A stretch of DNA of 64,000 nt from Arenimonas sp. (GCA_019459145.1 JAIBEK010000060.1:34759-98758); one strand, 5' to 3'; shown: positions 1-64,000, numbered from the stretch's first letter. Notes: generated by a model from the sequence alone, not told the origin. Program-made: numbers and translations.

Positions 1-586
1 CCTTCAACAGGATCGCCGTCTCGGCGGTCTCGGCATCGGTCATGCCGGCCACCGGTTCGTCGACCAGCAGAAGCTTGGGTTCCTGCGCCAGCAGCATGCC
101 GATCTCCAGCCATTGCTTCTGGCCATGGCTGAGATTGGCGGCGAGATCGCCCTTTCGAGCCGTCAGTCGCACCGTTTCAAGGATTTCCTCGATGCGCAGC
201 TTGTCCTCGGCCGTCAGCCGGTAGAACAGCGTGCCGAACACGCCGCGATCACGGTTGAGCGCCAGCTCGAGATTGTCCCACACGGTATGGCTCTCGAACA
301 CGGTCGGCTTCTGGAACTTGCGGCCAATGCCGAGCTGGGCGATTTCGGCCTCGTCCTTCTTCGTCAGGTCCACCTCGCCGTTGAAGAAGACCTCGCCGCT
401 ATCGGGCCGGGTCTTGCCGGTGATGATGTCCATCATCGTCGTCTTGCCGGCGCCGTTCGGGCCGATTATGGCGCGCAGTTCTCCCGGCTCGACGACGAAG
501 GACAGCGAATTCAGCGCCTTGAAGCCGTCAAAGGAGACGGACACGCCGTCGAGATAGAGGATGCTCGTCGGTTTATTCTCGTTCAT
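1..586 (-). CDS. urtD: Urea ABC transporter ATP-binding protein UrtD, N-terminal ~195 codons (3' end runs off the left window edge)
   Basis: Absent from the ORF track because it is truncated. Hand translation of the reverse strand from ATG at 586 gives MNENKPTSILYLDGVSVSFDGFKALNSL..GPNGAGKTT (Walker A)..LSHGQKQWLEIGMLL..LLLVDEPVAGM (signature, Walker B). Starts 5 nt downstream of the urtC stop. Confidence 0.85.
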   Translation of the reverse strand, partial: MNENKPTSILYLDGVSVSFDGFKALNSLSFVVEPGELRAIIGPNGAGKTTMMDIITGKTRPDSGEVFFNGEVDLTKKDEAEIAQLGIGRKFQKPTVFESHTVWDNLELALNRDRGVFGTLFYRLTAEDKLRIEEILETVRLTARKGDLAANLSHGQKQWLEIGMLLAQEPKLLLVDEPVAGMTDAETAETAILLK

Positions 587-591
587 GGCAT

Positions 592-1764
592 TCACTCCGC
601 AGCCTGTCCGAGCGGCAGCGCCGCATCGGTTGCCTTGTCATTGTTGGCGGCATGGTCCGCCGCTTTGCGCTCCCGGCGCACGGCCAGCCGCTGCTGGATC
701 GTGCCGACGACGCCCTTAGGCAGGAACAGCGTCACGCCGATGAACAGGCCGCCCAGCGCGAACAGCCAGAGTTCGGGAAAAGCTCCGGTGAAATAGCTCT
801 TACCCGCATTGACCATCAGCGCGCCGATGATCGGCCCGATCAGCGTGCCGCGCCCGCCGACCGCCGTCCACACCACCACTTCGATCGAGTTGGCCGGCGC
901 GAACTCGCCCGGATTAATGATGCCGACCTGCGGCACGAACAGCGCGCCGGCGATGCCCGCCATCATCGCCGAGACGACGAAGGTGAAGAGCTTGATGTTC
1001 TCGACGCGATAACCGAGGAACCGGACCCGGCTTTCCGCATCGCGCACGCCGACCAGCACCTTGCCGAATTTCGAATTGACGATGCCGGACGCAATCAGCA
1101 GGCAGAGCGCCAGCATCAGTGCCGAAAGGGCAAACAGCACGGCGCGCGTTCCGTCGGCCTGGACGTTGAAGCCGATGATTTCCTTGAAGTCGGTCAACCC
1201 GTTATTGCCGCCGAACCCCATGTCGTTGCGGAAGAAGGCGAGCAGCAGCGCGTAGGTCATCGCCTGGGTGATGATCGAGAGATAGACGCCGTTCACTCTG
1301 GAGCGGAAGGCGAACCAGCCGAACACGAAGGCAAGCAGGCCGGGCACGACCAGCACCATGATCATGGCGAACCAGAACATGTCCATGCCGTGCCAGAACC
1401 ACGGCAGTTCCTTCCAGTTGAGGAAGACCATGAAGTCCGGCAGGATCGGGTTGCCATAGACGCCGCGGCTGCCGATCTGGCGCATCAGGTACATGCCCAT
1501 GGCATAGCCGCCGAGCGCGAAGAAGGCGCCGTGGCCGAGCGAGAGAATGCCGCAATAGCCCCAGACCAGATCGAGCGCCAGTGCCAGCAGCGCATAGCAG
1601 AGATACTTGCCCATCAGCGACACGGCATAGGTCGGGATGTGGAAGACGCTGTCCGGCGGGGTCAGCAGGTTGAGCGCCGGCACGAGGAGCGCCACGCCGA
1701 GAAGAATGGCGACGGCGACGACGATCCTGCCTTCGAGTGCCCTGAAGATGAAGCCCGTGATCAT
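592..1764 (-). CDS. urtC: Urea ABC transporter permease UrtC
   Basis: The track ORF 592..2661 is an artefactual upstream extension. The real start MITGFIFRALEG (ATG at 1764) overlaps the urtB stop (ATGA). LivM-type permease motifs (GILSLGHGAFFALGGY). Position between urtB and urtD. Confidence 0.9.
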   Translation of the reverse strand: MITGFIFRALEGRIVVAVAILLGVALLVPALNLLTPPDSVFHIPTYAVSLMGKYLCYALLALALDLVWGYCGILSLGHGAFFALGGYAMGMYLMRQIGSRGVYGNPILPDFMVFLNWKELPWFWHGMDMFWFAMIMVLVVPGLLAFVFGWFAFRSRVNGVYLSIITQAMTYALLLAFFRNDMGFGGNNGLTDFKEIIGFNVQADGTRAVLFALSALMLALCLLIASGIVNSKFGKVLVGVRDAESRVRFLGYRVENIKLFTFVVSAMMAGIAGALFVPQVGIINPGEFAPANSIEVVVWTAVGGRGTLIGPIIGALMVNAGKSYFTGAFPELWLFALGGLFIGVTLFLPKGVVGTIQQRLAVRRERKAADHAANNDKATDAALPLGQAAE

Positions 1765-3365
1765 GCTTCCACCGCCCTTCCCTTGAGCGCGAAGAGCCCG
1801 CGCGGTCGTTTCTGGATGAAGAGAATGATCAGCACGAGCACGAGGATCTTGCCCAGCACCGCGCCGACCGAGGGTTCGAGGAACTTGTTGAGAATGCCGA
1901 GCGACAGCGCGCCGACAAACGTGCCCCAGAGATTGCCCACCCCGCCGAACACCACGACCATGAATGAGTCGATGATGTAGGCCTGGCCGAGATTGGGCGA
2001 GACATTGTCGATCTGGGAAAGTGCCACCCCGGCGATCCCGGCGATGCCGGAACCGAGCGCGAAGGTGAAGGCATCGACCCAGGGGGTGCGGATGCCCATC
2101 GACGAGGCCATGCGGCGGTTCTGGGTGACGGCGCGCATCTGCAGGCCGAAGGCCGAGCGCTTCATCAGCGTCAGCAGGGCAAAGAAGATGGTGAGCGAGA
2201 ACAGCACGATCCACATGCGGTTCCAGGTGATCGTCAGCCCGCCGAGCGCAAAGGAGCCGGACATCCACGACGGATTGCCGACCTCCTGGTTGGTCGGGCC
2301 GAAGATGGTGCGGATCGCCTGCTGCAGGATCAGCGAAATGCCCCAGGTGGCGAGCAGGGTTTCGAGCGGCCGGCCGTAGAGGAAGCGAATGACGCCGCGC
2401 TCGATCACGAGGCCGATGACGGCGGTGACGAGGAAGGCGACCGGTAGCGCGATCGCCAGCGACCAGTCGAACAGTCCGGGATAGCCGGTGCGGATCACCT
2501 GCTGGACCATGAAGGTCGAATAGGCGCCGATCATCACCATTTCGCCATGCGCCATGTTGATGATGCCCATCACGCCGAAGGTGATGGCAAGGCCAATGGC
2601 GGCCAGCAGCAGCACCGAACCGAGCGAAATGCCGTACCAGACGTTCTGCGCGGCGTCCCACAGCGCCAGATCGCCCTCGATCGCGGCAATCGCCTTGTCG
2701 AGATCGGGTTTCAGGCTCTCGTCGATCGATGAAGAGACCGTCATCAGGATGCCGATCGCCTCGCGCCCGCCGAGCGAGGCGACCCTGTCGATCGCGGCGC
2801 GCTTTTCCTCGACGGAACGGTCGGAGGCCAAAAGCGACACGGCGCGCGCCTCTTCCATGCGGGCCTTGACTTCGTTGTCCGTTTCCTTGGCAAGCGCCGC
2901 CTCGACGAGATCGAGATTTTCCGCGCTCGGCGATTGCAGGACCTGCTGCGCCGCCTGCAGCCGGACTTCACGATCGGGGCTCATGAGCGTCAGCCCGCCC
3001 AGCGCCGAGCGGATGGCGCGACGCAGATTGTTGTTGACCTTGATCTTGGTGAAGGCGCCCTTCGGCCCCTCGCCGGCCGTCTCGCCGGTCAGAGGATCGA
3101 TGGCGGCAAGATTGGAGCCGGCGGCCTTGGTGATGACGACGACGCCATCGGACTTGCGAAGGTAGAGATCGCCCTCGGCGAACGCCTCGAGTGCCGGCAC
3201 GACGCGGGCATCGCCCGTCGCGGCGATCTGCGTCAGCAGTTCCTCGGCCTGTTTGAAATTGGCCTTGCCCAGCGCGTTGATGAGATCCTTCGGATCGCTC
3301 TGCGCCATGGAGGGCACGGCGAGGGAGAGGAAAAGGATGAGTAATGAAATCAGACGAATGAGCAT
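1761..3365 (-). CDS. urtB: Urea ABC transporter permease UrtB (LivH-type core with long periplasmic N-terminal extension)
   Basis: 534-aa ORF. Signal-like N-terminus MLIRLISLLILFLSLAVPSMA, then a ~230-aa soluble segment, then a LivH-like core (INMAHGEMVMIGAY). Gene order is urtA-urtB-urtC-urtD. Confidence 0.9.
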   Translation of the reverse strand: MLIRLISLLILFLSLAVPSMAQSDPKDLINALGKANFKQAEELLTQIAATGDARVVPALEAFAEGDLYLRKSDGVVVITKAAGSNLAAIDPLTGETAGEGPKGAFTKIKVNNNLRRAIRSALGGLTLMSPDREVRLQAAQQVLQSPSAENLDLVEAALAKETDNEVKARMEEARAVSLLASDRSVEEKRAAIDRVASLGGREAIGILMTVSSSIDESLKPDLDKAIAAIEGDLALWDAAQNVWYGISLGSVLLLAAIGLAITFGVMGIINMAHGEMVMIGAYSTFMVQQVIRTGYPGLFDWSLAIALPVAFLVTAVIGLVIERGVIRFLYGRPLETLLATWGISLILQQAIRTIFGPTNQEVGNPSWMSGSFALGGLTITWNRMWIVLFSLTIFFALLTLMKRSAFGLQMRAVTQNRRMASSMGIRTPWVDAFTFALGSGIAGIAGVALSQIDNVSPNLGQAYIIDSFMVVVFGGVGNLWGTFVGALSLGILNKFLEPSVGAVLGKILVLVLIILFIQKRPRGLFALKGRAVEA

Positions 3366-3375
3366 TCTTTTATCC

Positions 3376-3625
3376 CCCGGATGGCGGGGCGGCTGAGCCT
3401 GAAGGGGCCCTCATCCGCCTGCCGGTACCTTCTCCCCGTGAACGGGGAGAAGGGAGATGTGGCATGCCAAGCGAGCTTTACCCCCTCTGGCCTGCCGGCC
3501 ATCTCCCCCACAAGGGGGGAGAAAAATCGCGGCACCCGCATCGATCCCCATGAACCTCGGCGGAGCGGCTAGGTTAAGGCCCTCCCCCTTGTGGGGAGGG
3601 TTGGGAGGGGTATTCGCCCCGAACG
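3376..3625. repeat. RIME/REP-like intergenic hairpin repeat cluster (three palindromic modules) between urtA and urtB
   Basis: Hairpins CCTTCTCCCCGTGAACGGGGAGAAGG, TCTCCCCCACAAGGGGGGAGA and CCCTCCCCCTTGTGGGGAGGG. Module 3407..3454 is near-identical to 12669..12716. Module 3580..3611 is near-identical to 59617..59649. Confidence 0.75.
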
Positions 3626-3633
3626 AGAAGGGA

Positions 3634-4923
3634 TCAGCTACCCTTGCCGCCGCATTTTCCCGTGGCGACGTTGAAGTTGCCGCATTCCATGGGCTTGCGC
3701 CAATCGGAGATCAGGTCCTTGGAGTCGGGCAGGTAGTCGGACCATTCGTCACCGACGACGGCGGGCGTTTCCTGGACGATTTCGAACTGGCCGTCGGCCT
3801 GGATTTCACCGATCAGCACCGGCTTGGTGATGTGGTGGTTCGGCATGACGGTGGAAGTGCCGCCCGACAGGTTCGGCACGGCGACGCCGATGATACTATC
3901 GAGAACGGCGTCCGTGTCGGTGGTGCCGGCGGCCTCGACGGCCTTCACCCAGGCGTTGAAGCCGATATAGGCGGCTTCCATCGGGTCGTTGGTCACGCGC
4001 TTGTCGTTCTTGGTGAAGCCGTGCCAGGTCTTGATGAACTCGGCATTGACGTCGGCATCGACGGACTGGAAGTAGTTCCAGGCAGCGAGATGGCCGACCA
4101 GCGGCGTGGTGTCGAGACCGGCGAGTTCTTCTTCACCAACGGAGAAGGCGACGACCGGGATGTCTTCCGCCTTGATGCCCTGGTTACCCAGTTCCTTGTA
4201 GAAGGGGACGTTGGCGTCACCGTTGATGGTCGAGACGACGGCGGTCTTCTTGCCGGCCGAGCCGAACTTCTTGATGTCGGAGACGATCGTCTGCCAGTCG
4301 GAATGACCGAACGGCGTGTAGTTGATCATGATGTCCTCTTCGGCGACGCCCTTGGACATCAGATAGGCCTTCAGGATCTTGTTGGTCGTCTGCGGATAGA
4401 CGTAGTCGGTACCGGCGAGCACCCAGCGCTCGACGCCTTCTTCGGCAGCCAGGTAGTCGACGGCCGGGATCGCCTGCTGGTTGGGCGCGGCACCGGTGTA
4501 GAAGATGTTGCGCGAGGATTCTTCACCCTCGTACTGGACCGGGTAGAACAGGATCGAATTCAGTTCTTCGAAAACCGGCAGGACCGACTTGCGCGACGAC
4601 GAGGTCCAGCAGCCGAACACGGCGGCGACCTTGTCCTGCGAAATCAGTTGGCGGGCCTTTTCGGCAAACAGCGGCCAGTCGGAAGCCGGGTCGACGACGA
4701 CCGCCTCGAGTTTCTTGCCGAGCACGCCGCCCTTCTTGTTCTGCTCCTCTACGAGCATCAGCATGGCGTCCTTGAGCGTCGTCTCGGAGATCGCCATGGT
4801 GCCGGACAGCGAATGCAGGACGCCAATCTTGATGGTCTCTTCCTGGGCAAGCGCCCCGCTGACGGCGGTGGTGGAGAGCATGGCGCCGAGCAGCGCGCCG
4901 CTGAGTTTCATCTTCAATGCCAT
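3634..4923 (-). CDS. urtA: Urea ABC transporter substrate-binding protein UrtA
   Basis: 429-aa ORF with signal peptide (MKLSGALLGAMLSTTAVSGALA). LivK/AmiC-type periplasmic binding protein (KIGVLHSLSGTMAISE, FGCWTSSSRKSV). First gene of the urt operon. Confidence 0.93.
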   Translation of the reverse strand: MALKMKLSGALLGAMLSTTAVSGALAQEETIKIGVLHSLSGTMAISETTLKDAMLMLVEEQNKKGGVLGKKLEAVVVDPASDWPLFAEKARQLISQDKVAAVFGCWTSSSRKSVLPVFEELNSILFYPVQYEGEESSRNIFYTGAAPNQQAIPAVDYLAAEEGVERWVLAGTDYVYPQTTNKILKAYLMSKGVAEEDIMINYTPFGHSDWQTIVSDIKKFGSAGKKTAVVSTINGDANVPFYKELGNQGIKAEDIPVVAFSVGEEELAGLDTTPLVGHLAAWNYFQSVDADVNAEFIKTWHGFTKNDKRVTNDPMEAAYIGFNAWVKAVEAAGTTDTDAVLDSIIGVAVPNLSGGTSTVMPNHHITKPVLIGEIQADGQFEIVQETPAVVGDEWSDYLPDSKDLISDWRKPMECGNFNVATGKCGGKGS

Positions 4924-5150
4924 TGTCGTGAACCCCTCTTCTTGTTCGCAACCGGTCGGTTAATGAAATTTAACCGTTGCTGAAGAGGACTATCCGACGC
5001 TGCAGTGCAAAACGTTATACGTCGTTTGACGTAGGTCGGGGGGAAAACGAGACCTTGGCGGCGACAACCTTTGGCTTTCGGGCAGGTTGACCTTGCTCCA
5101 TGCTGCGGCCATAGGAGAATCCGAAAACTTAACAAAGGCCAGATTTTCGT

Positions 5151-5705
5151 ATGCCCATGTCTGCCCGCCGGCAGTTTCTCCGCGAACGAACCGGCCCCAT
5201 CCACCAACAACTCGACGAATGCGTCGGCACGTTTTCCGATATTCCCGCCTACCTGCGCTATATCAGGGGCATGCTTGCCTTCCGCCGCCCGATCGAAACG
5301 CAGCTGGCTTCCACGCGCCTGCCCGAAGATTTCGGCGATTTCGCGCCGAACTATCTCGCGGATGCGCTGGAACGCGACATCGCCGCGCTCGGAGCCAACC
5401 CAGCCGTTGCGGCAGAGAGCGGGCGACAGTCTTTGCCGGAGCTGAGCGCCGACGGGCTGCTGGGAACCCTCTATGTGCTAGAGGGTTCGACGCTCGGCGC
5501 AAGGTTGCTCGTCCGGCGCGCAGCCGCGCTCGGACTGGATGCGGGCAATGGCGCCGAACACCTGCAAAAACAATCGTCCGATCTCGGGAACTGGAACGCC
5601 TTTGCGGCGTTGTTGGACTCGGCAAGGGAGGTGGACGACGAGACGATGGCCCAAGCGGCCCTGGCCACTTTCGCCCATGCACTCAACGCCTTCGAGAAAG
5701 CCTGA
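5151..5705 (+). CDS. bphO: BphO-type heme oxygenase (biliverdin-producing)
   Basis: 184-aa ORF with a heme-oxygenase-like core (LYVLEGSTLGARLL). Its stop TGA at 5703-5705 directly abuts the bphP ATG at 5706. Confidence 0.75.
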   Translation: MPMSARRQFLRERTGPIHQQLDECVGTFSDIPAYLRYIRGMLAFRRPIETQLASTRLPEDFGDFAPNYLADALERDIAALGANPAVAAESGRQSLPELSADGLLGTLYVLEGSTLGARLLVRRAAALGLDAGNGAEHLQKQSSDLGNWNAFAALLDSAREVDDETMAQAALATFAHALNAFEKA

Positions 5706-8261
5706 ATGCCGTCCTCCCAGCCCGTCGACCTGACAAACTGCGATCGCGAACCGATCCATGTTCCCGGCAGCATCCAGCCGCATGGCGCGCTCATCGCCTG
5801 CGACGCCTCGGCCGGCGTGATCATTCGCCATTCGGCCAATGCCGGCGAGATGCTCGGCTACGAGGGAGCGCTCAACGACACCAATCTGACGGTCGCGCTC
5901 GGCGGCATGGCGACCCACGCCATCCGCAATGCGCTCGCCGCCGCGCCAGAGGCTTCCCGGCCGGCGCTTCTGCCCCAGCTGGCAATCGGCAATGGCCGCG
6001 TCTTCGACGTCACCGTCCACCGCCATGCCGGCCATGCCATCCTCGAATTCGAGCAGCCCGACGCCGACGTGCTGCCCTTGCAGCTTGCCCGCGAACTGAT
6101 CGGCCGTATTCGCAAGACCAAGGATACCGACGAACTGCTGCGCAAGACGACCATCCTCTTGCGCGCCGTGCTTGGCTATCACCGTGTGATGATCTATCGC
6201 CTGGAGCATGACGGCGCCGGCAAGGTGGAGGCGGAGGCCAAGCGCGGCGGCCTCGAGAGCTTTCTTGGCCAGTATTTTCCGGCAAGCGACATTCCGCAGC
6301 AGGCCCGCGCCCTCTACATAAAGAACCCGATCCGCATCATCTCGGATTCTCGCGGTGACCGCACCCCGATCGAACCGGCCATCGACGCCTCGGGCGAGCC
6401 GCTCGATCTGTCCTATGCCCACCTGCGCAGCGTCTCGCCGATCCATCTCGAATATCTGCGCAACATGGGCGTGGGCGCGTCGATGTCGATCTCGATCATC
6501 GTCGACGGGGCGCTTTGGGGGCTGATCGCCTGCCACCACTATGCGCCGAAAGCATTGAGCATGCCGCAGCGGGTCGCCGCCGAGATGTTCAGCGATTTCT
6601 TCTCCATGCACCTGCTCGGCCTGTTGCAGCAGCACAAGCTGGAAAACGTCGCCACCGCACGGCGGGCGCTGGACCGATTTTTCCAGCGCGCCTCTGAAAA
6701 GACGGAGGTGTTCGAACTGATGTGCGACGCGCTGCCCGACTTCCGCGAGGCCCTGCCCTGCGACGGCATCGGCTTGTTCCTGCAAGGGCAGTGGTGCGCG
6801 ATCGGCGACACGCCGCCGGCGACGGCCATCGAGGACCTCGCGAATTATATCTCAGGCGTCGGTGAAAAGAGGGTCTGGGCGACCCATCGCCTTTCCCAGA
6901 TCTATCCTCCCGCCGAGGATTTCCACCGCGAGGTTTCCGGCGTGCTGGCCGTTCCGCTGTCCCATATTTCCACCGATTGCCTGCTGTTCTTCCGCAAGGA
7001 ACGGGTGGAGACGCTCAACTGGGCCGGCAATCCGGACAAATCCTATGAAAGCGGACCACTGGGCGATCGCCTGACCCCGCGCAAGAGCTTCGCGATCTGG
7101 AAGGAAACGGTGGAGCGCCAGTCCGAGCCGTGGAGCGATGCCGATCGCGAGATCGCCGCCGCCGTGCATTCGGCCACCGTCGAGGTCGTGCTGCGCCACA
7201 GCGAGCTGATGCAGGAGGAGCGACTGAAGGCCGAGGTCCGTCAGCGCCTGCTGAACGAGGAACTGAACCACCGGGTGAAGAACATCCTCGCGGTCATCAA
7301 GTCGCTGGTGGCGACGCCGGCGAAGGAGGGTGCGACGCTCAAGGAGTACACCACCTCCCTCAAGGGCCGCATCCAGGCCTTGTCCTATGCCCATGACCAG
7401 GTCGTCCGCGGCAGCGGCGGCGGCGAGATCAAGGGCCTTCTCGAGGCCGAACTCTCGCCCTATCGCTCCGCCAGCGGTGCGATCCGCCTCGATGGACCGC
7501 GCGTGCAACTCGACGGGCGTGCCTTTGCGGTGGCTGCCCTGGTCTTCCACGAACTCTGCACCAATGCCGCCAAATACGGGTCCCTGTCGACCCAGGGGGG
7601 CAGGCTCGACATTGCATGGCGTGCCCGCACGAACGGTGATCTCGAGGTGACCTGGCAAGAAAGCGGCGGGCCGCCGGTGGAAATCCCGCGCACCCGCGGC
7701 TTCGGCACGGCGCTGATCGATCGCAGTATCCCCTTCGATCTCGGCGGCAAGAGCACGGTCACGTTCGACCCGGCAGGCCTCAGGGCAAGCCTGGTCTTCC
7801 CCGGCCGCTTCCTGCACCTGCAGGAGGACAGCGAAGCCAGGACCGAGGCCAAGGAACAATCCCACCCTTCAACCAGCCTGAAAGGAATTGACGACATGTC
7901 GCTCTTGCTCGTCGAGGACCAGGTCCTCATTGCGATGGATGCGGAAGCCATGCTGGCCGAACTGAATGTCGGCAACGTCGTCACGGCCAATTCCAGTGGC
8001 ATGGCACTCGACCAGTTGAAGACCTTCAAGCCGGATTTTGCCCTGCTCGACATCAATCTCGGCATCGGCACCTCCGTTCCGGTGGCGGAAGAGCTGATGA
8101 GACGCGGGGTCCCCTTCGTCTTCGCCACGGGCTATGACGATCGCACCTCGCTGCCGGCCGAATTGCTGAGCGTGCCGGTCGTGCGCAAGCCCTACGACAC
8201 GGAACAGCTGCGCAAGGCGCTCGGCGCCTATCTGGAGAAGGCTGGGGGCGAGGTGCGCTAA
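5706..8261 (+). CDS. bphP: Bacteriophytochrome with HWE histidine kinase and C-terminal receiver (Agp2-like architecture)
   Basis: N-terminus VDLTNCDREPIHVPGSIQPHG carries the biliverdin-binding Cys and PAS signature. GAF/PHY region (IPQQARALY, SVSPIHLEYLRNMGVGASMSISI). HWE kinase core (LNHRVKNILAVIKSL ... TWQESGGP). Receiver (LLLVEDQ..LLDINLG..VRKP). Confidence 0.9.
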   Translation: MPSSQPVDLTNCDREPIHVPGSIQPHGALIACDASAGVIIRHSANAGEMLGYEGALNDTNLTVALGGMATHAIRNALAAAPEASRPALLPQLAIGNGRVFDVTVHRHAGHAILEFEQPDADVLPLQLARELIGRIRKTKDTDELLRKTTILLRAVLGYHRVMIYRLEHDGAGKVEAEAKRGGLESFLGQYFPASDIPQQARALYIKNPIRIISDSRGDRTPIEPAIDASGEPLDLSYAHLRSVSPIHLEYLRNMGVGASMSISIIVDGALWGLIACHHYAPKALSMPQRVAAEMFSDFFSMHLLGLLQQHKLENVATARRALDRFFQRASEKTEVFELMCDALPDFREALPCDGIGLFLQGQWCAIGDTPPATAIEDLANYISGVGEKRVWATHRLSQIYPPAEDFHREVSGVLAVPLSHISTDCLLFFRKERVETLNWAGNPDKSYESGPLGDRLTPRKSFAIWKETVERQSEPWSDADREIAAAVHSATVEVVLRHSELMQEERLKAEVRQRLLNEELNHRVKNILAVIKSLVATPAKEGATLKEYTTSLKGRIQALSYAHDQVVRGSGGGEIKGLLEAELSPYRSASGAIRLDGPRVQLDGRAFAVAALVFHELCTNAAKYGSLSTQGGRLDIAWRARTNGDLEVTWQESGGPPVEIPRTRGFGTALIDRSIPFDLGGKSTVTFDPAGLRASLVFPGRFLHLQEDSEARTEAKEQSHPSTSLKGIDDMSLLLVEDQVLIAMDAEAMLAELNVGNVVTANSSGMALDQLKTFKPDFALLDINLGIGTSVPVAEELMRRGVPFVFATGYDDRTSLPAELLSVPVVRKPYDTEQLRKALGAYLEKAGGEVR

Positions 8262-8303
8262 CCGCATTGAACGCTTGCTTTTCGGCACGATCCCGTGAAG
8301 ATT

Positions 8304-8346
8304 GCCTAATTATCAACCCTCTGGAAGACGAGGCTACTAATTAGGC
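8304..8346 (+). promoter_or_regulatory. Perfect 9-bp inverted repeat GCCTAATTA-N25-TAATTAGGC ending at the kinase start codon
   Basis: Arms at 8304..8312 and 8338..8346 are exact reverse complements. The purine-rich GAAGACGAGG lies in the loop, and the ATG at 8347 follows immediately. AT-rich in a GC-rich context. Confidence 0.35.
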
Positions 8347-11300
8347 ATGGCAGCACGCCAACGCATCATCCCGGTCCGGCGCGAATACAATCGCTGGGTC
8401 GCCGACCAGACGCTCGAAGACTATGCGCTGCGCTTCACCGCCAAGAGCGCGCGGCAGTTTTCCTCGAGCCGGATCTCCCAGACGGCGATCGGGGCGATCT
8501 CCTTTCTCGCGCTCGAGGCCATCGGTGGCACGATCACGCTGTCTTACGGCACCACCAACGCCTTTTTCGCCATCGTTGCCGCCGCCGTACTGATGCTGCT
8601 CGTCGGCCTGCCGATCAGCCGCTATGCGATCCGCCACGGCGTCGACATCGACCTCCTGACCCGCGGCGCCGGCTTCGGCTATATCGGCTCGACGGTGACC
8701 TCGCTGATCTATGCGAGCTTCACCTTCATGCTGTTTGCGATCGAGGCGTCGATCATGACCGGCGCGCTGGAGCTCGCCTTCGGCATTCCGCTGTGGATCG
8801 GCTACATCATTTCGGCGCTGGTGGTGATCCCGCTGGTCACCTACGGCGTGCGGCTGATCTCGAAATTCCAGTTGTGGACCCAGCCGTTCTGGATCGTGCT
8901 CAACATTCTGCCCTTCATCTTCATCGCCTTTCTCGACTGGGAAAAGATCGACCTCTGGCGCTCCTTTGCCGGCATCGGCCATTCCAATGCCGAGGTCGGC
9001 GGAGCGGCCCCCTTCAACCTGATCGAGTTCGGAGCGGCCTCCGCCGTCATCCTCGCGCTGATGCCGCAGATTGGCGAGCAGGTGGACTTCCTGCGCTTCC
9101 TGCCGCCCGAGGGGGGGCGAAAGCTGCACCATCGCATTGCCGTCTTCCTCGCCGGCTCCGGCTGGGTCGTACTCGGCGTGCCCAAGCTGCTCGCCGGCTC
9201 CTTTCTCGCGGTGCTGACGCTGTCGACCGGGGCTCCGGCGAGCGAGGCCGCCGATCCGGCCCATATGTATCTCGCAGCCTTCGGCTACATGATCCCGAAC
9301 GAGACGGCCGCCATGCTGCTGATGGCCTGCTTCGTGGTGATCTCGCAGTTGAAGATCAACGTGATGAACGCTTATGCCGGCTCGCTCGCCTGGTCGAACT
9401 TCTTCTCGCGGCTGACCCACAGCCATCCCGGCCGCGTCGTCTGGCTGGTGTTCAACGTGGCGATCGCCCTTCTGCTGATGGAGCTCGGCATCTACCGGTT
9501 GCTCGAGGAAACGCTCGGCATCTTCTCGATCATCGCCATGGCCTGGCTCTGCGCGATCTCCGCCGACCTCTTCATCAACAAGCCGCTGGGGCTTGCCCCG
9601 CCCGGCATCGAGTTCAAGCGCGCCCATCTCTACGACATCAACCCGGTCGGCTGCGGTACCCTGTTCTTGTCCGCCGGCATCGCCCTTGCCGCCCATTTCG
9701 GGCTGTTCGGTGCCCTCGCCGCCTCGCTCTCGACCTTCGTGACCCTGATCGCCTTCGTGATTTCGCCGCTGATCGCCTGGGCGACCGGCGGCAGGTTCTA
9801 CCTGGCGCGCAAACCCCGCCACAGCTGGAAGAACCTCACCGCGATCACCTGCTCGATCTGCGAACACCCGTTCGAGCCGGAGGACATGGCCTGGTGCCCG
9901 GCCTATGCCGCGCCGATCTGCTCGCTGTGCTGCTCGCTCGACAGCCGCTGCCACGACATGTGCAAGCCGCACGCCCGGCTCAACGCCCAGGCGACGTTCG
10001 TCGCCGCCCGCTTCCTGCCCGAACCGGCGCTGGCATGGCTCTCCACACGGCTCGGCCGCTATGCCTTGACCGCGCTCGTCGCCGTGTCGCTGATCGGCGC
10101 GATCCTCGCCCTCATCGCCCACCAGGTCTCCACCGCCTCGCCGGAGACGGCCGACGTGGTCAACCGCACGGTGCTGATCGTCTTCATCGTCTCGGCCGTG
10201 ATCTCCGGCGTGGCGAGCTGGTTCTACGTGCTCGCCCATGACAGCCGCGTGGTGGCGGAAGAGGAATCCTCGCGCCAGAACACACTGCTGCTCAAGGAGA
10301 TCGCCGCCCACCGCAAGACCGACGCGGCGCTGCAGACGGCCAAGGAAACGGCGGAGGCCGCCAACCGGGCGAAGAGCCGCTATGTCGTCGGCCTGTCCCA
10401 CGAACTGCGCACTCCGCTCAATGCCGTTCTTGGCTATGCGCAGATCCTCGAGCGCGACGAGACGATCCCGCCCGCCCGCCAGTCGGCGATCAGGGTCATC
10501 CGCCGCTCGGCCGACCATCTCTCCGGGCTGATCGACGGGCTGCTCGACATTTCCAAGATCGAGGCGGGCCGGCTTCAGGTCTTTTCCAACGAGCTGAACA
10601 TCCAGGATTTCCTCGATCAGCTCGTCGACATGTTCGCCCCCCTCGCCGCCGCCAAGGGCCTCACCTTCGAGCACGAGCGGTCGCGCGCCCTGCCGCTCTA
10701 TGTCCGCACCGACGAGAAACGCCTGCGCCAGATCCTCGTCAATCTTCTGTCCAACGCCATCAAGTTCACCGACCGGGGCACGGTGCGCTTCGAGGTCGGC
10801 TATCGCAGCCAGGTAGCGACCTTCACGATCACCGATACCGGCCGCGGTATTTCGGAGAGAGACCTCAAGCGCATTTACGAGCCGTTCCAGCGCGGCGAGG
10901 CGGACAATATCCGCCCCATGCCCGGCCTCGGCCTCGGGCTGACCATCACCAAGCTTCTGACCAACACGCTGGGCGGCGAGATTGCCGTCGACAGCGAAAA
11001 GGACAAGGGCTCGAGCTTCAGGGTCCGGCTGATGCTCTCGGCGATCGACCGCCCGAGCACGGCCCCGGCGCCGGAGCGCAGGATCGTCTCCTATACCGGC
11101 CCGCGCCGCACGATCGTCGTCGTCGACGACAATGAAGACCATCGCGACCTGATGCGCGAGGTGCTCGCCCCCCTCGACTTCGTCGTGCTGACGGCTGCCG
11201 GCGGGCCGGAATGCCTGACGCTGATCGAAGGGGGCAGGCCCGATCTCTTCCTCGTCGACATCCAGATGCCCGGCATGAACGGCTGGCAACTGGTCGAGAG

Positions 11301-11736
11301 GCTGCGGGATGCCCGCCAAACCGCCCCCATCCTCATGCTGTCGGCCAATATCGGCGACGCGCCCGGCCCCGGCGGCGAGGGCCACGACGATACGATCGCC
11401 AAGCCGGTCGACGTGCGCCGCCTGCGCGACAAGCTCGCCCGATATCTCGGCCTCGACTGGATCTATGCCGACGAGCAGCCGGGCACGGCAGAGGTCTTGC
11501 CGGCGACCGACAAGTCCCCCGGCTCGCCGGGTCGGGCGCACATCGCCGAACTCACCCGTCTGAGCGAGATCGGCTATGTGCGCGGCATCGAGGCCAAGCT
11601 TGCGGACCTGTCGAAAATCGGAAAGAACAGCGCCTTCGTCGACGCCTCGCGCGGTTTCGTCCAGGCCTTCGACCTGGCCGGCTTCGCCGCCTTCCTGAAG
11701 GATGTCGACGCCCGGGAGGTGAATAACCATGACTGA
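8347..11736 (+). CDS. Hybrid sensor histidine kinase/response regulator with N-terminal NCS1 (purine-cytosine permease-like) 12-TM domain, Cys-rich insert, two extra TM helices, HisKA-HATPase, receiver and possible HPt-like tail
   Basis: 1129-aa ORF. The first ~480 aa resemble CodB/Mhp1-type permeases (KSARQFS.., HGVDIDLLTRGAGFGYIGS, QIGEQVDFLRFLP). 8-Cys cluster at aa 502-539. SHELRTPLN (H-box). DTGRGI..GLGLGLTI (G-boxes). Receiver VVVDDNEDH..FLVDIQMPGMNG..IAKP. C-terminal RAHIAELTRLSEIG. Confidence 0.85.
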   Translation: MAARQRIIPVRREYNRWVADQTLEDYALRFTAKSARQFSSSRISQTAIGAISFLALEAIGGTITLSYGTTNAFFAIVAAAVLMLLVGLPISRYAIRHGVDIDLLTRGAGFGYIGSTVTSLIYASFTFMLFAIEASIMTGALELAFGIPLWIGYIISALVVIPLVTYGVRLISKFQLWTQPFWIVLNILPFIFIAFLDWEKIDLWRSFAGIGHSNAEVGGAAPFNLIEFGAASAVILALMPQIGEQVDFLRFLPPEGGRKLHHRIAVFLAGSGWVVLGVPKLLAGSFLAVLTLSTGAPASEAADPAHMYLAAFGYMIPNETAAMLLMACFVVISQLKINVMNAYAGSLAWSNFFSRLTHSHPGRVVWLVFNVAIALLLMELGIYRLLEETLGIFSIIAMAWLCAISADLFINKPLGLAPPGIEFKRAHLYDINPVGCGTLFLSAGIALAAHFGLFGALAASLSTFVTLIAFVISPLIAWATGGRFYLARKPRHSWKNLTAITCSICEHPFEPEDMAWCPAYAAPICSLCCSLDSRCHDMCKPHARLNAQATFVAARFLPEPALAWLSTRLGRYALTALVAVSLIGAILALIAHQVSTASPETADVVNRTVLIVFIVSAVISGVASWFYVLAHDSRVVAEEESSRQNTLLLKEIAAHRKTDAALQTAKETAEAANRAKSRYVVGLSHELRTPLNAVLGYAQILERDETIPPARQSAIRVIRRSADHLSGLIDGLLDISKIEAGRLQVFSNELNIQDFLDQLVDMFAPLAAAKGLTFEHERSRALPLYVRTDEKRLRQILVNLLSNAIKFTDRGTVRFEVGYRSQVATFTITDTGRGISERDLKRIYEPFQRGEADNIRPMPGLGLGLTITKLLTNTLGGEIAVDSEKDKGSSFRVRLMLSAIDRPSTAPAPERRIVSYTGPRRTIVVVDDNEDHRDLMREVLAPLDFVVLTAAGGPECLTLIEGGRPDLFLVDIQMPGMNGWQLVERLRDARQTAPILMLSANIGDAPGPGGEGHDDTIAKPVDVRRLRDKLARYLGLDWIYADEQPGTAEVLPATDKSPGSPGRAHIAELTRLSEIGYVRGIEAKLADLSKIGKNSAFVDASRGFVQAFDLAGFAAFLKDVDAREVNNHD

Positions 11737-12652
11737 GGCGAGCCGCCCGCGCGACATCGTGCTTTTGGTCGATGACAGTCCCGAGGCGCTCGGCTTCCTC
11801 ACCGACGCGCTGGAACAGTCCGGCTTCTCGGTGCTGATCGCCACCTCCGGCCAGGCGGCCCTTTCGATCGTCGACAAGATCAGCCCGGACCTCATCCTGC
11901 TCGACGCGGTGATGCCGGGCATGGACGGTTTCGAGACCTGCCGCCGGCTCAAGGCCGATCCGGTCGTCACCCAGGTGCCGGTGATCTTCATGACCGGCCT
12001 CACCGAGACGGAGCATGTGGTCCATGCGCTCGATTCCGGTGGGGTCGACTACCTGACGAAGCCGATCAACATCGACGAGCTGCGCGCCCGCATTCGTGTC
12101 CACCTGTCGAATGCCCGCTCGGCCCAGAGCGCCCGCGTGGCGCTCGATGCCGCGGGACGGCACCTGCTGGCGGTGCGCGCCAACGGCACGATCCACTGGT
12201 CGACGCCGCAGGCAACCCGGCTGGCCGACAGCGCGACCAAAAGCGCGGACGGGCTCGACCTGGTCGCCGGCGCCATTGCCGGCTGGATGGCGAGGCGCGA
12301 AAGCCTTGCGGGCACAGCCGACGCCTCCTTCTCCTTCACCCAGGACGGCGGCACCGAACTGCTGCTCGGCTTTCTCGGCGGGCTCGGTCCGGACGAATAT
12401 CTGTTCCGCCTGACGGTCGCCAACCGTCGGCACGAGGACGAGATCCTGCGCGGTCAGTTCGGCCTGACCCAGCGCGAAGCCGAAGTGCTGCTGTGGATCG
12501 CCAAGGGCAAGGCCAACCGCGACATCGCCGATATTCTGGGGCTCTCCTCCAGAACCGTGAACAAGCACCTGGAGCAGATCTATGTGAAGCTCGGTGTGGA
12601 AAACCGGGCATCGGCCGCCGTCAAGGCGGCGCATGTGCTGCATGTGGATTAG
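11729..12652 (+). CDS. Response regulator: receiver + uncharacterised central domain + LuxR/FixJ-type HTH (CrbR/ErdR-like layout)
   Basis: 307-aa ORF. LLVDDSPEAL..ILLDAVMPGMDGFE..LTKP (receiver). C-terminal LTQREAEVLLWIAKGKANRDIADILGLSSRTVNKHLEQIYVKLGV (LuxR HTH). Its ATG at 11729 overlaps the kinase stop by 8 nt. Confidence 0.85.
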   Translation: MTEASRPRDIVLLVDDSPEALGFLTDALEQSGFSVLIATSGQAALSIVDKISPDLILLDAVMPGMDGFETCRRLKADPVVTQVPVIFMTGLTETEHVVHALDSGGVDYLTKPINIDELRARIRVHLSNARSAQSARVALDAAGRHLLAVRANGTIHWSTPQATRLADSATKSADGLDLVAGAIAGWMARRESLAGTADASFSFTQDGGTELLLGFLGGLGPDEYLFRLTVANRRHEDEILRGQFGLTQREAEVLLWIAKGKANRDIADILGLSSRTVNKHLEQIYVKLGVENRASAAVKAAHVLHVD

Positions 12653-12654
12653 GG

Positions 12655-12790
12655 GCGAGAGCGGATCTGCCCCTCATCCGCCTGCCGGCACCTTCTCCCC
12701 GTAAAACGGGGAGAAGGAACAAGCGGCACCGCCGTGGCTGTCCCCTCTCCCCGCCTGCGGGGAGAGGGTCAGGGTGAGGGGCAATGTTCT
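12655..12790. repeat. RIME/REP-like intergenic hairpin repeat cluster
   Basis: CCTTCTCCCCGTAAAACGGGGAGAAGG and CCCTCTCCCCGCCTGCGGGGAGAGGG hairpins. 12669..12716 matches 3407..3454 almost base for base. Lies between two convergent genes. Confidence 0.75.
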
Positions 12791-12809
12791 TCGATCGTCG
12801 GCAGCTAGG

Positions 12810-14456
12810 CTACAGCGCCCTCGCCTTCTCGCGCAGCACGTATTTCTGGATCTTGCCCGTCGAGGTCTTCGGCAGGGCGCCGAACACCACGGTCTTCGGC
12901 GCCTTGAAATGCGCCATGTTGGCCCGGCAAAACGCGATCAATTCCTGCTCCGTCACCGTCGCGCCGGGTTTCAGCCCGACAAAGGCGCACGGCGTCTCGC
13001 CCCATTTCTCGTCGGGCCTGGCGACGATCGCCGCCTCCATCACCGCCGGATGGCGGTAGAGCACGCCCTCGACCTCGATCGAGGAAATGTTCTCGCCGCC
13101 GGAGATGATGATGTCCTTGGAGCGGTCCTTGATCTCGATATAGCCGTCCGGATGGCAGACCGCGAGGTCGCCGGAGTGGAACCAGCCGCCGGAAAACGCC
13201 TTGGCCGAGGAGGACGGGTTCTTCAGGTAGCCGCGCATGACATTATTGCCGCTGAAGAAGATCTCGCCCATGGTCTCGCCGTCGCGCGGCACCGGCTCCA
13301 GCGTTTCCGGATCGGCGACCATCAGCCCGTCGAGCACCGAATAGCGCACGCCCTGACGGGCCTTCAGCCGGGCCTTTTCCGAAATGTCGAGTTCGTTCCA
13401 CTCGTCGTGCCAGGCGCAGACCACGGCGGGGCCATAGGTTTCGGTCAGGCCATAGGTGTGGGTCACGTCGAAGCCGAGTTCCTCCATCGCCTGGATCACC
13501 GAAGCCGGCGGGGCGGCGCCCGCCGTCATCACGCTGACCTTGTGATCAATCCCGGCCTTCAACTCGTCCGGCGCATGGGCGATCAGGTTGAGCACGATCG
13601 GCGCGCCGCAGAAATGCGTCACCCCCTCGCTCTTGATGAGATCGTAGATCGGCTCGACGCGCACCGCCCGCAGGCAGACGGACACGCCGGCGGCCGCCGC
13701 GATGGTCCAGGGAAAGCACCAGCCATTGCAATGGAACATCGGCAGCGTCCACAGATAGACCGGGTGGTTGGCCATGTTCCAGGTGAGGATGTTGCCGATT
13801 GCGTTCAGATAGGCGCCGCGGTGATGATAGACGACGCCCTTCGGATCACCGGTCGTGCCGGATGTGTAGTTGAGGCTGATGGCATCCCATTCGTCGGCCG
13901 GACGCTCCCACTTGAAGTCGGCATTGCCGTCCGCGAGCAGTTCGTCATAGGTAACCGCACCCAGTCGATCTCCGCCCTCGAAGCTCGGATCGACGATGTC
14001 GATCACCTCGATCGGCCGGCCGGCGATATGCACGGCACGCTCCACGACCTCGGCAAACTCCGGGTCGACGATCAGCAGGCGCGCCTCGCCGTGGTTGAGG
14101 ATGAAGGCGATCGCCTCCGCGTCGAGGCGTGTATTGATGGCGTTGAGCACCGCGCCGGCCATCGGCACGGCGAAATGGCACTCGAACATTTCCGGTATGT
14201 TGGCGGCGATCACCGCGACGGTGTCGCCCTTTCCGATGCCGCGCCGGGCAAGCGCGCTCGCCAGACGCCGGACCCGGTCATAGGTTTGCGCCCAGTTGCG
14301 CCTGACCTCGCCATAGACCACCGCCGGGCGCCCCGGATAGACGGCGGCGGCGCGCTCGATGAAGCTCAGCGGCGTCATCTGGGAAAAGTTCGCGGCGTTC
14401 TTGTCGAGTTCGCGATCGTAGATGCCGTCGCCGGACGTCGTCACAGGGCCTTGCAT
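12810..14456 (-). CDS. AMP-forming acyl-CoA synthetase (short/medium-chain acid-CoA ligase family)
   Basis: The track ORF is 12810..14510. The likely start is MQGPVTTSG at ATG 14456. AMP-binding motifs YTSGTTGDPKGVVY, THTYGLTETYG and GWFHSGDLAV..DRSKDIIISGGENISS. Confidence 0.85.
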   Translation of the reverse strand: MQGPVTTSGDGIYDRELDKNAANFSQMTPLSFIERAAAVYPGRPAVVYGEVRRNWAQTYDRVRRLASALARRGIGKGDTVAVIAANIPEMFECHFAVPMAGAVLNAINTRLDAEAIAFILNHGEARLLIVDPEFAEVVERAVHIAGRPIEVIDIVDPSFEGGDRLGAVTYDELLADGNADFKWERPADEWDAISLNYTSGTTGDPKGVVYHHRGAYLNAIGNILTWNMANHPVYLWTLPMFHCNGWCFPWTIAAAAGVSVCLRAVRVEPIYDLIKSEGVTHFCGAPIVLNLIAHAPDELKAGIDHKVSVMTAGAAPPASVIQAMEELGFDVTHTYGLTETYGPAVVCAWHDEWNELDISEKARLKARQGVRYSVLDGLMVADPETLEPVPRDGETMGEIFFSGNNVMRGYLKNPSSSAKAFSGGWFHSGDLAVCHPDGYIEIKDRSKDIIISGGENISSIEVEGVLYRHPAVMEAAIVARPDEKWGETPCAFVGLKPGATVTEQELIAFCRANMAHFKAPKTVVFGALPKTSTGKIQKYVLREKARAL

Positions 14457-14550
14457 GTTCGTTGAGCCTCCCACTCCAGTCGAGCGGGCAGTATTACCGA
14501 AACGGCGCAACCTGCAACATCATCCCTTCGCCTAAAGCGATTGGGCTCCG

Positions 14551-14580
14551 AAACGAGAAAGCCCGGCACGAGGCCGGGCT
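14551..14580 (-). terminator. Rho-independent terminator downstream of braC
   Basis: AGCCCGGC-acgag-GCCGGGCT stem-loop. On the minus strand it is followed by TTTCTCGTTT. Located 25 nt after the braC stop. Confidence 0.6.
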
Positions 14581-14604
14581 TCCCACTCAATGACAGGCAG
14601 TCGC

Positions 14605-15723
14605 TCAGATGCCCTGCTGGAAGTAGCTATACTTGCCGTCTTCGCCCTTCTTCCACTCGTACATGACGTAGCCGGGAAGCTTCGGGTCGCCCTTTTCGTC
14701 AAAGCCCATATCGCCCAGAGCGGTAGCGAAGGTGTTGGCCTTCATCGCTTCACCCACGGCTTCCGGTTCGTTCGAGCCAGCCTTCTTGGCGGCTTCGGCG
14801 ATGACCTGCATGGCAGCGTAGGAGTACAGGGTGTAGGCTTCCGGCTCGAAGCCCGACGCGCGGAACTTCTCAACAAGTTCCTTGTTCTGCGGTGCCAGGC
14901 GCGGGTCCGGGCCGAAGGTGTTGAGCGTGCCTTCAACGGCATCGCCGGCGATCGAGGCCAGTTCGTTGGAAACGATACCGTCGCCCGAAACGAGCTTGGC
15001 CTTCAGGCCCTGGTCAGATGCCTGACGAATGATCAGGCCAGCTTCGGTGTGGAGACCGCCCCAGTAGATGACCGAAACGCCGGCTTCCTTCATCTTGGCG
15101 ATGAGGGCCGAGAAGTCCTTGTCGCCGGCATTGACGCCTTCGTAGACCACTTCCGTCAGACCAGCCGCATTCATGGCCTTCTTGGTTTCGTCGGCAAGGC
15201 CCTGGCCGTACGGGGTCTTGTCGTGAACGACAGCAATCTTGGCGTCCTTGAAATTGTCGGCGAGATACTTGCCCGCGATACCGCCCTGTGCGTCGTCACG
15301 ACCGCAGGTGCGGAAGGTGTTCCACATGCCGCGTTCGGTGAAGACCGGGTTGGTCGAGGCCGGGGTGATCTGCAGGATGCCGTTCTCGGCATAGACTTCC
15401 GAAGCCGGGATCGAAACGCCCGAGTTGAAGTGGCCGACCACGAACTTGACACCGTCGGCGACGAACTTGTTCGCAACCGAAATGCCCTGCTTGGGGTCAG
15501 CGACGTCGTCACCCAGGACGATCTTGACCTGCTCGCCGTTGATGCCACCAGCCGCGTTGATGTCGGCAGCCGCCTGTTCAGCGCCCTTCTGGAGCTGCGC
15601 ACCGAAAGCAGCGTTCGGGCCGGTCAGCGGACCACCAACGCCGATCAGCAGATCCGCCCAAGCATTGCCGCCGAAGGCCATCACAGCCGTCAGCGCAACG
15701 GCCGAAAGAAGAGACTTCTTCAT
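14605..15723 (-). CDS. braC: Branched-chain/general amino-acid ABC transporter substrate-binding protein
   Basis: 372-aa ORF with signal peptide [23 protein letters not shown]. Leu/Ile/Val-binding protein family ([22 protein letters not shown]). Lies downstream of braDEFG, as in the Rhizobium bra locus. Confidence 0.9.
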
Positions 15724-15863
15724 TTTGTTACTCCCAATTTTTTAGGCGGGTTAGGTTTCAAGAACCCTGCGCAATACCCACCATGACTGCGCCGGAAAAG
15801 CTGTTCCACTCTTATGAAAGCTCACGCTCTTGCCGCACATGTGAGGCAAGAAAAACGCGGCTG

Positions 15864-16217
15864 TCAATCTTTCTTCTTCCACGAAAAGGCCGAGGTCTTT
15901 TCGTATAGCCAATAATAGTTATCAACCATCTGGGTAGTCCGCCGCGAGCGATAGCCTGCGGTAGAAAAAGCAAGCAAAATCAACACATCCAAGCCATAAA
16001 GCAGGGGGCTGACAAACGGCCCCTGGAACAGCGAGTAGTGCAGGAAGCGCATGACCACGCCCAAAAGGAGGGTGTAGACGAGGACCGTCGGATAGGTCTG
16101 CCAGCCCTCTGCCACCGCCTTGCCGGTCCGCCATGCGGTCCAGAAGCCGAGCAGCAGAACCAGGAAGCGCAGAACCATGCGGACGCCGGTATCGCTTTCG
16201 AAAAACAAGCCTTGCAT
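15864..16217 (-). CDS. Small integral membrane protein of unknown function between braG and braC
   Basis: The likely start is MQGLFFESD (ATG 16217) within track ORF 15864..16268. Three predicted hydrophobic helices (VLRFLVLLLGFWTAW, VLVYTLLLGVVM, LDVLILLAFSTAGY). Same strand and tightly spaced with the bra genes. Confidence 0.55.
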   Translation of the reverse strand: MQGLFFESDTGVRMVLRFLVLLLGFWTAWRTGKAVAEGWQTYPTVLVYTLLLGVVMRFLHYSLFQGPFVSPLLYGLDVLILLAFSTAGYRSRRTTQMVDNYYWLYEKTSAFSWKKKD

Positions 16218-16236
16218 ATCTAATCCCCTTCCACCC

Positions 16237-16965
16237 TCAGTGGTGGCCGCCTTCGAGATAGGCCGCACGGACCGAAGGATCGGCGAGCAGTTCCTTGCCC
16301 GTCCCGCTCATGGTGACCTTGCCGTTGACCATGACATAGGCACGGTCGGAAAGCTTGAGCGCGGCAAAGGCGTTCTGCTCGACGAGGAAGACGGTGAGTC
16401 CCTCTTCCTTGTTGAGCTTCTTGATGGCCTCGAAGATGCCCTTGACGATCAGCGGCGCGAGACCGAGCGACGGCTCGTCGAGCAAGAGTAGCTTGGGGCG
16501 CGCCATCAACGCGCGGCCGATGGACAGCATCTGCTGCTCGCCGCCGGACAGCGTTCCGCCGCGCTGGGCATGGCGTTCCTTGAGGCGCGGGAAGAGCGTG
16601 TAGATCTTCTCGACGTCCTCATTGAAATATTTCAGGTTGTCGAGACCCGCCCCCATCTGGAGGTTCTCATAGACGGTCATGCGCGGAAAGATCCGACGAC
16701 CTTCGGGCGACTGGGCGATGCGACGGCGGGCGATCAGGTGGGTCGGCATCTTGGTGATGTCGGTGCCGTCGAAGGTGACCGTGCCGGCGCGCGCCTGCGG
16801 GCTGCCGCAGATGGTCATCATCAGCGTCGACTTGCCGGCGCCGTTGGCGCCGATCAGGCTGACGATCTCACCCTTGTGGACCTCGACGTCGACGCCGCCG
16901 AGCGCCCGGATGTTGCCGTAATAGGTCTCGACGCCCTGTACTTTGAGAAGCGGTTCGGAAGACAT
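16237..16965 (-). CDS. braG: Branched-chain amino-acid ABC transporter ATP-binding protein (LivF type)
   Basis: 242-aa ORF. GANGAGKST (Walker A), LSGGEQQMLSIGRAL (signature), LLLLDEPSLGLAP (Walker B). Its start overlaps the braF stop. Confidence 0.9.
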   Translation of the reverse strand: MSSEPLLKVQGVETYYGNIRALGGVDVEVHKGEIVSLIGANGAGKSTLMMTICGSPQARAGTVTFDGTDITKMPTHLIARRRIAQSPEGRRIFPRMTVYENLQMGAGLDNLKYFNEDVEKIYTLFPRLKERHAQRGGTLSGGEQQMLSIGRALMARPKLLLLDEPSLGLAPLIVKGIFEAIKKLNKEEGLTVFLVEQNAFAALKLSDRAYVMVNGKVTMSGTGKELLADPSVRAAYLEGGHH

Positions 16966-17837
16966 CAGATCTTTCCTCCCGCAACGGCTTCGACTTCGTG
17001 GATTGCTTCGTCCAATTCTTCATCCTCGACGCCCAAATAGGCCGCGATGACCTTCGGGTCGTTCTTCACGTGGTCCGGCGTGCCGTCGGAAATCTTCTGC
17101 CCGTATTCGAGCACGACGACGTGGTCGGAAATCTCCATGACGACGGACATGTCGTGCTCGATCAGCAGCAACGACGTCCCTTCGTCCCGGATGCTGCGCA
17201 AAAGCGCGTTGAGCGCCAGCGATTCCTTCGGGTTGAGGCCGGCGGCCGGTTCGTCGAGGCACAGAAGCTCCGGTCCGGTGCACATGGCGCGGGCGATTTC
17301 CAGACGGCGCTGCGCGCCATAGGGAAGGTCGCCGGCCGGATCATCGGCGCGATCGACGAGATCGGCCTTTTCCAGCCAGTACTTCGCCTTTTCGATCGCC
17401 GCACTGGCCGCCCGCTTGTAGGCGGGCAGGCCGAGCAGGCCGAGCACCGTATAGCCCGATGCCTTCATCAGCGCGTTGTGCTGCGCCACCAGGAGGTTTT
17501 CGAGAACGGTGAGGCCCGAGAACAACCGGATGTTCTGGAAGGTCCGGGCCACCTTGGCCTTCTTGGTGATCTCGAAGTCGGGCAGACGCTCCAGCAGATG
17601 CTGTCGGCCATCGTGCAGCGTCAGCGTGATCATCCCCATGGTCGGCTTGTAGAAGCCGGTGATGCAGTTGAACACCGTGGTCTTGCCGGCGCCGTTCGGC
17701 CCGATCAGCGCGGTGATCTCGCCGCGCCTGACTTCGAAGGAGAAGTCGTTGATGGCCATCAGGCCGCCGAACTTCATCGACAGGTGTTCGACCTTGAGGA
17801 GCGTGTCTTTGGTCATCACATTCGTTCCGGAAGTCAT
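16965..17837 (-). CDS. braF: Branched-chain amino-acid ABC transporter ATP-binding protein (LivG type)
   Basis: 290-aa ORF. GPNGAGKTT, LPYGAQRRLEIARAM, LLCLDEPAAGLNP. Its start overlaps the braE stop. Confidence 0.9.
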   Translation of the reverse strand: MTSGTNVMTKDTLLKVEHLSMKFGGLMAINDFSFEVRRGEITALIGPNGAGKTTVFNCITGFYKPTMGMITLTLHDGRQHLLERLPDFEITKKAKVARTFQNIRLFSGLTVLENLLVAQHNALMKASGYTVLGLLGLPAYKRAASAAIEKAKYWLEKADLVDRADDPAGDLPYGAQRRLEIARAMCTGPELLCLDEPAAGLNPKESLALNALLRSIRDEGTSLLLIEHDMSVVMEISDHVVVLEYGQKISDGTPDHVKNDPKVIAAYLGVEDEELDEAIHEVEAVAGGKI

Positions 17838-19228
17838 CAGCCGTGACCTTCCTTGGTAAAGCTTCCCGAGACAGCCCTGCTCTCCTTGAGGAAGGCGGTC
17901 GGTTGACGCGAGCCGACGAAGCCGCGCGGCTTGAACAGCATGACAATGATCATGGCCAGGCCGAAGAGCAGCATGCGGTAGAGTTCCGGCGTGAAGTCAG
18001 GCCCGAAGACGTGCTTGAGGAACTCCATTTCGCGCAGCAGTTCCGTGCCGCCGACCATGACGATCGCGGCGATCGCGATGCCCGTCAGCGAGCCCATGCC
18101 GCCGAGAACGACGATGGCGAGGATGACCGCCGATTCCAGGAAGACGAAGCTTTCCGGAGAGACGAAGCCCTGGCGGGCGGCGAAGAACGAGCCGGCAAAA
18201 CCGCCGAACATCGCGCCGATGGCGAAAGCCGTCAGTTTGGTCGTGACCGTGTTGATGCCGAGCGAACGGCAGGCGATCTCGTCCTCGCGCAGCGCTTCCC
18301 AGGCACGCCCGATCGGCATGCGGCGCAGCTTGATCGTCACATAGGCGGTCAGCATGCAAAGGGCGAGAATGAGATAGAAGAGGAAGACCTTGTAATAGGC
18401 CGAGGACATCGGCAGGTCGAACATCTTGGCAAAGCCGGTCGGCGAGGCATCGAACTTGATGCCGAACAGCGTGGCCTTCGGAATGCCCGAGACGCCGAAC
18501 GTGCCCTTGGTGACGTCCGTCCAGTTGATCAGCACAAGCCGGATGATCTCACCGAAGGCGAGCGTGACGATCGCCAGATAGTCGCCGCGAAGACGAAGGA
18601 CCGGGAAACCGAGGATGATGCCCCAGAAGGCGGCGAGAATGCCCGACAGCGGCAGCAGAACCCAGAAGGACAGGCCGAAATGCTGCGACAAAAGCGCATA
18701 GGAATAGGCACCCACCGCATAGAAGGCGACATAGCCGAGGTCGAGCAGACCGGCCAGCCCGACCACGATATTGAGGCCCCAGGCCAGCATCACGTAGATC
18801 AGGATCTGGATACCGAAATTGTCGACAAATTTCAGCGAGCCCTGAATACCGGCCAGCCAGATGACGACCGGCGGATAAAGCACCAGGGCGAGAAGGGCGA
18901 GCTTGAGAAAATGCTGGTGGAAGAAGGAGGGCTTGGCCTCGATCTCATGCACCGGCATTTCCGAAAGCCGTTCCTTTCGGGCCTTGTTCCACGGGTGGTA
19001 GAAGCCGACGATCAGGAAACGGCCGATGGCGGCAACGGCGACAAAGATCGCCAGCAGGCCCCAACGCGGATACCAGATCAGCGCATTGTTGATGTCCTGG
19101 TCGGTCTTGATACCGACGTAGAGACTGAACAGGGCGAGCGAGAGAAGACCCGCGAAGATGCCCTCCTTGAGCGCGCGCGCAAGGGTACCGGGTTGAGACG
19201 TGCCGGCCACGTTTGCAGGATTTGCCAT
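17837..19228 (-). CDS. braE: Branched-chain amino-acid ABC transporter permease (LivM type)
   Basis: The track ORF is 17837..19261. I prefer the ATG at 19228 (MANPANVAG), 4 nt after the braD stop and preceded by AAGG. Multi-TM LivM-like core ([16 protein letters not shown]). Confidence 0.85.
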
Positions 19229-19232
19229 GGGA

Positions 19233-20135
<903 letters not shown>

Positions 20136-20248
20136 TACCAATCCCCCGGACACGGCCTTTTTGGCGCGTCCCTTTTTATGTTGTCCCTTAGCGGGGTTCT
20201 TAACATGCTCGGATTTGATATCGTTTTCGGCAAAAATGTGAAGTCGAA

Positions 20249-20277
20249 AAACTAGGCAGCGCGCATTTTGCCGTCAA
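20249..20277 (-). promoter_or_regulatory. Candidate sigma-70-type promoter for the bra operon (TTGACG-N17-TAGTTT on the minus strand)
   Basis: -35 at 20277..20272 and -10 at 20254..20249 with a 17-nt spacer, ~110 nt upstream of the braD ATG in an AT-rich stretch. Motif match only. Confidence 0.3.
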
Positions 20278-20822
20278 TTAGCAACAGTTTGGTGCTTTTA
20301 TCGGCAAATTCATCAAAAAAACGGCACGAATTGGCGAAAAATTGGATGGCGCGGTGTTTTCCACGGTCGCAATTCAGCCATGTTTCAGCCGCGACTGTGA
20401 TTCAATTCCACCGAATGCGCGAACCCGTCGCGCCGCGACAACGAATGGTCGTGCGACCGGATTGCCGATTATCATTCAGCATAATCAGGAAACCGACCGC
20501 AGGCCAATCACAAAGCGGCGAAGACGCCGCCAAATCCGCCAGGTCGCGCGATTGAAGCCGCCTAGACGTCAGCCACCGAACCTTCCAGAGGGCGCGCGCA
20601 GCAAGCGGGTGGCGACCCTTGCCGTGTGCCCTATCGCGCCAGCCCGGCCGCTTCCACGACGTCCGGTTGCTTTCCCAGCGACGCCCCGGCCAGCCGTCGA
20701 CAATGGGGAAATTGAACGGGGAAAAGCCAGTCTTTTCAGAGCGAGTGGCCACAACTCGTCCCCGTGGCGGCAATCCGTTTCAAGCTGGGACACCAGCCCC
20801 CGCGGAAACGGAGAACGCGATT

Positions 20823-21848
20823 ATGTCGGAGACAACGGTGAACCTTGCCCTTCCCTATATCATGCCGGCACAGGCGCAGAAGCATGTGACCCATAACGAG
20901 GCGCTGCAGACGCTCGACGCGGTTGTCCAGCTTGTGATCACCGCGCATCTGGCCAGCCCGCCGGCCACGCCGAACGAAGGAGAGTGTTTCTGGGTCCTGC
21001 CCGGCGCGACGGATGCCTGGGCCGGCCGTTCGGGACGTCTCGCCTTGCGCCAGGACGGCGCCTGGGTCTTCATTGCGCCGCGCATCGGTTGGCGCGGCCT
21101 TGACCGAATCGACGGGCGAGTGAAGGTCTTCACCGGTTCGATCTGGGACGAAACTCCCCTGCCCCCCGACATCCAGCTATCGTCGCTCGGGGTCGGCGCC
21201 ACGGCCGATGCGACCAACCGGCTGGCAGTTTCCGGGCCGGCCAGCCTCTTCACCCATTCCGGAAACGATCATCGCCTGAAGATCAACAAGGCTGCCCCGG
21301 CCGATACGGCGTCGCTGTTCTTCCAGTCCGGCTGGCAGGGCAAGGCGGAAATGGGACTTGCCAGCGACAACCGCTTTGCCATCAAGGTCAGCGACGACGG
21401 CGGCGTGTGGAAAACGGCGCTGTCGATCACGCCCGAGGGCCGGGTGGAGATGGGCGAGCGCCCGCTGGTGCGCGCGGCACGCACGCCCGGCACCCTGTCG
21501 CCTGCCGCGGGCTCCACGACAGGCTTCGACGACCTTCACCTGGTGGCGGGAGGATTTGCCCTTGGCGCGGCCTTGGCATCCGGCGAGGGGCACGAACTGG
21601 TGGTTCCGGCCAGCGGCACCTATCTCGTTGCGCTCAATGTCGAGACCGGGACCTCCTCGGGCCATGGCTTGGCTCTTCGAAGGAACGATACAAGCGACAT
21701 CATCGCGGTGAGCGGCGCCGCCGGCACGCAGTCTTCGACCGCGATCGCCACGCTTGTGCAGGGCGACACCCTGACGCTTCGCCACACCGGCACCGCGCAA
21801 CTTCTGTTCGGCTACGCCCACACCGAGGTCTCGGCCTTCCTGTTGTAG
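20823..21848 (+). CDS. DUF2793-type N-terminal domain protein with C1q/TNF-like C-terminal head (tail-fibre-like)
   Basis: The track ORF is 20619..21848. The likely start is MSETTVNLALPYIMPAQAQKHVTHNEALQTLDA (ATG 20823, preceded by GGAGAA), which is the DUF2793 signature. The C-terminal ~125 aa follow the C1q globular-head pattern (SGTYLVALNV ... LVQGDTLTLR ... EVSAFLL). Confidence 0.75.
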   Translation: MSETTVNLALPYIMPAQAQKHVTHNEALQTLDAVVQLVITAHLASPPATPNEGECFWVLPGATDAWAGRSGRLALRQDGAWVFIAPRIGWRGLDRIDGRVKVFTGSIWDETPLPPDIQLSSLGVGATADATNRLAVSGPASLFTHSGNDHRLKINKAAPADTASLFFQSGWQGKAEMGLASDNRFAIKVSDDGGVWKTALSITPEGRVEMGERPLVRAARTPGTLSPAAGSTTGFDDLHLVAGGFALGAALASGEGHELVVPASGTYLVALNVETGTSSGHGLALRRNDTSDIIAVSGAAGTQSSTAIATLVQGDTLTLRHTGTAQLLFGYAHTEVSAFLL

Positions 21849-21902
21849 CGACGCCGCAAAGGATGGCCGAGCCTGTCAGGACGACAAACGGTGATTTTCA
21901 CA

Positions 21903-22643
21903 TCAGAGCAGGCGGAACCGGCAGGCGCGAGCCACCGCCTGCATGCGGTTGACCGAATCCAGCTTGCGCATCGCGCTCTTCAGATAGCTGACCACGGTGT
22001 GGCTGGAGATCGACAGGATGATGGCGATTTCGTCGCTGCTCTTGCCGGCGGCCGACCAGCGCAGACACTCGATCTCGCGTGCCGACAGCTTCTCGCGCGG
22101 TCCGTCCCTCTGGGCGATCCGGCTGGAGCAACTGTCCAGCAGTTCCAGGCATTCGAAATAGAAGTTCACGACGTCCTGGCGATCCAGTTCCTCTCTCTCG
22201 CCCGAAAAGACGAAAAGATAATGGGCAAGGACGGAATCGTGGATGGCGAAGGCGAGGCTGGAACCGATGCCGCAAGCGGAAAATGCGCCGGCGAGATCGC
22301 GATCAGCCTCATCATTCCTTTCGCCGACGAACAGGCATTCGCCGGACTGGAACGGCAGAATGCTCTGCTTCAGACGCGCAACCAGCTTGCTGGCGGAGAA
22401 CTGGTCGCCCGTCCGGTATCGCTCCTTCAACTCGAGCGGCCAGTTGCAGAACAGCGCATTCGCGGCAAATTCCGGCTTGTCGGCCTTGGGAAAGTTTCCA
22501 ACGAGGAAGTAATCAAAACCGTAGCGCCGCCCAAGCGCGGCAAACTGCCGGCCAAGGGGGCAAAGGCCCGCATCGTCGACCGGGACGGCGGAAACGCCCT
22601 TGCCTTCTTCTTCATGGCAGATCGACTCGGTCACCCTGAACAT
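21903..22643 (-). CDS. LuxR-family transcriptional regulator with autoinducer-binding-like N-domain (LuxR solo; no luxI in window)
   Basis: The track ORF is 21903..22814. The likely start is MFRVTESI (ATG 22643, preceded by AAGGAG). C-terminal LSAREIECLRWSAAGKSSDEIAIILSISSHTVVSYLKSAMRKL (LuxR HTH). Confidence 0.8.
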   Translation of the reverse strand: MFRVTESICHEEEGKGVSAVPVDDAGLCPLGRQFAALGRRYGFDYFLVGNFPKADKPEFAANALFCNWPLELKERYRTGDQFSASKLVARLKQSILPFQSGECLFVGERNDEADRDLAGAFSACGIGSSLAFAIHDSVLAHYLFVFSGEREELDRQDVVNFYFECLELLDSCSSRIAQRDGPREKLSAREIECLRWSAAGKSSDEIAIILSISSHTVVSYLKSAMRKLDSVNRMQAVARACRFRLL

Positions 22644-23054
22644 TGAGCTCCTTCCGACCGAAGCGATGCGGCCGTGTCTTAAGTGTTGCGTATCGAACGA
22701 ACATGTATGGAACTGTAGAGAACGGGGCTGGTGCCGATCTTTCGGTTCTCGCTCGTCGCGGCTCTTATCGAGCACGCATTGAGCTTCCGGCGATGGATGG
22801 ATAGCCAATGGCACCGTTGTCTGGCCGTGCTTGTACTACAATTTTAAGATTAGAAAATTTCTAAATAAGCATAACTCCTATGCAGATGCCGCAAGTTTAC
22901 GCAACGGCAGGCAAGTGTCGCCCGCGACCGGCTGCTTCCCCACCGGGCCGGCTCGCTAAAATAATTATCAAATGCTTACAACACGCTTAGGCAAATTTTA
23001 AAGGTGCGGGGCTAGGATGCGTCTGTGTGGTCTTGAGTATGTATAGAGAGTCCA

Positions 23055-23330
23055 ATGACCGAAATGATCCGCCCCCGAGTGAAATATGTCATCGGCCCCG
23101 ATGGCAGCCCGCTGACCATTGCCGATCTTCCACCGGCCAATACGCGCCGCTGGGTGATCCGCCGGAAAGCCGAGGTTGTCGCCGCGGTGCGCGGCGGCCT
23201 GTTGAGCCTGGAAGAAGCCTGCGAGCGCTATACCCTGACGGTCGAGGAATTCCTTTCCTGGCAGTCGTCCATCAACGACCACGGCCTGCCGGGCCTGCGC
23301 ACCACGCGCATCCAGCAATATCGCCACTGA
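23055..23330 (+). CDS. sciP: SciP (small CtrA inhibitory protein; DUF1153 family)
   Basis: 91-aa ORF (RRWVIRRKAEVVAAVRGGLLSLEEACERYTLTVEEFLSWQ), typical of alphaproteobacterial SciP. Lies close to ctrA. Confidence 0.8.
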   Translation: MTEMIRPRVKYVIGPDGSPLTIADLPPANTRRWVIRRKAEVVAAVRGGLLSLEEACERYTLTVEEFLSWQSSINDHGLPGLRTTRIQQYRH

Positions 23331-23414
23331 CTGGGCACTGGCGCCGGCGCAAGCCGCCCAACCTCCACGACGATCCATCGTGCGCGCGGGAAACCCTCCT
23401 TGCGCGCACGTTTT

Positions 23415-23918
23415 CTATTGTTCCGCCCCCTGGCGCAGCAAATGGTGGAGCAATCCCGCCAGCACCGACGACATGGCGTAGAACCACAAACCCGGCTGGG
23501 TGAAGGCTTCCGCAAACCCGCTGGTCTTGGCCGCGAAAATCACGATCGCCACCAGCAGGACATCCATCATCGACCACTTGGAGAGGAACGGAACGAGCGC
23601 ATGCAGCAGCCCCCCGCGAGCCCCCGACCCTGAATTTGCAAACGCCTCGGCTGCGAGACCGACGAGCTTGATCGCTGGAAAGACGATCGAAAGCAGGCCG
23701 ACCAGCAAGGCAAGTGCGGCATTGCCGTCGCGCCAGAGTGCAGCGACGATCGCCACCAGGGACGGATTGTCGACGAAGAAATAGAGTTTTTCAAAGCGCA
23801 CCAGCGGCAGGACGACGCCGAGCGCGAAAAACATCGGCGCGACGACCAGCATGACCGCCTTCACCCAGATCATTCCTGCCGCACTCGCGCGAATCACGCC
23901 ACCACCCCTTGCCCGCAT
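23415..23918 (-). CDS. PqiA-family (paraquat-inducible protein A-like) small membrane protein
   Basis: 167-aa ORF with four hydrophobic segments and the PqiA-like motif LSKWSMMDVLLVAIVIF. Start uncertain; the internal Met at 23873 is possible. Confidence 0.6.
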   Translation of the reverse strand: MRARGGGVIRASAAGMIWVKAVMLVVAPMFFALGVVLPLVRFEKLYFFVDNPSLVAIVAALWRDGNAALALLVGLLSIVFPAIKLVGLAAEAFANSGSGARGGLLHALVPFLSKWSMMDVLLVAIVIFAAKTSGFAEAFTQPGLWFYAMSSVLAGLLHHLLRQGAEQ

Positions 23919-23988
23919 GTTGCGCCATCATTGCCGCGAAAAGGCTGCGATGTTAAGCCGTCCCGGTTTCTGCAGCGTGAGGGAAGCC

Positions 23989-24276
23989 ATGCACATCGTG
24001 AAGGAAGAGGCAGGATCGGGCGGTCGTTATGTCGGCCGTTTCGTCGAAGGGGAAGCGCCAGCGATCATGACCTATTCGCGGGCCTCTGCCAGCCTGATCA
24101 TAATCGACCACACCGAAGTGCCCGAAGGCATGCGCGGCAAGGGCACGGGCCAGGCCCTGGCATTGTTTGCGGTCGAGGACGCGCGCCGCGGCGGCTGGAA
24201 GATCATCCCGCTCTGCCCGTTCTTCCGGGCGCAGGCTGAGCGCAACCCCGAATGGGGCGACGTCATCAAATTCTGA
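23989..24276 (+). CDS. Small GNAT-like N-acetyltransferase domain protein (YjdJ-like)
   Basis: The likely start is MHIVKEE (ATG 23989) within track ORF 23851..24276. HTEVPEGMRGKGTGQALALFAVEDARRGGWKIIPLCPF resembles the single-domain GNAT_2 family. Confidence 0.65.
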   Translation: MHIVKEEAGSGGRYVGRFVEGEAPAIMTYSRASASLIIIDHTEVPEGMRGKGTGQALALFAVEDARRGGWKIIPLCPFFRAQAERNPEWGDVIKF

Positions 24277-24395
24277 TCGGCCGGGCAGTCAGGTCGCCTC
24301 CCGAACACGTCTCGGCAAGATGACACGGGCTGGCGGCCACGGATCTGGTCCGCGCCTCCGCCATGCCGCATCAACTTTTCTCGCTGGTCCGGGCG

Positions 24396-24746
24396 CTAGG
24401 CCCGGATGCGCATCTGGCCGTCGCGCTCTTCGAGCGCAGCGGCCTTGGCATGTTCCGCCTCGGCCTCTTCCAGGCCGAGTTCGGCCGCCTCCTGCTGAAC
24501 CTTGAGCTCCCGGATCGAAACCTGGAGATTGTCGGCCCGCTGGCGGGCCGCCTTGGCAAAGGTGGGATAGGCGAAATGGTTCGGATCACTGATCCCGGAC
24601 TTCTTCTCCTCGATGGCGATCTGGTTTTCCAGTTCCTTCGCCATCCGCTCGAACTCCGCCATCATCGATTGCAACTGTTGCAATTGCCGACGTTTTTCCG
24701 TGACCTGAAATCCTTTCAGGCGCACTAGGCTCTCACGCGACTTCAT
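24396..24746 (-). CDS. fliJ: FliJ-like flagellar export chaperone (coiled coil)
   Basis: The likely start is MKSRESLVRLKGFQVTEKRRQLQQLQ (ATG 24746) within track ORF 24396..24908. 116-aa heptad-rich protein of the type annotated FliJ next to ctrA in Rhizobiales. Confidence 0.6.
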   Translation of the reverse strand: MKSRESLVRLKGFQVTEKRRQLQQLQSMMAEFERMAKELENQIAIEEKKSGISDPNHFAYPTFAKAARQRADNLQVSIRELKVQQEAAELGLEEAEAEHAKAAALEERDGQMRIRA

Positions 24747-24908
24747 ACGCAATACTCCCGTGATGCGAGACCCCCCGCCACACTGACTGACACAATGCCA
24801 AAGCCGATTCTCCGACGAATCATTCTCGAAAAAAAACGGCGACGTTAACAAAAACCTACCTTTGGTAACCTTTCGTTTACGGGCATCGTTAATGATAGGT
24901 GAGATCAT

Positions 24909-24923
24909 TTAAGGGTCAGTAAA
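24909..24923. promoter_or_regulatory. CtrA-box-like site TTAA-N7-TAAA in the fliJ-like/ctrA divergent region
   Basis: TTAAGGGTCAGTAAA has one mismatch to the TTAA-N7-TTAA CtrA consensus. Confidence 0.35.
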
Positions 24924-25093
24924 TGCCAGGGCCTTAAAAAGCCCATGACAATGATGAGTCAAATGAATCGGTTAGCGGGGATTTCTCGTATTCTGATTCA
25001 ATTGTGGCGATGCCGGAAATAGATGAAAAATCAGGAGACTGGTATATTTGCTTAATAAATTCGATACACCTTGCCAGAGGGAATCAGAATTTG

Positions 25094-25101
25094 TTAACCA
25101 T
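25094..25101 (+). promoter_or_regulatory. CtrA half-site 8-mer TTAACCAT upstream of ctrA
   Basis: Exact TTAACCAT ~90 nt upstream of the ctrA ATG, with a GANTC site 9 nt upstream (25081..25085). Confidence 0.4.
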
Positions 25102-25191
25102 TTGGTGGCAGCCTTCAAATCAGGCAACGACTGGATCCGTATCGCGTAGGGGGCCAAGTACGACCTTTCGGCGGCGGTAAAGGGGATAAAT

Positions 25192-25893
25192 ATGCGGGTT
25201 CTACTCATCGAAGACGATAGCGCCACGGCGCAGAGCATCGAACTGATGCTCAAATCGGAGAGTTTCAACGTCTACACCACCGATCTCGGTGAAGAGGGCG
25301 TCGATCTCGGCAAGCTTTACGACTACGACATCATTCTGCTCGACCTTAACCTTCCGGACATGTCCGGCTACGAAGTCCTGCGCACGCTGCGTCTGTCGAA
25401 GGTCAAGACGCCGATCCTCATCCTGTCCGGCATGGCCGGCATCGAGGACAAGGTTCGCGGCCTCGGCTTCGGCGCCGACGACTACATGACCAAGCCGTTC
25501 CACAAGGACGAACTGGTTGCACGCATCCACGCCATCGTCCGCCGTTCCAAGGGTCACGCCCAGTCGATCATCATCACCGGCGAACTGATCGTGAACCTCG
25601 ATGCCAAGACCGTCGAGGTCGGCGGCCAGCGCGTTCACCTGACCGGCAAGGAATACCAGATGCTGGAGCTGCTTTCGCTCCGCAAAGGCACCACGCTGAC
25701 CAAGGAAATGTTCCTCAACCACCTTTACGGCGGCATGGACGAACCGGAACTGAAGATCATCGACGTCTTCATCTGCAAGCTGCGCAAGAAGCTCGCAAAC
25801 GCCGCGGGCGGCGCCAACTACATCGAGACCGTCTGGGGCCGCGGCTACGTGCTGCGCGAACCGGATGGCGCCGAGTACATGGAAACCGCCTGA
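25192..25893 (+). CDS. ctrA: Cell-cycle master response regulator CtrA (OmpR family)
   Basis: 233-aa [79 protein letters not shown]. Near-invariant CtrA sequence. Confidence 0.97.
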
Positions 25894-25927
25894 TACCCGC
25901 ACAGGCGCATCCCCGCGCTGCATTCGA

Positions 25928-25959
25928 CCTGCCCCTCACCCGGGCAGGTTTTTTGTTTT
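25928..25959 (+). terminator. Rho-independent terminator of ctrA
   Basis: CCTGCCC-ctcaccc-GGGCAGG followed by TTTTTTGTTTT, 35 nt after the ctrA stop. Confidence 0.8.
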
Positions 25960-26011
25960 CAGCGCCTGGCGCCTTCCGGCCCGGCTTGAAAACGGCGGGC
26001 GGTGCCGCAAC

Positions 26012-26038
26012 AAAAAACGCCCCGGACATGCGGGGCGT
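26012..26038 (-). terminator. Rho-independent terminator of the single-domain receiver gene
   Basis: ACGCCCCG-gacatg-CGGGGCGT. On the minus strand it is followed by TTTTTTG. Confidence 0.75.
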
Positions 26039-26065
26039 GACATTCAGTGCCGAATTTCGGAAGCC

Positions 26066-26428
26066 TCAGGCGGCGATCGCCTTGTCGGTGAACATCTGGG
26101 TGAGGATCTTGCGATCGAACGGCTTCAACAGGAAGTCGTTGGCGCCTGCCCGCTTGCCGGCCATCATCGTCTTCAGGTCGGCCTCGACCACGCAATAATA
26201 GATCAGCACGCCCTTGCCTTCCGGCAGCGTGCGGACATTGGTGATGAGGTCGAGAGCACCCTCCAGGCCGGCGTCGACGATAATGATATTGGGCAGTTCC
26301 GTCTCGCAGCGCATCAGCGCCTCGCGGGCGGTCGCGGCCTCAAGCACCAGGAAGCCGATTTCCGACAGGATCTTCTTGCCGACCTTGCGAACCACGTCGG
26401 AGCTATCGGCAATCATCAAACGCTGCAT
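26066..26428 (-). CDS. Single-domain CheY-like receiver with degenerate active-site residues
   Basis: The likely start is MQRLMIADSSD (ATG 26428) within track ORF 26066..26503. Retains IIIVDAG (phospho-Asp) and LLKPF (Lys). It has ADSS instead of the acidic DD pair, and CVVEA where the conserved Thr/Ser is expected. Confidence 0.78.
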   Translation of the reverse strand: MQRLMIADSSDVVRKVGKKILSEIGFLVLEAATAREALMRCETELPNIIIVDAGLEGALDLITNVRTLPEGKGVLIYYCVVEADLKTMMAGKRAGANDFLLKPFDRKILTQMFTDKAIAA

Positions 26429-26530
26429 CGTCAATTCCCCCGCCGTGCCCTTTTCTCCATCATGGAAAATGCGGACCATGGCCACAATGATAAACGCCTT
26501 CAACTAATGAAAGGTTACTGCAACCGAGGT

Positions 26531-26563
26531 GCGAAACGCAAAAGACGCGCCTCGGCGCGTCTT
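26531..26563 (-). terminator. Rho-independent terminator of chpT
   Basis: AAGACGCGCC-tc-GGCGCGTCTT. On the minus strand it is followed by TTTGCGTTTCGC. Confidence 0.7.
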
Positions 26564-26601
26564 CAGATTGGCTGGTTCAAGGGGACGGATCTGGGAACCG
26601 G

Positions 26602-27258
26602 TCAGGGTGCCACCGCCTCGGATGCCTCCGCCGTGAAGACGATCTCGTCCTCGGTGGCGAAGTACTTCAGTTCCATGCCGCTTTCGCTGGCCAGAAGGAC
26701 GGTGTAATAGGGCTGGATCGAGTGGGCGTCGATCGCCTCTTCGATGGTGCCACCGCAGATTTCGGCGAACTTCGGCGGAACCCGCATCATCCGCCCCTTG
26801 GCAACGATCTTGAACCTGGCGTCGTATTCCGGGTTTTCCAGCGTGATGTCGAGCTGACCGCCCCGCGGGATCGCGCCGTAGGCGACGAGAAACAGGTTAA
26901 GCAGAAGCTTCACCCGGTTCTTGGGTATGATCGCGCGCGGGCCGTTCCAGCTGACCTCGGTCTTCTTCTCGGCGGCGGCAAAGTCCTTGGCGGCTTTTTC
27001 AGCCTCGCCCGTGTCGATCGATGCCCCGACGGAGCCCGAGGCGCCGAAAGCCAGCCGGGCAAATTTCAGGCGGACCGACGCATTGAGCGCGCTGGTGCGA
27101 ATGAGATCCATCGCATCGGCATCGGCACCGCCCTCGTCGAGCAGTTCGAGGCCGTTGTTGATCGCGCCGACCGGCGAGATCACGTCATGGCAGACGCGGC
27201 TGCACAGCAAGGCCGCGAGGTCTGGACCGGCAAGGGTCAGATTGAGATTTTTCGACAT
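26602..27258 (-). CDS. chpT: Histidine phosphotransferase ChpT (CckA-ChpT-CtrA/CpdR phosphorelay)
   Basis: 218-aa ORF. LAALLCSRVCHDVISPVGAINNGLELL, the ChpT-type phospho-accepting His motif, followed by a degenerate HATPase-like domain. Adjacent to ctrA. Confidence 0.85.
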   Translation of the reverse strand: MSKNLNLTLAGPDLAALLCSRVCHDVISPVGAINNGLELLDEGGADADAMDLIRTSALNASVRLKFARLAFGASGSVGASIDTGEAEKAAKDFAAAEKKTEVSWNGPRAIIPKNRVKLLLNLFLVAYGAIPRGGQLDITLENPEYDARFKIVAKGRMMRVPPKFAEICGGTIEEAIDAHSIQPYYTVLLASESGMELKYFATEDEIVFTAEASEAVAP

Positions 27259-27359
27259 TGTCGCTCCTGAACATCGATCGCCAACACAAGGGCCGCATGC
27301 GCATTACGGGGCGCTCGGTATGATCGGATTCCTTTCGGCCATAATGACACCATATTTGG

Positions 27360-27374
27360 TAAACCGATTATTAA
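27360..27374. promoter_or_regulatory. CtrA-box-like site TAAA-N7-TTAA in the chpT/eipA divergent promoter region
   Basis: TAAACCGATTATTAA (reverse complement TTAATAATCGGTTTA) has one mismatch to TTAA-N7-TTAA. It lies 73 nt upstream of the eipA ATG and ~100 nt upstream of the chpT ATG. Confidence 0.4.
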
Positions 27375-27446
27375 TAGGATGATCGCTAAATGGCATTACC
27401 CGCATTGGAGAGACCAATTGCACCGATTACGGATGGAGGAGACCCC

Positions 27447-28037
27447 ATGCGCCAGATGACGACCCGTAATTTCGCCGCCCGCCGAATGGTCCTGGTGGCC
27501 CTGCTTCTCTTGGCTGCCGGCTTCGGCATGGCGCCACGCGAGGCCCGGGCCGCGGGCGAATACACCGCGCAGGAGATCGTCGATGCCGGACACGGCTTCT
27601 TCGGCTCGACCAGCGGCGCGCTCGCCAGCGTGATCGAGAAGGCTTTTCAGAACTACGGCCTGCCGAACGGCTACATCCTCGGCCAGGAGGGCTCCGGCGC
27701 TTTCGTCGCCGGCCTCACCTATGGCGAGGGCCAGCTCAACACCAAGAATGCCGGCCAGCACGATGTGTTCTGGCAGGGCCCCTCGCTCGGCATCGACTAT
27801 GGTGGCAACGGCACGCGCGTGATGATGCTGGTCTATGACCTGCCGTCGATCGAGGCTCTTTTTGCCCGTTATGGCGGGGTCAGCGGTTCGGCTTACGTCG
27901 TGGCCGGTGTCGGCATGACCGTGTTGAAGAGCCGCAACGTCGTTCTCGTGCCGATCCGCACGGGCGTCGGCGCCCGTCTCGGCGTCAATGTCGGCTACCT
28001 GAAGCTCACCCGCCAGCCGACCTGGAATCCCTTCTGA
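27447..28037 (+). CDS. eipA: DUF1134 periplasmic protein (EipA-like envelope integrity protein)
   Basis: The likely start is MRQMTTRNF (ATG 27447, preceded by GGAGGAG) within track ORF 27390..28037. Signal peptide ..LLLLAAGFGMAPREARA. Core GYILGQEGSGAFVAGLTYGEG. Same chpT-adjacent position as Brucella eipA. Confidence 0.75.
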   Translation: MRQMTTRNFAARRMVLVALLLLAAGFGMAPREARAAGEYTAQEIVDAGHGFFGSTSGALASVIEKAFQNYGLPNGYILGQEGSGAFVAGLTYGEGQLNTKNAGQHDVFWQGPSLGIDYGGNGTRVMMLVYDLPSIEALFARYGGVSGSAYVVAGVGMTVLKSRNVVLVPIRTGVGARLGVNVGYLKLTRQPTWNPF

Positions 28038-28146
28038 CGGCGGCAGGCAGGGGAAGCGCAAGCGCGCGACCCTCTTTACGTCCGCGCGACAGATTCCCGA
28101 TCCGCCGGTCGCCCAGCCGCTTGTCCTGACGGGCGGCGCATGGTTA

Positions 28147-29388
28147 TTGGTTGCGGATGTTCGAATAGACCGAAAAAGTGGCTCACCAGTGATCGAATAC
28201 GCCCTGCTTCTTGGATTGGGTTTCCTCGCCGCCGCCTTGCTCGTCATGCTGGTCGCACCGGCCATCCACAGGCGCATCGTGCTCTACACGGAGAACCGGC
28301 TGAAGGCCACGATGCCGCTCAGCCCGCAGGAAATCCGCGCCCAGAAGGACATGGTGCGCGCCGTCTACGCGGCGCAGAATGCCCGGACGGCGCAGGAACT
28401 GCTGCGTGAGCGGGAGGCCCTGGTCTCGGTGAAACTCGCCAATGAGACGCTCGCCCGCGAGGCCAGCCACCTTGTGGCCGACAACCAGGACCTCAAGGCG
28501 CAGATCAACGACATGAGCGTCGAGGCCGCGGACTTCCGCTCGAAACTGCGACGCGCCGAGCTCGAGGCCGACAATCTGAAAGAGGCGCTGCGACGCACGG
28601 AGGAGACCGCCGTCGCCAAGGACCTCGAGATCACCGCCCTTGGCCGGCGCATCGAGCGCATGGCGGCCGACATGGACAATCTCAAGATCGAACGGACGAC
28701 GCGTGAAACCGAGATCGAGAATCTCAAGATGCGCATCCAGGCCCTGCGCGACGAACGCGAGGAACTGCGACGCGAAACCAAGCAGGTGAACAAGCGGGCC
28801 AAGGATGCGGAGATCCGGCTCGCCCAGGAGGAGCACAAGTTGCTGCGGCTGGACGACAGGCTGGCGCGGGAAATCGCCGAGAATGTCGACAAGGGGGCGC
28901 TCGTCGAACGGCGCTTGAAGGAGATCGCCCGGTTGAAGGAGAGCGTGAAGACGGCGAACGGCAAGTTGCGCGCCGCCGCCAAGGCACTGCGCGCGGCGAA
29001 CCTTCCGGTGCCCGATTTCGACGGCAGCGCGACAATGGAGCACGAAGCCCAGGAGCCGGCCTCCCTGACCGCGCCGACGGGCGAAACAGCGACTGCGACG
29101 GATCTGGCGGAGGAGTTGCGCCACCGCCATACGGCCCTCACCGAACGGCTGATCAAGGCGAAGACCGCCACCAACGACAAGGCGCTGCGCGAGGAGATCG
29201 CCGACATTGCCGCCAAGATGATCGTGCTGACCGCGACCCAGGAAGGCGAGACCTCGCCCATCCCCGAGCTTTTGCGCGCGAAATCGGCCAAGGGACCGGG
29301 CAAGAGCCTGACTCTTGCCGAACGGGTGCTGGCGATCGAGCCGTCGCTGGCAAGGGCCCCGGCGTCCCAAACCCCGCCGGCGGAATGA
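28147..29388 (+). CDS. Membrane-anchored long coiled-coil protein of unknown function
   Basis: 413-aa ORF (TTG start in the track; GTG at 28189 is also possible). One N-terminal TM helix (YALLLGLGFLAAALLVMLVAPAI), then ~250 aa of heptad-rich Glu/Arg/Leu sequence and an Ala/Pro tail. Confidence 0.6.
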   Translation: MVADVRIDRKSGSPVIEYALLLGLGFLAAALLVMLVAPAIHRRIVLYTENRLKATMPLSPQEIRAQKDMVRAVYAAQNARTAQELLREREALVSVKLANETLAREASHLVADNQDLKAQINDMSVEAADFRSKLRRAELEADNLKEALRRTEETAVAKDLEITALGRRIERMAADMDNLKIERTTRETEIENLKMRIQALRDEREELRRETKQVNKRAKDAEIRLAQEEHKLLRLDDRLAREIAENVDKGALVERRLKEIARLKESVKTANGKLRAAAKALRAANLPVPDFDGSATMEHEAQEPASLTAPTGETATATDLAEELRHRHTALTERLIKAKTATNDKALREEIADIAAKMIVLTATQEGETSPIPELLRAKSAKGPGKSLTLAERVLAIEPSLARAPASQTPPAE

Positions 29389-29422
29389 TGCCGGGCCGCG
29401 AGGTCCGTGCCGGCAAGCCTGA

Positions 29423-30259
29423 CTAACCCGGCAAACGCCCCATGGCCTTCGCCATCGCGTAGAGAGCGATCCCGCTGGCCGTTCCGACATTGAGACTGTC
29501 GAGCCCCGGCATCTGGGCGATGCGCGCGGTGTGGAACCGCTCGAGGATCGCCGTCGGCAGCCCCTCGCCTTCCGTTCCCATCACCAGCGCCATGCGCCGC
29601 TCGGGCGCGATCTCGCCGATTTCGGCTTGCCCACCCGGCGACAACGCCCAGATGGCGTAGCCCGCCTCGGCGAGCCGACCGAGCAACGCCTCGCTCGAGC
29701 CTTCCCGCGCATAGGGCACGGTCAGCACCGAGCCCACCGAGACGCGCAGCGCCTTGCGGTAAAGGGGATCGCAACAGGTTTCATCGAGCAGTACCGCATC
29801 GGCGCCGAAGGCCGCGGCATTGCGGAACAGGGCGCCGATATTGTCGTGATTGGAAATGCCGCAGCCGACCAGCACCAGCGCCTCTTGCGGCAAGGCGCCG
29901 ACCAGCGCGTCAACCGTTCGTGCGCCATCGCGCCTTCCGAGCGCCAGCACGCCGCGATGAAGGTGGAAGCCGGCGATGGCATCAAGCACCGGCGCTTCGG
30001 CGACATAGACGGGCACCTCTTCGGGAAACGCGGCGAGCAGATCGGCGACGCCCTCGACCCGGTTGCGCAGCAGCAGCAGCTTTTCCGCCCGGATGCCCCG
30101 GCCCGCGCCGTGGGCGGCGGCGAGCATTCTCAACACCACGGTGCCTTCGGCGATGAAGCCGCCTGCCCGCCCGGTGAGGTCACGCTCGCGGATCTGCGAG
30201 AACTCGGCGATCCGCGGATCGGCCGGGTCGTCGATGGCAATCAGCTTGCGCGTCATCAT
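29423..30259 (-). CDS. TrmH/SpoU-family RNA 2'-O-methyltransferase
   Basis: 278-aa ORF. SpoU motifs LVGCGISNHDNIGALFRNAAAFG, LVMGTEGEGL, IAQMPGLDSLNVGTASGIALY. Confidence 0.85.
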   Translation of the reverse strand: MMTRKLIAIDDPADPRIAEFSQIRERDLTGRAGGFIAEGTVVLRMLAAAHGAGRGIRAEKLLLLRNRVEGVADLLAAFPEEVPVYVAEAPVLDAIAGFHLHRGVLALGRRDGARTVDALVGALPQEALVLVGCGISNHDNIGALFRNAAAFGADAVLLDETCCDPLYRKALRVSVGSVLTVPYAREGSSEALLGRLAEAGYAIWALSPGGQAEIGEIAPERRMALVMGTEGEGLPTAILERFHTARIAQMPGLDSLNVGTASGIALYAMAKAMGRLPG

Positions 30260-30271
30260 CGCCGACCGCGT

Positions 30272-30658
30272 TCAGTTGCCGGTCAAGGTGACGTCGGCGA
30301 TGATCCGGCCGACCGACAGGTCGAAGACCAGCGCCTTCCTGGTGCCGTCCGTGGTCGTACCATAGAACAGGATCTGGTTGTTCGACAGCGCGGTCGAGGT
30401 AATGGAGAAACCCGCCGGCAGGGCTGCCGTGAGGCTGAGCGGCTGGTCGGCGGGAATGGCGAGACCTGAGGATGCCACGGGCTTTTCCGTACCGTCCGGC
30501 CGGGTGACCTTGTAGACGATGGCGGCCAGCACGGCCATGAACATCAGCATCATGATGCCGCCGGAGACGAGTTGCAGCTTGATCATCTTGCGGCGGACGC
30601 TTTCCATCGCCGGATCGAGCGGCTTGTCTTCCTGTTCGTCGTCGTCGAGATGAGCCAT
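30272..30658 (-). CDS. Small single-pass membrane protein of unknown function
   Basis: 128-aa ORF with an acidic N-terminus, one TM helix (LVSGGIMMLMFMAVLAAIVY) and a beta-rich C-terminal part. Lies 12 nt upstream of the TrmH gene. Confidence 0.55.
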   Translation of the reverse strand: MAHLDDDEQEDKPLDPAMESVRRKMIKLQLVSGGIMMLMFMAVLAAIVYKVTRPDGTEKPVASSGLAIPADQPLSLTAALPAGFSITSTALSNNQILFYGTTTDGTRKALVFDLSVGRIIADVTLTGN

Positions 30659-30837
30659 GGCTTTAACGTCTCTGTTCCTGAAGTCCGCAAGGTCTGGTCT
30701 TTTTCCCCGATGCGAACCATTGTTCAGGGAAAATCAGCCGTGAAACATGGCTGGCGATTGTCGAAGGCTACAGTCTGTGCCAAGTGGCAGGAAAACCAAT
30801 GAGCCGCAATACCGGTGGTTCTCACGCGGGATGACAG

Positions 30838-31863
30838 ATGACCGACCCCTTTAACGAAGCCGAGAGGCCAAGAAAAGACCTGATTGCCGAAGATGACGCC
30901 GAAGGACGGCTGGACGTCTGGTTGGCGGCGGCGCTGGAGGGCGAATTCTCGCGCAATCGCGTCAAGGCGCTGATCGAACAGGGAGCGGTCACCATCAACG
31001 ACGTGGCCGTCACCGAGCCGAAGCGCAAGGTCCGCCCCGGCGACCGCCTGTCGATCGTCCTGCCCGAGCCGGAAGACCCCGAGCCCAAGGGCGAGGACAT
31101 CCCGCTGGAGGTTCTCTACGAGGATGCCGACCTGATCGTCATTGCCAAGCCGCCCGGCCTCGTCGTCCATCCGGGCGCCGGCAACTGGACCGGCACGCTG
31201 GTCAATGCCCTCATCCACCATTGCGGCGACAGTCTGTCGGGCATCGGCGGCGTCAAGCGCCCCGGCATCGTCCACCGGCTCGACAAGGACACTTCCGGCG
31301 TCATGGTGGTCGCCAAGAACGACCTGGCGCACCGCCACCTCGCCGACCAGTTCGCCGACCATGGCCGCACCGGCCCGCTGGAGCGCGCCTACCAGGCGAT
31401 CGTCTGGGGCAGGCCGCGCGGCCTGACCGGCACGATCGACGCACCGCTGGGCCGCGCCGGCGACCGCACCAAGCGCACGGTCAAGAAGGAAGACACCGAC
31501 GACGCCCGCGAGGCGATCACCCATTATCAGGTACTGGAGCGCTACGGAGAAAAGCCGGATTCGACCTGCCTCGCCTCGCTGGTCGAGTGCCGGCTGGAGA
31601 CCGGCCGCACCCATCAGATCCGTGTCCACATGGCGCATATCGGCCACCCGCTGATCGGCGACCAGGACTATGGCGCGGCCTTCAAGACCAAGGCCAACCT
31701 GCTGCCGGAGCCCGCCCAGACCACGGTGAAGGCCTTCCCGCGCCAGGCCCTGCACGCCTACCTGCTCGCCTTCGAGCATCCGGCCACCGGCGAGACCATG
31801 CACTTCACCGCACCGATCCCCGCCGACATGCAGGAAATCATCGACGCGCTGCGACATTTGTAA
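30838..31863 (+). CDS. rluD: RluA-family 23S rRNA pseudouridine synthase (RluD-like, with S4 domain)
   Basis: 341-aa ORF. S4-like RLDVWLAAALEGEFSRNRVKALIEQG. Catalytic motif GIVHRLDKDTSGVMVVAK. GRTHQIRVHMAHIGHPLIGD. Confidence 0.85.
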   Translation: MTDPFNEAERPRKDLIAEDDAEGRLDVWLAAALEGEFSRNRVKALIEQGAVTINDVAVTEPKRKVRPGDRLSIVLPEPEDPEPKGEDIPLEVLYEDADLIVIAKPPGLVVHPGAGNWTGTLVNALIHHCGDSLSGIGGVKRPGIVHRLDKDTSGVMVVAKNDLAHRHLADQFADHGRTGPLERAYQAIVWGRPRGLTGTIDAPLGRAGDRTKRTVKKEDTDDAREAITHYQVLERYGEKPDSTCLASLVECRLETGRTHQIRVHMAHIGHPLIGDQDYGAAFKTKANLLPEPAQTTVKAFPRQALHAYLLAFEHPATGETMHFTAPIPADMQEIIDALRHL

Positions 31864-31943
31864 GAATTCTTGCCGCCCGACAGGCGGGGTATTGCACCCT
31901 TCTCAACCCTTCCGGTGTCACGGGCTCGTGATCCGCGCTTACC

Positions 31944-31972
31944 CTTGTATCCGGGTTTTGCCACACTTATCT
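31944..31972 (+). promoter_or_regulatory. Candidate RpoH (sigma-32)-type heat-shock promoter upstream of rpoH (CTTG-N18-CTTATCT)
   Basis: Matches the alphaproteobacterial heat-shock promoter pattern CTTG-N17/18-CYTATNT. Lies ~92 nt upstream of the rpoH ATG. Confidence 0.4.
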
Positions 31973-32063
31973 GTTAGCTGGGTTTCTGTGGGATTTTGGG
32001 AAATCCACAGTGATCAGGCTCGCCCATTTTCAAAGGGGAGCCGAAGAAAGAAAGGGGTGCTTC

Positions 32064-32966
32064 ATGGCCCGCAGTACATTGCCTAGCATTACCGCCGGCG
32101 AAGGCGGTCTCAACCGTTATCTCGACGAGATCCGTAAGTTCCCGATGCTGGAACCGCAGCAGGAATACATGCTCGCCAAGCGCTACGCCGAGCATGGCGA
32201 CCGCGACGCGGCGCATAAACTCGTCACCAGCCACCTGCGCCTCGTCGCCAAGATCGCCATGGGTTATCGCGGCTACGGCCTGCCGATCGGCGAAGTCGTG
32301 TCCGAAGGCAATGTCGGGCTGATGCAGGCGGTCAAGAAATTCGATCCCGAACGCGGTTTCCGTCTCGCCACCTATGCGATGTGGTGGATCAAGGCATCGA
32401 TCCAGGAATATATCCTGCGCTCGTGGTCGCTGGTGAAAATGGGCACGACCGCCAACCAGAAGCGGCTGTTCTTCAACCTGCGCCGCCTCAAGGGCAAGAT
32501 CCAGGCGATCGAGGAAGGCGACCTCAAGCCGGAACAGGTGGCCGAGATCGCCACCAAGCTGAAGGTTTCCGAGGAAGAGGTCGTGTCGATGAACCGGCGC
32601 CTGTCCGGCGACGCATCCCTCAACGCCCCGATCCGTGCCGCCGAAGGCGAGTCCGGCCAGTGGCAGGACTGGCTGGTCGACGACCATGAAAGCCAGGAAG
32701 CGGTGCTGATCGAGCAGGACGAACTCGAGACCCGCCGCCGCATGCTGGCCAAGGCGATGAGCGTCCTGAACGATCGCGAGCGCCGCATCTTCCAGGCGCG
32801 CCGCCTCGCCGAAGACCCGGTGACGCTCGAGGAACTGTCGGCCGAGTTCGACATCAGCCGCGAGCGTGTCCGCCAGATCGAGGTCCGCGCCTTCGAAAAG
32901 GTACAGGAGGCCGTGCAGAAGGACGCCCTGGAGCGCGCCGCCGCACTTCGGGTCGTCGAGGCCTGA
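32064..32966 (+). CDS. rpoH: RNA polymerase sigma-32 factor RpoH
   Basis: The track ORF is 32010..32966. Start at MARSTLPSI (ATG 32064). RpoH box QKRLFFNLRRLKG. Regions 2 and 4 (LVTSHLRLVAKIA, ELSAEFDISRERVRQIE). Confidence 0.95.
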   Translation: MARSTLPSITAGEGGLNRYLDEIRKFPMLEPQQEYMLAKRYAEHGDRDAAHKLVTSHLRLVAKIAMGYRGYGLPIGEVVSEGNVGLMQAVKKFDPERGFRLATYAMWWIKASIQEYILRSWSLVKMGTTANQKRLFFNLRRLKGKIQAIEEGDLKPEQVAEIATKLKVSEEEVVSMNRRLSGDASLNAPIRAAEGESGQWQDWLVDDHESQEAVLIEQDELETRRRMLAKAMSVLNDRERRIFQARRLAEDPVTLEELSAEFDISRERVRQIEVRAFEKVQEAVQKDALERAAALRVVEA

Positions 32967-33088
32967 CGCAACGCCTTCCGAAAGCCGGCACCGGCTCCTG
33001 CTAAGGAAAACGGTGCCGGAGCTCGGGGAACCGTAGCTGAAAGACCGCCGCAGGCTCGGCATACGGACAGAACCACGACCGACCAAGC

Positions 33089-33118
33089 AAAAACCCGGAT
33101 CTGCCGATCCGGGTTTTT
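33089..33118. terminator. Bidirectional rho-independent terminator between convergent rpoH and the 823-aa gene
   Basis: AAAAA-CCCGGATC-tgcc-GATCCGGG-TTTTT, a perfect stem flanked by an A-run and a T-run. Confidence 0.8.
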
Positions 33119-33143
33119 GCTTGTCAGCTTCGACGGTGAACGA

Positions 33144-35615
33144 TCAGTTGCCGGGTCCGCCGAGCGCAGCCCATTCCTTCATCACCTGGTCAAAGACGGC
33201 AGCGCCGGCGGCGCCCTTGTCGAGCGTCAGCAAGGCGCGACGGCCATTGCGATAGGTGATCGGGATATCGATCCAGCCACGGGTCGCCAGAAGGTCGAGA
33301 TTGGCCTTCATGATGTCCTCGAAGTCGTTGAGCGCCACCAGATACGTGTCGTCGGTGACCTTGGCCGCGACCGCGACGAGCGGATCGCCGCGATCCTGCT
33401 CCGTCCGCTTCATGGCGATGCGATCCAGCTTGTCCACCGCCCCGCCTTCGAAATCCGGCGGCACGGAGAACACCACCTCGATCAGATGGCTGGCCGGCAA
33501 CGAACTGTCGCTATTGCGCTTGATGGTGATCAGCGCCGTCAAGCCGCGATCCGGTATGGTGATCTTGCCCTGGATCTCGGGATTGGGCTTGCCGTCCTCT
33601 CCCGTCTCGCGCAGCGCGCTCCAGGCGATCGTGCCGGGCACGGCGGTCGGCGTGGTCTGGCCCAGGCGCTCCTCGTAGAGGAAGGCCCGCTCACCGTTCG
33701 CGGCCGGCGCCACGCTGTCGCCGGTGGACGGCGCCGCGGTCGTCGGTGCCGTCGGCTGTGCGACCCCGGCATTGGTTCCAACCGCCGGCTGGTCGGTCGG
33801 ATCGACAGTCGAAGCGACATTCTGCTCGGAAACTGATTTGCCTTCGCTCGCAGGACCGCCCGCGACGGTCGTGCCGGCGCCTTCGTCGACTTCCGTTCCG
33901 TCCGGCATCAAACGCTGGGTAAACTTCTGGCCGACGGCCGATCCGTCGTCCGGGGCACCATTGGTGGTCGGCTGCGCCGTCTCGGCTGCCGGCGCGGGCA
34001 CGCCCGTTGCCGTCTCCGCACCGTTGCCGGCGCCGGGGGCCGGCTGTTCGGTGACCGTGGCCGGCGTCGTGGCGGTCAGGCCGCTGACATATTGGGTGAT
34101 CTGATCGCGGTAGGTCCAGGCGGCAAAGCCCCCGCCCGCAACCAGCGCCACACCCAGAAGGCCAAGCACCACCGGCGCATAATTGCGCCTTTGCTTCGGC
34201 TCGATGCGATAGGCGCGTTGCTGCGACTCGGCGAGGAAGGCATCGACGTCCTCCACGCCCATTGCTCCAGGGCCGGCGTCCGTAGTGGCGAGATCCACGG
34301 CCGCAGACTGCGGCTGAGCCGCCGTCTCCCCCACCTGCGCAAGCGCAGGCACGCCCTCATCGGCCGCCTCCGCCTTCGGCTTTTCGTATTCGGCGAACCA
34401 GTCGGAAAAATCGTCGCTCGCCACAGGCATATCGCGCGACGGGCTGTCCGTCGCTCCTGCGGACGGCAGAGCATAGGCCGTGCTGTCCCAGTCGAGCTCC
34501 GCTGCGGCAGGCTCGGCCTTCCCGTCGCTCTGAGCGTCGGACGGTGCGGCAAGCGCGTCGGCGCCGGCGGGCCGCGCCGCCTCACTGCGCCAGGTCGCAT
34601 CCGCGGGAAGTTCCCACGGTTCATACGCTGCAGGCTGCACCGCTTCCGGCTGCGGCGCGGTCGCCTGATCATGGTCGGCGGCGGCATCCGCCGTGCGCCT
34701 GGGCATCCAGTCGTCCTCACCCGTCACCGGGACTTCGACCAGCCGGTTATAGGATGGAACCGTGGGGACGGCCTCGACAGTTGCCGTATCCGCCTCCTCC
34801 ACGCGAATTTCGGCTTCGGCCTCGGCCGCACGCAGGCTCTCGCTATAGTCTTCCGGTTCCTCCGACACCGCCGTTGCGGCATAGGCCTGTTCCGGTTCGA
34901 TCGTCGTCACGCCATCGCGGTCGGAGTCCGAATAGGCCGGGAAAGCGGCCGGGGCCTGTTCCTCGACGGTTTCGACCGGCTCCTCGGCCCATCGAACGGA
35001 CTCGGCCTGTGGCTCGGGTTCCGGTGCAGGCTCGGGCTCGGGTTCCGGTGCAGGCTCGGGCTCGGCTTCTTGCTGGAGTTCGGGTGCCACCTCGGCACGC
35101 TCCGGGATCGGCTCCACCTGTTCCGCCTCGATGCGGCGTTCGGCTTCCGCATGGTCTTCCGGCTCGGCCTGCTCGAGCTCGGCCTGCTCTTCGGGCTCGG
35201 CAGGCGCCACCCAATGATCGGGCTCGACGGCAGCCGCTTCCGGCTCCCATGCCTCGGGCGCCGTTTCGAGCGGCCGCTCGGGCACGATCTCGGCCCTGGC
35301 GGCCTCCTCGGGCGCCTGCTCCTGCCAGTCCTGCACGACGACCGGCGGAGGCGTCATCGCCTCCTCGAAGGTAGCGGCGGCTTCCTCGTCCGGCAAGGCT
35401 TCGGCATGCTCCGCCTCGACCTCGAGGATCGCCGCATCCAGTTTCGCCAACTGCCGCTGCAGCATCTGCTCCGGCGGCCGCGGGTTCATGTTCTCCAGCT
35501 GCCGCAGCACGGCGCTGCGTGCCTTGTCATAGACCTTGGCACGCATTTCGGGTGTATTGTTCGACAGGCCGTCCACGGCACGCCGGATAACCGCAATGAA
35601 GTCAGCCATCAGCAC
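33144..35615 (-). CDS. Large membrane-anchored protein: conserved N-terminal helical domain, ~400-aa acidic Pro/Glu/Ala-rich linker, one TM helix, Pro/Thr/Ala-rich spacer and globular C-terminal domain; function unknown
   Basis: 823-aa ORF. MADFIAVIRRAVDGLSNNTPEMRAKVYDKARSAV. (EPEPAPEP)x2. TM helix YAPVVLGLLGVALVAGGGFAAW. C-terminal LITIKRNSDSSLPASHLIEVVF..GWIDIPITYRNGRRALLTLDKG. Confidence 0.7.
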   Translation of the reverse strand: MLMADFIAVIRRAVDGLSNNTPEMRAKVYDKARSAVLRQLENMNPRPPEQMLQRQLAKLDAAILEVEAEHAEALPDEEAAATFEEAMTPPPVVVQDWQEQAPEEAARAEIVPERPLETAPEAWEPEAAAVEPDHWVAPAEPEEQAELEQAEPEDHAEAERRIEAEQVEPIPERAEVAPELQQEAEPEPAPEPEPEPAPEPEPQAESVRWAEEPVETVEEQAPAAFPAYSDSDRDGVTTIEPEQAYAATAVSEEPEDYSESLRAAEAEAEIRVEEADTATVEAVPTVPSYNRLVEVPVTGEDDWMPRRTADAAADHDQATAPQPEAVQPAAYEPWELPADATWRSEAARPAGADALAAPSDAQSDGKAEPAAAELDWDSTAYALPSAGATDSPSRDMPVASDDFSDWFAEYEKPKAEAADEGVPALAQVGETAAQPQSAAVDLATTDAGPGAMGVEDVDAFLAESQQRAYRIEPKQRRNYAPVVLGLLGVALVAGGGFAAWTYRDQITQYVSGLTATTPATVTEQPAPGAGNGAETATGVPAPAAETAQPTTNGAPDDGSAVGQKFTQRLMPDGTEVDEGAGTTVAGGPASEGKSVSEQNVASTVDPTDQPAVGTNAGVAQPTAPTTAAPSTGDSVAPAANGERAFLYEERLGQTTPTAVPGTIAWSALRETGEDGKPNPEIQGKITIPDRGLTALITIKRNSDSSLPASHLIEVVFSVPPDFEGGAVDKLDRIAMKRTEQDRGDPLVAVAAKVTDDTYLVALNDFEDIMKANLDLLATRGWIDIPITYRNGRRALLTLDKGAAGAAVFDQVMKEWAALGGPGN

Positions 35616-35669
35616 TTTCTCGTTGTCGCCGGCGCGCGCCGGCTGGCAAAAGCTTAACGAAATCCAAGC

Positions 35670-36968
<1,299 letters not shown>

Positions 36969-37164
36969 TTCGAAATCCTGTCTATCGCGCAACAGACTGC
37001 GCCTTATCCAAACCCGCGCATCTATACTGTGTTGTTTTTGTGAAATCGACTCGTTATGCGGGCGAAATCGGCTTTTTGCGTGACAAAACGCCGTTGCTCC
37101 CCTATCCCATCCGGCAGATCAAAGCCTTAGCGGGCCCTCCCCACCAACCTCCCGGTGCAATCCC

Positions 37165-38055
37165 TTGCTTCTCAGAGCCTATTTCTTTCTGACCGTCGCA
37201 ACGCTTTTCTGGGGCGGAAACACCGTGGTGGGCAAGCTCGCCGTCGGCCATGTCAGCCCGATGGTGCTCAATTTCTCGCGCTGGACCATAGCACTGATCA
37301 TCATCTGTTCGATCTCGGTGCCGCAACTGAAAAAGGACTGGCCCGAACTCAAGCGCCACTGGCTGCTGCTGCTCGGCTATGGCGCGATCGGCTACACCGC
37401 CTTCAACGGTTTTCTCTATACCGCTCTCAAATACACGAGCGCCGTCAACGGCGCGATCGAGCAGGGCGGCATTCCGGTGCTGATCTTCATCCTCAACTTC
37501 CTGCTGTTCCGCATCCCGGTCTCCGCCATCCAGATCCTCGGCTTCGCCATCAGCTTCGTCGGCGTGGCGCTGACCGCCACCCGTGGCGATCTCGACGTGC
37601 TCTTGTCGCTGGCGCTCAATTTCGGCGATGCGTTGCTGCTGCTCGCAGTGGCCGCCTATGCCATTTATACGATCGCGCTGCGCTGGAAGCCGGCGATCCA
37701 CTGGAAAAGCCTGATGGCCGCTTCCGCGCTGGGCGGCGCGCTGACCGGCCTGCCGCTCGTGCTTTGGGAAGAGGTCAACGGCACGATGATCCTGCCGGAC
37801 CTCGCCGGACTGGGCATGATCGCCTATGCCGCGCTGTTCCCCTCGCTGATTTCACAGGTCTTCTATGTCCTGGGGGTCGAGGGCATCGGCGCCAACCGGG
37901 CCGGCCTGTTCATCAATCTCGTGCCGGTCTTCGGCACGCTTCTGTCGCTCGCAGTGATCGGCGAGGCGCTTCAGCCGCTGCACCTGATCGCCCTTTCGCT
38001 GGTCCTCGGCGGCATTGCCATCGCCGAATGGGGCAAGCCCAGACCGGCCGCCTGA
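37165..38055 (+). CDS. DMT-superfamily (EamA/RhaT-like) transporter
   Basis: 296-aa ORF (TTG start in the track). Ten hydrophobic segments in two EamA-like halves (FWGGNTVVGKLAV.., ALFPSLISQVFY). Confidence 0.75.
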   Translation: MLLRAYFFLTVATLFWGGNTVVGKLAVGHVSPMVLNFSRWTIALIIICSISVPQLKKDWPELKRHWLLLLGYGAIGYTAFNGFLYTALKYTSAVNGAIEQGGIPVLIFILNFLLFRIPVSAIQILGFAISFVGVALTATRGDLDVLLSLALNFGDALLLLAVAAYAIYTIALRWKPAIHWKSLMAASALGGALTGLPLVLWEEVNGTMILPDLAGLGMIAYAALFPSLISQVFYVLGVEGIGANRAGLFINLVPVFGTLLSLAVIGEALQPLHLIALSLVLGGIAIAEWGKPRPAA

Positions 38056-38193
38056 CGCGCCTTTTACGGCAGATCGTAACAGCCGCACTCGAGACCGCTC
38101 GCTTTAAGGCAGCGGCCTGCACGCAATATGGTGCTTTTCCAAGCCCACCCAAGTGTCCTATCGATTCCCCGGATACTTGCGAGGGAGCCGACC

Positions 38194-38991
38194 ATGGCCA
38201 AGCCATTCTTCTGGAACGAACTGAACACTGCCGACTTCGCCGGGCTTTCCCCCGACACCACCATCGCCATCCTGCCGATCGCCTCGACCGAGCAGCACGG
38301 CCCCCATCTGCCGATCGCCACCGACGTCGCGATCGCCAACGGCATGCTCGCCGAACTGAAGACCCAGCGTCCGGACGATCTCGATTTTCTCGTCCTGCCG
38401 ACCCAGGAGATCGGCAAGGCCAACGAGCATGTCTACGGTCCGGGCACGCTGTCCTTCGGCCCGGAAATCCTGATCCCCGCCTGGACCGCGATCGGCACCA
38501 AGGTGGCCGAGGCCGGCATCCGCAAGATGGTCATCGTCAATTCGCACGGCGGCAATGTAGACGTGATGAGCATCGTCGCCCGTGAACTGCGCGTGCGCCA
38601 CCAGATGGCCGTGGTCTCCACCCAATGGGGCCGCTTCGGCAATCCCGACGGCATGATCTCCGAGCACGAGAGCCGCTACGGCATTCATGGCGGCGAGGTC
38701 GAGACCTCGCTCATGCTCCATTTCCGCCCCGACCTGGTGCGCATGGACAAGGCCGAGAATTTCGTCTCGCGCGCCGAGGAGATGAAGGCCGGCTCGAAAT
38801 ACCTGACCCCGCTGCCGCCGCATTCATTGGCGTGGATCGCCCACGACCTCAATCCGAACGGCGTGGTCGGCGATGCCTCCAAAGGCACGGCGGAAAAGGG
38901 CGAGGCGATCTGCAGGCATCAGGTCGCGGGCTTCATCGAGCTCTTGCGCGACCTTGCCCGCTATCCGCTGGCCAATCTCTATTCGCGCTGA
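38194..38991 (+). CDS. Creatininase-family amidohydrolase
   Basis: The likely start is MAKPFFWNELN (ATG 38194). Family signature ILPIASTEQHGPHLPIATD and NSHGGN. HGGEVETS. Confidence 0.78.
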   Translation: MAKPFFWNELNTADFAGLSPDTTIAILPIASTEQHGPHLPIATDVAIANGMLAELKTQRPDDLDFLVLPTQEIGKANEHVYGPGTLSFGPEILIPAWTAIGTKVAEAGIRKMVIVNSHGGNVDVMSIVARELRVRHQMAVVSTQWGRFGNPDGMISEHESRYGIHGGEVETSLMLHFRPDLVRMDKAENFVSRAEEMKAGSKYLTPLPPHSLAWIAHDLNPNGVVGDASKGTAEKGEAICRHQVAGFIELLRDLARYPLANLYSR

Positions 38992-39968
38992 TCGTCGTCG
39001 CGCATCGCCAGCGCCCGCTCCCCCGGCTTCTCGCCCGCCGGAATATGGCCCTTGCCCTGCAGTTCCTGCACCAGGGCCACGAGTTCCTGCATCAGGTATT
39101 CGACGAACAGACTGGTTGTCGCATCGAGCGGCGCCCGCGCCCGGGCAAACAGCTTCATCGGCTGGTGACGCAATTGCCCCTCGAGCAGCGGCCGGAAGAC
39201 CAGTTCTCCGGCCCGGCACTCGCTGATCACGTCAAGCGGATTGAGCAGCGTCAGCCCCACCCCGCATTTGACCAGTTGCTTCATCAACTCGGACGAATTG
39301 GTTTCCAGCACCGGCTCGACCGGCAGCGGCACCGGCGCCAGCGCCAGGTCGATGATGTTGCGCAGGCTGGTGCCCGACTGCGCCAGCACAAGCTTTTCCT
39401 GCACCACGTCGGCGAGATCGATCGGCCCCGCCTCGTGCGACAAGGGATGGCCGGGCGGCAGCACCACGCCGACCGGCACGTCGAAATTGGCCAGCGTCCG
39501 GATGCCGGGGGTGGCCGGAATGTTGAAGCCGAGACCGATGTCGACCTCGCCGGTCAGCACCGGGTTGATGGTGGTCGAGCCGCCGTCATTGCGCAACTGG
39601 ATGCGGACCCGTGGGTGTGTCTCGAGAAAGCGCGCCAGGATCTGCGGCAGCGGACCGGCGGCGAGACCCACCGTCGTCACCAACGTCACCTTGCCGGCCT
39701 GCGGCATCTTCAAGCCGCGAATGCGGGATTCGAGCTTTTCGTAGTTCTTCAGCACGTCGCGGATATGTTCGACGCAGAGCTCGCCGGCGGCCGTCAGGCG
39801 AAGGCCGCGCGGCAGCCGCTCGAAGATCGGTGCGCCGAGTTCCTCCTCGAGCGCCAGGATCTGCCGGTTGACCGCAGACGAGGCGACGTTGAGCCGGGCC
39901 GCCGCCTTGCGGATCGAGCCGCAGCGAACGATTTCATTGATGTATTGCAGCTTTCGGGAATGAAGCAC
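38979..39968 (-). CDS. LysR-family transcriptional regulator
   Basis: 329-aa ORF. HTH LQYINEIVRCGSIRKAAARLNVASSAVNRQILALEEELG. Divergent from the ABC-transporter operon. Its 3' end overlaps the creatininase gene by 13 nt. Confidence 0.85.
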   Translation of the reverse strand: MLHSRKLQYINEIVRCGSIRKAAARLNVASSAVNRQILALEEELGAPIFERLPRGLRLTAAGELCVEHIRDVLKNYEKLESRIRGLKMPQAGKVTLVTTVGLAAGPLPQILARFLETHPRVRIQLRNDGGSTTINPVLTGEVDIGLGFNIPATPGIRTLANFDVPVGVVLPPGHPLSHEAGPIDLADVVQEKLVLAQSGTSLRNIIDLALAPVPLPVEPVLETNSSELMKQLVKCGVGLTLLNPLDVISECRAGELVFRPLLEGQLRHQPMKLFARARAPLDATTSLFVEYLMQELVALVQELQGKGHIPAGEKPGERALAMRDDDQRE

Positions 39969-40153
39969 CGGATCACCATTGCATAATTTTTAGTCGGGCA
40001 GCATTAATTGGGCAGCAAGCTGCACAGTGGTGCAAAAAAGGCATCAATGCGGACGAATTTTGATGCTTTTCAAAGCGCAAGGCAACCGCTCAAATGCGGA
40101 AAATGGAGCCCAATGGCGGAGCTTCGACGAACGGACAGGGGAACTCGATCGAC

Positions 40154-41167
40154 ATGCGCGACACTCTCAGCAAGACCACCGTCCTCGCCCTTCTCGGGCT
40201 CGCAACGGCGCTTTCGGCACAGCAGGCCTATGCCCTCGACGAGGTCAGCTACGGCACCAACTGGCTCGCCCAGGCCGAGCATGGCGGTTTCTATCAGGCT
40301 GTCGCCGACGGCACCTATGAAAAATACGGCCTCAAGGTCAGCATCGTCCAGGGCGGCCCGAACGCCGCCAATCGCGCCCTGCTGATCGCCGGCAAGGTCG
40401 ATTTCTACATGGGCAGCCCGCTCGGCGAGATGGATGCCGTCAAGCAGGGCATTCCGCTGGTCGACGTCGCCGCAATCTTCCAGAAGGATCCTCAGGTCCT
40501 GCTCGCCCATCCCGACCAGGGAACCGAGACCTTCGCCGACCTCGCCAAGCTCGATGCCATTTTCATGGGCAAGGACGGCTACGTCACCTATTTCGAGTGG
40601 ATGAAGAAGAACTATCCGGGCTTCAAGGACGAGCAGTACAAGCCCTACACCTTCAACCCGGCGCCCTTCATCGCCGATCCGAAGTCCGCCCAGCAGGGCT
40701 ACCTGACCTCGGAACCCTATGAGATCGAGAAGCAGGCGGGCTGGGCGCCGAAGGTCTTCCTGCTCGCCGACAACGGCTACAATCCCTATTCGACGATGAT
40801 CACCACCACCGCCACCATGGTCGAGACCAAGTCGGATGTGGTCCAGCGCTTCGTCGACGCCTCGATCGAGGGCTGGTACAATTATCTCCACGGCGACAAC
40901 AAGGCCGCCAACGATCTGATCAAGAAGGACAATCCGGAAATGACGGATGGCCAGCTCGAATATTCCATCGCCAAGATGAAGGAATACGGCATCGTCGAAT
41001 CCGGCGAAGCGCTCGACAAGGGCATCGGCTGCATGACCGAGGCGCGCTACAAGAAGTTCTTCGAGGACATGGTCTCGATCGGCGTGCAGTCGGCCGACCT
41101 CGACTACACCAAGGCCTTCACCACCCAATACGTCTGCAAAGGCGTCGGGATGGCGCTGAGGAAGTGA
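40154..41167 (+). CDS. ABC transporter substrate-binding protein, NMT1/THI5-like (NitT/TauT family)
   Basis: The likely start is MRDTLSKTTVLALLGLATALSAQQAYA (signal peptide; ATG 40154). GTNWLAQAEHGGFYQA is typical of NMT1-like binding proteins. Confidence 0.78.
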   Translation: MRDTLSKTTVLALLGLATALSAQQAYALDEVSYGTNWLAQAEHGGFYQAVADGTYEKYGLKVSIVQGGPNAANRALLIAGKVDFYMGSPLGEMDAVKQGIPLVDVAAIFQKDPQVLLAHPDQGTETFADLAKLDAIFMGKDGYVTYFEWMKKNYPGFKDEQYKPYTFNPAPFIADPKSAQQGYLTSEPYEIEKQAGWAPKVFLLADNGYNPYSTMITTTATMVETKSDVVQRFVDASIEGWYNYLHGDNKAANDLIKKDNPEMTDGQLEYSIAKMKEYGIVESGEALDKGIGCMTEARYKKFFEDMVSIGVQSADLDYTKAFTTQYVCKGVGMALRK

Positions 41168-41171
41168 CAGA

Positions 41172-41362
41172 AAACCCCGCTCGCATGGGGGATAAGGGGG
41201 CGGCGGTAATGCGCGGCTCCCCCCTTCTCCCCAGCGGGGAAAAGTGCCGAGCGGATGCGAGGCGATGAGGGGGAGGCCGGAGGCCTTGCTGACGCCCCCC
41301 TCATCCGGTCCTTCGGACCACCGTCTCCGCGATGGGGAGAAGGGGGATGCGCCGGTCCCGAC
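41172..41362. repeat. RIME/REP-like hairpin repeat cluster between the binding-protein and ATPase genes
   Basis: CCTTCTCCCCAGCGGGGAAAAG and CCGTCTCCGCGATGGGGAGAAGG hairpins, plus the CCCCTCATCCG motif shared with 3407.. and 12669.. copies. Confidence 0.7.
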
Positions 41363-41387
41363 CAACAAGAAGCAATCAAGGCCCGAA

Positions 41388-42230
41388 ATGACATTCCCAG
41401 ACGCCGAGACGGCATCGCCAACCACTTCGTCCGCTGTTTCCAGCCCGTCACGCCGGCCGCTCGTCGTCATGGACCAGGTGACGAAAGTCTTCTCCAGCGG
41501 CACCGTCGCCCTGTCCGACATGTCGCTCGCGGTCAATGGCGGTGAGTTCGTCAGCCTGCTCGGGCCCTCCGGCTGCGGCAAGTCGACGGCGCTCAGGATC
41601 ATCGCCGGGCTCGGCGACGTGTCCTCCGGCACGATCGACTGGCCAAGCTCGCGCATCAATTCCCGGGGCCTGCCGGAAGGCGATATTTCCTTCGTCTTCC
41701 AGGAGCCGACGCTGATGCCGTGGCAGACGGTGTTCGGCAATGTCTACCTGCCGCTCAAGCTCAAGGGCATCTCCAGGCAAGCCGCCCGCGACGAAATCAT
41801 GGCGACGCTTACGACCGTCGGGCTCGAGGATTTCGCCGAGGCCTATCCGCGCGAACTCTCCGGCGGCATGAAGATGCGTGTGTCGATCGCCCGCGCCCTG
41901 GTGACCAAACCGAAGCTGCTTCTGATGGACGAGCCCTTCGCAGCGCTGGACGAAATCACCCGCCAGAAGCTCAACGACGACGTCCTGCGCTTGTGGAAGG
42001 AGACCGGCATTACCGTCGTCTTCGTCACCCATTCCGTCTTCGAAAGCGCCTACCTGTCGAGCCGCATCGTCGTGATGAAGTCGCGGCCCGGCCGGGTGCA
42101 TGCCGACTTTCCGCTGCACACCAGCCTGGACCGCGACGCGCACTACCGCACTTCGGAGGAGTATCGCCAGGCCTGCGAGACCGTGTCGGAAACACTGCTG
42201 GAAGCCATGTCCGGAGAGGACGCACACTGA
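41388..42230 (+). CDS. ABC transporter ATP-binding protein (NitT/TauT family)
   Basis: The likely start is MTFPDAETA (ATG 41388) within track ORF 41244..42230. GPSGCGKST, LSGGMKMRVSIARAL, LLLMDEPFAALD. Confidence 0.85.
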   Translation: MTFPDAETASPTTSSAVSSPSRRPLVVMDQVTKVFSSGTVALSDMSLAVNGGEFVSLLGPSGCGKSTALRIIAGLGDVSSGTIDWPSSRINSRGLPEGDISFVFQEPTLMPWQTVFGNVYLPLKLKGISRQAARDEIMATLTTVGLEDFAEAYPRELSGGMKMRVSIARALVTKPKLLLMDEPFAALDEITRQKLNDDVLRLWKETGITVVFVTHSVFESAYLSSRIVVMKSRPGRVHADFPLHTSLDRDAHYRTSEEYRQACETVSETLLEAMSGEDAH

Positions 42231-43072
42231 TGGCCATGAACCCCTCCTCCTCCGTAGCCGCGCCGAAACCGACCACACCCTCCCGTTCGAGCCAGACGCT
42301 GTTGAAGATCATCATACCGATCCTCGTGGTCTTCACGCTCCTGTCCGCCTGGCAGATCGGCGTCGTTCTGTCCGGCGTGCCGCAATATATCCTGCCTAGC
42401 CCGATCGCCGCGGGTACGGCCCTGATCAATGACTGGGGGACCCTGGCGCCGGCCCTCTGGGTGACGACCAAGATCACCCTCGCCTCGCTGGCGCTCGCGC
42501 TGATCGGCGGCGTCGGCATCGCCATCTTCCTCGTCCAGTCACGCTGGATCGAACTCGCCTTCTATCCGATCACCGTCATCCTGCAGGTGACCCCGATCGT
42601 CGCGATCGCGCCGCTGATCCTGATCTACGCGCCCTCGACCCAGGTCGCACTCCTGATCTGCGCCTTCCTCGTCGCCTTCTTCCCGATCCTGTCGAACATG
42701 GTGCAGGGTCTGAAAAGCGTCGACCACAACCTCCTCAACCTCTTCGACCTCTATGGCGCGACACGGCTCCAGACGCTGCTCTATCTGAAGCTGCCCGCCT
42801 CGCTTCCCTATTTCATGACGGGGCTTCGGATCGGCGGCGGCCTTGCCCTCATCGCCGCCGTGGTCGCCGAATTTGCCGCGGGCTCGGCCGGCGCCGGCTC
42901 GGGCCTCGCCTTCCGCCTGCTCGAAGCGCAATATCGCCTCAACATCCCCCGCCTGTTTGCCGCCCTCTTCCTGCTGTCCTGCCTGGGCGTCCTGATCTTC
43001 GCGATCACCTCCTTCCTGTCCTGGCTCGCCCTGCATCGCTGGCACGAAAGCAGCCTCAAGAGAGAAAACTGA
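42230..43072 (+). CDS. ABC transporter permease (NitT/TauT family)
   Basis: MAMNPSS start (ATG 42230, overlapping the ATPase stop) within track ORF 41720..43072. Six TM segments. EAA-like loop NLFDLYGATRLQTLLYLKLPASLPY. Confidence 0.85.
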   Translation: MAMNPSSSVAAPKPTTPSRSSQTLLKIIIPILVVFTLLSAWQIGVVLSGVPQYILPSPIAAGTALINDWGTLAPALWVTTKITLASLALALIGGVGIAIFLVQSRWIELAFYPITVILQVTPIVAIAPLILIYAPSTQVALLICAFLVAFFPILSNMVQGLKSVDHNLLNLFDLYGATRLQTLLYLKLPASLPYFMTGLRIGGGLALIAAVVAEFAAGSAGAGSGLAFRLLEAQYRLNIPRLFAALFLLSCLGVLIFAITSFLSWLALHRWHESSLKREN

Positions 43073-44388
43073 TGTCCGGCCCCGCCTTCACACTCCCCCT
43101 CGCCGACCGCTATGTGCTGAAAAACGCCACGCTGCCGGCGGTCGCCGTCGACGGCTTCACCGGGCCGGCCGGCCGTGAAGGCCTGATCAATGCGGACATC
43201 GTCATCGCCGACGGCAAGATCGAGGCGGTGCTGCCCGCCGGCGCAGCATCGATCGATGTGCCGACGACGGATCTCGCTCGGGGCATGGTCTGGCCGTGTT
43301 TCGCCGACATGCACACCCATCTCGACAAGGGCCATATCTGGGATCGCCGGCCCAATCCGACCGGGGATTTCGTCGGCGCACTTGATGCGGTTCGTACCGA
43401 CCGCGAGGCATGCTGGTCGGCAGAAGACGTGCGCGCCCGCATGGAGTTCTCGCTAAAGACCGCCTATGCCCACGGCACCGGCCTCATCCGAACCCATCTC
43501 GACAGCCTGCCGCCGCAGCACCGCATCTCCTTCGAGGTCTTCTCCGAAATCCGCGATGCGTGGAAGGACAGGATCGCGCTTCAGGCCGTCGCCCTCTTCC
43601 CGCTCGACATGATCACCGACGAGGCCTTCTTCCACGACCTGACCGACGTGGTGGCCAGCCATGGCGGCTTGCTGGGCGGCGTCACCTACCTGATGCCCGA
43701 TCTCGAAGCCCGGCTCGACACGCTGTTTCGCACCGCCTCCGAGCGGGGACTGGACATCGACCTGCATGTCGACGAGACCCAGGACGACGAGGTCCTGACC
43801 TTGAAGACTATCGCCGAGGCAAAGATCCGCAACGGCTTTTCGGGCGCCGTCACGGTCGGCCATTGCTGCTCGCTGGCGCGACAGAACGACGACCTTGCCA
43901 AGGCGACCATCGATGTCGTGGCAAAGGCCGGGCTTTCCGTCGTCTCGCTGCCGATGTGCAACATGTACCTGCAGGACCGGGCGCCGAACCGCACGCCGCG
44001 CTACCGCGGCGTCACCCTGTTTCACGAACTGGCCGAGGCCGGCATCCCGACCGCCATTTCCTCCGATAATACCCGCGACCCGTTCTACGCCTATGGCGAC
44101 CTCGACCCGGTCGAGGTGTTCCGCGAGGGTGTGCGCATCCTGCATCTCGACCATCCGCTCGACGAGGCGGCGCGCGTCGTCACCCGCACGCCGGCCGACA
44201 TTCTCGGCCGCGCCGACCACGGCCGCATCGCCGCCGGCCTGCCCGCTGACCTCGTGCTGTTTTCGGCGCGGCGCTGGAGCGAATTCCTTTCCCGTCCGCA
44301 GGCTGACCGCATCATTGTGCGGAATGGCAAGGGCATCGACCGCAGCCTGCCGGATTACCGTGACCTTGACCCGCTGATGAAAGACTGA
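43072..44388 (+). CDS. Cytosine-deaminase-like metal-dependent amidohydrolase
   Basis: 438-aa ORF whose start overlaps the permease stop. FADMHTHLDKGHIW (metal HxH), DLHVDE, VTVGHCCSL, ISSDNTRDPFYAYGD, as in CodA-type deaminases. Confidence 0.8.
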   Translation: MSGPAFTLPLADRYVLKNATLPAVAVDGFTGPAGREGLINADIVIADGKIEAVLPAGAASIDVPTTDLARGMVWPCFADMHTHLDKGHIWDRRPNPTGDFVGALDAVRTDREACWSAEDVRARMEFSLKTAYAHGTGLIRTHLDSLPPQHRISFEVFSEIRDAWKDRIALQAVALFPLDMITDEAFFHDLTDVVASHGGLLGGVTYLMPDLEARLDTLFRTASERGLDIDLHVDETQDDEVLTLKTIAEAKIRNGFSGAVTVGHCCSLARQNDDLAKATIDVVAKAGLSVVSLPMCNMYLQDRAPNRTPRYRGVTLFHELAEAGIPTAISSDNTRDPFYAYGDLDPVEVFREGVRILHLDHPLDEAARVVTRTPADILGRADHGRIAAGLPADLVLFSARRWSEFLSRPQADRIIVRNGKGIDRSLPDYRDLDPLMKD

Positions 44389-44390
44389 CC

Positions 44391-45797
44391 ATGGCCGACT
44401 ACCAGCAGATCAAAAAGGAACTCGAGGGCATTGCGGTCGAGGACAATCCGGCGCTCGTCAAGCAGAAGAGCCGGGACTTCTATTGGTACTCGCCGATCCT
44501 CAAAGCCCAACTCGACAATGTCGTCGGAGACCTCGTGGTATCGCCGAAAAGCGAAGAGGAGGTCATCCGCACCCTGAAGGTGGCCTATGCCCACGGCGTG
44601 CCGGTCACGCCGCGCGGCGGCGGCACCGGCAATTACGGCCAGGCCATGCCGCTCTCCGGCGGGATCATCCTCAACCTGATGAACATGAACAAGATCAAGG
44701 CGATCCATCCGGGTCGGGTGATCTGCGAGCCGGGTGTCATCGTCTCCGAACTCGACCGACAGACCAAGGCCCATTCCGGCCAGGAACTGCGCTTTCATCC
44801 CTCGACCGCCCAGACCGCGACCATCGCCGGCTTCATCGCCGGCGGCTCCGGCGGCGTCGGCTCGATCACCTGGGGTGGCTTGCGCGATCTCGGCAACATT
44901 CTGCGCCTGCGCGTCGTCACCATGGAAGCCGAACCGCGCGTGCTCGAACTCTCGGCCTGGGACCTGCAGAAGGTCTCCCATGCCTATGGCACCAACGGCA
45001 TCATCACCGAAGTCGAAATGCCGCTGGCGCCTGCCTATGAATGGGTCGACGTCATCGTCGGCTATGACGATTTCATGGACGCGGTGCGTTTCGCCGATGC
45101 GCTGACCCATCGCAACGGCATCCTGTTGAAGGAAGTCGCGCCGATCGCCGCGCCGGTGCCTTACGAGTATTTCACCCGCCACAAGCCCTGGCTGAAGGAA
45201 GGCCAGTCGGTCGTCGTGCTGATGGTCGCGCCGCATTCGATGGAACCGTTTTCCGCCTATGTCGACAAGATGAAGGGCGAGATCCGCTTCCGCTCCGACA
45301 CGGTCGACAGCATGAAGGGCATTCCGCACGCCTATGAGCTGGCCTGGAACCACACCACGCTGCGAGCCCTCAAGCTCGATCCCGGCTTCACCTATCTGCA
45401 GGTGCAATATCCGGGTCCGGACCATGTCGATAAGGTCGGGAAACTGGTGGAGATCTTCGGCGACGAGGTAATCGGCCACCTCGAATTCATCAAGTTCGAC
45501 GGCGCGATCCAGTGCTCCGGTCTGCCGCTGGTGCGCTACACCACGCCGGAACGGCTGGAGGAGATCATCAGGATCCACGAGGACAATGGCTGCCCGATCT
45601 TCAACCCCCACCGCTATACGCTGGAGGAAGGGGGCATGAAGCAGACGGACACGGTTCAACTCGCCTTCAAGAAGGAGACCGATCCGAAGGGCCTGCTCAA
45701 CCCCGGCAAGATGATCGCCTGGGACAATCCCGATTTCGACTTCAAGGCCGGCAAGAACTACCTCTTCCCCGGTCTCCAGGCATTCATGGAGACCTGA
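44391..45797 (+). CDS. FAD-binding (FAD_binding_4 / vanillyl-alcohol-oxidase-type) oxidoreductase
   Basis: 468-aa ORF starting 3 nt after the deaminase gene. VTPRGGGTGNYGQAMP and TIAGFIAGGSGGVGS motifs. Confidence 0.78.
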   Translation: MADYQQIKKELEGIAVEDNPALVKQKSRDFYWYSPILKAQLDNVVGDLVVSPKSEEEVIRTLKVAYAHGVPVTPRGGGTGNYGQAMPLSGGIILNLMNMNKIKAIHPGRVICEPGVIVSELDRQTKAHSGQELRFHPSTAQTATIAGFIAGGSGGVGSITWGGLRDLGNILRLRVVTMEAEPRVLELSAWDLQKVSHAYGTNGIITEVEMPLAPAYEWVDVIVGYDDFMDAVRFADALTHRNGILLKEVAPIAAPVPYEYFTRHKPWLKEGQSVVVLMVAPHSMEPFSAYVDKMKGEIRFRSDTVDSMKGIPHAYELAWNHTTLRALKLDPGFTYLQVQYPGPDHVDKVGKLVEIFGDEVIGHLEFIKFDGAIQCSGLPLVRYTTPERLEEIIRIHEDNGCPIFNPHRYTLEEGGMKQTDTVQLAFKKETDPKGLLNPGKMIAWDNPDFDFKAGKNYLFPGLQAFMET

Positions 45798-45996
45798 TAC
45801 CGCCACAACAGACAGAACATCCGAAGGTACTCCCGATCGAGGCTGGCAAACGGCCTCGACGCATGGAAACGACCATGGTGCTCAAAGGCCCGGCTATGGC
45901 GGCGGGCCGTTGATCATCGGGACAAACGGCGCGGAAAATTTTCACTCAAAGCTCGGCGGCATTAGGTGCCGGGCGACGACATGGAGCTTTTCTGAA

Positions 45997-46578
45997 ATGC
46001 GCGTACTTGTCCTGCACTCCCATCCGCTTGACGAAAGCTACGGGCGGGCGCTCTATCGCCAGACCTGCGAGAGCCTGACCAAGGCCGGCCACGAGGTCGA
46101 TGGCTGCAATCTCTATGAGGAAGGCTTCGACCCGGTCCTCTCGGCCCACGACCGCACCGTCTATCACGACTATCCGGAAAACACCGTGCTGGTCAAATCC
46201 CATGTCGAGCGGCTGAAGGCGGCGGAAGGCCTGGTGATCGTCACCCCGGTCTGGAACTTCGGCTTCCCGGCCATGCTCAAGGGCTATTTCGACCGCGTCT
46301 GGGTCAAGGGCGTATCCTTCGACCTGGAGGACGGCAAGCTGACGCCGACGCTGCGCCACATCAAGAAGCTTGCCGCGGTGATGACCTATGGGGCAACCCC
46401 CTGGCGTGCCTTCCTCGTCGGCAATCCGCCTAAGAAGATCGTCACCCGCGTTCTGCGCGCCCAGATCAAGATCGGCGCGCCGGTGAAATATCTCGCCCAT
46501 TACGACATGAACAACTGCACAGACGAGACACGGGCGGCATTCCTCGCCAGGGTTCGCAAGGTGATGGAAGACTTCTGA
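45997..46578 (+). CDS. Flavodoxin-like-fold NAD(P)H dehydrogenase (quinone) family protein
   Basis: The likely start is MRVLVLHSHPLDESYG (ATG 45997). LVIVTPVWNFGFPAMLKGYFDRV motif. Confidence 0.75.
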   Translation: MRVLVLHSHPLDESYGRALYRQTCESLTKAGHEVDGCNLYEEGFDPVLSAHDRTVYHDYPENTVLVKSHVERLKAAEGLVIVTPVWNFGFPAMLKGYFDRVWVKGVSFDLEDGKLTPTLRHIKKLAAVMTYGATPWRAFLVGNPPKKIVTRVLRAQIKIGAPVKYLAHYDMNNCTDETRAAFLARVRKVMEDF

Positions 46579-46644
46579 TCACGAAAAAAGCCGACCCCCG
46601 CATGGGGAGCCGGCCTTTTGCACGAAGCTGGGCAGCGAGGGGGG

Positions 46645-47013
46645 TTACTGGCCAGCCGGGGCGGGGGTGGTCGACGGAGCCGGAGCGGCCGGAGCAGCCG
46701 GAGCGGCATCGGTCGAAGGAGCCGGCGTGGCCGGGGCGGCCGGAGCCGGGGCGGCATCGGTTGCCGGGGCCGGTTCGGTGGCCGGTGCCGTGCTCGTCGG
46801 TGCGGTCACATCGACATCGACCGTATCGCCGTTCAGCGAAAAGTCGGTGAACATGAAGACGGCACCGATACCGAGCGCGACGGCGACGAGAAGGGCGACG
46901 ACCCAGCCGGAGCCGCTGCGCTCGTTGTTGACGACGGTGGTTCCGCGGTCCGCCGGATTTCTCGGGTCCTGCGGATGGACGGGACGGGTGGTATTGCTCT
47001 GATAGTCAGTCAT
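46645..47013 (-). CDS. Small single-pass membrane protein with Ala/Pro/Thr-rich C-terminal tail
   Basis: 122-aa ORF. TM helix GWVVALLVAVALGIGAVFMF, then TAPTSTAPATEPAPATDAAPAPAAPATPAP... low-complexity sequence. The codon pattern fits this strand better than the antisense ORFs. Confidence 0.5.
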   Translation of the reverse strand: MTDYQSNTTRPVHPQDPRNPADRGTTVVNNERSGSGWVVALLVAVALGIGAVFMFTDFSLNGDTVDVDVTAPTSTAPATEPAPATDAAPAPAAPATPAPSTDAAPAAPAAPAPSTTPAPAGQ

Positions 47014-47030
47014 GTCTGGTCTCCTCGGTT

Positions 47031-47330
47031 TCAGCGCCCAAGATCGAGCGCGAGGGTCGGATCGGGGAAAAAGCGTGGGCCGACCCGGCGAATGTTCAGT
47101 CTGTCCTCGGGGATCGGACGCGGTGCGAACATATCGCCCGGCCGATGGCTTGCGACATTCTGCGGCTCCTCATGAAGTGCCGCTTCGACCCGCCACCCGG
47201 CTGCTTGCGCCTCCGGCTGATAGGCGACCGCCACTTCCGGGCGATCTATCGATTGACTTGCGGCCTTCACCGAAAGGGCGACGGAAAGACCGATAACTAA
47301 CGCACTTAGCGCGAGGACCGACGTTTTCAT
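47031..47330 (-). CDS. Small secreted protein of unknown function
   Basis: The likely start is MKTSVLALSALVIGLSVALSVKAA (signal peptide; ATG 47330). 99 aa. Lies 17 nt upstream of the next gene on the same strand. Confidence 0.45.
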   Translation of the reverse strand: MKTSVLALSALVIGLSVALSVKAASQSIDRPEVAVAYQPEAQAAGWRVEAALHEEPQNVASHRPGDMFAPRPIPEDRLNIRRVGPRFFPDPTLALDLGR

Positions 47331-47417
47331 CGCCCGCTCCTTATTAAGGGTTACAGAATGTTCAAATGGTGGCGGATGGCGCCGGGCAGCTTCGCCGCCC
47401 GGCATCATCAGGGTTCG

Positions 47418-47816
47418 TTACTCGACGACCTGAACGACCACATGGGTCTGCGGATCGACGATGACGCGCTGGTTGTTGACCACCGCATAGGCATAGGTCG
47501 GGTCGTCAGCGACGGGGGTCAGCACGACCGTCTGCGGGATCGGCTTGCCGACGACGATCGGCTGCTCGATGACGACCGTCTCGGCCGGAACCGGCTGTTC
47601 GCGAACATAGGTCACGACCGGAGCCGGCGGCGGGGCGACGGCAGTGCCGGCGATGGCGCCAACGACGCCGCCGACGGCTGCACCGACCGGACCACCGACG
47701 ATCGCGCCGGTTACGGCACCCCCGGCTGCACCGGTTACGGTGCCTTCCTGTGCGATAGCGGGAACGGCGATCGAGCTCAGCACGATGGCGCTAACGGCAA
47801 GAATCTTGGTCTTCAT
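47418..47816 (-). CDS. DUF1236-like secreted protein with glycine-zipper segment
   Basis: 132-aa ORF. Signal peptide MKTKILAVSAIVLSSIAVPAIA. GAAGGAVTGAIVGGPVGAAVGGVVGAIAG. C-terminal YAYAVVNNQRVIVDPQTHVVVQV. Confidence 0.7.
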   Translation of the reverse strand: MKTKILAVSAIVLSSIAVPAIAQEGTVTGAAGGAVTGAIVGGPVGAAVGGVVGAIAGTAVAPPPAPVVTYVREQPVPAETVVIEQPIVVGKPIPQTVVLTPVADDPTYAYAVVNNQRVIVDPQTHVVVQVVE

Positions 47817-47855
47817 GGCGGTATCCTTTCAAGTTGATGAGCCATTGACCGTAAG

Positions 47856-47880
47856 AACTTGCGGGGCTCCCTTTTGTTCC
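47856..47880 (-). promoter_or_regulatory. Candidate EcfG (general stress response sigma)-type promoter GGAAC-N16-AGTT upstream of the DUF1236 gene
   Basis: Minus strand GGAAC (47880..47876), 16-nt spacer, AGTT (47859..47856). The consensus is GGAAC-N16/17-CGTT, so there is one mismatch in the -10. Lies ~40 nt upstream of the ATG at 47816. Confidence 0.3.
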
Positions 47881-47979
47881 TGAAAATACCCTTCGAATGG
47901 TGGGGGAAAGTCCGCGGTTACACGGAAATGTCCTGCAAGCAGCCGCCAGCAGGCATTCAACGCCGCAAATGCGGGCGTT

Positions 47980-48369
47980 TCAGACGAGTTTTGCCGCCGT
48001 AACCTCGACCTCGACGAGGAATTCCGGCCGGGTGAAGCCGCCGACCACGAGCAGTGTCGATACGGGCTTCGGTTCCAGCGTGTAACGATCGCGAACCGCC
48101 ATATAGGCAGGAAAATCCTCCCGCCGGGTGACGAAGCCCGAAATCCGCACGACGTCGGCAAAACTCATCCCGGCCTCCTCCAGAATGGCCTTGATCGCTT
48201 CGAAGCACAGTTCCGCCTGGCCGGTCACATCATCGGGAATGCTGTCGTCAGGACGAATGCCCAACTGGCCGGAGGTCACCAGCAGGCTCGCGCCCGGCGG
48301 CACGAGCAGGCCGTGATTGTAGTGTCCGAAGGGGGGGCGAACGGAGGGCGGATTGAAGACGCGTTTCAT
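47980..48369 (-). CDS. RidA/YjgF-family reactive-intermediate deaminase
   Basis: The likely start is MKRVFNPPS (ATG 48369). LLVTSGQLG, FADVVRISGFV and VEVEVTAA are typical of RidA-family proteins. Confidence 0.8.
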   Translation of the reverse strand: MKRVFNPPSVRPPFGHYNHGLLVPPGASLLVTSGQLGIRPDDSIPDDVTGQAELCFEAIKAILEEAGMSFADVVRISGFVTRREDFPAYMAVRDRYTLEPKPVSTLLVVGGFTRPEFLVEVEVTAAKLV

Positions 48370-48502
48370 CGGACAGTCATTTCCTGGAGGTTTGCGGGCG
48401 GATTGCACCCGCAGTTAATCGGCAAGCTCAAGCGGCTGCAAGACCGGCCGCAACCTCATCCGCGCGCCGCAAGCCGGAGGCGCTGGCTCATTCGGCGGGA
48501 GC

Positions 48503-49789
48503 TCACCCCTCGAGACCGTCGAGCATGCGGCGCCAGGCAATCGCAACATCGGCGCCGATCGCGCGAAGTGCATGAAACGGGATCGGCCGGATCGGCGACA
48601 GCGGAAAAGGCAAGGCGGCCGGATCACCGCTTTGAATGTAATCGACCAGACGCGGCCCGAGCGCGGTCATCAATCCGACGCCCCGTCCCTGGCACCCGGC
48701 AATGGCAAGAAGACCCTTGTCCGGCTCATGAACATGCGGAAGGTGGTCCGGCGTCATCGACACGCGACCGGACCAGCGATGTTCGACGGCAATTCCCTCG
48801 AGCGACGGAAAGAGGCGGACCATCGCCCTCTGCAGATGGTCAAAGTCCGCCTCGCTTTTCGGCGCGCCCATCCGGCCGCGCCCGCCAAAAACCAGGCGGC
48901 CCTCCGGGCTCTTGCGGTAGTAGACCGAGATACGGCGACTGTCGGCGACGGCCTGTCCGTGCGGCAGGATGGTCTCCCGAAGATCCGCCGGCAAGGGCGC
49001 GGTGGCGATCTGGAAGGACTGCAGCGGCAGGAGGCTTCGCGAAAGCCCCGCAACCAGCCGGTCGGAATAGGCATTTGTGGCGACCACGACCGAGCGAGCC
49101 CTGACGGGATGTCCCGCCGACGTGTCGACCTGCCAGTCCGCCCCTTCCCGCCGCACTCGGATCGCCCTCGTATCCGTGGCAATCCGGGCACCGGCCTGTG
49201 CCGCCAGGCGTGCCAGTTCGAGAACGAAAGCCAGCGGGTCGATCGTACCGCCGCGGCGATCGAGCCAGCCACCGAGATAGCCGCTCGCCCCGGTGAGCAG
49301 CGCCACTTCCGCGCCGTTCAGCAGCGTCACATCGGCGCCCCGCACCTGCCATTGACGATTGCGTTCTTCGGCGGCCGCAAGTGCGGCAGGTGTGTGGGCG
49401 GCCTGGATCCAGCCGGAACGGACCTGTTCGACGTCCAGTCCCTCGGTGTGGATCAGGTCGAAAACCGCATCGGCGGTGCCGGCGGCAAAATCGATCAGCG
49501 CGGAGCCTCGGGTTTCGCCGAAATGGCGCAGCAGCCATTCCGGATCGTGTTTCAGGCCGGCAATCACCTGTCCGCCATTGAGGCCCGACGCTCCCTCGCC
49601 CAGTTTGCCGGCCTCGATCACCCGAACCGAGAGGCCCCTGCCTGCCGCCGCATAGGCCGTCGAAAGCCCCTGTAGGCCACCGCCGACGACGGCCAGGTCG
49701 ACGCGCTCCGGCGCGGAAATCGGTTCACCGGCCAACAGGGCGCGCGGCGACCGCCGCCAGACTGGCTGCGAAAAATGCAACGGGTTCAT
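48503..49789 (-). CDS. FAD-dependent oxidoreductase (DAO family; PuuB/amine-oxidase-like)
   Basis: 428-aa ORF with N-terminal dinucleotide fold DLAVVGGGLQGLSTAYAAAGRGLSVRVIEA. Confidence 0.8.
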   Translation of the reverse strand: MNPLHFSQPVWRRSPRALLAGEPISAPERVDLAVVGGGLQGLSTAYAAAGRGLSVRVIEAGKLGEGASGLNGGQVIAGLKHDPEWLLRHFGETRGSALIDFAAGTADAVFDLIHTEGLDVEQVRSGWIQAAHTPAALAAAEERNRQWQVRGADVTLLNGAEVALLTGASGYLGGWLDRRGGTIDPLAFVLELARLAAQAGARIATDTRAIRVRREGADWQVDTSAGHPVRARSVVVATNAYSDRLVAGLSRSLLPLQSFQIATAPLPADLRETILPHGQAVADSRRISVYYRKSPEGRLVFGGRGRMGAPKSEADFDHLQRAMVRLFPSLEGIAVEHRWSGRVSMTPDHLPHVHEPDKGLLAIAGCQGRGVGLMTALGPRLVDYIQSGDPAALPFPLSPIRPIPFHALRAIGADVAIAWRRMLDGLEG

Positions 49790-49865
49790 GCCATTACGTC
49801 CTGAAAAATGCTCTCAAAAATCAGGACGCATGCTGGACCTGGCAAAGGGCAAAATCAATAAAATT

Positions 49866-50603
49866 TTAGGGAGTATACGAAGGGTCCGCTACACCTTCAG
49901 GGTCGGACCGGAGCGGCACATCCGGCAGCCGCCAGTCGATCGGCGCGAGCCCCCGCGAGACGAGGAATTCATTCGCCCTGGAGAAATGCCGGCAGCCGAA
50001 AAAGCCGTTATGCGCCGAAAGCGGCGAGGGATGCGGCGCCTTTAGAACCAGATGGCGCTTGCCATCGACGAAAGCCGCCTTCTTCTGCGCATAGGAACCC
50101 CAGAGCATGAAGACGACATTGTCGCATTCGTCGTTGACGGCCCGGATGACCGCATCGGTGAAGCGCTCCCAGCCTCGGCCCTGATGGGCGCCCGCGCGCG
50201 CCTCCTCGACGGTCAACACGCTGTTGAGCAGCAACACGCCCTGTCGCGCCCAGCTCTCGAGGAAGCCATGGGACGCGCGCGGGATGCCCAGATCGCTCTC
50301 CATCTCCTTGTAGATGTTGACCAGCGACGGGGGAATGCGCACGCCGGGCCTGACGCTGAAGCACAAGCCATGGGCCTGTCCAGCGCCGTGATAGGGGTCC
50401 TGGCCGAGAATGACGACCCGCACGCGAGAAAGCGGCGTCAGGTCGAGGGCGCGGAAATACTCGGCTCCCTTGGGAAAGATTCGCTTGCCGTCGCCCTTCT
50501 CGGCCAGCAGGAAGTCCCTGAGCTGGCTCATGTAGGGACTTGCGAATTCCGGCCCCAGCACCCTCTTCCAGCTTTCCTCGAGACGAACATCAGAAGCGTT
50601 CAT
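49866..50603 (-). CDS. ung: Uracil-DNA glycosylase (family 1)
   Basis: 245-aa [25 protein letters not shown] (catalytic water-activating loop), [16 protein letters not shown]. Confidence 0.92.
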
Positions 50604-50659
50604 TGCCGCAGCGTGCCTTTTCCGTTTAGATGATCGCGGACGATTGAAAGCCGGAGACT

Positions 50660-51070
50660 ATGGCTGTCAAGTCCGGCCGCGGGCGACAGGGAGAATTCGG
50701 TGGGGAACAACGGTTGAAGGCTCTCGCGATACTGTGGCAGCGCCATCGCATCCTACTCGCAGCCTTTTTCGGCGCAACGCTGATCGCGCTGTTCTTCGCC
50801 ACTCGTTTCGTTATCTCGGTCGCCTATTGGAGTGATCCCGCCCATCGCGATCAGCCGCTGCAGGGCTGGATGACGATCGGCTACGTCTCGCGCTCCTATG
50901 ACGTGCCGCGCGACGCGCTGGCCGAAGCCCTGGGGCTTGCGCCACCCGAAAAGGGCAAGCGCCCGACGCTCGACCGGTTGGCGCGCGAGCGCGGTCAGCC
51001 GTGGGACGCATTCGAGCGGGACATCAAGGCGGCCATCGCCCGGCTGAGGACAGAAGAGGCGCCGCGATGA
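50660..51070 (+). CDS. Small membrane-anchored protein of unknown function
   Basis: 136-aa ORF with one TM helix (ILLAAFFGATLIALFFATRFVI). Its stop overlaps the dedA-like start (ATGA). Confidence 0.5.
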   Translation: MAVKSGRGRQGEFGGEQRLKALAILWQRHRILLAAFFGATLIALFFATRFVISVAYWSDPAHRDQPLQGWMTIGYVSRSYDVPRDALAEALGLAPPEKGKRPTLDRLARERGQPWDAFERDIKAAIARLRTEEAPR

Positions 51071-51669
51071 CGGAGCAGTTGCTGGCGCTTCTGCCCATTT
51101 ACGGACTGCCCCTGCTCGCAGCCGTCACCGGCTTGAGCTGCCTTGGCCTGCCGCTTCCGGCCTCGATCGTCATGATGCTGATGGGTGCCTTTGCCGCCGC
51201 CGGGGATTTCAACCTGACGGCGGTTTTCCTGACGGCGCTTGGCGCGGCGGTGCTCGGCGACCAGACGGGCTTTGCCATCGGTCGGCTGGGCGGCGGCGCC
51301 ATCGTCTCACGCCTGGCAAGAACCCCGACCAAGCAGCAGGCGCTCGCCAGCGCCCAAAAGCGGATCGACACCCATGGCGCGGTTGCCGTTTTCCTCACCC
51401 GTTGGCTGCTCGCCCCGCTCGGCCCCTATGTCAACCTGCTCGCCGGCGCTACGGCCTTTTCCTGGGCGCGCTTCACCTTTTACGGCGTGACCGGCGAGCT
51501 CTTCTGGGTGGGCGGCTATACCGGCCTCGGCGTGACCTTCAGCGACAATGTCATGAGCATTGCCGAAATCGTCGGCGATCTCAGCGGCTTCCTCGCCGCC
51601 GGCGTCATCGCGCTCTACCTGGGCTGGCGCATCGTACGCATCGTGCGAAACAGCGAGAGCAGGGCCTAG
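51067..51669 (+). CDS. DedA-family membrane protein
   Basis: The likely start is MTEQLLALLPIYG (ATG 51067) within track ORF 51001..51669. DedA motifs GLPLPASIVMMLMGAF and VFLTRWLLAPLGPYVNLLAG. Confidence 0.78.
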   Translation: MTEQLLALLPIYGLPLLAAVTGLSCLGLPLPASIVMMLMGAFAAAGDFNLTAVFLTALGAAVLGDQTGFAIGRLGGGAIVSRLARTPTKQQALASAQKRIDTHGAVAVFLTRWLLAPLGPYVNLLAGATAFSWARFTFYGVTGELFWVGGYTGLGVTFSDNVMSIAEIVGDLSGFLAAGVIALYLGWRIVRIVRNSESRA

Positions 51670-51742
51670 CGACGCTCCCGGGGCGCGGTGGCCCGAGGTT
51701 CATGACTTGGCGCCCCGGCAACCTGGTTCTATGGTTGCCGAA

Positions 51743-51760
51743 CTGTCATATGCCGGTGCT
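51743..51760 (+). promoter_or_regulatory. Pho-box-like element CTGTCAT-N4-CGGTGCT upstream of the GT21 gene
   Basis: The first 7-mer is a perfect PhoB half-site (CTGTCAT). The second repeat matches 4 of 7 positions at the canonical 11-bp phasing. The element ends 33 nt before the ATG at 51793. Confidence 0.3.
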
Positions 51761-51792
51761 ATGCCGGAGCGCCCCCGCCATGAGGATGTGCC

Positions 51793-52986
51793 ATGACTGT
51801 CTTGTTCTGGATCTGCGCAATCGCCCTTTGCGTTCATCTGCTCAGCATCCTGATCGTCCTGCTGCGCAAGAGGCGGGCGGAACCCGAGAAACCCTGGACG
51901 GTCCGCCCCGCCGTGACCATCCTGAGGCCCTTGTGCGGGCGCGAAAACAATCTCGCCGAGACTCTTGCCTCGACCTTCCGCCTCGACTGGCCCGACTATG
52001 AAGTGGTCTTTTGCGTCGCCTCCCCCAATGATCCTGCCATCAAGATCGCCCGCGACTGCATGGCAGCCCATCCGGACAGGGCGGCGCGGCTGATGGTCGG
52101 TGAGGACCTGTTCAGCGTCAACCCGAAGATGAACAATCTGGTCAAGGGATGGCGCTCGGCCCAGCATGACTGGATCGTCATCGCCGACAGCAATGTGCTG
52201 ATGCCGCGCGACTACCTGCAAAGGCTCTTCATCCGATGGACCGCCGGAACCGGCCTGGTTTGCTCGCCGCCGATCGGCGCGGCACCGCAGGGCTTTGCCG
52301 CGGAACTGGAATGCGCCTGGTTGAACAGCTTCCAGGCGCGCTGGCAACTGCTGGCGGATGCCATCGGCATCGGCTTTGCCCAAGGTAAGTCCATGCTGCT
52401 TAATCGCCAGGTGATGGCGCGCGCCGGCGGCTTCGAGCGCCTCGGCGAGGAAGTGGCCGAGGATGCGGCCGCAACGGATCTGATCCGCGGCCTCGGCCTC
52501 AAGGTGAGGCTGGTGACCGAGCCCTTCGACCAGCCGCTCGGCCGGCGCTCGCTCCTCACCGTCTGGCGGCGGCAGTTGCGCTGGGCCCGTCTGCGCCGCT
52601 CATCCTTCCCGTTGTTCTTTCTGCCGGAACTGCTCGCCGGCGGCGCCCTGCCGATCCTGACGCTGGCCGGCCTTACGGCGGCCGGCATCTGCTCGCCGCT
52701 GACCTTCATGCTCTACGTGCTCGCCTGGTATGGTGGCGAGATCCTGCTGACCCGCACTTTCCATTGGCACATGGGACGCCTGACGCTGCCCGCCATGATC
52801 CTTCGCGATCTCGCTTTGCCGGCCCTCTGGATCACCGCCTGGTTCGGCGATGGCTTCGTCTGGCGCGGCAACCCGATGAGCGTCGCCTCGGGCACGCAGG
52901 AAAGGGCGCCGACCACCGTGCGTATCCGTCGCATCGTCGACAAGACCAAGGCACGCGCCAAGGCATTCACGGCACTGCGCCACTGA
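51793..52986 (+). CDS. GT21-family glycosyltransferase (ceramide glucosyltransferase-like; Pgt-type glycolipid synthase)
   Basis: 397-aa ORF. N-terminal TM helix, VTILRPLCGRENNLAETL, IVIADSNV, GKSMLL..RQLRWARLRR (the GT2/GT21 D,D,D,(Q/R)xxRW pattern), and C-terminal TM helices. Confidence 0.8.
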   Translation: MTVLFWICAIALCVHLLSILIVLLRKRRAEPEKPWTVRPAVTILRPLCGRENNLAETLASTFRLDWPDYEVVFCVASPNDPAIKIARDCMAAHPDRAARLMVGEDLFSVNPKMNNLVKGWRSAQHDWIVIADSNVLMPRDYLQRLFIRWTAGTGLVCSPPIGAAPQGFAAELECAWLNSFQARWQLLADAIGIGFAQGKSMLLNRQVMARAGGFERLGEEVAEDAAATDLIRGLGLKVRLVTEPFDQPLGRRSLLTVWRRQLRWARLRRSSFPLFFLPELLAGGALPILTLAGLTAAGICSPLTFMLYVLAWYGGEILLTRTFHWHMGRLTLPAMILRDLALPALWITAWFGDGFVWRGNPMSVASGTQERAPTTVRIRRIVDKTKARAKAFTALRH

Positions 52987-53116
52987 CTTGAGACGAGCCG
53001 CTACCGACAAGCCGGCTCGCCCGTTTTCGTTGAGAACTTAAAAGGACGGCTATCTCCTCCATGCAGAACGGGGACGGTGCCTTCGCACCGCCCCCGCCCG
53101 CTCGGGAGGTTCCTGC

Positions 53117-54688
53117 TCAGATCGAACCGGAGCCCATCTGTTCGGCGATATAGTCGGCCTGACGGATCGCCAGCGTGACGATGGTCAGCGTCGGGTTCTC
53201 CGCCGCACCCGTGGTGAACTGGCTGCCGTCGGAGACGAACAGGTTCTTGATGTCGTGGGTCTGGCCATGCTTGTTGACGACGCCATCCTGCGCCTTCTCG
53301 CTCATGCGGTTGGTGCCGAGATTGTGGGTCGAGGGATAGGGCGGGGTCGGGAAGGCGCGGGTCGCCCCAACGGCTTCATAGAGCGCGACGCCCTGGCTGT
53401 AGGCGTGGTTGCGCATGGCCTCGTCGTTGGGATGGTCAGTGAACCAGACATCCGGGATCGGCATGCCGTATTTGTCCTTCAGCTCGCCGTGCAGCTTCAC
53501 CGCATTCTGTTCCTGCGGCATGTCCTCGCCGACGATCCACAGGCCCGCCATATTGGCATACTGGTCCATGGCCGAGGCAAACGACCGGCCCCAGCCGCCC
53601 GGATCGAGGAAGGCCGCCATGAACGGGATGCCGAGCGCCAGCGTCTCCAGCTCATAGCCGCCGACAAAGCCGCGCGACGGATCATGCCTGGCTTCGTCGC
53701 GGATGATACCGGCCATGGTCGTGCCACGATAGAAATGCACCGGCTTTTCGAACACGGCATAAACTGAACCGGTGGTATGGCGCATGTAGTTCTTGCCGAC
53801 CTGGCCGGAGGAATTAGCAAGGCCGTCGGGGAACATCGACGAGTGTGAATTGAGCAGCAGGCGCGGGCTTTCGATCGAATTGCCGGCGACGCAGACGATT
53901 CGCGCCTTCTGGCTCTTCATATTGCCGTCCTTGTCGGCATAGACGACCGCCGTCACCTTGCCCGATGAGTCATGCTCGATCTTGACGACATGGGAGTTTG
54001 GCCGCACCTCCAGCTTGCCGGTCGCCTCGCCTTTGGGGATTTCGGTGTAGAGCGTCGACCACTTGGCGCCCCATTTGCAGCCCTGGAAGCAGAAGCCGGT
54101 CTGCTGACAGCTGTTGCGGTCGTCGCGCGGCGCCGAATTGATCGCCATATTGCCGGTATGACAGTCCTTGTAGCCGAGCTTGTCGGCACCGGCTTTCAGG
54201 ATCTTGAAATTGTTGTTGCCCGGCAGTCCCTCGATGCCGTTGGTGCGGGTGACGCCCATCTTGTCCTCGGCCTTGGCATAGTAGGGCTCGAGATCGGCAA
54301 GGGTGATCGGCCAGTCGAGCAGGTTGGCGCCTTCGACCTTGCCATAGTTGGTCAGCGTCTTGAACTCGTGCTCCTGGATGCGCAGCGAGGCGCCGGCCCA
54401 GTGGGTGGTGGTGCCGCCGACCGCCTTGACGATCCAGGCCGGCAGGTTGGGAAAGTCCTTTGCAACGCGCCAGCCGCCGCCGGTGGTGCGATTGTCGAGC
54501 CAGGCAAGCTGGGCAAAACTGTCCCATTCGTCGTTGATGAATTCCTCGTATTCGTGCCGGCTGCCGGCTTCGAGAATGACGACGTCGATGCCCTTCTGGG
54601 CGAGTTCGTTGCCGAGCGTTCCACCGCCCGCACCCGAACCGATGATGACGACCACGCTGTCGTCGTTGAGATCATAAGGCGCTGCCAT
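53117..54688 (-). CDS. GMC-family FAD oxidoreductase (gluconate 2-dehydrogenase flavoprotein-subunit-like)
   Basis: 523-aa ORF. VVVIIGSGAGGGTLGNELAQKGIDVVILEAG (FAD fold). C-terminal NLFVSDGSQFTTGAAENPTLTIVTLA. Confidence 0.85.
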   Translation of the reverse strand: MAAPYDLNDDSVVVIIGSGAGGGTLGNELAQKGIDVVILEAGSRHEYEEFINDEWDSFAQLAWLDNRTTGGGWRVAKDFPNLPAWIVKAVGGTTTHWAGASLRIQEHEFKTLTNYGKVEGANLLDWPITLADLEPYYAKAEDKMGVTRTNGIEGLPGNNNFKILKAGADKLGYKDCHTGNMAINSAPRDDRNSCQQTGFCFQGCKWGAKWSTLYTEIPKGEATGKLEVRPNSHVVKIEHDSSGKVTAVVYADKDGNMKSQKARIVCVAGNSIESPRLLLNSHSSMFPDGLANSSGQVGKNYMRHTTGSVYAVFEKPVHFYRGTTMAGIIRDEARHDPSRGFVGGYELETLALGIPFMAAFLDPGGWGRSFASAMDQYANMAGLWIVGEDMPQEQNAVKLHGELKDKYGMPIPDVWFTDHPNDEAMRNHAYSQGVALYEAVGATRAFPTPPYPSTHNLGTNRMSEKAQDGVVNKHGQTHDIKNLFVSDGSQFTTGAAENPTLTIVTLAIRQADYIAEQMGSGSI

Positions 54689-54798
54689 GATTTCCTCCCA
54701 GGAATGTCAAATCGGCATTTTTTGAGAATACGCCGCCGTTCCCATCCACGATGGGCCTCCTCGGGCGGCCATGCTGTTCGCTTGCTGGCGTTGCGGCC

Positions 54799-55332
54799 TC
54801 AGAGCCACTCGATGTCGTCGAAGCCGCGCTCGATGTAACCGCCCTTGGAATAGGACTCGCCCTCGTAACCGAAGATCGGCCAGAGCTCCTTCTGGTTATA
54901 CAGGCTGACGACGAGATCGCCGCGCACCGCCTGGAAGAAGGGGGTTGTCTCGATGTCGCGCAGGATGGCGACACGGTGGTCCTCCCAGCCGAGGCCACGA
55001 TAGCCGCCCGCCCCCGCCCTGCTGTCGAGATCGGCGATACCATCCTCGATCAGGGTTCTGTGGGCTTCGTCCTTGCCGGCGCGATCGTCCTGACCCTTGA
55101 CCGCGATTGCATAGAAGCGGTCGGCCAGTTGGTCGTGCGGATAGATGTCGCGGGCGAGCTTGATCAGCGTCGCCATGGTTTCCGGCTTCAGCGCCTTGGC
55201 CTCCAGCGCCCAGGCGGCCTGCGGACAGATCACCGCAGAGCCGCTGATCACCAGCAGAGCCCCGACGCTGCCGCTGCGCTTCAACAGCTCGCGGCGGGAA
55301 ATCCCATTCGATTTTTCGTAAAGCGTAACCAC
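54799..55332 (-). CDS. Gluconate 2-dehydrogenase subunit-3-family small subunit with Tat signal
   Basis: 177-aa ORF (GTG start). Twin-arginine motif ISRRELLKRSGSVGALLV. Directly upstream of the GMC flavoprotein gene. Confidence 0.78.
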   Translation of the reverse strand: MVTLYEKSNGISRRELLKRSGSVGALLVISGSAVICPQAAWALEAKALKPETMATLIKLARDIYPHDQLADRFYAIAVKGQDDRAGKDEAHRTLIEDGIADLDSRAGAGGYRGLGWEDHRVAILRDIETTPFFQAVRGDLVVSLYNQKELWPIFGYEGESYSKGGYIERGFDDIEWL

Positions 55333-55476
55333 GTCAGTCTCCTCCCAGGGTCATGTGGCATGGTCGAGGGACCGGTCTCCCGCCGGTCCGTCGTCGGACG
55401 GCGCGGCGGCCGCGCCCTCCCCTTTCAAGAATATGCCGACACCGCGGAGCCTCCCGCCCTGCGGAGCCTTGCGTCC

Positions 55477-55872
55477 TTACTTGTAACGCCCGTGGCGCTG
55501 CAGGACCTCGATCTTGTAGCCGTCGGGATCGGTCATGAAGAAGAAGCGGGCGAGCAGTGCCCCGTCGCGGTTGAACTCGACGATCTTGCCGGGGTTGAGG
55601 CCCAGATCGCTCACCCGCTTGTGCTCGGCATCGAGGTCAGCGACACTGACGGCGAGATGGCCGTAGCCGCTGCCGAGGTCATAAGCTTCTTTCCGCCCCT
55701 TGTTGACGGTCAGTTCGAGCTCGAACTCGCTCTCCGCATTGCTGAGATAGATCAGCGTAAAGGTGTCGAAATCCAGCCGCTCGGCGATCTCGAGGCCGAA
55801 GGCCTTGCTGTAGAAATCGACGGATCGGGCTTCTTCCATCACCCGGATCATCGAATGGATCATTTTCGCCAA
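55477..55872 (-). CDS. VOC-family lactoylglutathione lyase (glyoxalase I-like)
   Basis: 131-aa ORF. HSMIRVMEEARSVDFY, ELTVNKG, GYGHLAVSV, FFMTDPDGYKIEVLQ, which parallels GloA. Confidence 0.75.
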   Translation of the reverse strand: MAKMIHSMIRVMEEARSVDFYSKAFGLEIAERLDFDTFTLIYLSNAESEFELELTVNKGRKEAYDLGSGYGHLAVSVADLDAEHKRVSDLGLNPGKIVEFNRDGALLARFFFMTDPDGYKIEVLQRHGRYK

Positions 55873-56087
55873 GGCATGCTCCTCGTTTCACGCAAATCAT
55901 CGAATGGTCGAAGTTTCCGTCACCGGCGGCAAATCGGGTAGCAGCCCGCTACCGCACCGACGATTTTTGCCGGATCGGCGCCGGATTTATTTGCGCCTTG
56001 CGCAGAAACCGCCACGTTTTGGGAAATTGACCGGCAATCCATCGGGCCGCATAATGCGTATCAAAAGAAAAGCCGGAGGAGCATGCC

Positions 56088-56396
56088 ATGTGTGAAGTCT
56101 TCGCGGGACAGGACCCCGCCCGCTACCGCGCGGTCAACCGATCGGTCCGGATCGCCGGACATTCGACCAGCATCCAGATCGAGGCCGCCTTCTGGGACCT
56201 GATCGACGAGATCGCCGCAAGCCAATCGATGTCGACCTCGCGCTTCCTGTCGACGCTCTATGACGAGGCGCTGGAGATCAACGGCTCGGTTTCCAATTTT
56301 GCCTCGCTGTTGCGCACCAGCTGTCTCATTTACCTGATGGGCAAGGCGCAGCACCCGGAAGCCCACCACGAGTTCCACATCATCGCGGCGGAATGA
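56088..56396 (+). CDS. Ribbon-helix-helix (RHH_4-type) domain protein
   Basis: 102-aa ORF. RSVRIAGHSTSIQIEAAFWDLIDEIAASQSMSTSRFLSTL..NFASLLRTSCL matches the alphaproteobacterial RHH_4 pattern. Confidence 0.62.
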   Translation: MCEVFAGQDPARYRAVNRSVRIAGHSTSIQIEAAFWDLIDEIAASQSMSTSRFLSTLYDEALEINGSVSNFASLLRTSCLIYLMGKAQHPEAHHEFHIIAAE

Positions 56397-56439
56397 ACGG
56401 AGCCGATCAGCCCTTTCTCTGATCCGGACGGATGAAGGG

Positions 56440-56997
56440 TCAATCTTGCCCGTCGTCGCCTGGCCCAGCTTCGCCACCGGGAAGCGGCAGCTGAATATCG
56501 GCCATCACCGCTTCCAGGTCTTCGAGCAGCTTCTGCATCTCCCGCATGCGCTCGGCACCGAAAGCACGGGTGATCTCGCCGTAGATCTCTTCCGAATGGG
56601 GAGAAACCTTCTCGATCAGGTCGAGGCCCGCCGCGCTGATGGTGATGCGCGCCCGCCGCAGATCGTTCTCGTCCGGATGACGCTCGATCAATTGGCGCGC
56701 CTCGAGATCGCGCAGGATGCGCGACAGGCTCGGGCCGAGCAGGAAGGTGGCGCGGGCAAGTTCGGTTACCTCGATTTCCTTGACGGTCATCAGGGCCCGC
56801 AGAATACGCCACTGCTGTTCGGTCAGGTCATACATCCGCAGCGAATTGCGGAAGTGCTTCATCACCGATTCCCGCGCCCTGAGAAGTAGCATCGGCAGGG
56901 AGCGGGAGAAATGCCGAAGCCGCACGCGGGGCACCGGTGCCGCGCCCTCGCGCGGCGCCTCGACACCCTCGGACGGTTCCATGCTCTTGCCCGCCAT
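56440..56997 (-). CDS. hpaR: MarR-family homoprotocatechuate-degradation regulator HpaR
   Basis: The track ORF is 56440..57021 (TTG start). I prefer the ATG at 56997, preceded by GGGAGAAG. LLLRARESVMKHFRNSLRMYDLTEQQWRILRAL parallels E. coli HpaR. Confidence 0.75.
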   Translation of the reverse strand: MAGKSMEPSEGVEAPREGAAPVPRVRLRHFSRSLPMLLLRARESVMKHFRNSLRMYDLTEQQWRILRALMTVKEIEVTELARATFLLGPSLSRILRDLEARQLIERHPDENDLRRARITISAAGLDLIEKVSPHSEEIYGEITRAFGAERMREMQKLLEDLEAVMADIQLPLPGGEAGPGDDGQD

Positions 56998-57024
56998 TTC
57001 TTCTCCCGCTTTCAAGCTCAAGGC

Positions 57025-57795
57025 TTACCCCTTCTTGACCTCGGCGAGGAGCGACTGGGCGCCCTTCGCGAGGACCCCCACATCGGTGCCGACGGCGATG
57101 AAGCAGGCACCGGCCTCGCGGGCCAGCCGGATCATCGTCGGGTCGGTGGTCATGATGCCGGCCGGCTTGCCGAGCAGCACCACCTTTCGGATCAGCGCAT
57201 CGACCGCGGCCATGACGTCGGGATGGCGCGGATTGCCGGTGTGGCCCATGTCGGCGGCCAGATCGGACGGTCCGACCAGGACGCCGTCGACGCCCTCCGT
57301 GGTGACGATCGCCTCTGCATTGTCGATGCCGAGCTGGCTTTCGATCTGCACGATCAGGCAGATCTGCTCGTTGGCGGTCTCGACATAGTCGGCGATCCGG
57401 CCGAAATCGGAGGCCCGGCCGAGCCCTGCCCCCATGCCGCGGATGCCCTCCGGCGGGTAACGGCAGGCACGGGCAAGCCGCAACGCCTCTTCACCCGTCT
57501 CCACCATCGGGATCAGAAGCGACTGCGCACCGATATCCAGCGCCTGCTTGATCAGCCAGGTTTCACCGACCGGAAGCCGGACGATCGGGTGGGCGGCATG
57601 ACGCGCGACGGCGGCAAGCTGCGCGGCGATCAGCGGAATGTCGTTCGGCCCATGCTCGGCATCGATCAGGATCCAGTCGAAACCGGAGCCCGCCGACACT
57701 TCCGCCGCATGCGGGCTCGCCAGCGCGACCCAGAGACCATAGAGCGTCTGGCCATCGAGGATGGCCTCCTTGAAGACATTGACCGGTGCGGGCAT
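57025..57795 (-). CDS. hpaI: 4-hydroxy-2-oxoheptanedioate (2,4-dihydroxyhept-2-ene-1,7-dioate) aldolase
   Basis: 256-aa ORF. GSGFDWILIDAEHGPND, RYPPEGIRG and LIVQIES motifs of the HpaI/HpcH aldolases. Confidence 0.85.
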   Translation of the reverse strand: MPAPVNVFKEAILDGQTLYGLWVALASPHAAEVSAGSGFDWILIDAEHGPNDIPLIAAQLAAVARHAAHPIVRLPVGETWLIKQALDIGAQSLLIPMVETGEEALRLARACRYPPEGIRGMGAGLGRASDFGRIADYVETANEQICLIVQIESQLGIDNAEAIVTTEGVDGVLVGPSDLAADMGHTGNPRHPDVMAAVDALIRKVVLLGKPAGIMTTDPTMIRLAREAGACFIAVGTDVGVLAKGAQSLLAEVKKG

Positions 57796-57807
57796 GAAAA
57801 CTTCTCC

Positions 57808-58611
57808 TTAGGCAAAATAGCAGCTGACGGTACCGTGCGGCCCGAAATCGCTGGTGATGGTGTCGCCGTGGCGGGCCTCGATCGGACGGATGAACGATCC
57901 GGCGAGCACCACCTGTCCTGCTTCAATCTTCGCGCCATACTGATGCAGCCGATTAGCAAGCCAGGCAATGCCGCGGGCGGGATGATTGAGCACGCCGGCG
58001 CCGAGCCCGGTTTCCTCCACCTCGGCATTGCGCGAAACGATCGCCCCCATCCAGCGCATGTCGACGTCATCCGGCCGCATGGCCCGGCCGCCGAGCACGA
58101 TGCCGGCATCGGCGGCGTTGTCGGAAATGGTGTCGACGATGGTGCGGGACTTCATCGTCTCGGGATCGACCCTGAGAATGCGCGTATCGAGGATTTCCAG
58201 GGCCGGCGTGACATAGTCTGTGGCGTTCAGAACGTCGAACACGGAAACGCCGGGACCGGACAGATCCTTCTTCATGACAAAGGCGATCTCGGCCTCGATG
58301 CGCGGCTGAATGAAGCGATGGTCGGGGATCACTGCGCCGTCGTCAAAACGCATGTCGTCGAGCAACACACCGGAATCCGGGATGTCGATGTTGAGCGCAT
58401 ATTGCATGGCCTTGGAGGTGAGGCCGATCTTCCAGCCGATCGCGGTGCGTCCGGCTTTCATCTTGCGGCTTACCCATTCCGCCTGCACGGCATAGGCATC
58501 GTCCATCGTCATGCCCGGATAGGCGAGCGACAGGAGCCCGGTCTGCTTGCGGGTTCTCTCCGCCTCGTCGAGGCTTTTCGCGGCGGCCGCGACCTGTTCA
58601 GGCGTCATCAT
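57808..58611 (-). CDS. hpaH: 2-oxo-hept-4-ene-1,7-dioate hydratase
   Basis: 267-aa ORF of the MhpD/HpcG hydratase family (GWKIGLTSKAMQ, EAEIAFVM). Confidence 0.85.
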   Translation of the reverse strand: MMTPEQVAAAAKSLDEAERTRKQTGLLSLAYPGMTMDDAYAVQAEWVSRKMKAGRTAIGWKIGLTSKAMQYALNIDIPDSGVLLDDMRFDDGAVIPDHRFIQPRIEAEIAFVMKKDLSGPGVSVFDVLNATDYVTPALEILDTRILRVDPETMKSRTIVDTISDNAADAGIVLGGRAMRPDDVDMRWMGAIVSRNAEVEETGLGAGVLNHPARGIAWLANRLHQYGAKIEAGQVVLAGSFIRPIEARHGDTITSDFGPHGTVSCYFA

Positions 58612-58613
58612 CT

Positions 58614-59486
58614 TCAGACCTCGTCTTCGACCGTGTTGCGCAGGATACCGATGCCGTCGGCCTCGACCTCTATCACATCGCCGGGTTTCAGCCAGATCGG
58701 CGGATCGAATCGGGCGCCCGCCCCGGTCGGCGTTCCGGTGACGATGATATCGCCCGGCACCAGCGTCGTGAATGTCGAAACATAGGCGATGATCTTGCGG
58801 AAGGAGAAGATCATCCGGCTGGTGCGGTCACTCTGGCGCACCTCGCCATTGACCCGCGTCTCGAGCCTGATGTCGGCAATCTGGCTCTCGTCGGTGAAGG
58901 GCACGAGCCAGGGCCCGATCGAACCGGAGCGGTCGAAATTCTTGCCCTGGGTGACGTTGAACTTGGCATGGCGCACCCAGTCGCGGATCGTGCCCTCGTT
59001 GCACAGCGACAGCGCCGCGATGTGGGACAAGGCATCCGCTTCGGATACACGTCGGCCGGACTTGCCGACAACGATGACGATCTCGCCCTCGTAATCGAGC
59101 TGCTCGCTTTCCGGCGGGCGGATCAGCGGCTGATCGTGGCCGGTAAACGAGCGCGGGAAGCGGACGAACAGCGACGGGTTCGGCGGCGCCTCCTGACCGT
59201 CCTTGTATTCGGCATTGCGGTCGGGGAAATTGACGCCGACGCAGATGATCTTTTCGGGATGCGGAATGGGGATTTCATAAGTGATGGCGCCGACCGGATG
59301 ATCGGGCTTCATCTCTGCCGCCGCCGTGACCAGTTCGCCAAGCGCACCGGCCTCGATCACCTGCCGCAGCGTCGGCCAGCGGTCGCCGAAGCGGGTCGAA
59401 AGATCGATGACACCGTCATCGGTGATGGCACCATAGGCGCTGCGGCCGTCGATCGTGAAGCTTGCCAGTTTTGTCGTCATTGTCAT
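58614..59486 (-). CDS. hpaG: Fumarylacetoacetate-hydrolase-family enzyme of the hpa pathway (5-oxopent-3-ene-1,2,5-tricarboxylate decarboxylase / 2-hydroxyhepta-2,4-diene-1,7-dioate isomerase, single-domain form)
   Basis: 290-aa ORF. KIICVGVNFPDR, DYEGEIVIVVGK, PGDIIVTGTPTGAG (FAH-fold motifs). Position within the hpa cluster. Confidence 0.78.
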   Translation of the reverse strand: MTMTTKLASFTIDGRSAYGAITDDGVIDLSTRFGDRWPTLRQVIEAGALGELVTAAAEMKPDHPVGAITYEIPIPHPEKIICVGVNFPDRNAEYKDGQEAPPNPSLFVRFPRSFTGHDQPLIRPPESEQLDYEGEIVIVVGKSGRRVSEADALSHIAALSLCNEGTIRDWVRHAKFNVTQGKNFDRSGSIGPWLVPFTDESQIADIRLETRVNGEVRQSDRTSRMIFSFRKIIAYVSTFTTLVPGDIIVTGTPTGAGARFDPPIWLKPGDVIEVEADGIGILRNTVEDEV

Positions 59487-59497
59487 TCCTCTTCAAG

Positions 59498-59655
59498 ACC
59501 CCTCCCTCAAGGAGAGAGGGAGTCTGTCGCGCCAGACGCACCGGCTTCGGTCAACATTCACCGTCCGTCGGGCCTCGCCTCGGACACCATCGGCTTGCCA
59601 AAAAGCTCGACCCGCCCCCTCCCCCTTGTGGGGAGGGTTGGAAAGGGGTCACGCC
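59498..59655. repeat. RIME/REP-like hairpin repeat cluster inside the hpa operon (between hpaD and hpaG)
   Basis: CCCTCCCCCTTGTGGGGAGGGTTGGAAAGGGGT (59617..59649) is near-identical to 3580..3611. An additional CCCTCCCTCAAGGAGAGAGGG hairpin lies at the left end. Confidence 0.7.
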
Positions 59656-59661
59656 ACCGTC

Positions 59662-60642
59662 TCACGGCGCGATGATCGGCTGGGCCTTGAGGATTGCCTC
59701 CGTCACTTCCGTGCCGGCAAACAGGCTGCCATGCTCGAACCATGAGCGCGGGGCCGGCGCGCCCCACAGCGTCTGGCGCTGCGGATCCTTCAGGTCCCAC
59801 TTGATCGGCTCGAGGTCGGGGTCGACGGTCTGGTAGTCCGAGCAGTAGATCTCGATGCGATGGCCGTCGGGATCAAGGATATAGAGGAAGAAGGCGTTCG
59901 AGATGCCGTGACGGCCGGGGCCGCGCTCGATATTGGCGAGATAGCCGGTGGTCGACATCAGGTCGAGCAGGTCGATGATGTTGAGCGGCGTCGGCACCCA
60001 GAAGGCCGTGTGATGCAGGCGCGGGCCGAGGCCGTTGGTGAACGCCATGTCGTGCACGCCGCCCTTGCGGTGCATCCAGGCCGCCCACAGCCGCTTCGAC
60101 TCGTCGTCCTCGGTATATTCGGTGACGCGGAAGCCCATCTCGTTGTAGAAGGCGACCGAGGCATCGACATCCGGCGTGAAGCAGTTGAAGTGGTCGATCC
60201 GAAGCGGCTTCACGCCGTGATAGAGCTTGTACTGCTGGTGGATCGGGGCGAGCCGGTCCATCTTGAAGTAGAATTCGAGCGGCGTGCCGAAGATGTCGAT
60301 CGCCCGCAGCGTGCGGCCCTGATAGGGACGCTCCACCCAGCCATTGGCCAGGCCCTTGGCGTCGAAGAAGGCCTTGGCCTTGTCGAGGTCCTCCTCGCCA
60401 TAGACCTTGAGCGACAGCGCGGCGACCTGCGATTTTTCACCCTTGCGCAGCACCATGCAATGATGGCCGCGTTCCTCGAGCGCGCGCAGATAGATGGTCG
60501 AGGCATCCTCGTCGGTCACCTGCAGGCCGAGGGTGTCGACGTAGAAGGCGCGGCTGGCGGCCAGATCCTTGACGATGAACTCGACATGGCTGAGGCGCAC
60601 GACGTTGAAGGACGGATAAAGATTGGGCTGCGGTATCGGCAT
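59662..60642 (-). CDS. hpaD: 3,4-dihydroxyphenylacetate (homoprotocatechuate) 2,3-dioxygenase, type I extradiol (VOC fold)
   Basis: 326-aa ORF. Two VOC modules (LSHVEFIVKDLAASRAFY, RIDHFNCFTPDVDASVAFY), HHTAFWV, and FFLYILDPDGHRIEIY. Confidence 0.85.
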   Translation of the reverse strand: MPIPQPNLYPSFNVVRLSHVEFIVKDLAASRAFYVDTLGLQVTDEDASTIYLRALEERGHHCMVLRKGEKSQVAALSLKVYGEEDLDKAKAFFDAKGLANGWVERPYQGRTLRAIDIFGTPLEFYFKMDRLAPIHQQYKLYHGVKPLRIDHFNCFTPDVDASVAFYNEMGFRVTEYTEDDESKRLWAAWMHRKGGVHDMAFTNGLGPRLHHTAFWVPTPLNIIDLLDLMSTTGYLANIERGPGRHGISNAFFLYILDPDGHRIEIYCSDYQTVDPDLEPIKWDLKDPQRQTLWGAPAPRSWFEHGSLFAGTEVTEAILKAQPIIAP

Positions 60643-60745
60643 GGTTCTCCTCCTCTCCGTCCGAGCGGCCGTGCCGGCGACGGATCATCTCAAAAACAAC
60701 TCAAGGCGCGGACGGTGATTTGTCACCGCCCGCGCGGCAATCGGT

Positions 60746-62263
60746 TTAGCCGCCGAGCTTCGGGATCGCATGGGCGCCCGTGGCAAAGGCGATATTCTTG
60801 GTTTCCATGTAGAAATCGAACGACCAGTCGCCGCCGTCGCGGCCGATGCCGGAATTCTTCACCCCGCCGAACGGCGTCGGCAGGTGACGGACATTTTCCG
60901 AGTTCACCCAGACCATTCCCGCCTCCAGCCGGTCCGAGAAGCGGAAGGCGCGCGTCACATCCGAGGTCCAGACATAGCCGGTCAGTCCGTACTGAACGTC
61001 ATTGGCGAGAGACAGCGCCTCGGCCTCGTCCCGGAACCGGATCGCGGTGAGCACGGGTCCGAAAATTTCCTCCTGGGCGATGCGCATCTGGTTGCTGGCA
61101 CCGGTGAACAGCGTCGGCGAGACATAGCAGCCACCGCCCGGACCGTCGAACTTCGCACCGCCGGCGGCGACCGTCGCCCCTTCAGCCCGGCCAATGTCGA
61201 TGTATTCCAGCACCTTCTTTTCATGCACCGGATGGATCAGCGGACCGACCACCGTCTCGGGATCAAGTGGATGGCCGACCTTGATGCGCTTAGCCTTTTC
61301 CGCGACCTTGGCGGTGAAGGCTTCGTAGATGCTCTCTTCGACCAGCAGGCGCGACGACGAAGTGCAGCGCTCGCCATTCAGCGAATAAATCATGAAGACG
61401 GCGGCATCGGCCGCACGATCCAGATCGGCATCGGCAAACACGATCACCGGATTCTTGCCGCCGAGTTCGAAATGCACGCGCTTCAGCGTTTCCGCACCCT
61501 GACGCATGATCATCGAGCCGGTGCGACTTTCGCCGACGAAGCCGATCGCCTTGATGTCCGGATGTTCGGTCAACGCCTTGCCGGCCTCTTCGCCGAGACC
61601 ATTGACGAGGTTCCACACGCCCTTGGGCAGGCCGGCCCCCTCTGCGATCTCGACCAGCAGCCGGGCGGTCAGCGGCGAAAATTCGGCCGGCTTGTGCACC
61701 ACCGTGCAACCGGCCGCAAGCGCCGGGGCGATCTTCCAGGTCGACAGCATGAAGGGCGTGTTCCACGGCGTGATGACGCCCACCGGACCGATCGGCACGC
61801 GCGTCGTCATGTTCGTCTGGTCGCTGGTGCGAAGCACCTTGCCGTCGCGCGCCTCCGGCGCCTTGTCAGCGAAGAAGCGGAAATTCTCGGCGCCGCGCAG
61901 GGCGGCCTTGGACATGAATTTCAGCGCCTGCCCCGTATCCATGCACTCGACGAAGGCGATTTCCTCGGCGCGGGCGACGATGGCGTCCGCAATCCTGTGC
62001 ATCAGCTTCTTTCGGGCCTCGCCGGGCATGGCGGCCCATTCGGCAAAAGCGCCCTTGGCCGCCTTGGCGGCACTGTCGATATCCTCGGCCTTGCCGCGCG
62101 CCACCCTTGCCATCGGCTTGAGGTCGACGGGAGAGATGATCTCGAATGTCGTGGCGTCGGCGGCCGGAACGCTTTCGCCAGCGATGTGATTGAGGACACC
62201 CTCGGCCTTGAAACGGGCGAGATAGGCCTCGGCCCTGGCGATATTCTCTTCGGTCTTCGACAT
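60746..62263 (-). CDS. hpaE: 5-carboxymethyl-2-hydroxymuconate semialdehyde dehydrogenase
   Basis: 505-aa aldehyde dehydrogenase (FELGGKNP, ERCTSSSRLLV catalytic Cys region) within the hpa cluster. Confidence 0.88.
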   Translation of the reverse strand: MSKTEENIARAEAYLARFKAEGVLNHIAGESVPAADATTFEIISPVDLKPMARVARGKAEDIDSAAKAAKGAFAEWAAMPGEARKKLMHRIADAIVARAEEIAFVECMDTGQALKFMSKAALRGAENFRFFADKAPEARDGKVLRTSDQTNMTTRVPIGPVGVITPWNTPFMLSTWKIAPALAAGCTVVHKPAEFSPLTARLLVEIAEGAGLPKGVWNLVNGLGEEAGKALTEHPDIKAIGFVGESRTGSMIMRQGAETLKRVHFELGGKNPVIVFADADLDRAADAAVFMIYSLNGERCTSSSRLLVEESIYEAFTAKVAEKAKRIKVGHPLDPETVVGPLIHPVHEKKVLEYIDIGRAEGATVAAGGAKFDGPGGGCYVSPTLFTGASNQMRIAQEEIFGPVLTAIRFRDEAEALSLANDVQYGLTGYVWTSDVTRAFRFSDRLEAGMVWVNSENVRHLPTPFGGVKNSGIGRDGGDWSFDFYMETKNIAFATGAHAIPKLGG

Positions 62264-62293
62264 CTCTACATCCTCACTGGCCCCTGGCTGGGC

Positions 62294-62680
62294 CTACTTG
62301 CCCCGCAGGCGGGCGTGCATGCTGTTCATTTTCCAGCTGAGGTCGGGATCGATCTCCACCACCTCCAGCGAAAGAGCGAAATGCGGCTCGGCCAACAGGG
62401 GAGCGAGCGCTGCGGCGACCGCCGTCATGATCGCCTCGCCCGTGCGCTTCTTTTCTTCACCACTACGGCCCGCCCCCAGGCGAAAGACCATGTCGACGAA
62501 TGCGTTTTCGGCATGCCGGTCGGCAATCGCGTAATGGGGCGCAGAAAAGGCACGGACACGCGGCGCGCCGAGTTCGAAAATGCCGGTCGCAAGGATCGCC
62601 TGGTGCGCGGCGGCACAGACCGCGGCGATATCGGCCTTTTCCTCAAGATTGGCGGAATATTCCAGTCGCAGATGCGGCAT
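62294..62680 (-). CDS. hpaF: 5-carboxymethyl-2-hydroxymuconate isomerase
   Basis: 128-aa ORF starting MPHLRLEYSANLEE, the N-terminal Pro-1 tautomerase-type signature of CHMI. Confidence 0.8.
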   Translation of the reverse strand: MPHLRLEYSANLEEKADIAAVCAAAHQAILATGIFELGAPRVRAFSAPHYAIADRHAENAFVDMVFRLGAGRSGEEKKRTGEAIMTAVAAALAPLLAEPHFALSLEVVEIDPDLSWKMNSMHARLRGK

Positions 62681-62707
62681 GGATCCCTCCTCCGATTGCT
62701 CATTTAT

Positions 62708-62720
62708 TTAACGTGTTAAA
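62708..62720. promoter_or_regulatory. Palindromic candidate operator TTAACGTGTTAAA upstream of hpaF
   Basis: Lies 28 nt upstream of the hpaF ATG. It differs at one position from the copy at 62791..62803. Confidence 0.4.
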
Positions 62721-62790
62721 TAGAATTTGGTGATGTGTCAAGCGGAGGCCGAAGGGCCGCCTCGCCGGGGCAAACGCATAGAAGCTTAAC

Positions 62791-62803
62791 TTAACGCGTT
62801 AAA
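62791..62803. promoter_or_regulatory. Palindromic candidate operator TTAACGCGTTAAA (12-bp perfect palindrome TTAACGCGTTAA)
   Basis: Second copy of the motif, 83 bp from the first, in the hpaA-hpaF intergenic region. Confidence 0.4.
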
Positions 62804-62846
62804 CATAATGCCGCGCGATCCGCATGCGGCCATAAACCGTTCGCCC

Positions 62847-63734
62847 TCAGGAGCGATCGCCCATCTCTGCGAAAGTGCCGGCATGCTGTGCGTCACGCCA
62901 AAGCCCCGGCGGCGCGCCTGTGCGCTGGCGGAAGAAGCGCGAGAAATAGGCGGGATCCTTGAAGCCGGTCTCATAGGCGATGTCCTCGACCGTGCGGACG
63001 GTGAACAGCAACAGCCGCTTGGCCTCGAGCAGGCGACGGTCGCTGATCAGTTCCTTCACCCCCTTGCCATGCACCAGGGAAGCGGCCCTGGCGACGAGAT
63101 GCGGAGTCGAACCCAGCATGCCGACATAGTCGCCCACGCTTCGATCCTCGCGAAAATGCAGGTCGATCAGGCGCTTCAACTCGCTTGCGAGCGCGACGGG
63201 GCCCGACGACCGCATGATCGCCGCTTGCGACGACAGTCGCGCCATGAAGGACAGGCCCACCGAGGCAAGCGACAGAACGATCTTCTCCATTCCCGGCTGG
63301 CCGGTCATGTACTCTTCATGAGCCATCAGCATCAGGCTCTCCATTCGCTCCCATGTCGGTTCGCTGGCGTCCGAGCGCAACATGACCGGCCTGTCGAGCG
63401 ACAGCAGACTGGAAGCAGCAACCAGAGGCAGGGCGCTGTCGGCGATCGAAATCACGACAGCGTCCGAATTCGGCCCCACGTCGAAGCCATGCACGACATG
63501 GCTCGGCACAAAGCTGACCGCCGGCGCAGAAAAATCCAGGGACTTGTCTTCGATCAGGTAGGTGCCGCTGCCGCGGATCCAAAAGGTCACCTGGGCCATC
63601 TGCTCGTGCAAGTGCGGTTCTGCCCGCCCATGATGGATATGTTCGCGCTGCGAAATCAGCTCGACGTGCAGAAAGCCGATATCGAGCGGACGCGGCATTT
63701 CCCCATAGATGAAATAGCTCGGAATGTCGTTCAC
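62847..63734 (-). CDS. hpaA: AraC-family 4-hydroxyphenylacetate catabolism regulator HpaA
   Basis: 295-aa ORF (GTG start). N-terminal cupin-like domain. C-terminal AraC HTH (VEDIAYETGFKDPAYFSRFFRQRTG). Divergent from hpaB. Confidence 0.8.
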   Translation of the reverse strand: MNDIPSYFIYGEMPRPLDIGFLHVELISQREHIHHGRAEPHLHEQMAQVTFWIRGSGTYLIEDKSLDFSAPAVSFVPSHVVHGFDVGPNSDAVVISIADSALPLVAASSLLSLDRPVMLRSDASEPTWERMESLMLMAHEEYMTGQPGMEKIVLSLASVGLSFMARLSSQAAIMRSSGPVALASELKRLIDLHFREDRSVGDYVGMLGSTPHLVARAASLVHGKGVKELISDRRLLEAKRLLLFTVRTVEDIAYETGFKDPAYFSRFFRQRTGAPPGLWRDAQHAGTFAEMGDRS

Positions 63735-63835
63735 ACGTTAAATACCCGAAAAAGTACAAGTGATTTTTCCATTCTGTGCATGGGCCGGCCCCGCATCAAG
63801 GCCTAAATTTGAAAAAGAGGAACAGGGAGGAAACC

Positions 63836-64000
63836 ATGAGACCCGAAGATTTTCGCGCCGACACGCGCCGTCCTTTCACCGGCGCCGAATACATCGCCTC
63901 GCTGCGTGATGGCCGCGAGGTTTATATCAACGGCGAACGGATCGCCGACGTCACCACCCATCCGTCGATGCGCAACTCCGTCCGCTCGCTGGCACGCCTT
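63836..64000 (+). CDS. hpaB: 4-hydroxyphenylacetate 3-monooxygenase oxygenase component, N-terminal 55 codons (continues beyond the right window edge)
   Basis: Hand translation from ATG 63836 (preceded by GGGAGGAA) gives MRPEDFRADTRRPFTGAEYIASLRDGREVYINGERIADVTTHPSMRN, which closely parallels the E. coli HpaB N-terminus. Confidence 0.8.
   Translation, partial: MRPEDFRADTRRPFTGAEYIASLRDGREVYINGERIADVTTHPSMRNSVRSLARL

Follow-up and report, generated by a model that had tools for sequence, protein, structure and literature searches.

In the genome of Arenimonas sp., a hybrid histidine kinase whose N-terminal part is a transporter-like membrane domain is proposed, with moderate confidence, to act as sensor in a two-component system devoted to nitrogen in the form of urea and short-chain amides. 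Its conserved position beside urea/amide uptake genes suggests an uncharacterised bacterial urea-type nitrogen sensor, the ligand, DNA binding and regulon of which we infer from comparative genomics. The gene lies within the window, that is, the whole stretch of 64,000 nucleotides that was analysed. The 1129-aa ORF is real, and its orthologues from 80 genomes align from residue 1 onward. It comprises the following parts:

8347..11736, + strand: hybrid sensor histidine kinase gene, 1129 aa, stop included (ORF call, translation, Pfam HisKA/HATPase_c/REC)
8347..8463, + strand (aa 1-39): cytoplasmic N-terminal segment, conserved, with a P/A-x-SAR motif before TM1 (hhalign, conservation)
8464..9786, + strand (aa 40-480): 12-TM LeuT-fold, NCS1-like core (AF2, Foldseek, hhalign)
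9787..9978, + strand (aa 481-544): cytoplasmic Cys-rich (Cys8) module with C502, C505, C517, C525, C528, C529, C535 and C539 (conservation, AF2)
10048..10224, + strand (aa 568-626): TM13-TM14 hairpin (hydropathy; AF2 helices 568-597 and 599-669)
10225..10353, + strand (aa 627-669): signalling helix or coiled coil, continuous with TM14 (one AF2 helix, aa 599-669)
10372..10569, + strand (aa 676-741): HisKA (DHp), phospho-His H685 in SHELRTPLN (Pfam E=3e-16, motif position)
10708..11037, + strand (aa 788-897): HATPase_c catalytic domain (Pfam E=1.5e-24)
11113..11436, + strand (aa 923-1030): receiver (Response_reg), D971 and K1019 (Pfam E=3.9e-20)
11437..11733, + strand (aa 1031-1129): conserved C-terminal tail with the motif LG-x-IGYVRGIEAKL...AFD, not an HPt domain (orthologue alignment, hhalign, Pfam)

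The HisKA, HATPase_c and receiver domains named by an initial annotation were recovered by Pfam in the whole protein, and among 40 family representatives the receiver residues D971 and K1019 are kept in 37 and 35, respectively. Hydropathy and the AF2 model also bore out the 12 TM helices (aa 40-480), the Cys-rich insert, the coiled coil and the two extra TM helices after the insert (aa 568-597 and 599-626). An HPt-like His had further been suggested in the tail; this reading is ruled out, as only 57 of the 80 orthologues keep a His at position 1065 and the tail aligned to true HPt domains of family members with an hhalign probability of 0.3%, and Pfam Hpt gave no match to the tail. Public databases name the kinase generically, as "response regulator" or "ATP-binding protein", and Pfam offers no model for its N-terminal domain, Cys module and tail, nor for the middle region of the adjacent regulator.

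The membrane core and its ancestry

The final AF2 model, built from 90 diverse sequences, was of high confidence (pLDDT 91.8, pTM 0.90) and replaced a mediocre first model from 30 close homologues (pLDDT 73); in it, TM1 is unwound at aa 50-54 and TM6 at aa 237-240. Every Foldseek match was a LeuT-fold transporter. Ranks 1-5 were all NCS1 proteins (TC 2.A.39; E from 1e-9 to 1.6e-7), with Mhp1 (PDB 2JLN) best at E=1e-9 and CodB (PDB 7QOA) at E=2e-9 and a TM score of 0.79, more than 1000-fold ahead of the next family, SSS (best E=3.4e-6), and this ranking was unchanged with the first, shallower model. At the sequence level, hhalign matched the core to CodB weakly (E=1.7e-4, 212 collinear columns), with a score of 40.0 against 10-20 for 31 negative controls; a shallow profile was marginal against CodB (E=0.019), and AllW remained at background.

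The initial annotation had likened three motifs to CodB/Mhp1 signatures. All of them exist, and KSARQFS (aa 33-39), HGVDIDLLTRGAGFGYIGS (aa 97-115) and QIGEQVDFLRFLP (aa 241-253) are paired by hhalign with QSARKG, TGLTTHLLARFSFGVKGS and TADFVRFG of CodB. The features collinear with CodB are the pre-TM1 SAR motif, where AKSARQ pairs with PQSARK in a segment with D25 and R36 invariant among 40 representatives, the TM2-3 loop LLxR-x-FG-x-GS, the TM6 motif DFxRF (R250, corresponding to CodB R216) and a TM8 Tyr (Y343, corresponding to CodB Y285). Family searches gave a different result: Pfam returned no PF02133 (Transp_cyt_pur) match for the whole protein at E<=1, and no match to PF02133 or any other family for aa 1-520 at E<=10. 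In PDB, no chain, Mhp1 and CodB included, was retrieved at E<=10 by phmmer or by a profile of 30 sequences, and the 25 commonest families listed for 40 diverse members did not include PF02133.

Of the checks that the initial annotation had proposed, the hmmscan for PF02133 came back without a match and the structure prediction yielded a LeuT fold with Mhp1 and CodB closest. Its description of a "whole NCS1 permease" stands insofar as the domain is a complete 12-TM LeuT-fold unit with NCS1 as the nearest known family; it fails by that annotation's own test, a significant NCS1 HMM match, because none was found, and the NCS1 aromatic clamp is absent as well. Kinship to NCS1 is visible only at the fold level and as a weak CodB profile match. 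Remotely derived from CodB-type NCS1 transporters, the core forms a family of its own and does not represent a typical NCS1 member.

An aromatic pair that sandwiches the substrate, a TM3 Trp and a TM6 Phe/Trp, is conserved throughout NCS1 (10.1101/2021.12.23.473980). Here Leu or Phe is found instead: in a local alignment with a probability of only 49%, CodB W108 aligns to L129 (F in 31, L in 8 and Y in 1 of 40 representatives) and CodB F204 to L238 (Leu in 37 of 40). The NCS1 Na2 site consists of TM1 backbone carbonyls and two TM8 hydroxyls (CodB T278 and T279). The global hhalign alignment, of low probability (9.5%), pairs KINVMN with NIWTTN of CodB, placing K336 (Lys in 40/40) opposite the Na2-site N275, V339 opposite T278 and M340 opposite T279, so that the two threonines would be replaced by Val and Met in the window protein and by Val and Thr in most members (Thr at position 340 in 36/40). 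This Met340, against Thr in at least 90% of the family, is an observation that counts against a urea system, as does the low probability of the alignments (49% local, 9.5% global) by which the pocket and Na2 residues were placed.

Conservation is higher in TM3, TM8, TM9 and the cytoplasmic loops (0.75-0.85) than in the kinase domains (about 0.48), and it is lowest in the long periplasmic loops (0.29-0.45). Seven core residues (E57, E133, Q241, Q245, K336, N338 and N341) are invariant among the 40 representatives, and E244 is Glu in 39.

The Cys-rich module and the sensor family

The NCS1-like core is always accompanied by the Cys8 module, in which 8 of 8 Cys are invariant among 40 representatives sharing at most 53% identity, and which is modelled by AF2 as a beta-hairpin plus helix (pLDDT about 93). 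Pfam gave no significant match to the module; an FmdB-type zinc-ribbon or CCG-type reading was considered and is without Pfam support. The unit of core and Cys8 module is mostly fused to signalling outputs, namely histidine kinase (34/40), GGDEF-EAL (5/40) or SpoIIE (1/40), and is also found alone, the module being kept in these stand-alone homologues of about 550 aa. When 1.84 billion proteins were searched with a profile, only 2038 representatives were returned, the best 150 of which were all strong matches to the same sensor-core family; the family amounts to 2038 clusters at 50% identity and to more than 597 species-level genomes.

The universal presence of the eight Cys raises the possibility that the transporter-like domain is a scaffold and that the Cys8 module senses a metal (Ni, Zn) or redox state via Zn/Fe-S chemistry, which we regard as unlikely. 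The module is cytoplasmic and immediately precedes the transmitting hairpin, and one distant member (P0174) is encoded directly after ureG, which functions in nickel insertion, and adjoins a TonB-dependent receptor. However, no part of the protein is more strongly conserved than the membrane core, and its invariant or near-invariant polar residues align with the substrate and Na2 sites of CodB, as would not be expected in a passive anchor. Moreover, the formamidase, amidase and urt contexts described below have no common metal requirement, and the Cys8 pattern could be a structural zinc site.

Genomic context and the predicted urea/amide circuit

The genes surrounding the kinase in the window are as follows:

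592..1764, - strand: urtC, urea ABC transporter permease (NCBIfam TIGR03408, 453 bits, cut-off 296)
1761..3365, - strand: urtB, urea ABC transporter permease (NCBIfam TIGR03409, 433 bits, cut-off 250)
3634..4923, - strand: urtA (NCBIfam TIGR03407, 558 bits, cut-off 492.75)
5017..5033, unstranded: palindrome ATACGTCGTTTGACGTA, upstream of urtA, a candidate operator for the LuxR-type regulator (motif search)
5151..8261, + strand: hemO and the bacteriophytochrome gene bphP (PAS_2-GAF-PHY-HWE_HK-REC; Pfam)
11729..12652, + strand: cognate response regulator, 307 aa (Pfam; overlaps the kinase gene by 8 nt)

The regulator consists of a REC domain (aa 11-123), an unannotated region of about 120 aa and a LuxR/GerE HTH (aa 246-300), as determined by Pfam. 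A LuxR-type regulator lies directly downstream of the sensor in 79 of 82 loci, and also in distant members, and a urtABCDE-type urea/amide ABC operon diverges from the sensor and regulator genes in 80 of 82 genomes. In Bradyrhizobium, the Urt-type operon additionally carries the formamidase gene fmdA and the aliphatic amidase gene amiE; in Shinella, amidases lie downstream. The palindrome, with the consensus ATACG(T/C)-N6-(A/G)CGTA between the divergent operons, has its sole match in the 64 kb window upstream of urtA (0.01 expected), and it occurs once each in 51 of 54 urtA-sensor intergenic regions, where shuffles gave an expectation of 0.04 sequences. No known RNA elements were found in the intergenic regions. 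An orthologue in S. meliloti 1021 is located on pSymB (UniProt Q92TJ2), and a 2026 genome paper mentions the sensor-urt adjacency as annotation only.

Other neighbouring genes were set aside. The hemO-bphP pair, an insertion lying between the candidate operator of urtA and the sensor gene, recurs at just 4 of 82 other loci and is lineage-specific, outside the conserved system; the gap between bphP and the sensor gene has no promoter or terminator consensus. That this insertion splits the operator from the sensor gene in the window counts against the urea system. Two + strand ORFs (12774-14465 and 14590-15786) were rejected as operon members: they are high-GC shadow ORFs of genes that in fact lie on the - strand. 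A convergent acyl-CoA synthetase and Liv-type ABC cluster, considered as a target by comparison with CrbS/acs, was rejected, as just 2 of 82 loci conserve it. A Pfam scan of the remaining window yielded mostly shadow ORFs and added nothing.

This context bears on the ligand. The initial annotation had proposed nucleobases, hydantoins or allantoin as candidates; the urt, formamidase, amidase and ureG neighbours indicate urea and short-chain amides instead. We consider it quite improbable that the core is a classical NCS1 permease for nucleobases, hydantoins or ureides such as allantoin, fused to a kinase. In favour of it, the closest fold is that of NCS1, CodB is the sole detectable sequence relative, and the JGI label of homologues is "purine-cytosine permease-like"; ureides also break down to urea, so that for such a permease a link to urt is conceivable. 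On the other hand, there is neither a PF02133 match nor a PDB sequence match, the clamp is replaced (Phe/Leu at position 129, Leu in the window protein, and Leu at 238), and the neighbours encode a urea ABC transporter, formamidase, aliphatic amidase and UreG, rather than allantoinase, hydantoinase or cytosine deaminase. There is likewise little likelihood that the kinase binds no ligand itself and reads the Urt ABC transporter or UrtA by protein contact, on the model of BceS-BceAB or DctA-DcuS type systems. Nearly every locus of the urt-linked subfamily does have a Urt-type transporter next to the sensor. However, the periplasmic loops are short or poorly conserved and would offer UrtA little to dock onto, the transporter itself varies widely from clade to clade (substrate-binding proteins only about 38% identical) while the sensor core stays conserved, and members with the same core exist without any Urt neighbour.

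For the proposed urea/amide sensor, urea or a short amide (formamide, acetamide) would be the most likely small polar ligand of a central pocket predicted to be lined by E57, E133, Q241, E244, Q245, K336, N338 and N341, which would replace the NCS1 aromatic clamp. Binding might cause bundle-versus-hash rocking of the transporter-like core, which could be transmitted to the kinase through the conserved cytoplasmic loops, the probably metal-binding Cys8 module and the TM13-14 hairpin. Phosphate would then pass to the overlapping REC-LuxR regulator, directly or via the internal receiver; no HPt was found for a phosphorelay in this system. The regulator is predicted to bind ATACG(T/C)-N6-(A/G)CGTA and so to control the urtABCDE-type uptake operon, to which formamidase and amidase genes also belong in some lineages. 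The core may either transport, acting as a transceptor as CbrA does, or only bind. Against a urea system, the family members of 35-50% identity whose outputs are GGDEF-EAL or HPt lie away from urt genes and yet keep identical pocket residues, so the conserved pocket may hold something more general than urea, e.g., an ion or proton.

More tentatively, core and Cys8 together could constitute a widespread receptor module, unrecognised until now, whose ligand would be urea or some other very small and polar nitrogen compound; it would be a true transceptor in which the metal-bound Cys8 serves as mechanical coupler. If so, this module would be plugged into two-component, c-di-GMP (GGDEF-EAL) and PP2C (SpoIIE) outputs, and would represent the first bacterial membrane urea sensor. 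Fusions of transporter and kinase, which have been called rare and are so far known only with SLC5 (CbrA, CrbS, RpuS), would then have originated independently a second time. The same design has arisen here from a different LeuT-fold lineage, with Cys8 and a TM hairpin as couplers instead of STAC, providing a second system for asking how transporter motion becomes kinase control. Urea and short amides are major nitrogen sources, and urea is the dominant fertiliser; the kinase is a candidate urea/short-amide detector of many soil, rhizosphere and marine Proteobacteria. Sensor, regulator, candidate operator and target operon are all defined, and S. meliloti 1021 offers a tractable model.

Comparison with known systems

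Known regulators in urea and amide metabolism include UreR (AraC family), AmiC-AmiR, and NtrC/NtcA control of urt. Their targets, the urease, amidase and urea uptake genes, are the same as those considered here; however, these regulators are cytoplasmic or of the periplasmic-binding-protein type, and none is known to be a membrane two-component kinase or to have a LeuT fold. No urea-responsive two-component system was found in the searchable literature. The initial annotation knew of no characterised NCS1-fused kinase; we likewise found none in that literature, and databases give generic names only.

Transporter folds are also used as receptors in separate proteins. In E. coli, UhpC is a transporter-derived receptor that no longer transports. 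The same applies to yeast Ssy1 (PMC12958826). In both cases, as proposed here, a transporter fold acts as a ligand receptor controlling expression of the true transporter; however, Ssy1 and UhpC signal through partners, whereas here the outputs are covalently fused.

The closest parallels are the SLC5-STAC "transceptor" kinases CbrA, CrbS (MxtR) and RpuS, with the regulators CbrB, CrbR (ErdR) and RpuR. These kinases likewise have a complete LeuT-fold transporter domain N-terminal to the histidine kinase (PMC5715377, PMC9100948, PMC13022988), and the SLC5 domain of CbrA binds and transports histidine (PMC7096432, PMC13022988). In the CrbS/CrbR system, the regulator is of the LuxR type and an inverted repeat is used (PMC5715377). 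The resemblance to CrbS extends to a hybrid kinase with a C-terminal receiver and a LuxR-type regulator, which probably acts via an inverted repeat on genes whose products take up or use the sensed nutrient; in our case the fusion and the adjacent regulator are observed directly, and we infer urt control from synteny and the palindrome. There are also differences. The transporter domain is NCS1-like with 12 TM rather than SLC5/SSS with 13 TM, and the kinase has no SSF match in Pfam. The linker is a Cys8 module plus a two-TM hairpin instead of STAC, with no Pfam match to STAC or PAS. Finally, the target would be a urea/amide ABC operon, as opposed to acs/actP or mctP. The sensor is analogous to the SLC5-STAC kinases CbrA and CrbS, and not a member of that group.

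Domain layout of the sensor

The 1129-aa ORF described in the initial annotation is borne out at 8347..11736 on the + strand and encodes a hybrid histidine kinase, here called the sensor. An ORF of 1220 aa on the opposite strand (8341..12003) was rejected as a shadow ORF, typical of the 62-68% GC DNA found here. Hydropathy places 12 TM segments within aa 47-472, followed by the Cys-rich insert (8 Cys, aa 502-539) and the two extra TM helices that had been claimed. In the AF2 model, TM13 (aa 568-597) pairs with TM14 as a hairpin, the latter running as a single helix (aa 599-669) into the DHp. HisKA with its SHELRTPLN motif, HATPase_c and a receiver, all three read from the sequence beforehand, were found by Pfam, with H685 in SHELRTPLN as the phospho-His and D971 as the receiver Asp:

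aa 676-741, HisKA (Pfam, strong score)
aa 788-897, HATPase_c (Pfam, strong score)
aa 923-1030, Response_reg (Pfam, strong score)

The proposed HPt-like His in the C-terminal tail did not hold up: H1065 is His in 57/80 orthologues and Asp, Val, Tyr, Gln or others elsewhere, the tail has no Pfam match, and its comparison with the true HPt domains of family members gave an hhalign probability of 0.3%. The tail, which carries a conserved signature (LG-x-IGYVRGIEAKL...AFD), is a small conserved domain whose role no Pfam model assigns; tails of this type are common to about a third of 40 representatives, a diverse family sample with 34-53% identity to the query.

Relationship of the core to NCS1 transporters

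The N-terminal domain (the core, aa 40-480) had been read as a complete NCS1 domain, a claim that stood with respect to fold, for which Mhp1 and CodB are nearest, and failed with respect to sequence models, which gave no Pfam or PDB match. A first AF2 model of the sensor (pLDDT 73) already ranked Mhp1 and CodB first in Foldseek. A second, covering aa 1-670 and built from 90 diverse sequences (pLDDT 91.8, pTM 0.90), shows the defining mark of the LeuT fold, unwinding of TM1 (at aa 50-54) and of TM6 (at aa 237-240). In Foldseek searches of the PDB, ranks 1-5 were Mhp1 (E=1e-9) and CodB (E=2e-9, with a TM-score of 0.79 normalized to the length of CodB); the best non-NCS1 structure was SiaT of the SSS family (3.4e-6), followed by AdiC, SGLT2, Nramp and NKCC1. 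As modelled, the core is therefore a LeuT fold with NCS1 as its nearest neighbour, in agreement with the predicted resemblance to Mhp1 and CodB.

Even at E<=10, Pfam matched no family within aa 1-520, so that the expected Transp_cyt_pur match (PF02133) was not obtained. A phmmer search of the N-terminal domain against all PDB chains gave noise only, and a 30-homologue profile reached no PDB chain at E<=10, though Mhp1 and CodB were in the library. Profile searching of 1.84 billion representative proteins yielded 2038 matches, the best 150 of which were all strong and from the same family; the profile therefore falls short of the far larger classical NCS1 family. There is also a remote link to CodB at the sequence level, a weak local hhalign match of the 40-representative profile with E. 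coli CodB (E=1.7e-4, probability 49%, 212 collinear columns). The score was 40.0, against 10-20 for 31 controls (reversed CodB and AllW, 24 shuffles, an MFS protein, UrtB, UrtC, LivM and LivH). The motifs quoted in the initial annotation as CodB/Mhp1-type signatures are exactly those paired with CodB in this alignment of 49% probability. AllW itself scored at background level in hhalign, and the JGI COG-based name of the homologues, "purine-cytosine permease-like protein," agrees with the NCS1 link.

According to the CodB structure paper (10.1101/2021.12.23.473980), two aromatic residues "conserved throughout the NCS1 family," a Trp in TM3 and a Phe/Trp in TM6, enclose the substrate, and Na+ is liganded by backbone carbonyls of TM1 and Asn275 and by the hydroxyls of Thr278 and Thr279. 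The corresponding pocket and Na2 residues of the sensor family were assigned from their alignment to CodB. By this measure, the TM3 Trp is replaced at position 129 by Phe (31), Leu (8) or Tyr (1) among the 40 representatives, with Leu in the window protein, and the TM6 Phe/Trp by Leu at position 238 (37/40). Asn275 corresponds to an invariant Lys336 and Thr278 to Val339, whereas Thr279 is retained as Thr at position 340 in 36/40 representatives but is Met in the window protein (codon at 9364-9366). Residues kept in common with CodB are G49 (G29), F53 (F33), D247 (D213), R250 (R216) and Y343 (Y285). Seven others (E57, E133, Q241, Q245, K336, N338, and N341) are invariant in 40/40 representatives, and E244 is Glu in 39/40. 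The aligned pocket residues thus appear specific to this family. With an invariant Lys aligned to the Na2 site, the family would recall LeuT-fold proteins that work independently of Na+, for example ApcT with its K158.

The core is always trailed by the Cys8 module, the cytoplasmic Cys-rich insert, with 8/8 Cys invariant in the 40 representatives. No Pfam model covers this module; AF2 modelled it confidently, on the cytoplasmic side, as a helix and a small beta-hairpin, a shape that may be read as zinc-ribbon-like. Complete stand-alone homologues of ~550 aa stop directly after it (P0255, P0192), and core plus Cys8 is therefore taken as the ancestral unit; these proteins may represent the unfused transporters or receptors from which the sensor fusions arose. 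Two such genes without an output domain lie at 184-1869 of locus L086 and 892-2532 of L087, one of them adjoined by a Y1 transposase. Outputs among the 40 representatives comprise HisKA plus HATPase_c (34), receiver (31), GGDEF-EAL (5), SpoIIE (1) and true Hpt (5), with PAS or GAF domains in some, which is the behavior of a portable sensory input module. Conservation, as the majority fraction across the same 40, was distributed as follows:

TM3, 0.82
TM8, 0.75
TM9, 0.79
cytoplasmic loop 8-9, 0.85
cytoplasmic loop 10-11, 0.77
kinase domains, ~0.48
long periplasmic loops, 0.29-0.45

Constraint is stronger on the core than on the kinase, and the constrained surfaces are intramembrane and on the cytoplasmic side; this pattern speaks against the core being a dead anchor or a docking site for a periplasmic binding protein.

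Gene context and candidate operator

Upstream of the sensor, urtA, urtB, and urtC lie on the - strand and all exceed NCBIfam curated cut-offs. A divergent Urt-type ABC operon precedes the sensor in 80/82 related loci (Rhizobiaceae, Devosia, Roseibium, Pleomorphomonas, Bradyrhizobium, Xanthobacteraceae, Cellvibrio and a Burkholderiales MAG). Loci of the Bradyrhizobium-type clade carry a paralogous transporter whose SBP, at ~38% identity, is still over the UrtA cut-off; genes for FmdA formamidase (757 bits) and for AmiE aliphatic amidase (722 bits) come next in its operon. In Shinella, amidases and another Urt/Liv-like ABC system are encoded downstream. In Ectopseudomonas guguanensis, fmdA, urtABCDE, a hybrid HK and a LuxR regulator occur together, by annotation only (PMC13296017, 2026 genome paper). 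The gene of P0174, a distant member (41% identity), begins 1 nt downstream of ureG (345 bits vs. a cut-off of 204; 294-911 and 913-4236 of L097). The sensor is thus syntenic with urea and amide genes. Intermediate members keep the long LuxR regulator and not urt, and other distant members, whose outputs are GGDEF-EAL or HPt, lie among unrelated genes. A LuxR regulator and a TonB-dependent receptor lie downstream of P0174, and P0126 comes after an oxalate/formate/lactate-type MFS transporter scoring under family cut-offs (L094, 6542-7759).

A response regulator gene follows the sensor in 79/82 related loci, the 3 exceptions being contig ends; in the window (11729-12652, +) it shares 8 nt with the kinase gene. 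The protein has REC and LuxR/GerE HTH domains separated by a ~120-aa unannotated stretch (aa 124-245) with no Pfam match at E<=10. At 307 aa it is unusually long, and the long form (306-325 aa) is retained even at the distant loci L094, L096 and L097.

A palindrome, ATACG(T/C)-N6-(A/G)CGTA, is conserved in 51/54 loci whose urtA and sensor start codons are <600 nt apart, with one copy each except in one locus; 0.04 shuffled sequences would be expected to contain it. Its distance from urtA is almost constant, and its half-site is clade-dependent (...ACGTC/GACGT... in one clade, ...ACGC/GCGT... in the other). No Rfam elements are present in the intergenic regions. Features of this region in the window are:

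4999-5015, second conserved element flanking the palindrome (cgctgcagtgcaaaacg)
5017-5033, palindrome, sole match in 64 kb, on the urtA side of the insertion
5151-8261, + strand, heme oxygenase and bacteriophytochrome (PAS_2-GAF-PHY-HWE_HK-REC), inserted between candidate urtA operator and sensor

The element at 4999-5015 may belong to a promoter or be a further regulator site, e.g., NtrC-like. Many urtA-sensor intergenic regions share the k-mers TGCACCGCAAAAT and GTGCAGCGCA.

The hemO-bphP insertion, oriented like the sensor, occurs in only 4/82 related loci (L007, L008, L009, and L013). Consensus searching of the stretch from bphP to the sensor found nothing resembling a promoter or terminator, and the sensor operon is therefore probably transcribed by read-through from hemO-bphP; in the window, the light-sensing genes and the gene of the putative urea sensor may share a transcript. 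The closest genome, Rhizobium terricola (L006, 95% identity), has a ~1.17 kb urtA-sensor gap without bphP (8829-10001), and insertions of 4-5 kb with unassigned content lie at the same spot in L014, L016, L024 and L057. The urtA-sensor spacer appears to be a hotspot for insertions. On the other side, a convergent cluster accompanies the sensor in only 2/82 loci and is probably unrelated to it:

12810-20153, - strand, AMP-binding acyl-CoA synthetase (NF006020, 948 bits) and LivJ/F/G/M/H-type ABC genes
12810-14510, - strand, acyl-CoA synthetase (real gene)
14605-15723, - strand, Liv-type binding protein (real gene)

The + strand ORFs at 12774-14465 and 14590-15786 were dismissed as shadow ORFs, Arg/His/Gly-rich nonsense with no family matches.

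Proposed function and comparison with known systems

The urea/amide gene context alters how the sensor is interpreted. The regulator probably binds the palindrome and controls the urt operon; LuxR-type partners of SLC5-kinases use just such inverted repeats (PMC5715377). More tentatively, urea or a short amide might be the ligand, bound in the central pocket, and the signal would pass from the cytoplasmic loops through the Cys8 module to the TM hairpin. Both a transporter and a pure receptor would be compatible with the stand-alone homologues and the very high conservation of the core; CbrA, a transporter-fused kinase, still transports (PMC7096432).

Database names are generic only, both for the window protein (MBW8447545.1) and for its S. 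meliloti orthologue (CAC49921.1, Q92TJ2). Within the full-text literature searched, which is thin on subscription journals, neither a urea-responsive two-component system nor an NCS1-fused kinase is described, the latter in keeping with the initial annotation, which knew of none characterized. A 2026 preprint on the CbrA structure still terms transporter-kinase fusions rare and discusses SLC5 alone. With its architecture, Cys8 module and the modular use of its transporter-like domain established, the sensor is classified among the transporter-fused sensor kinases, and it differs from the known ones in its transporter lineage, in a new coupling module and in a new predicted signal.
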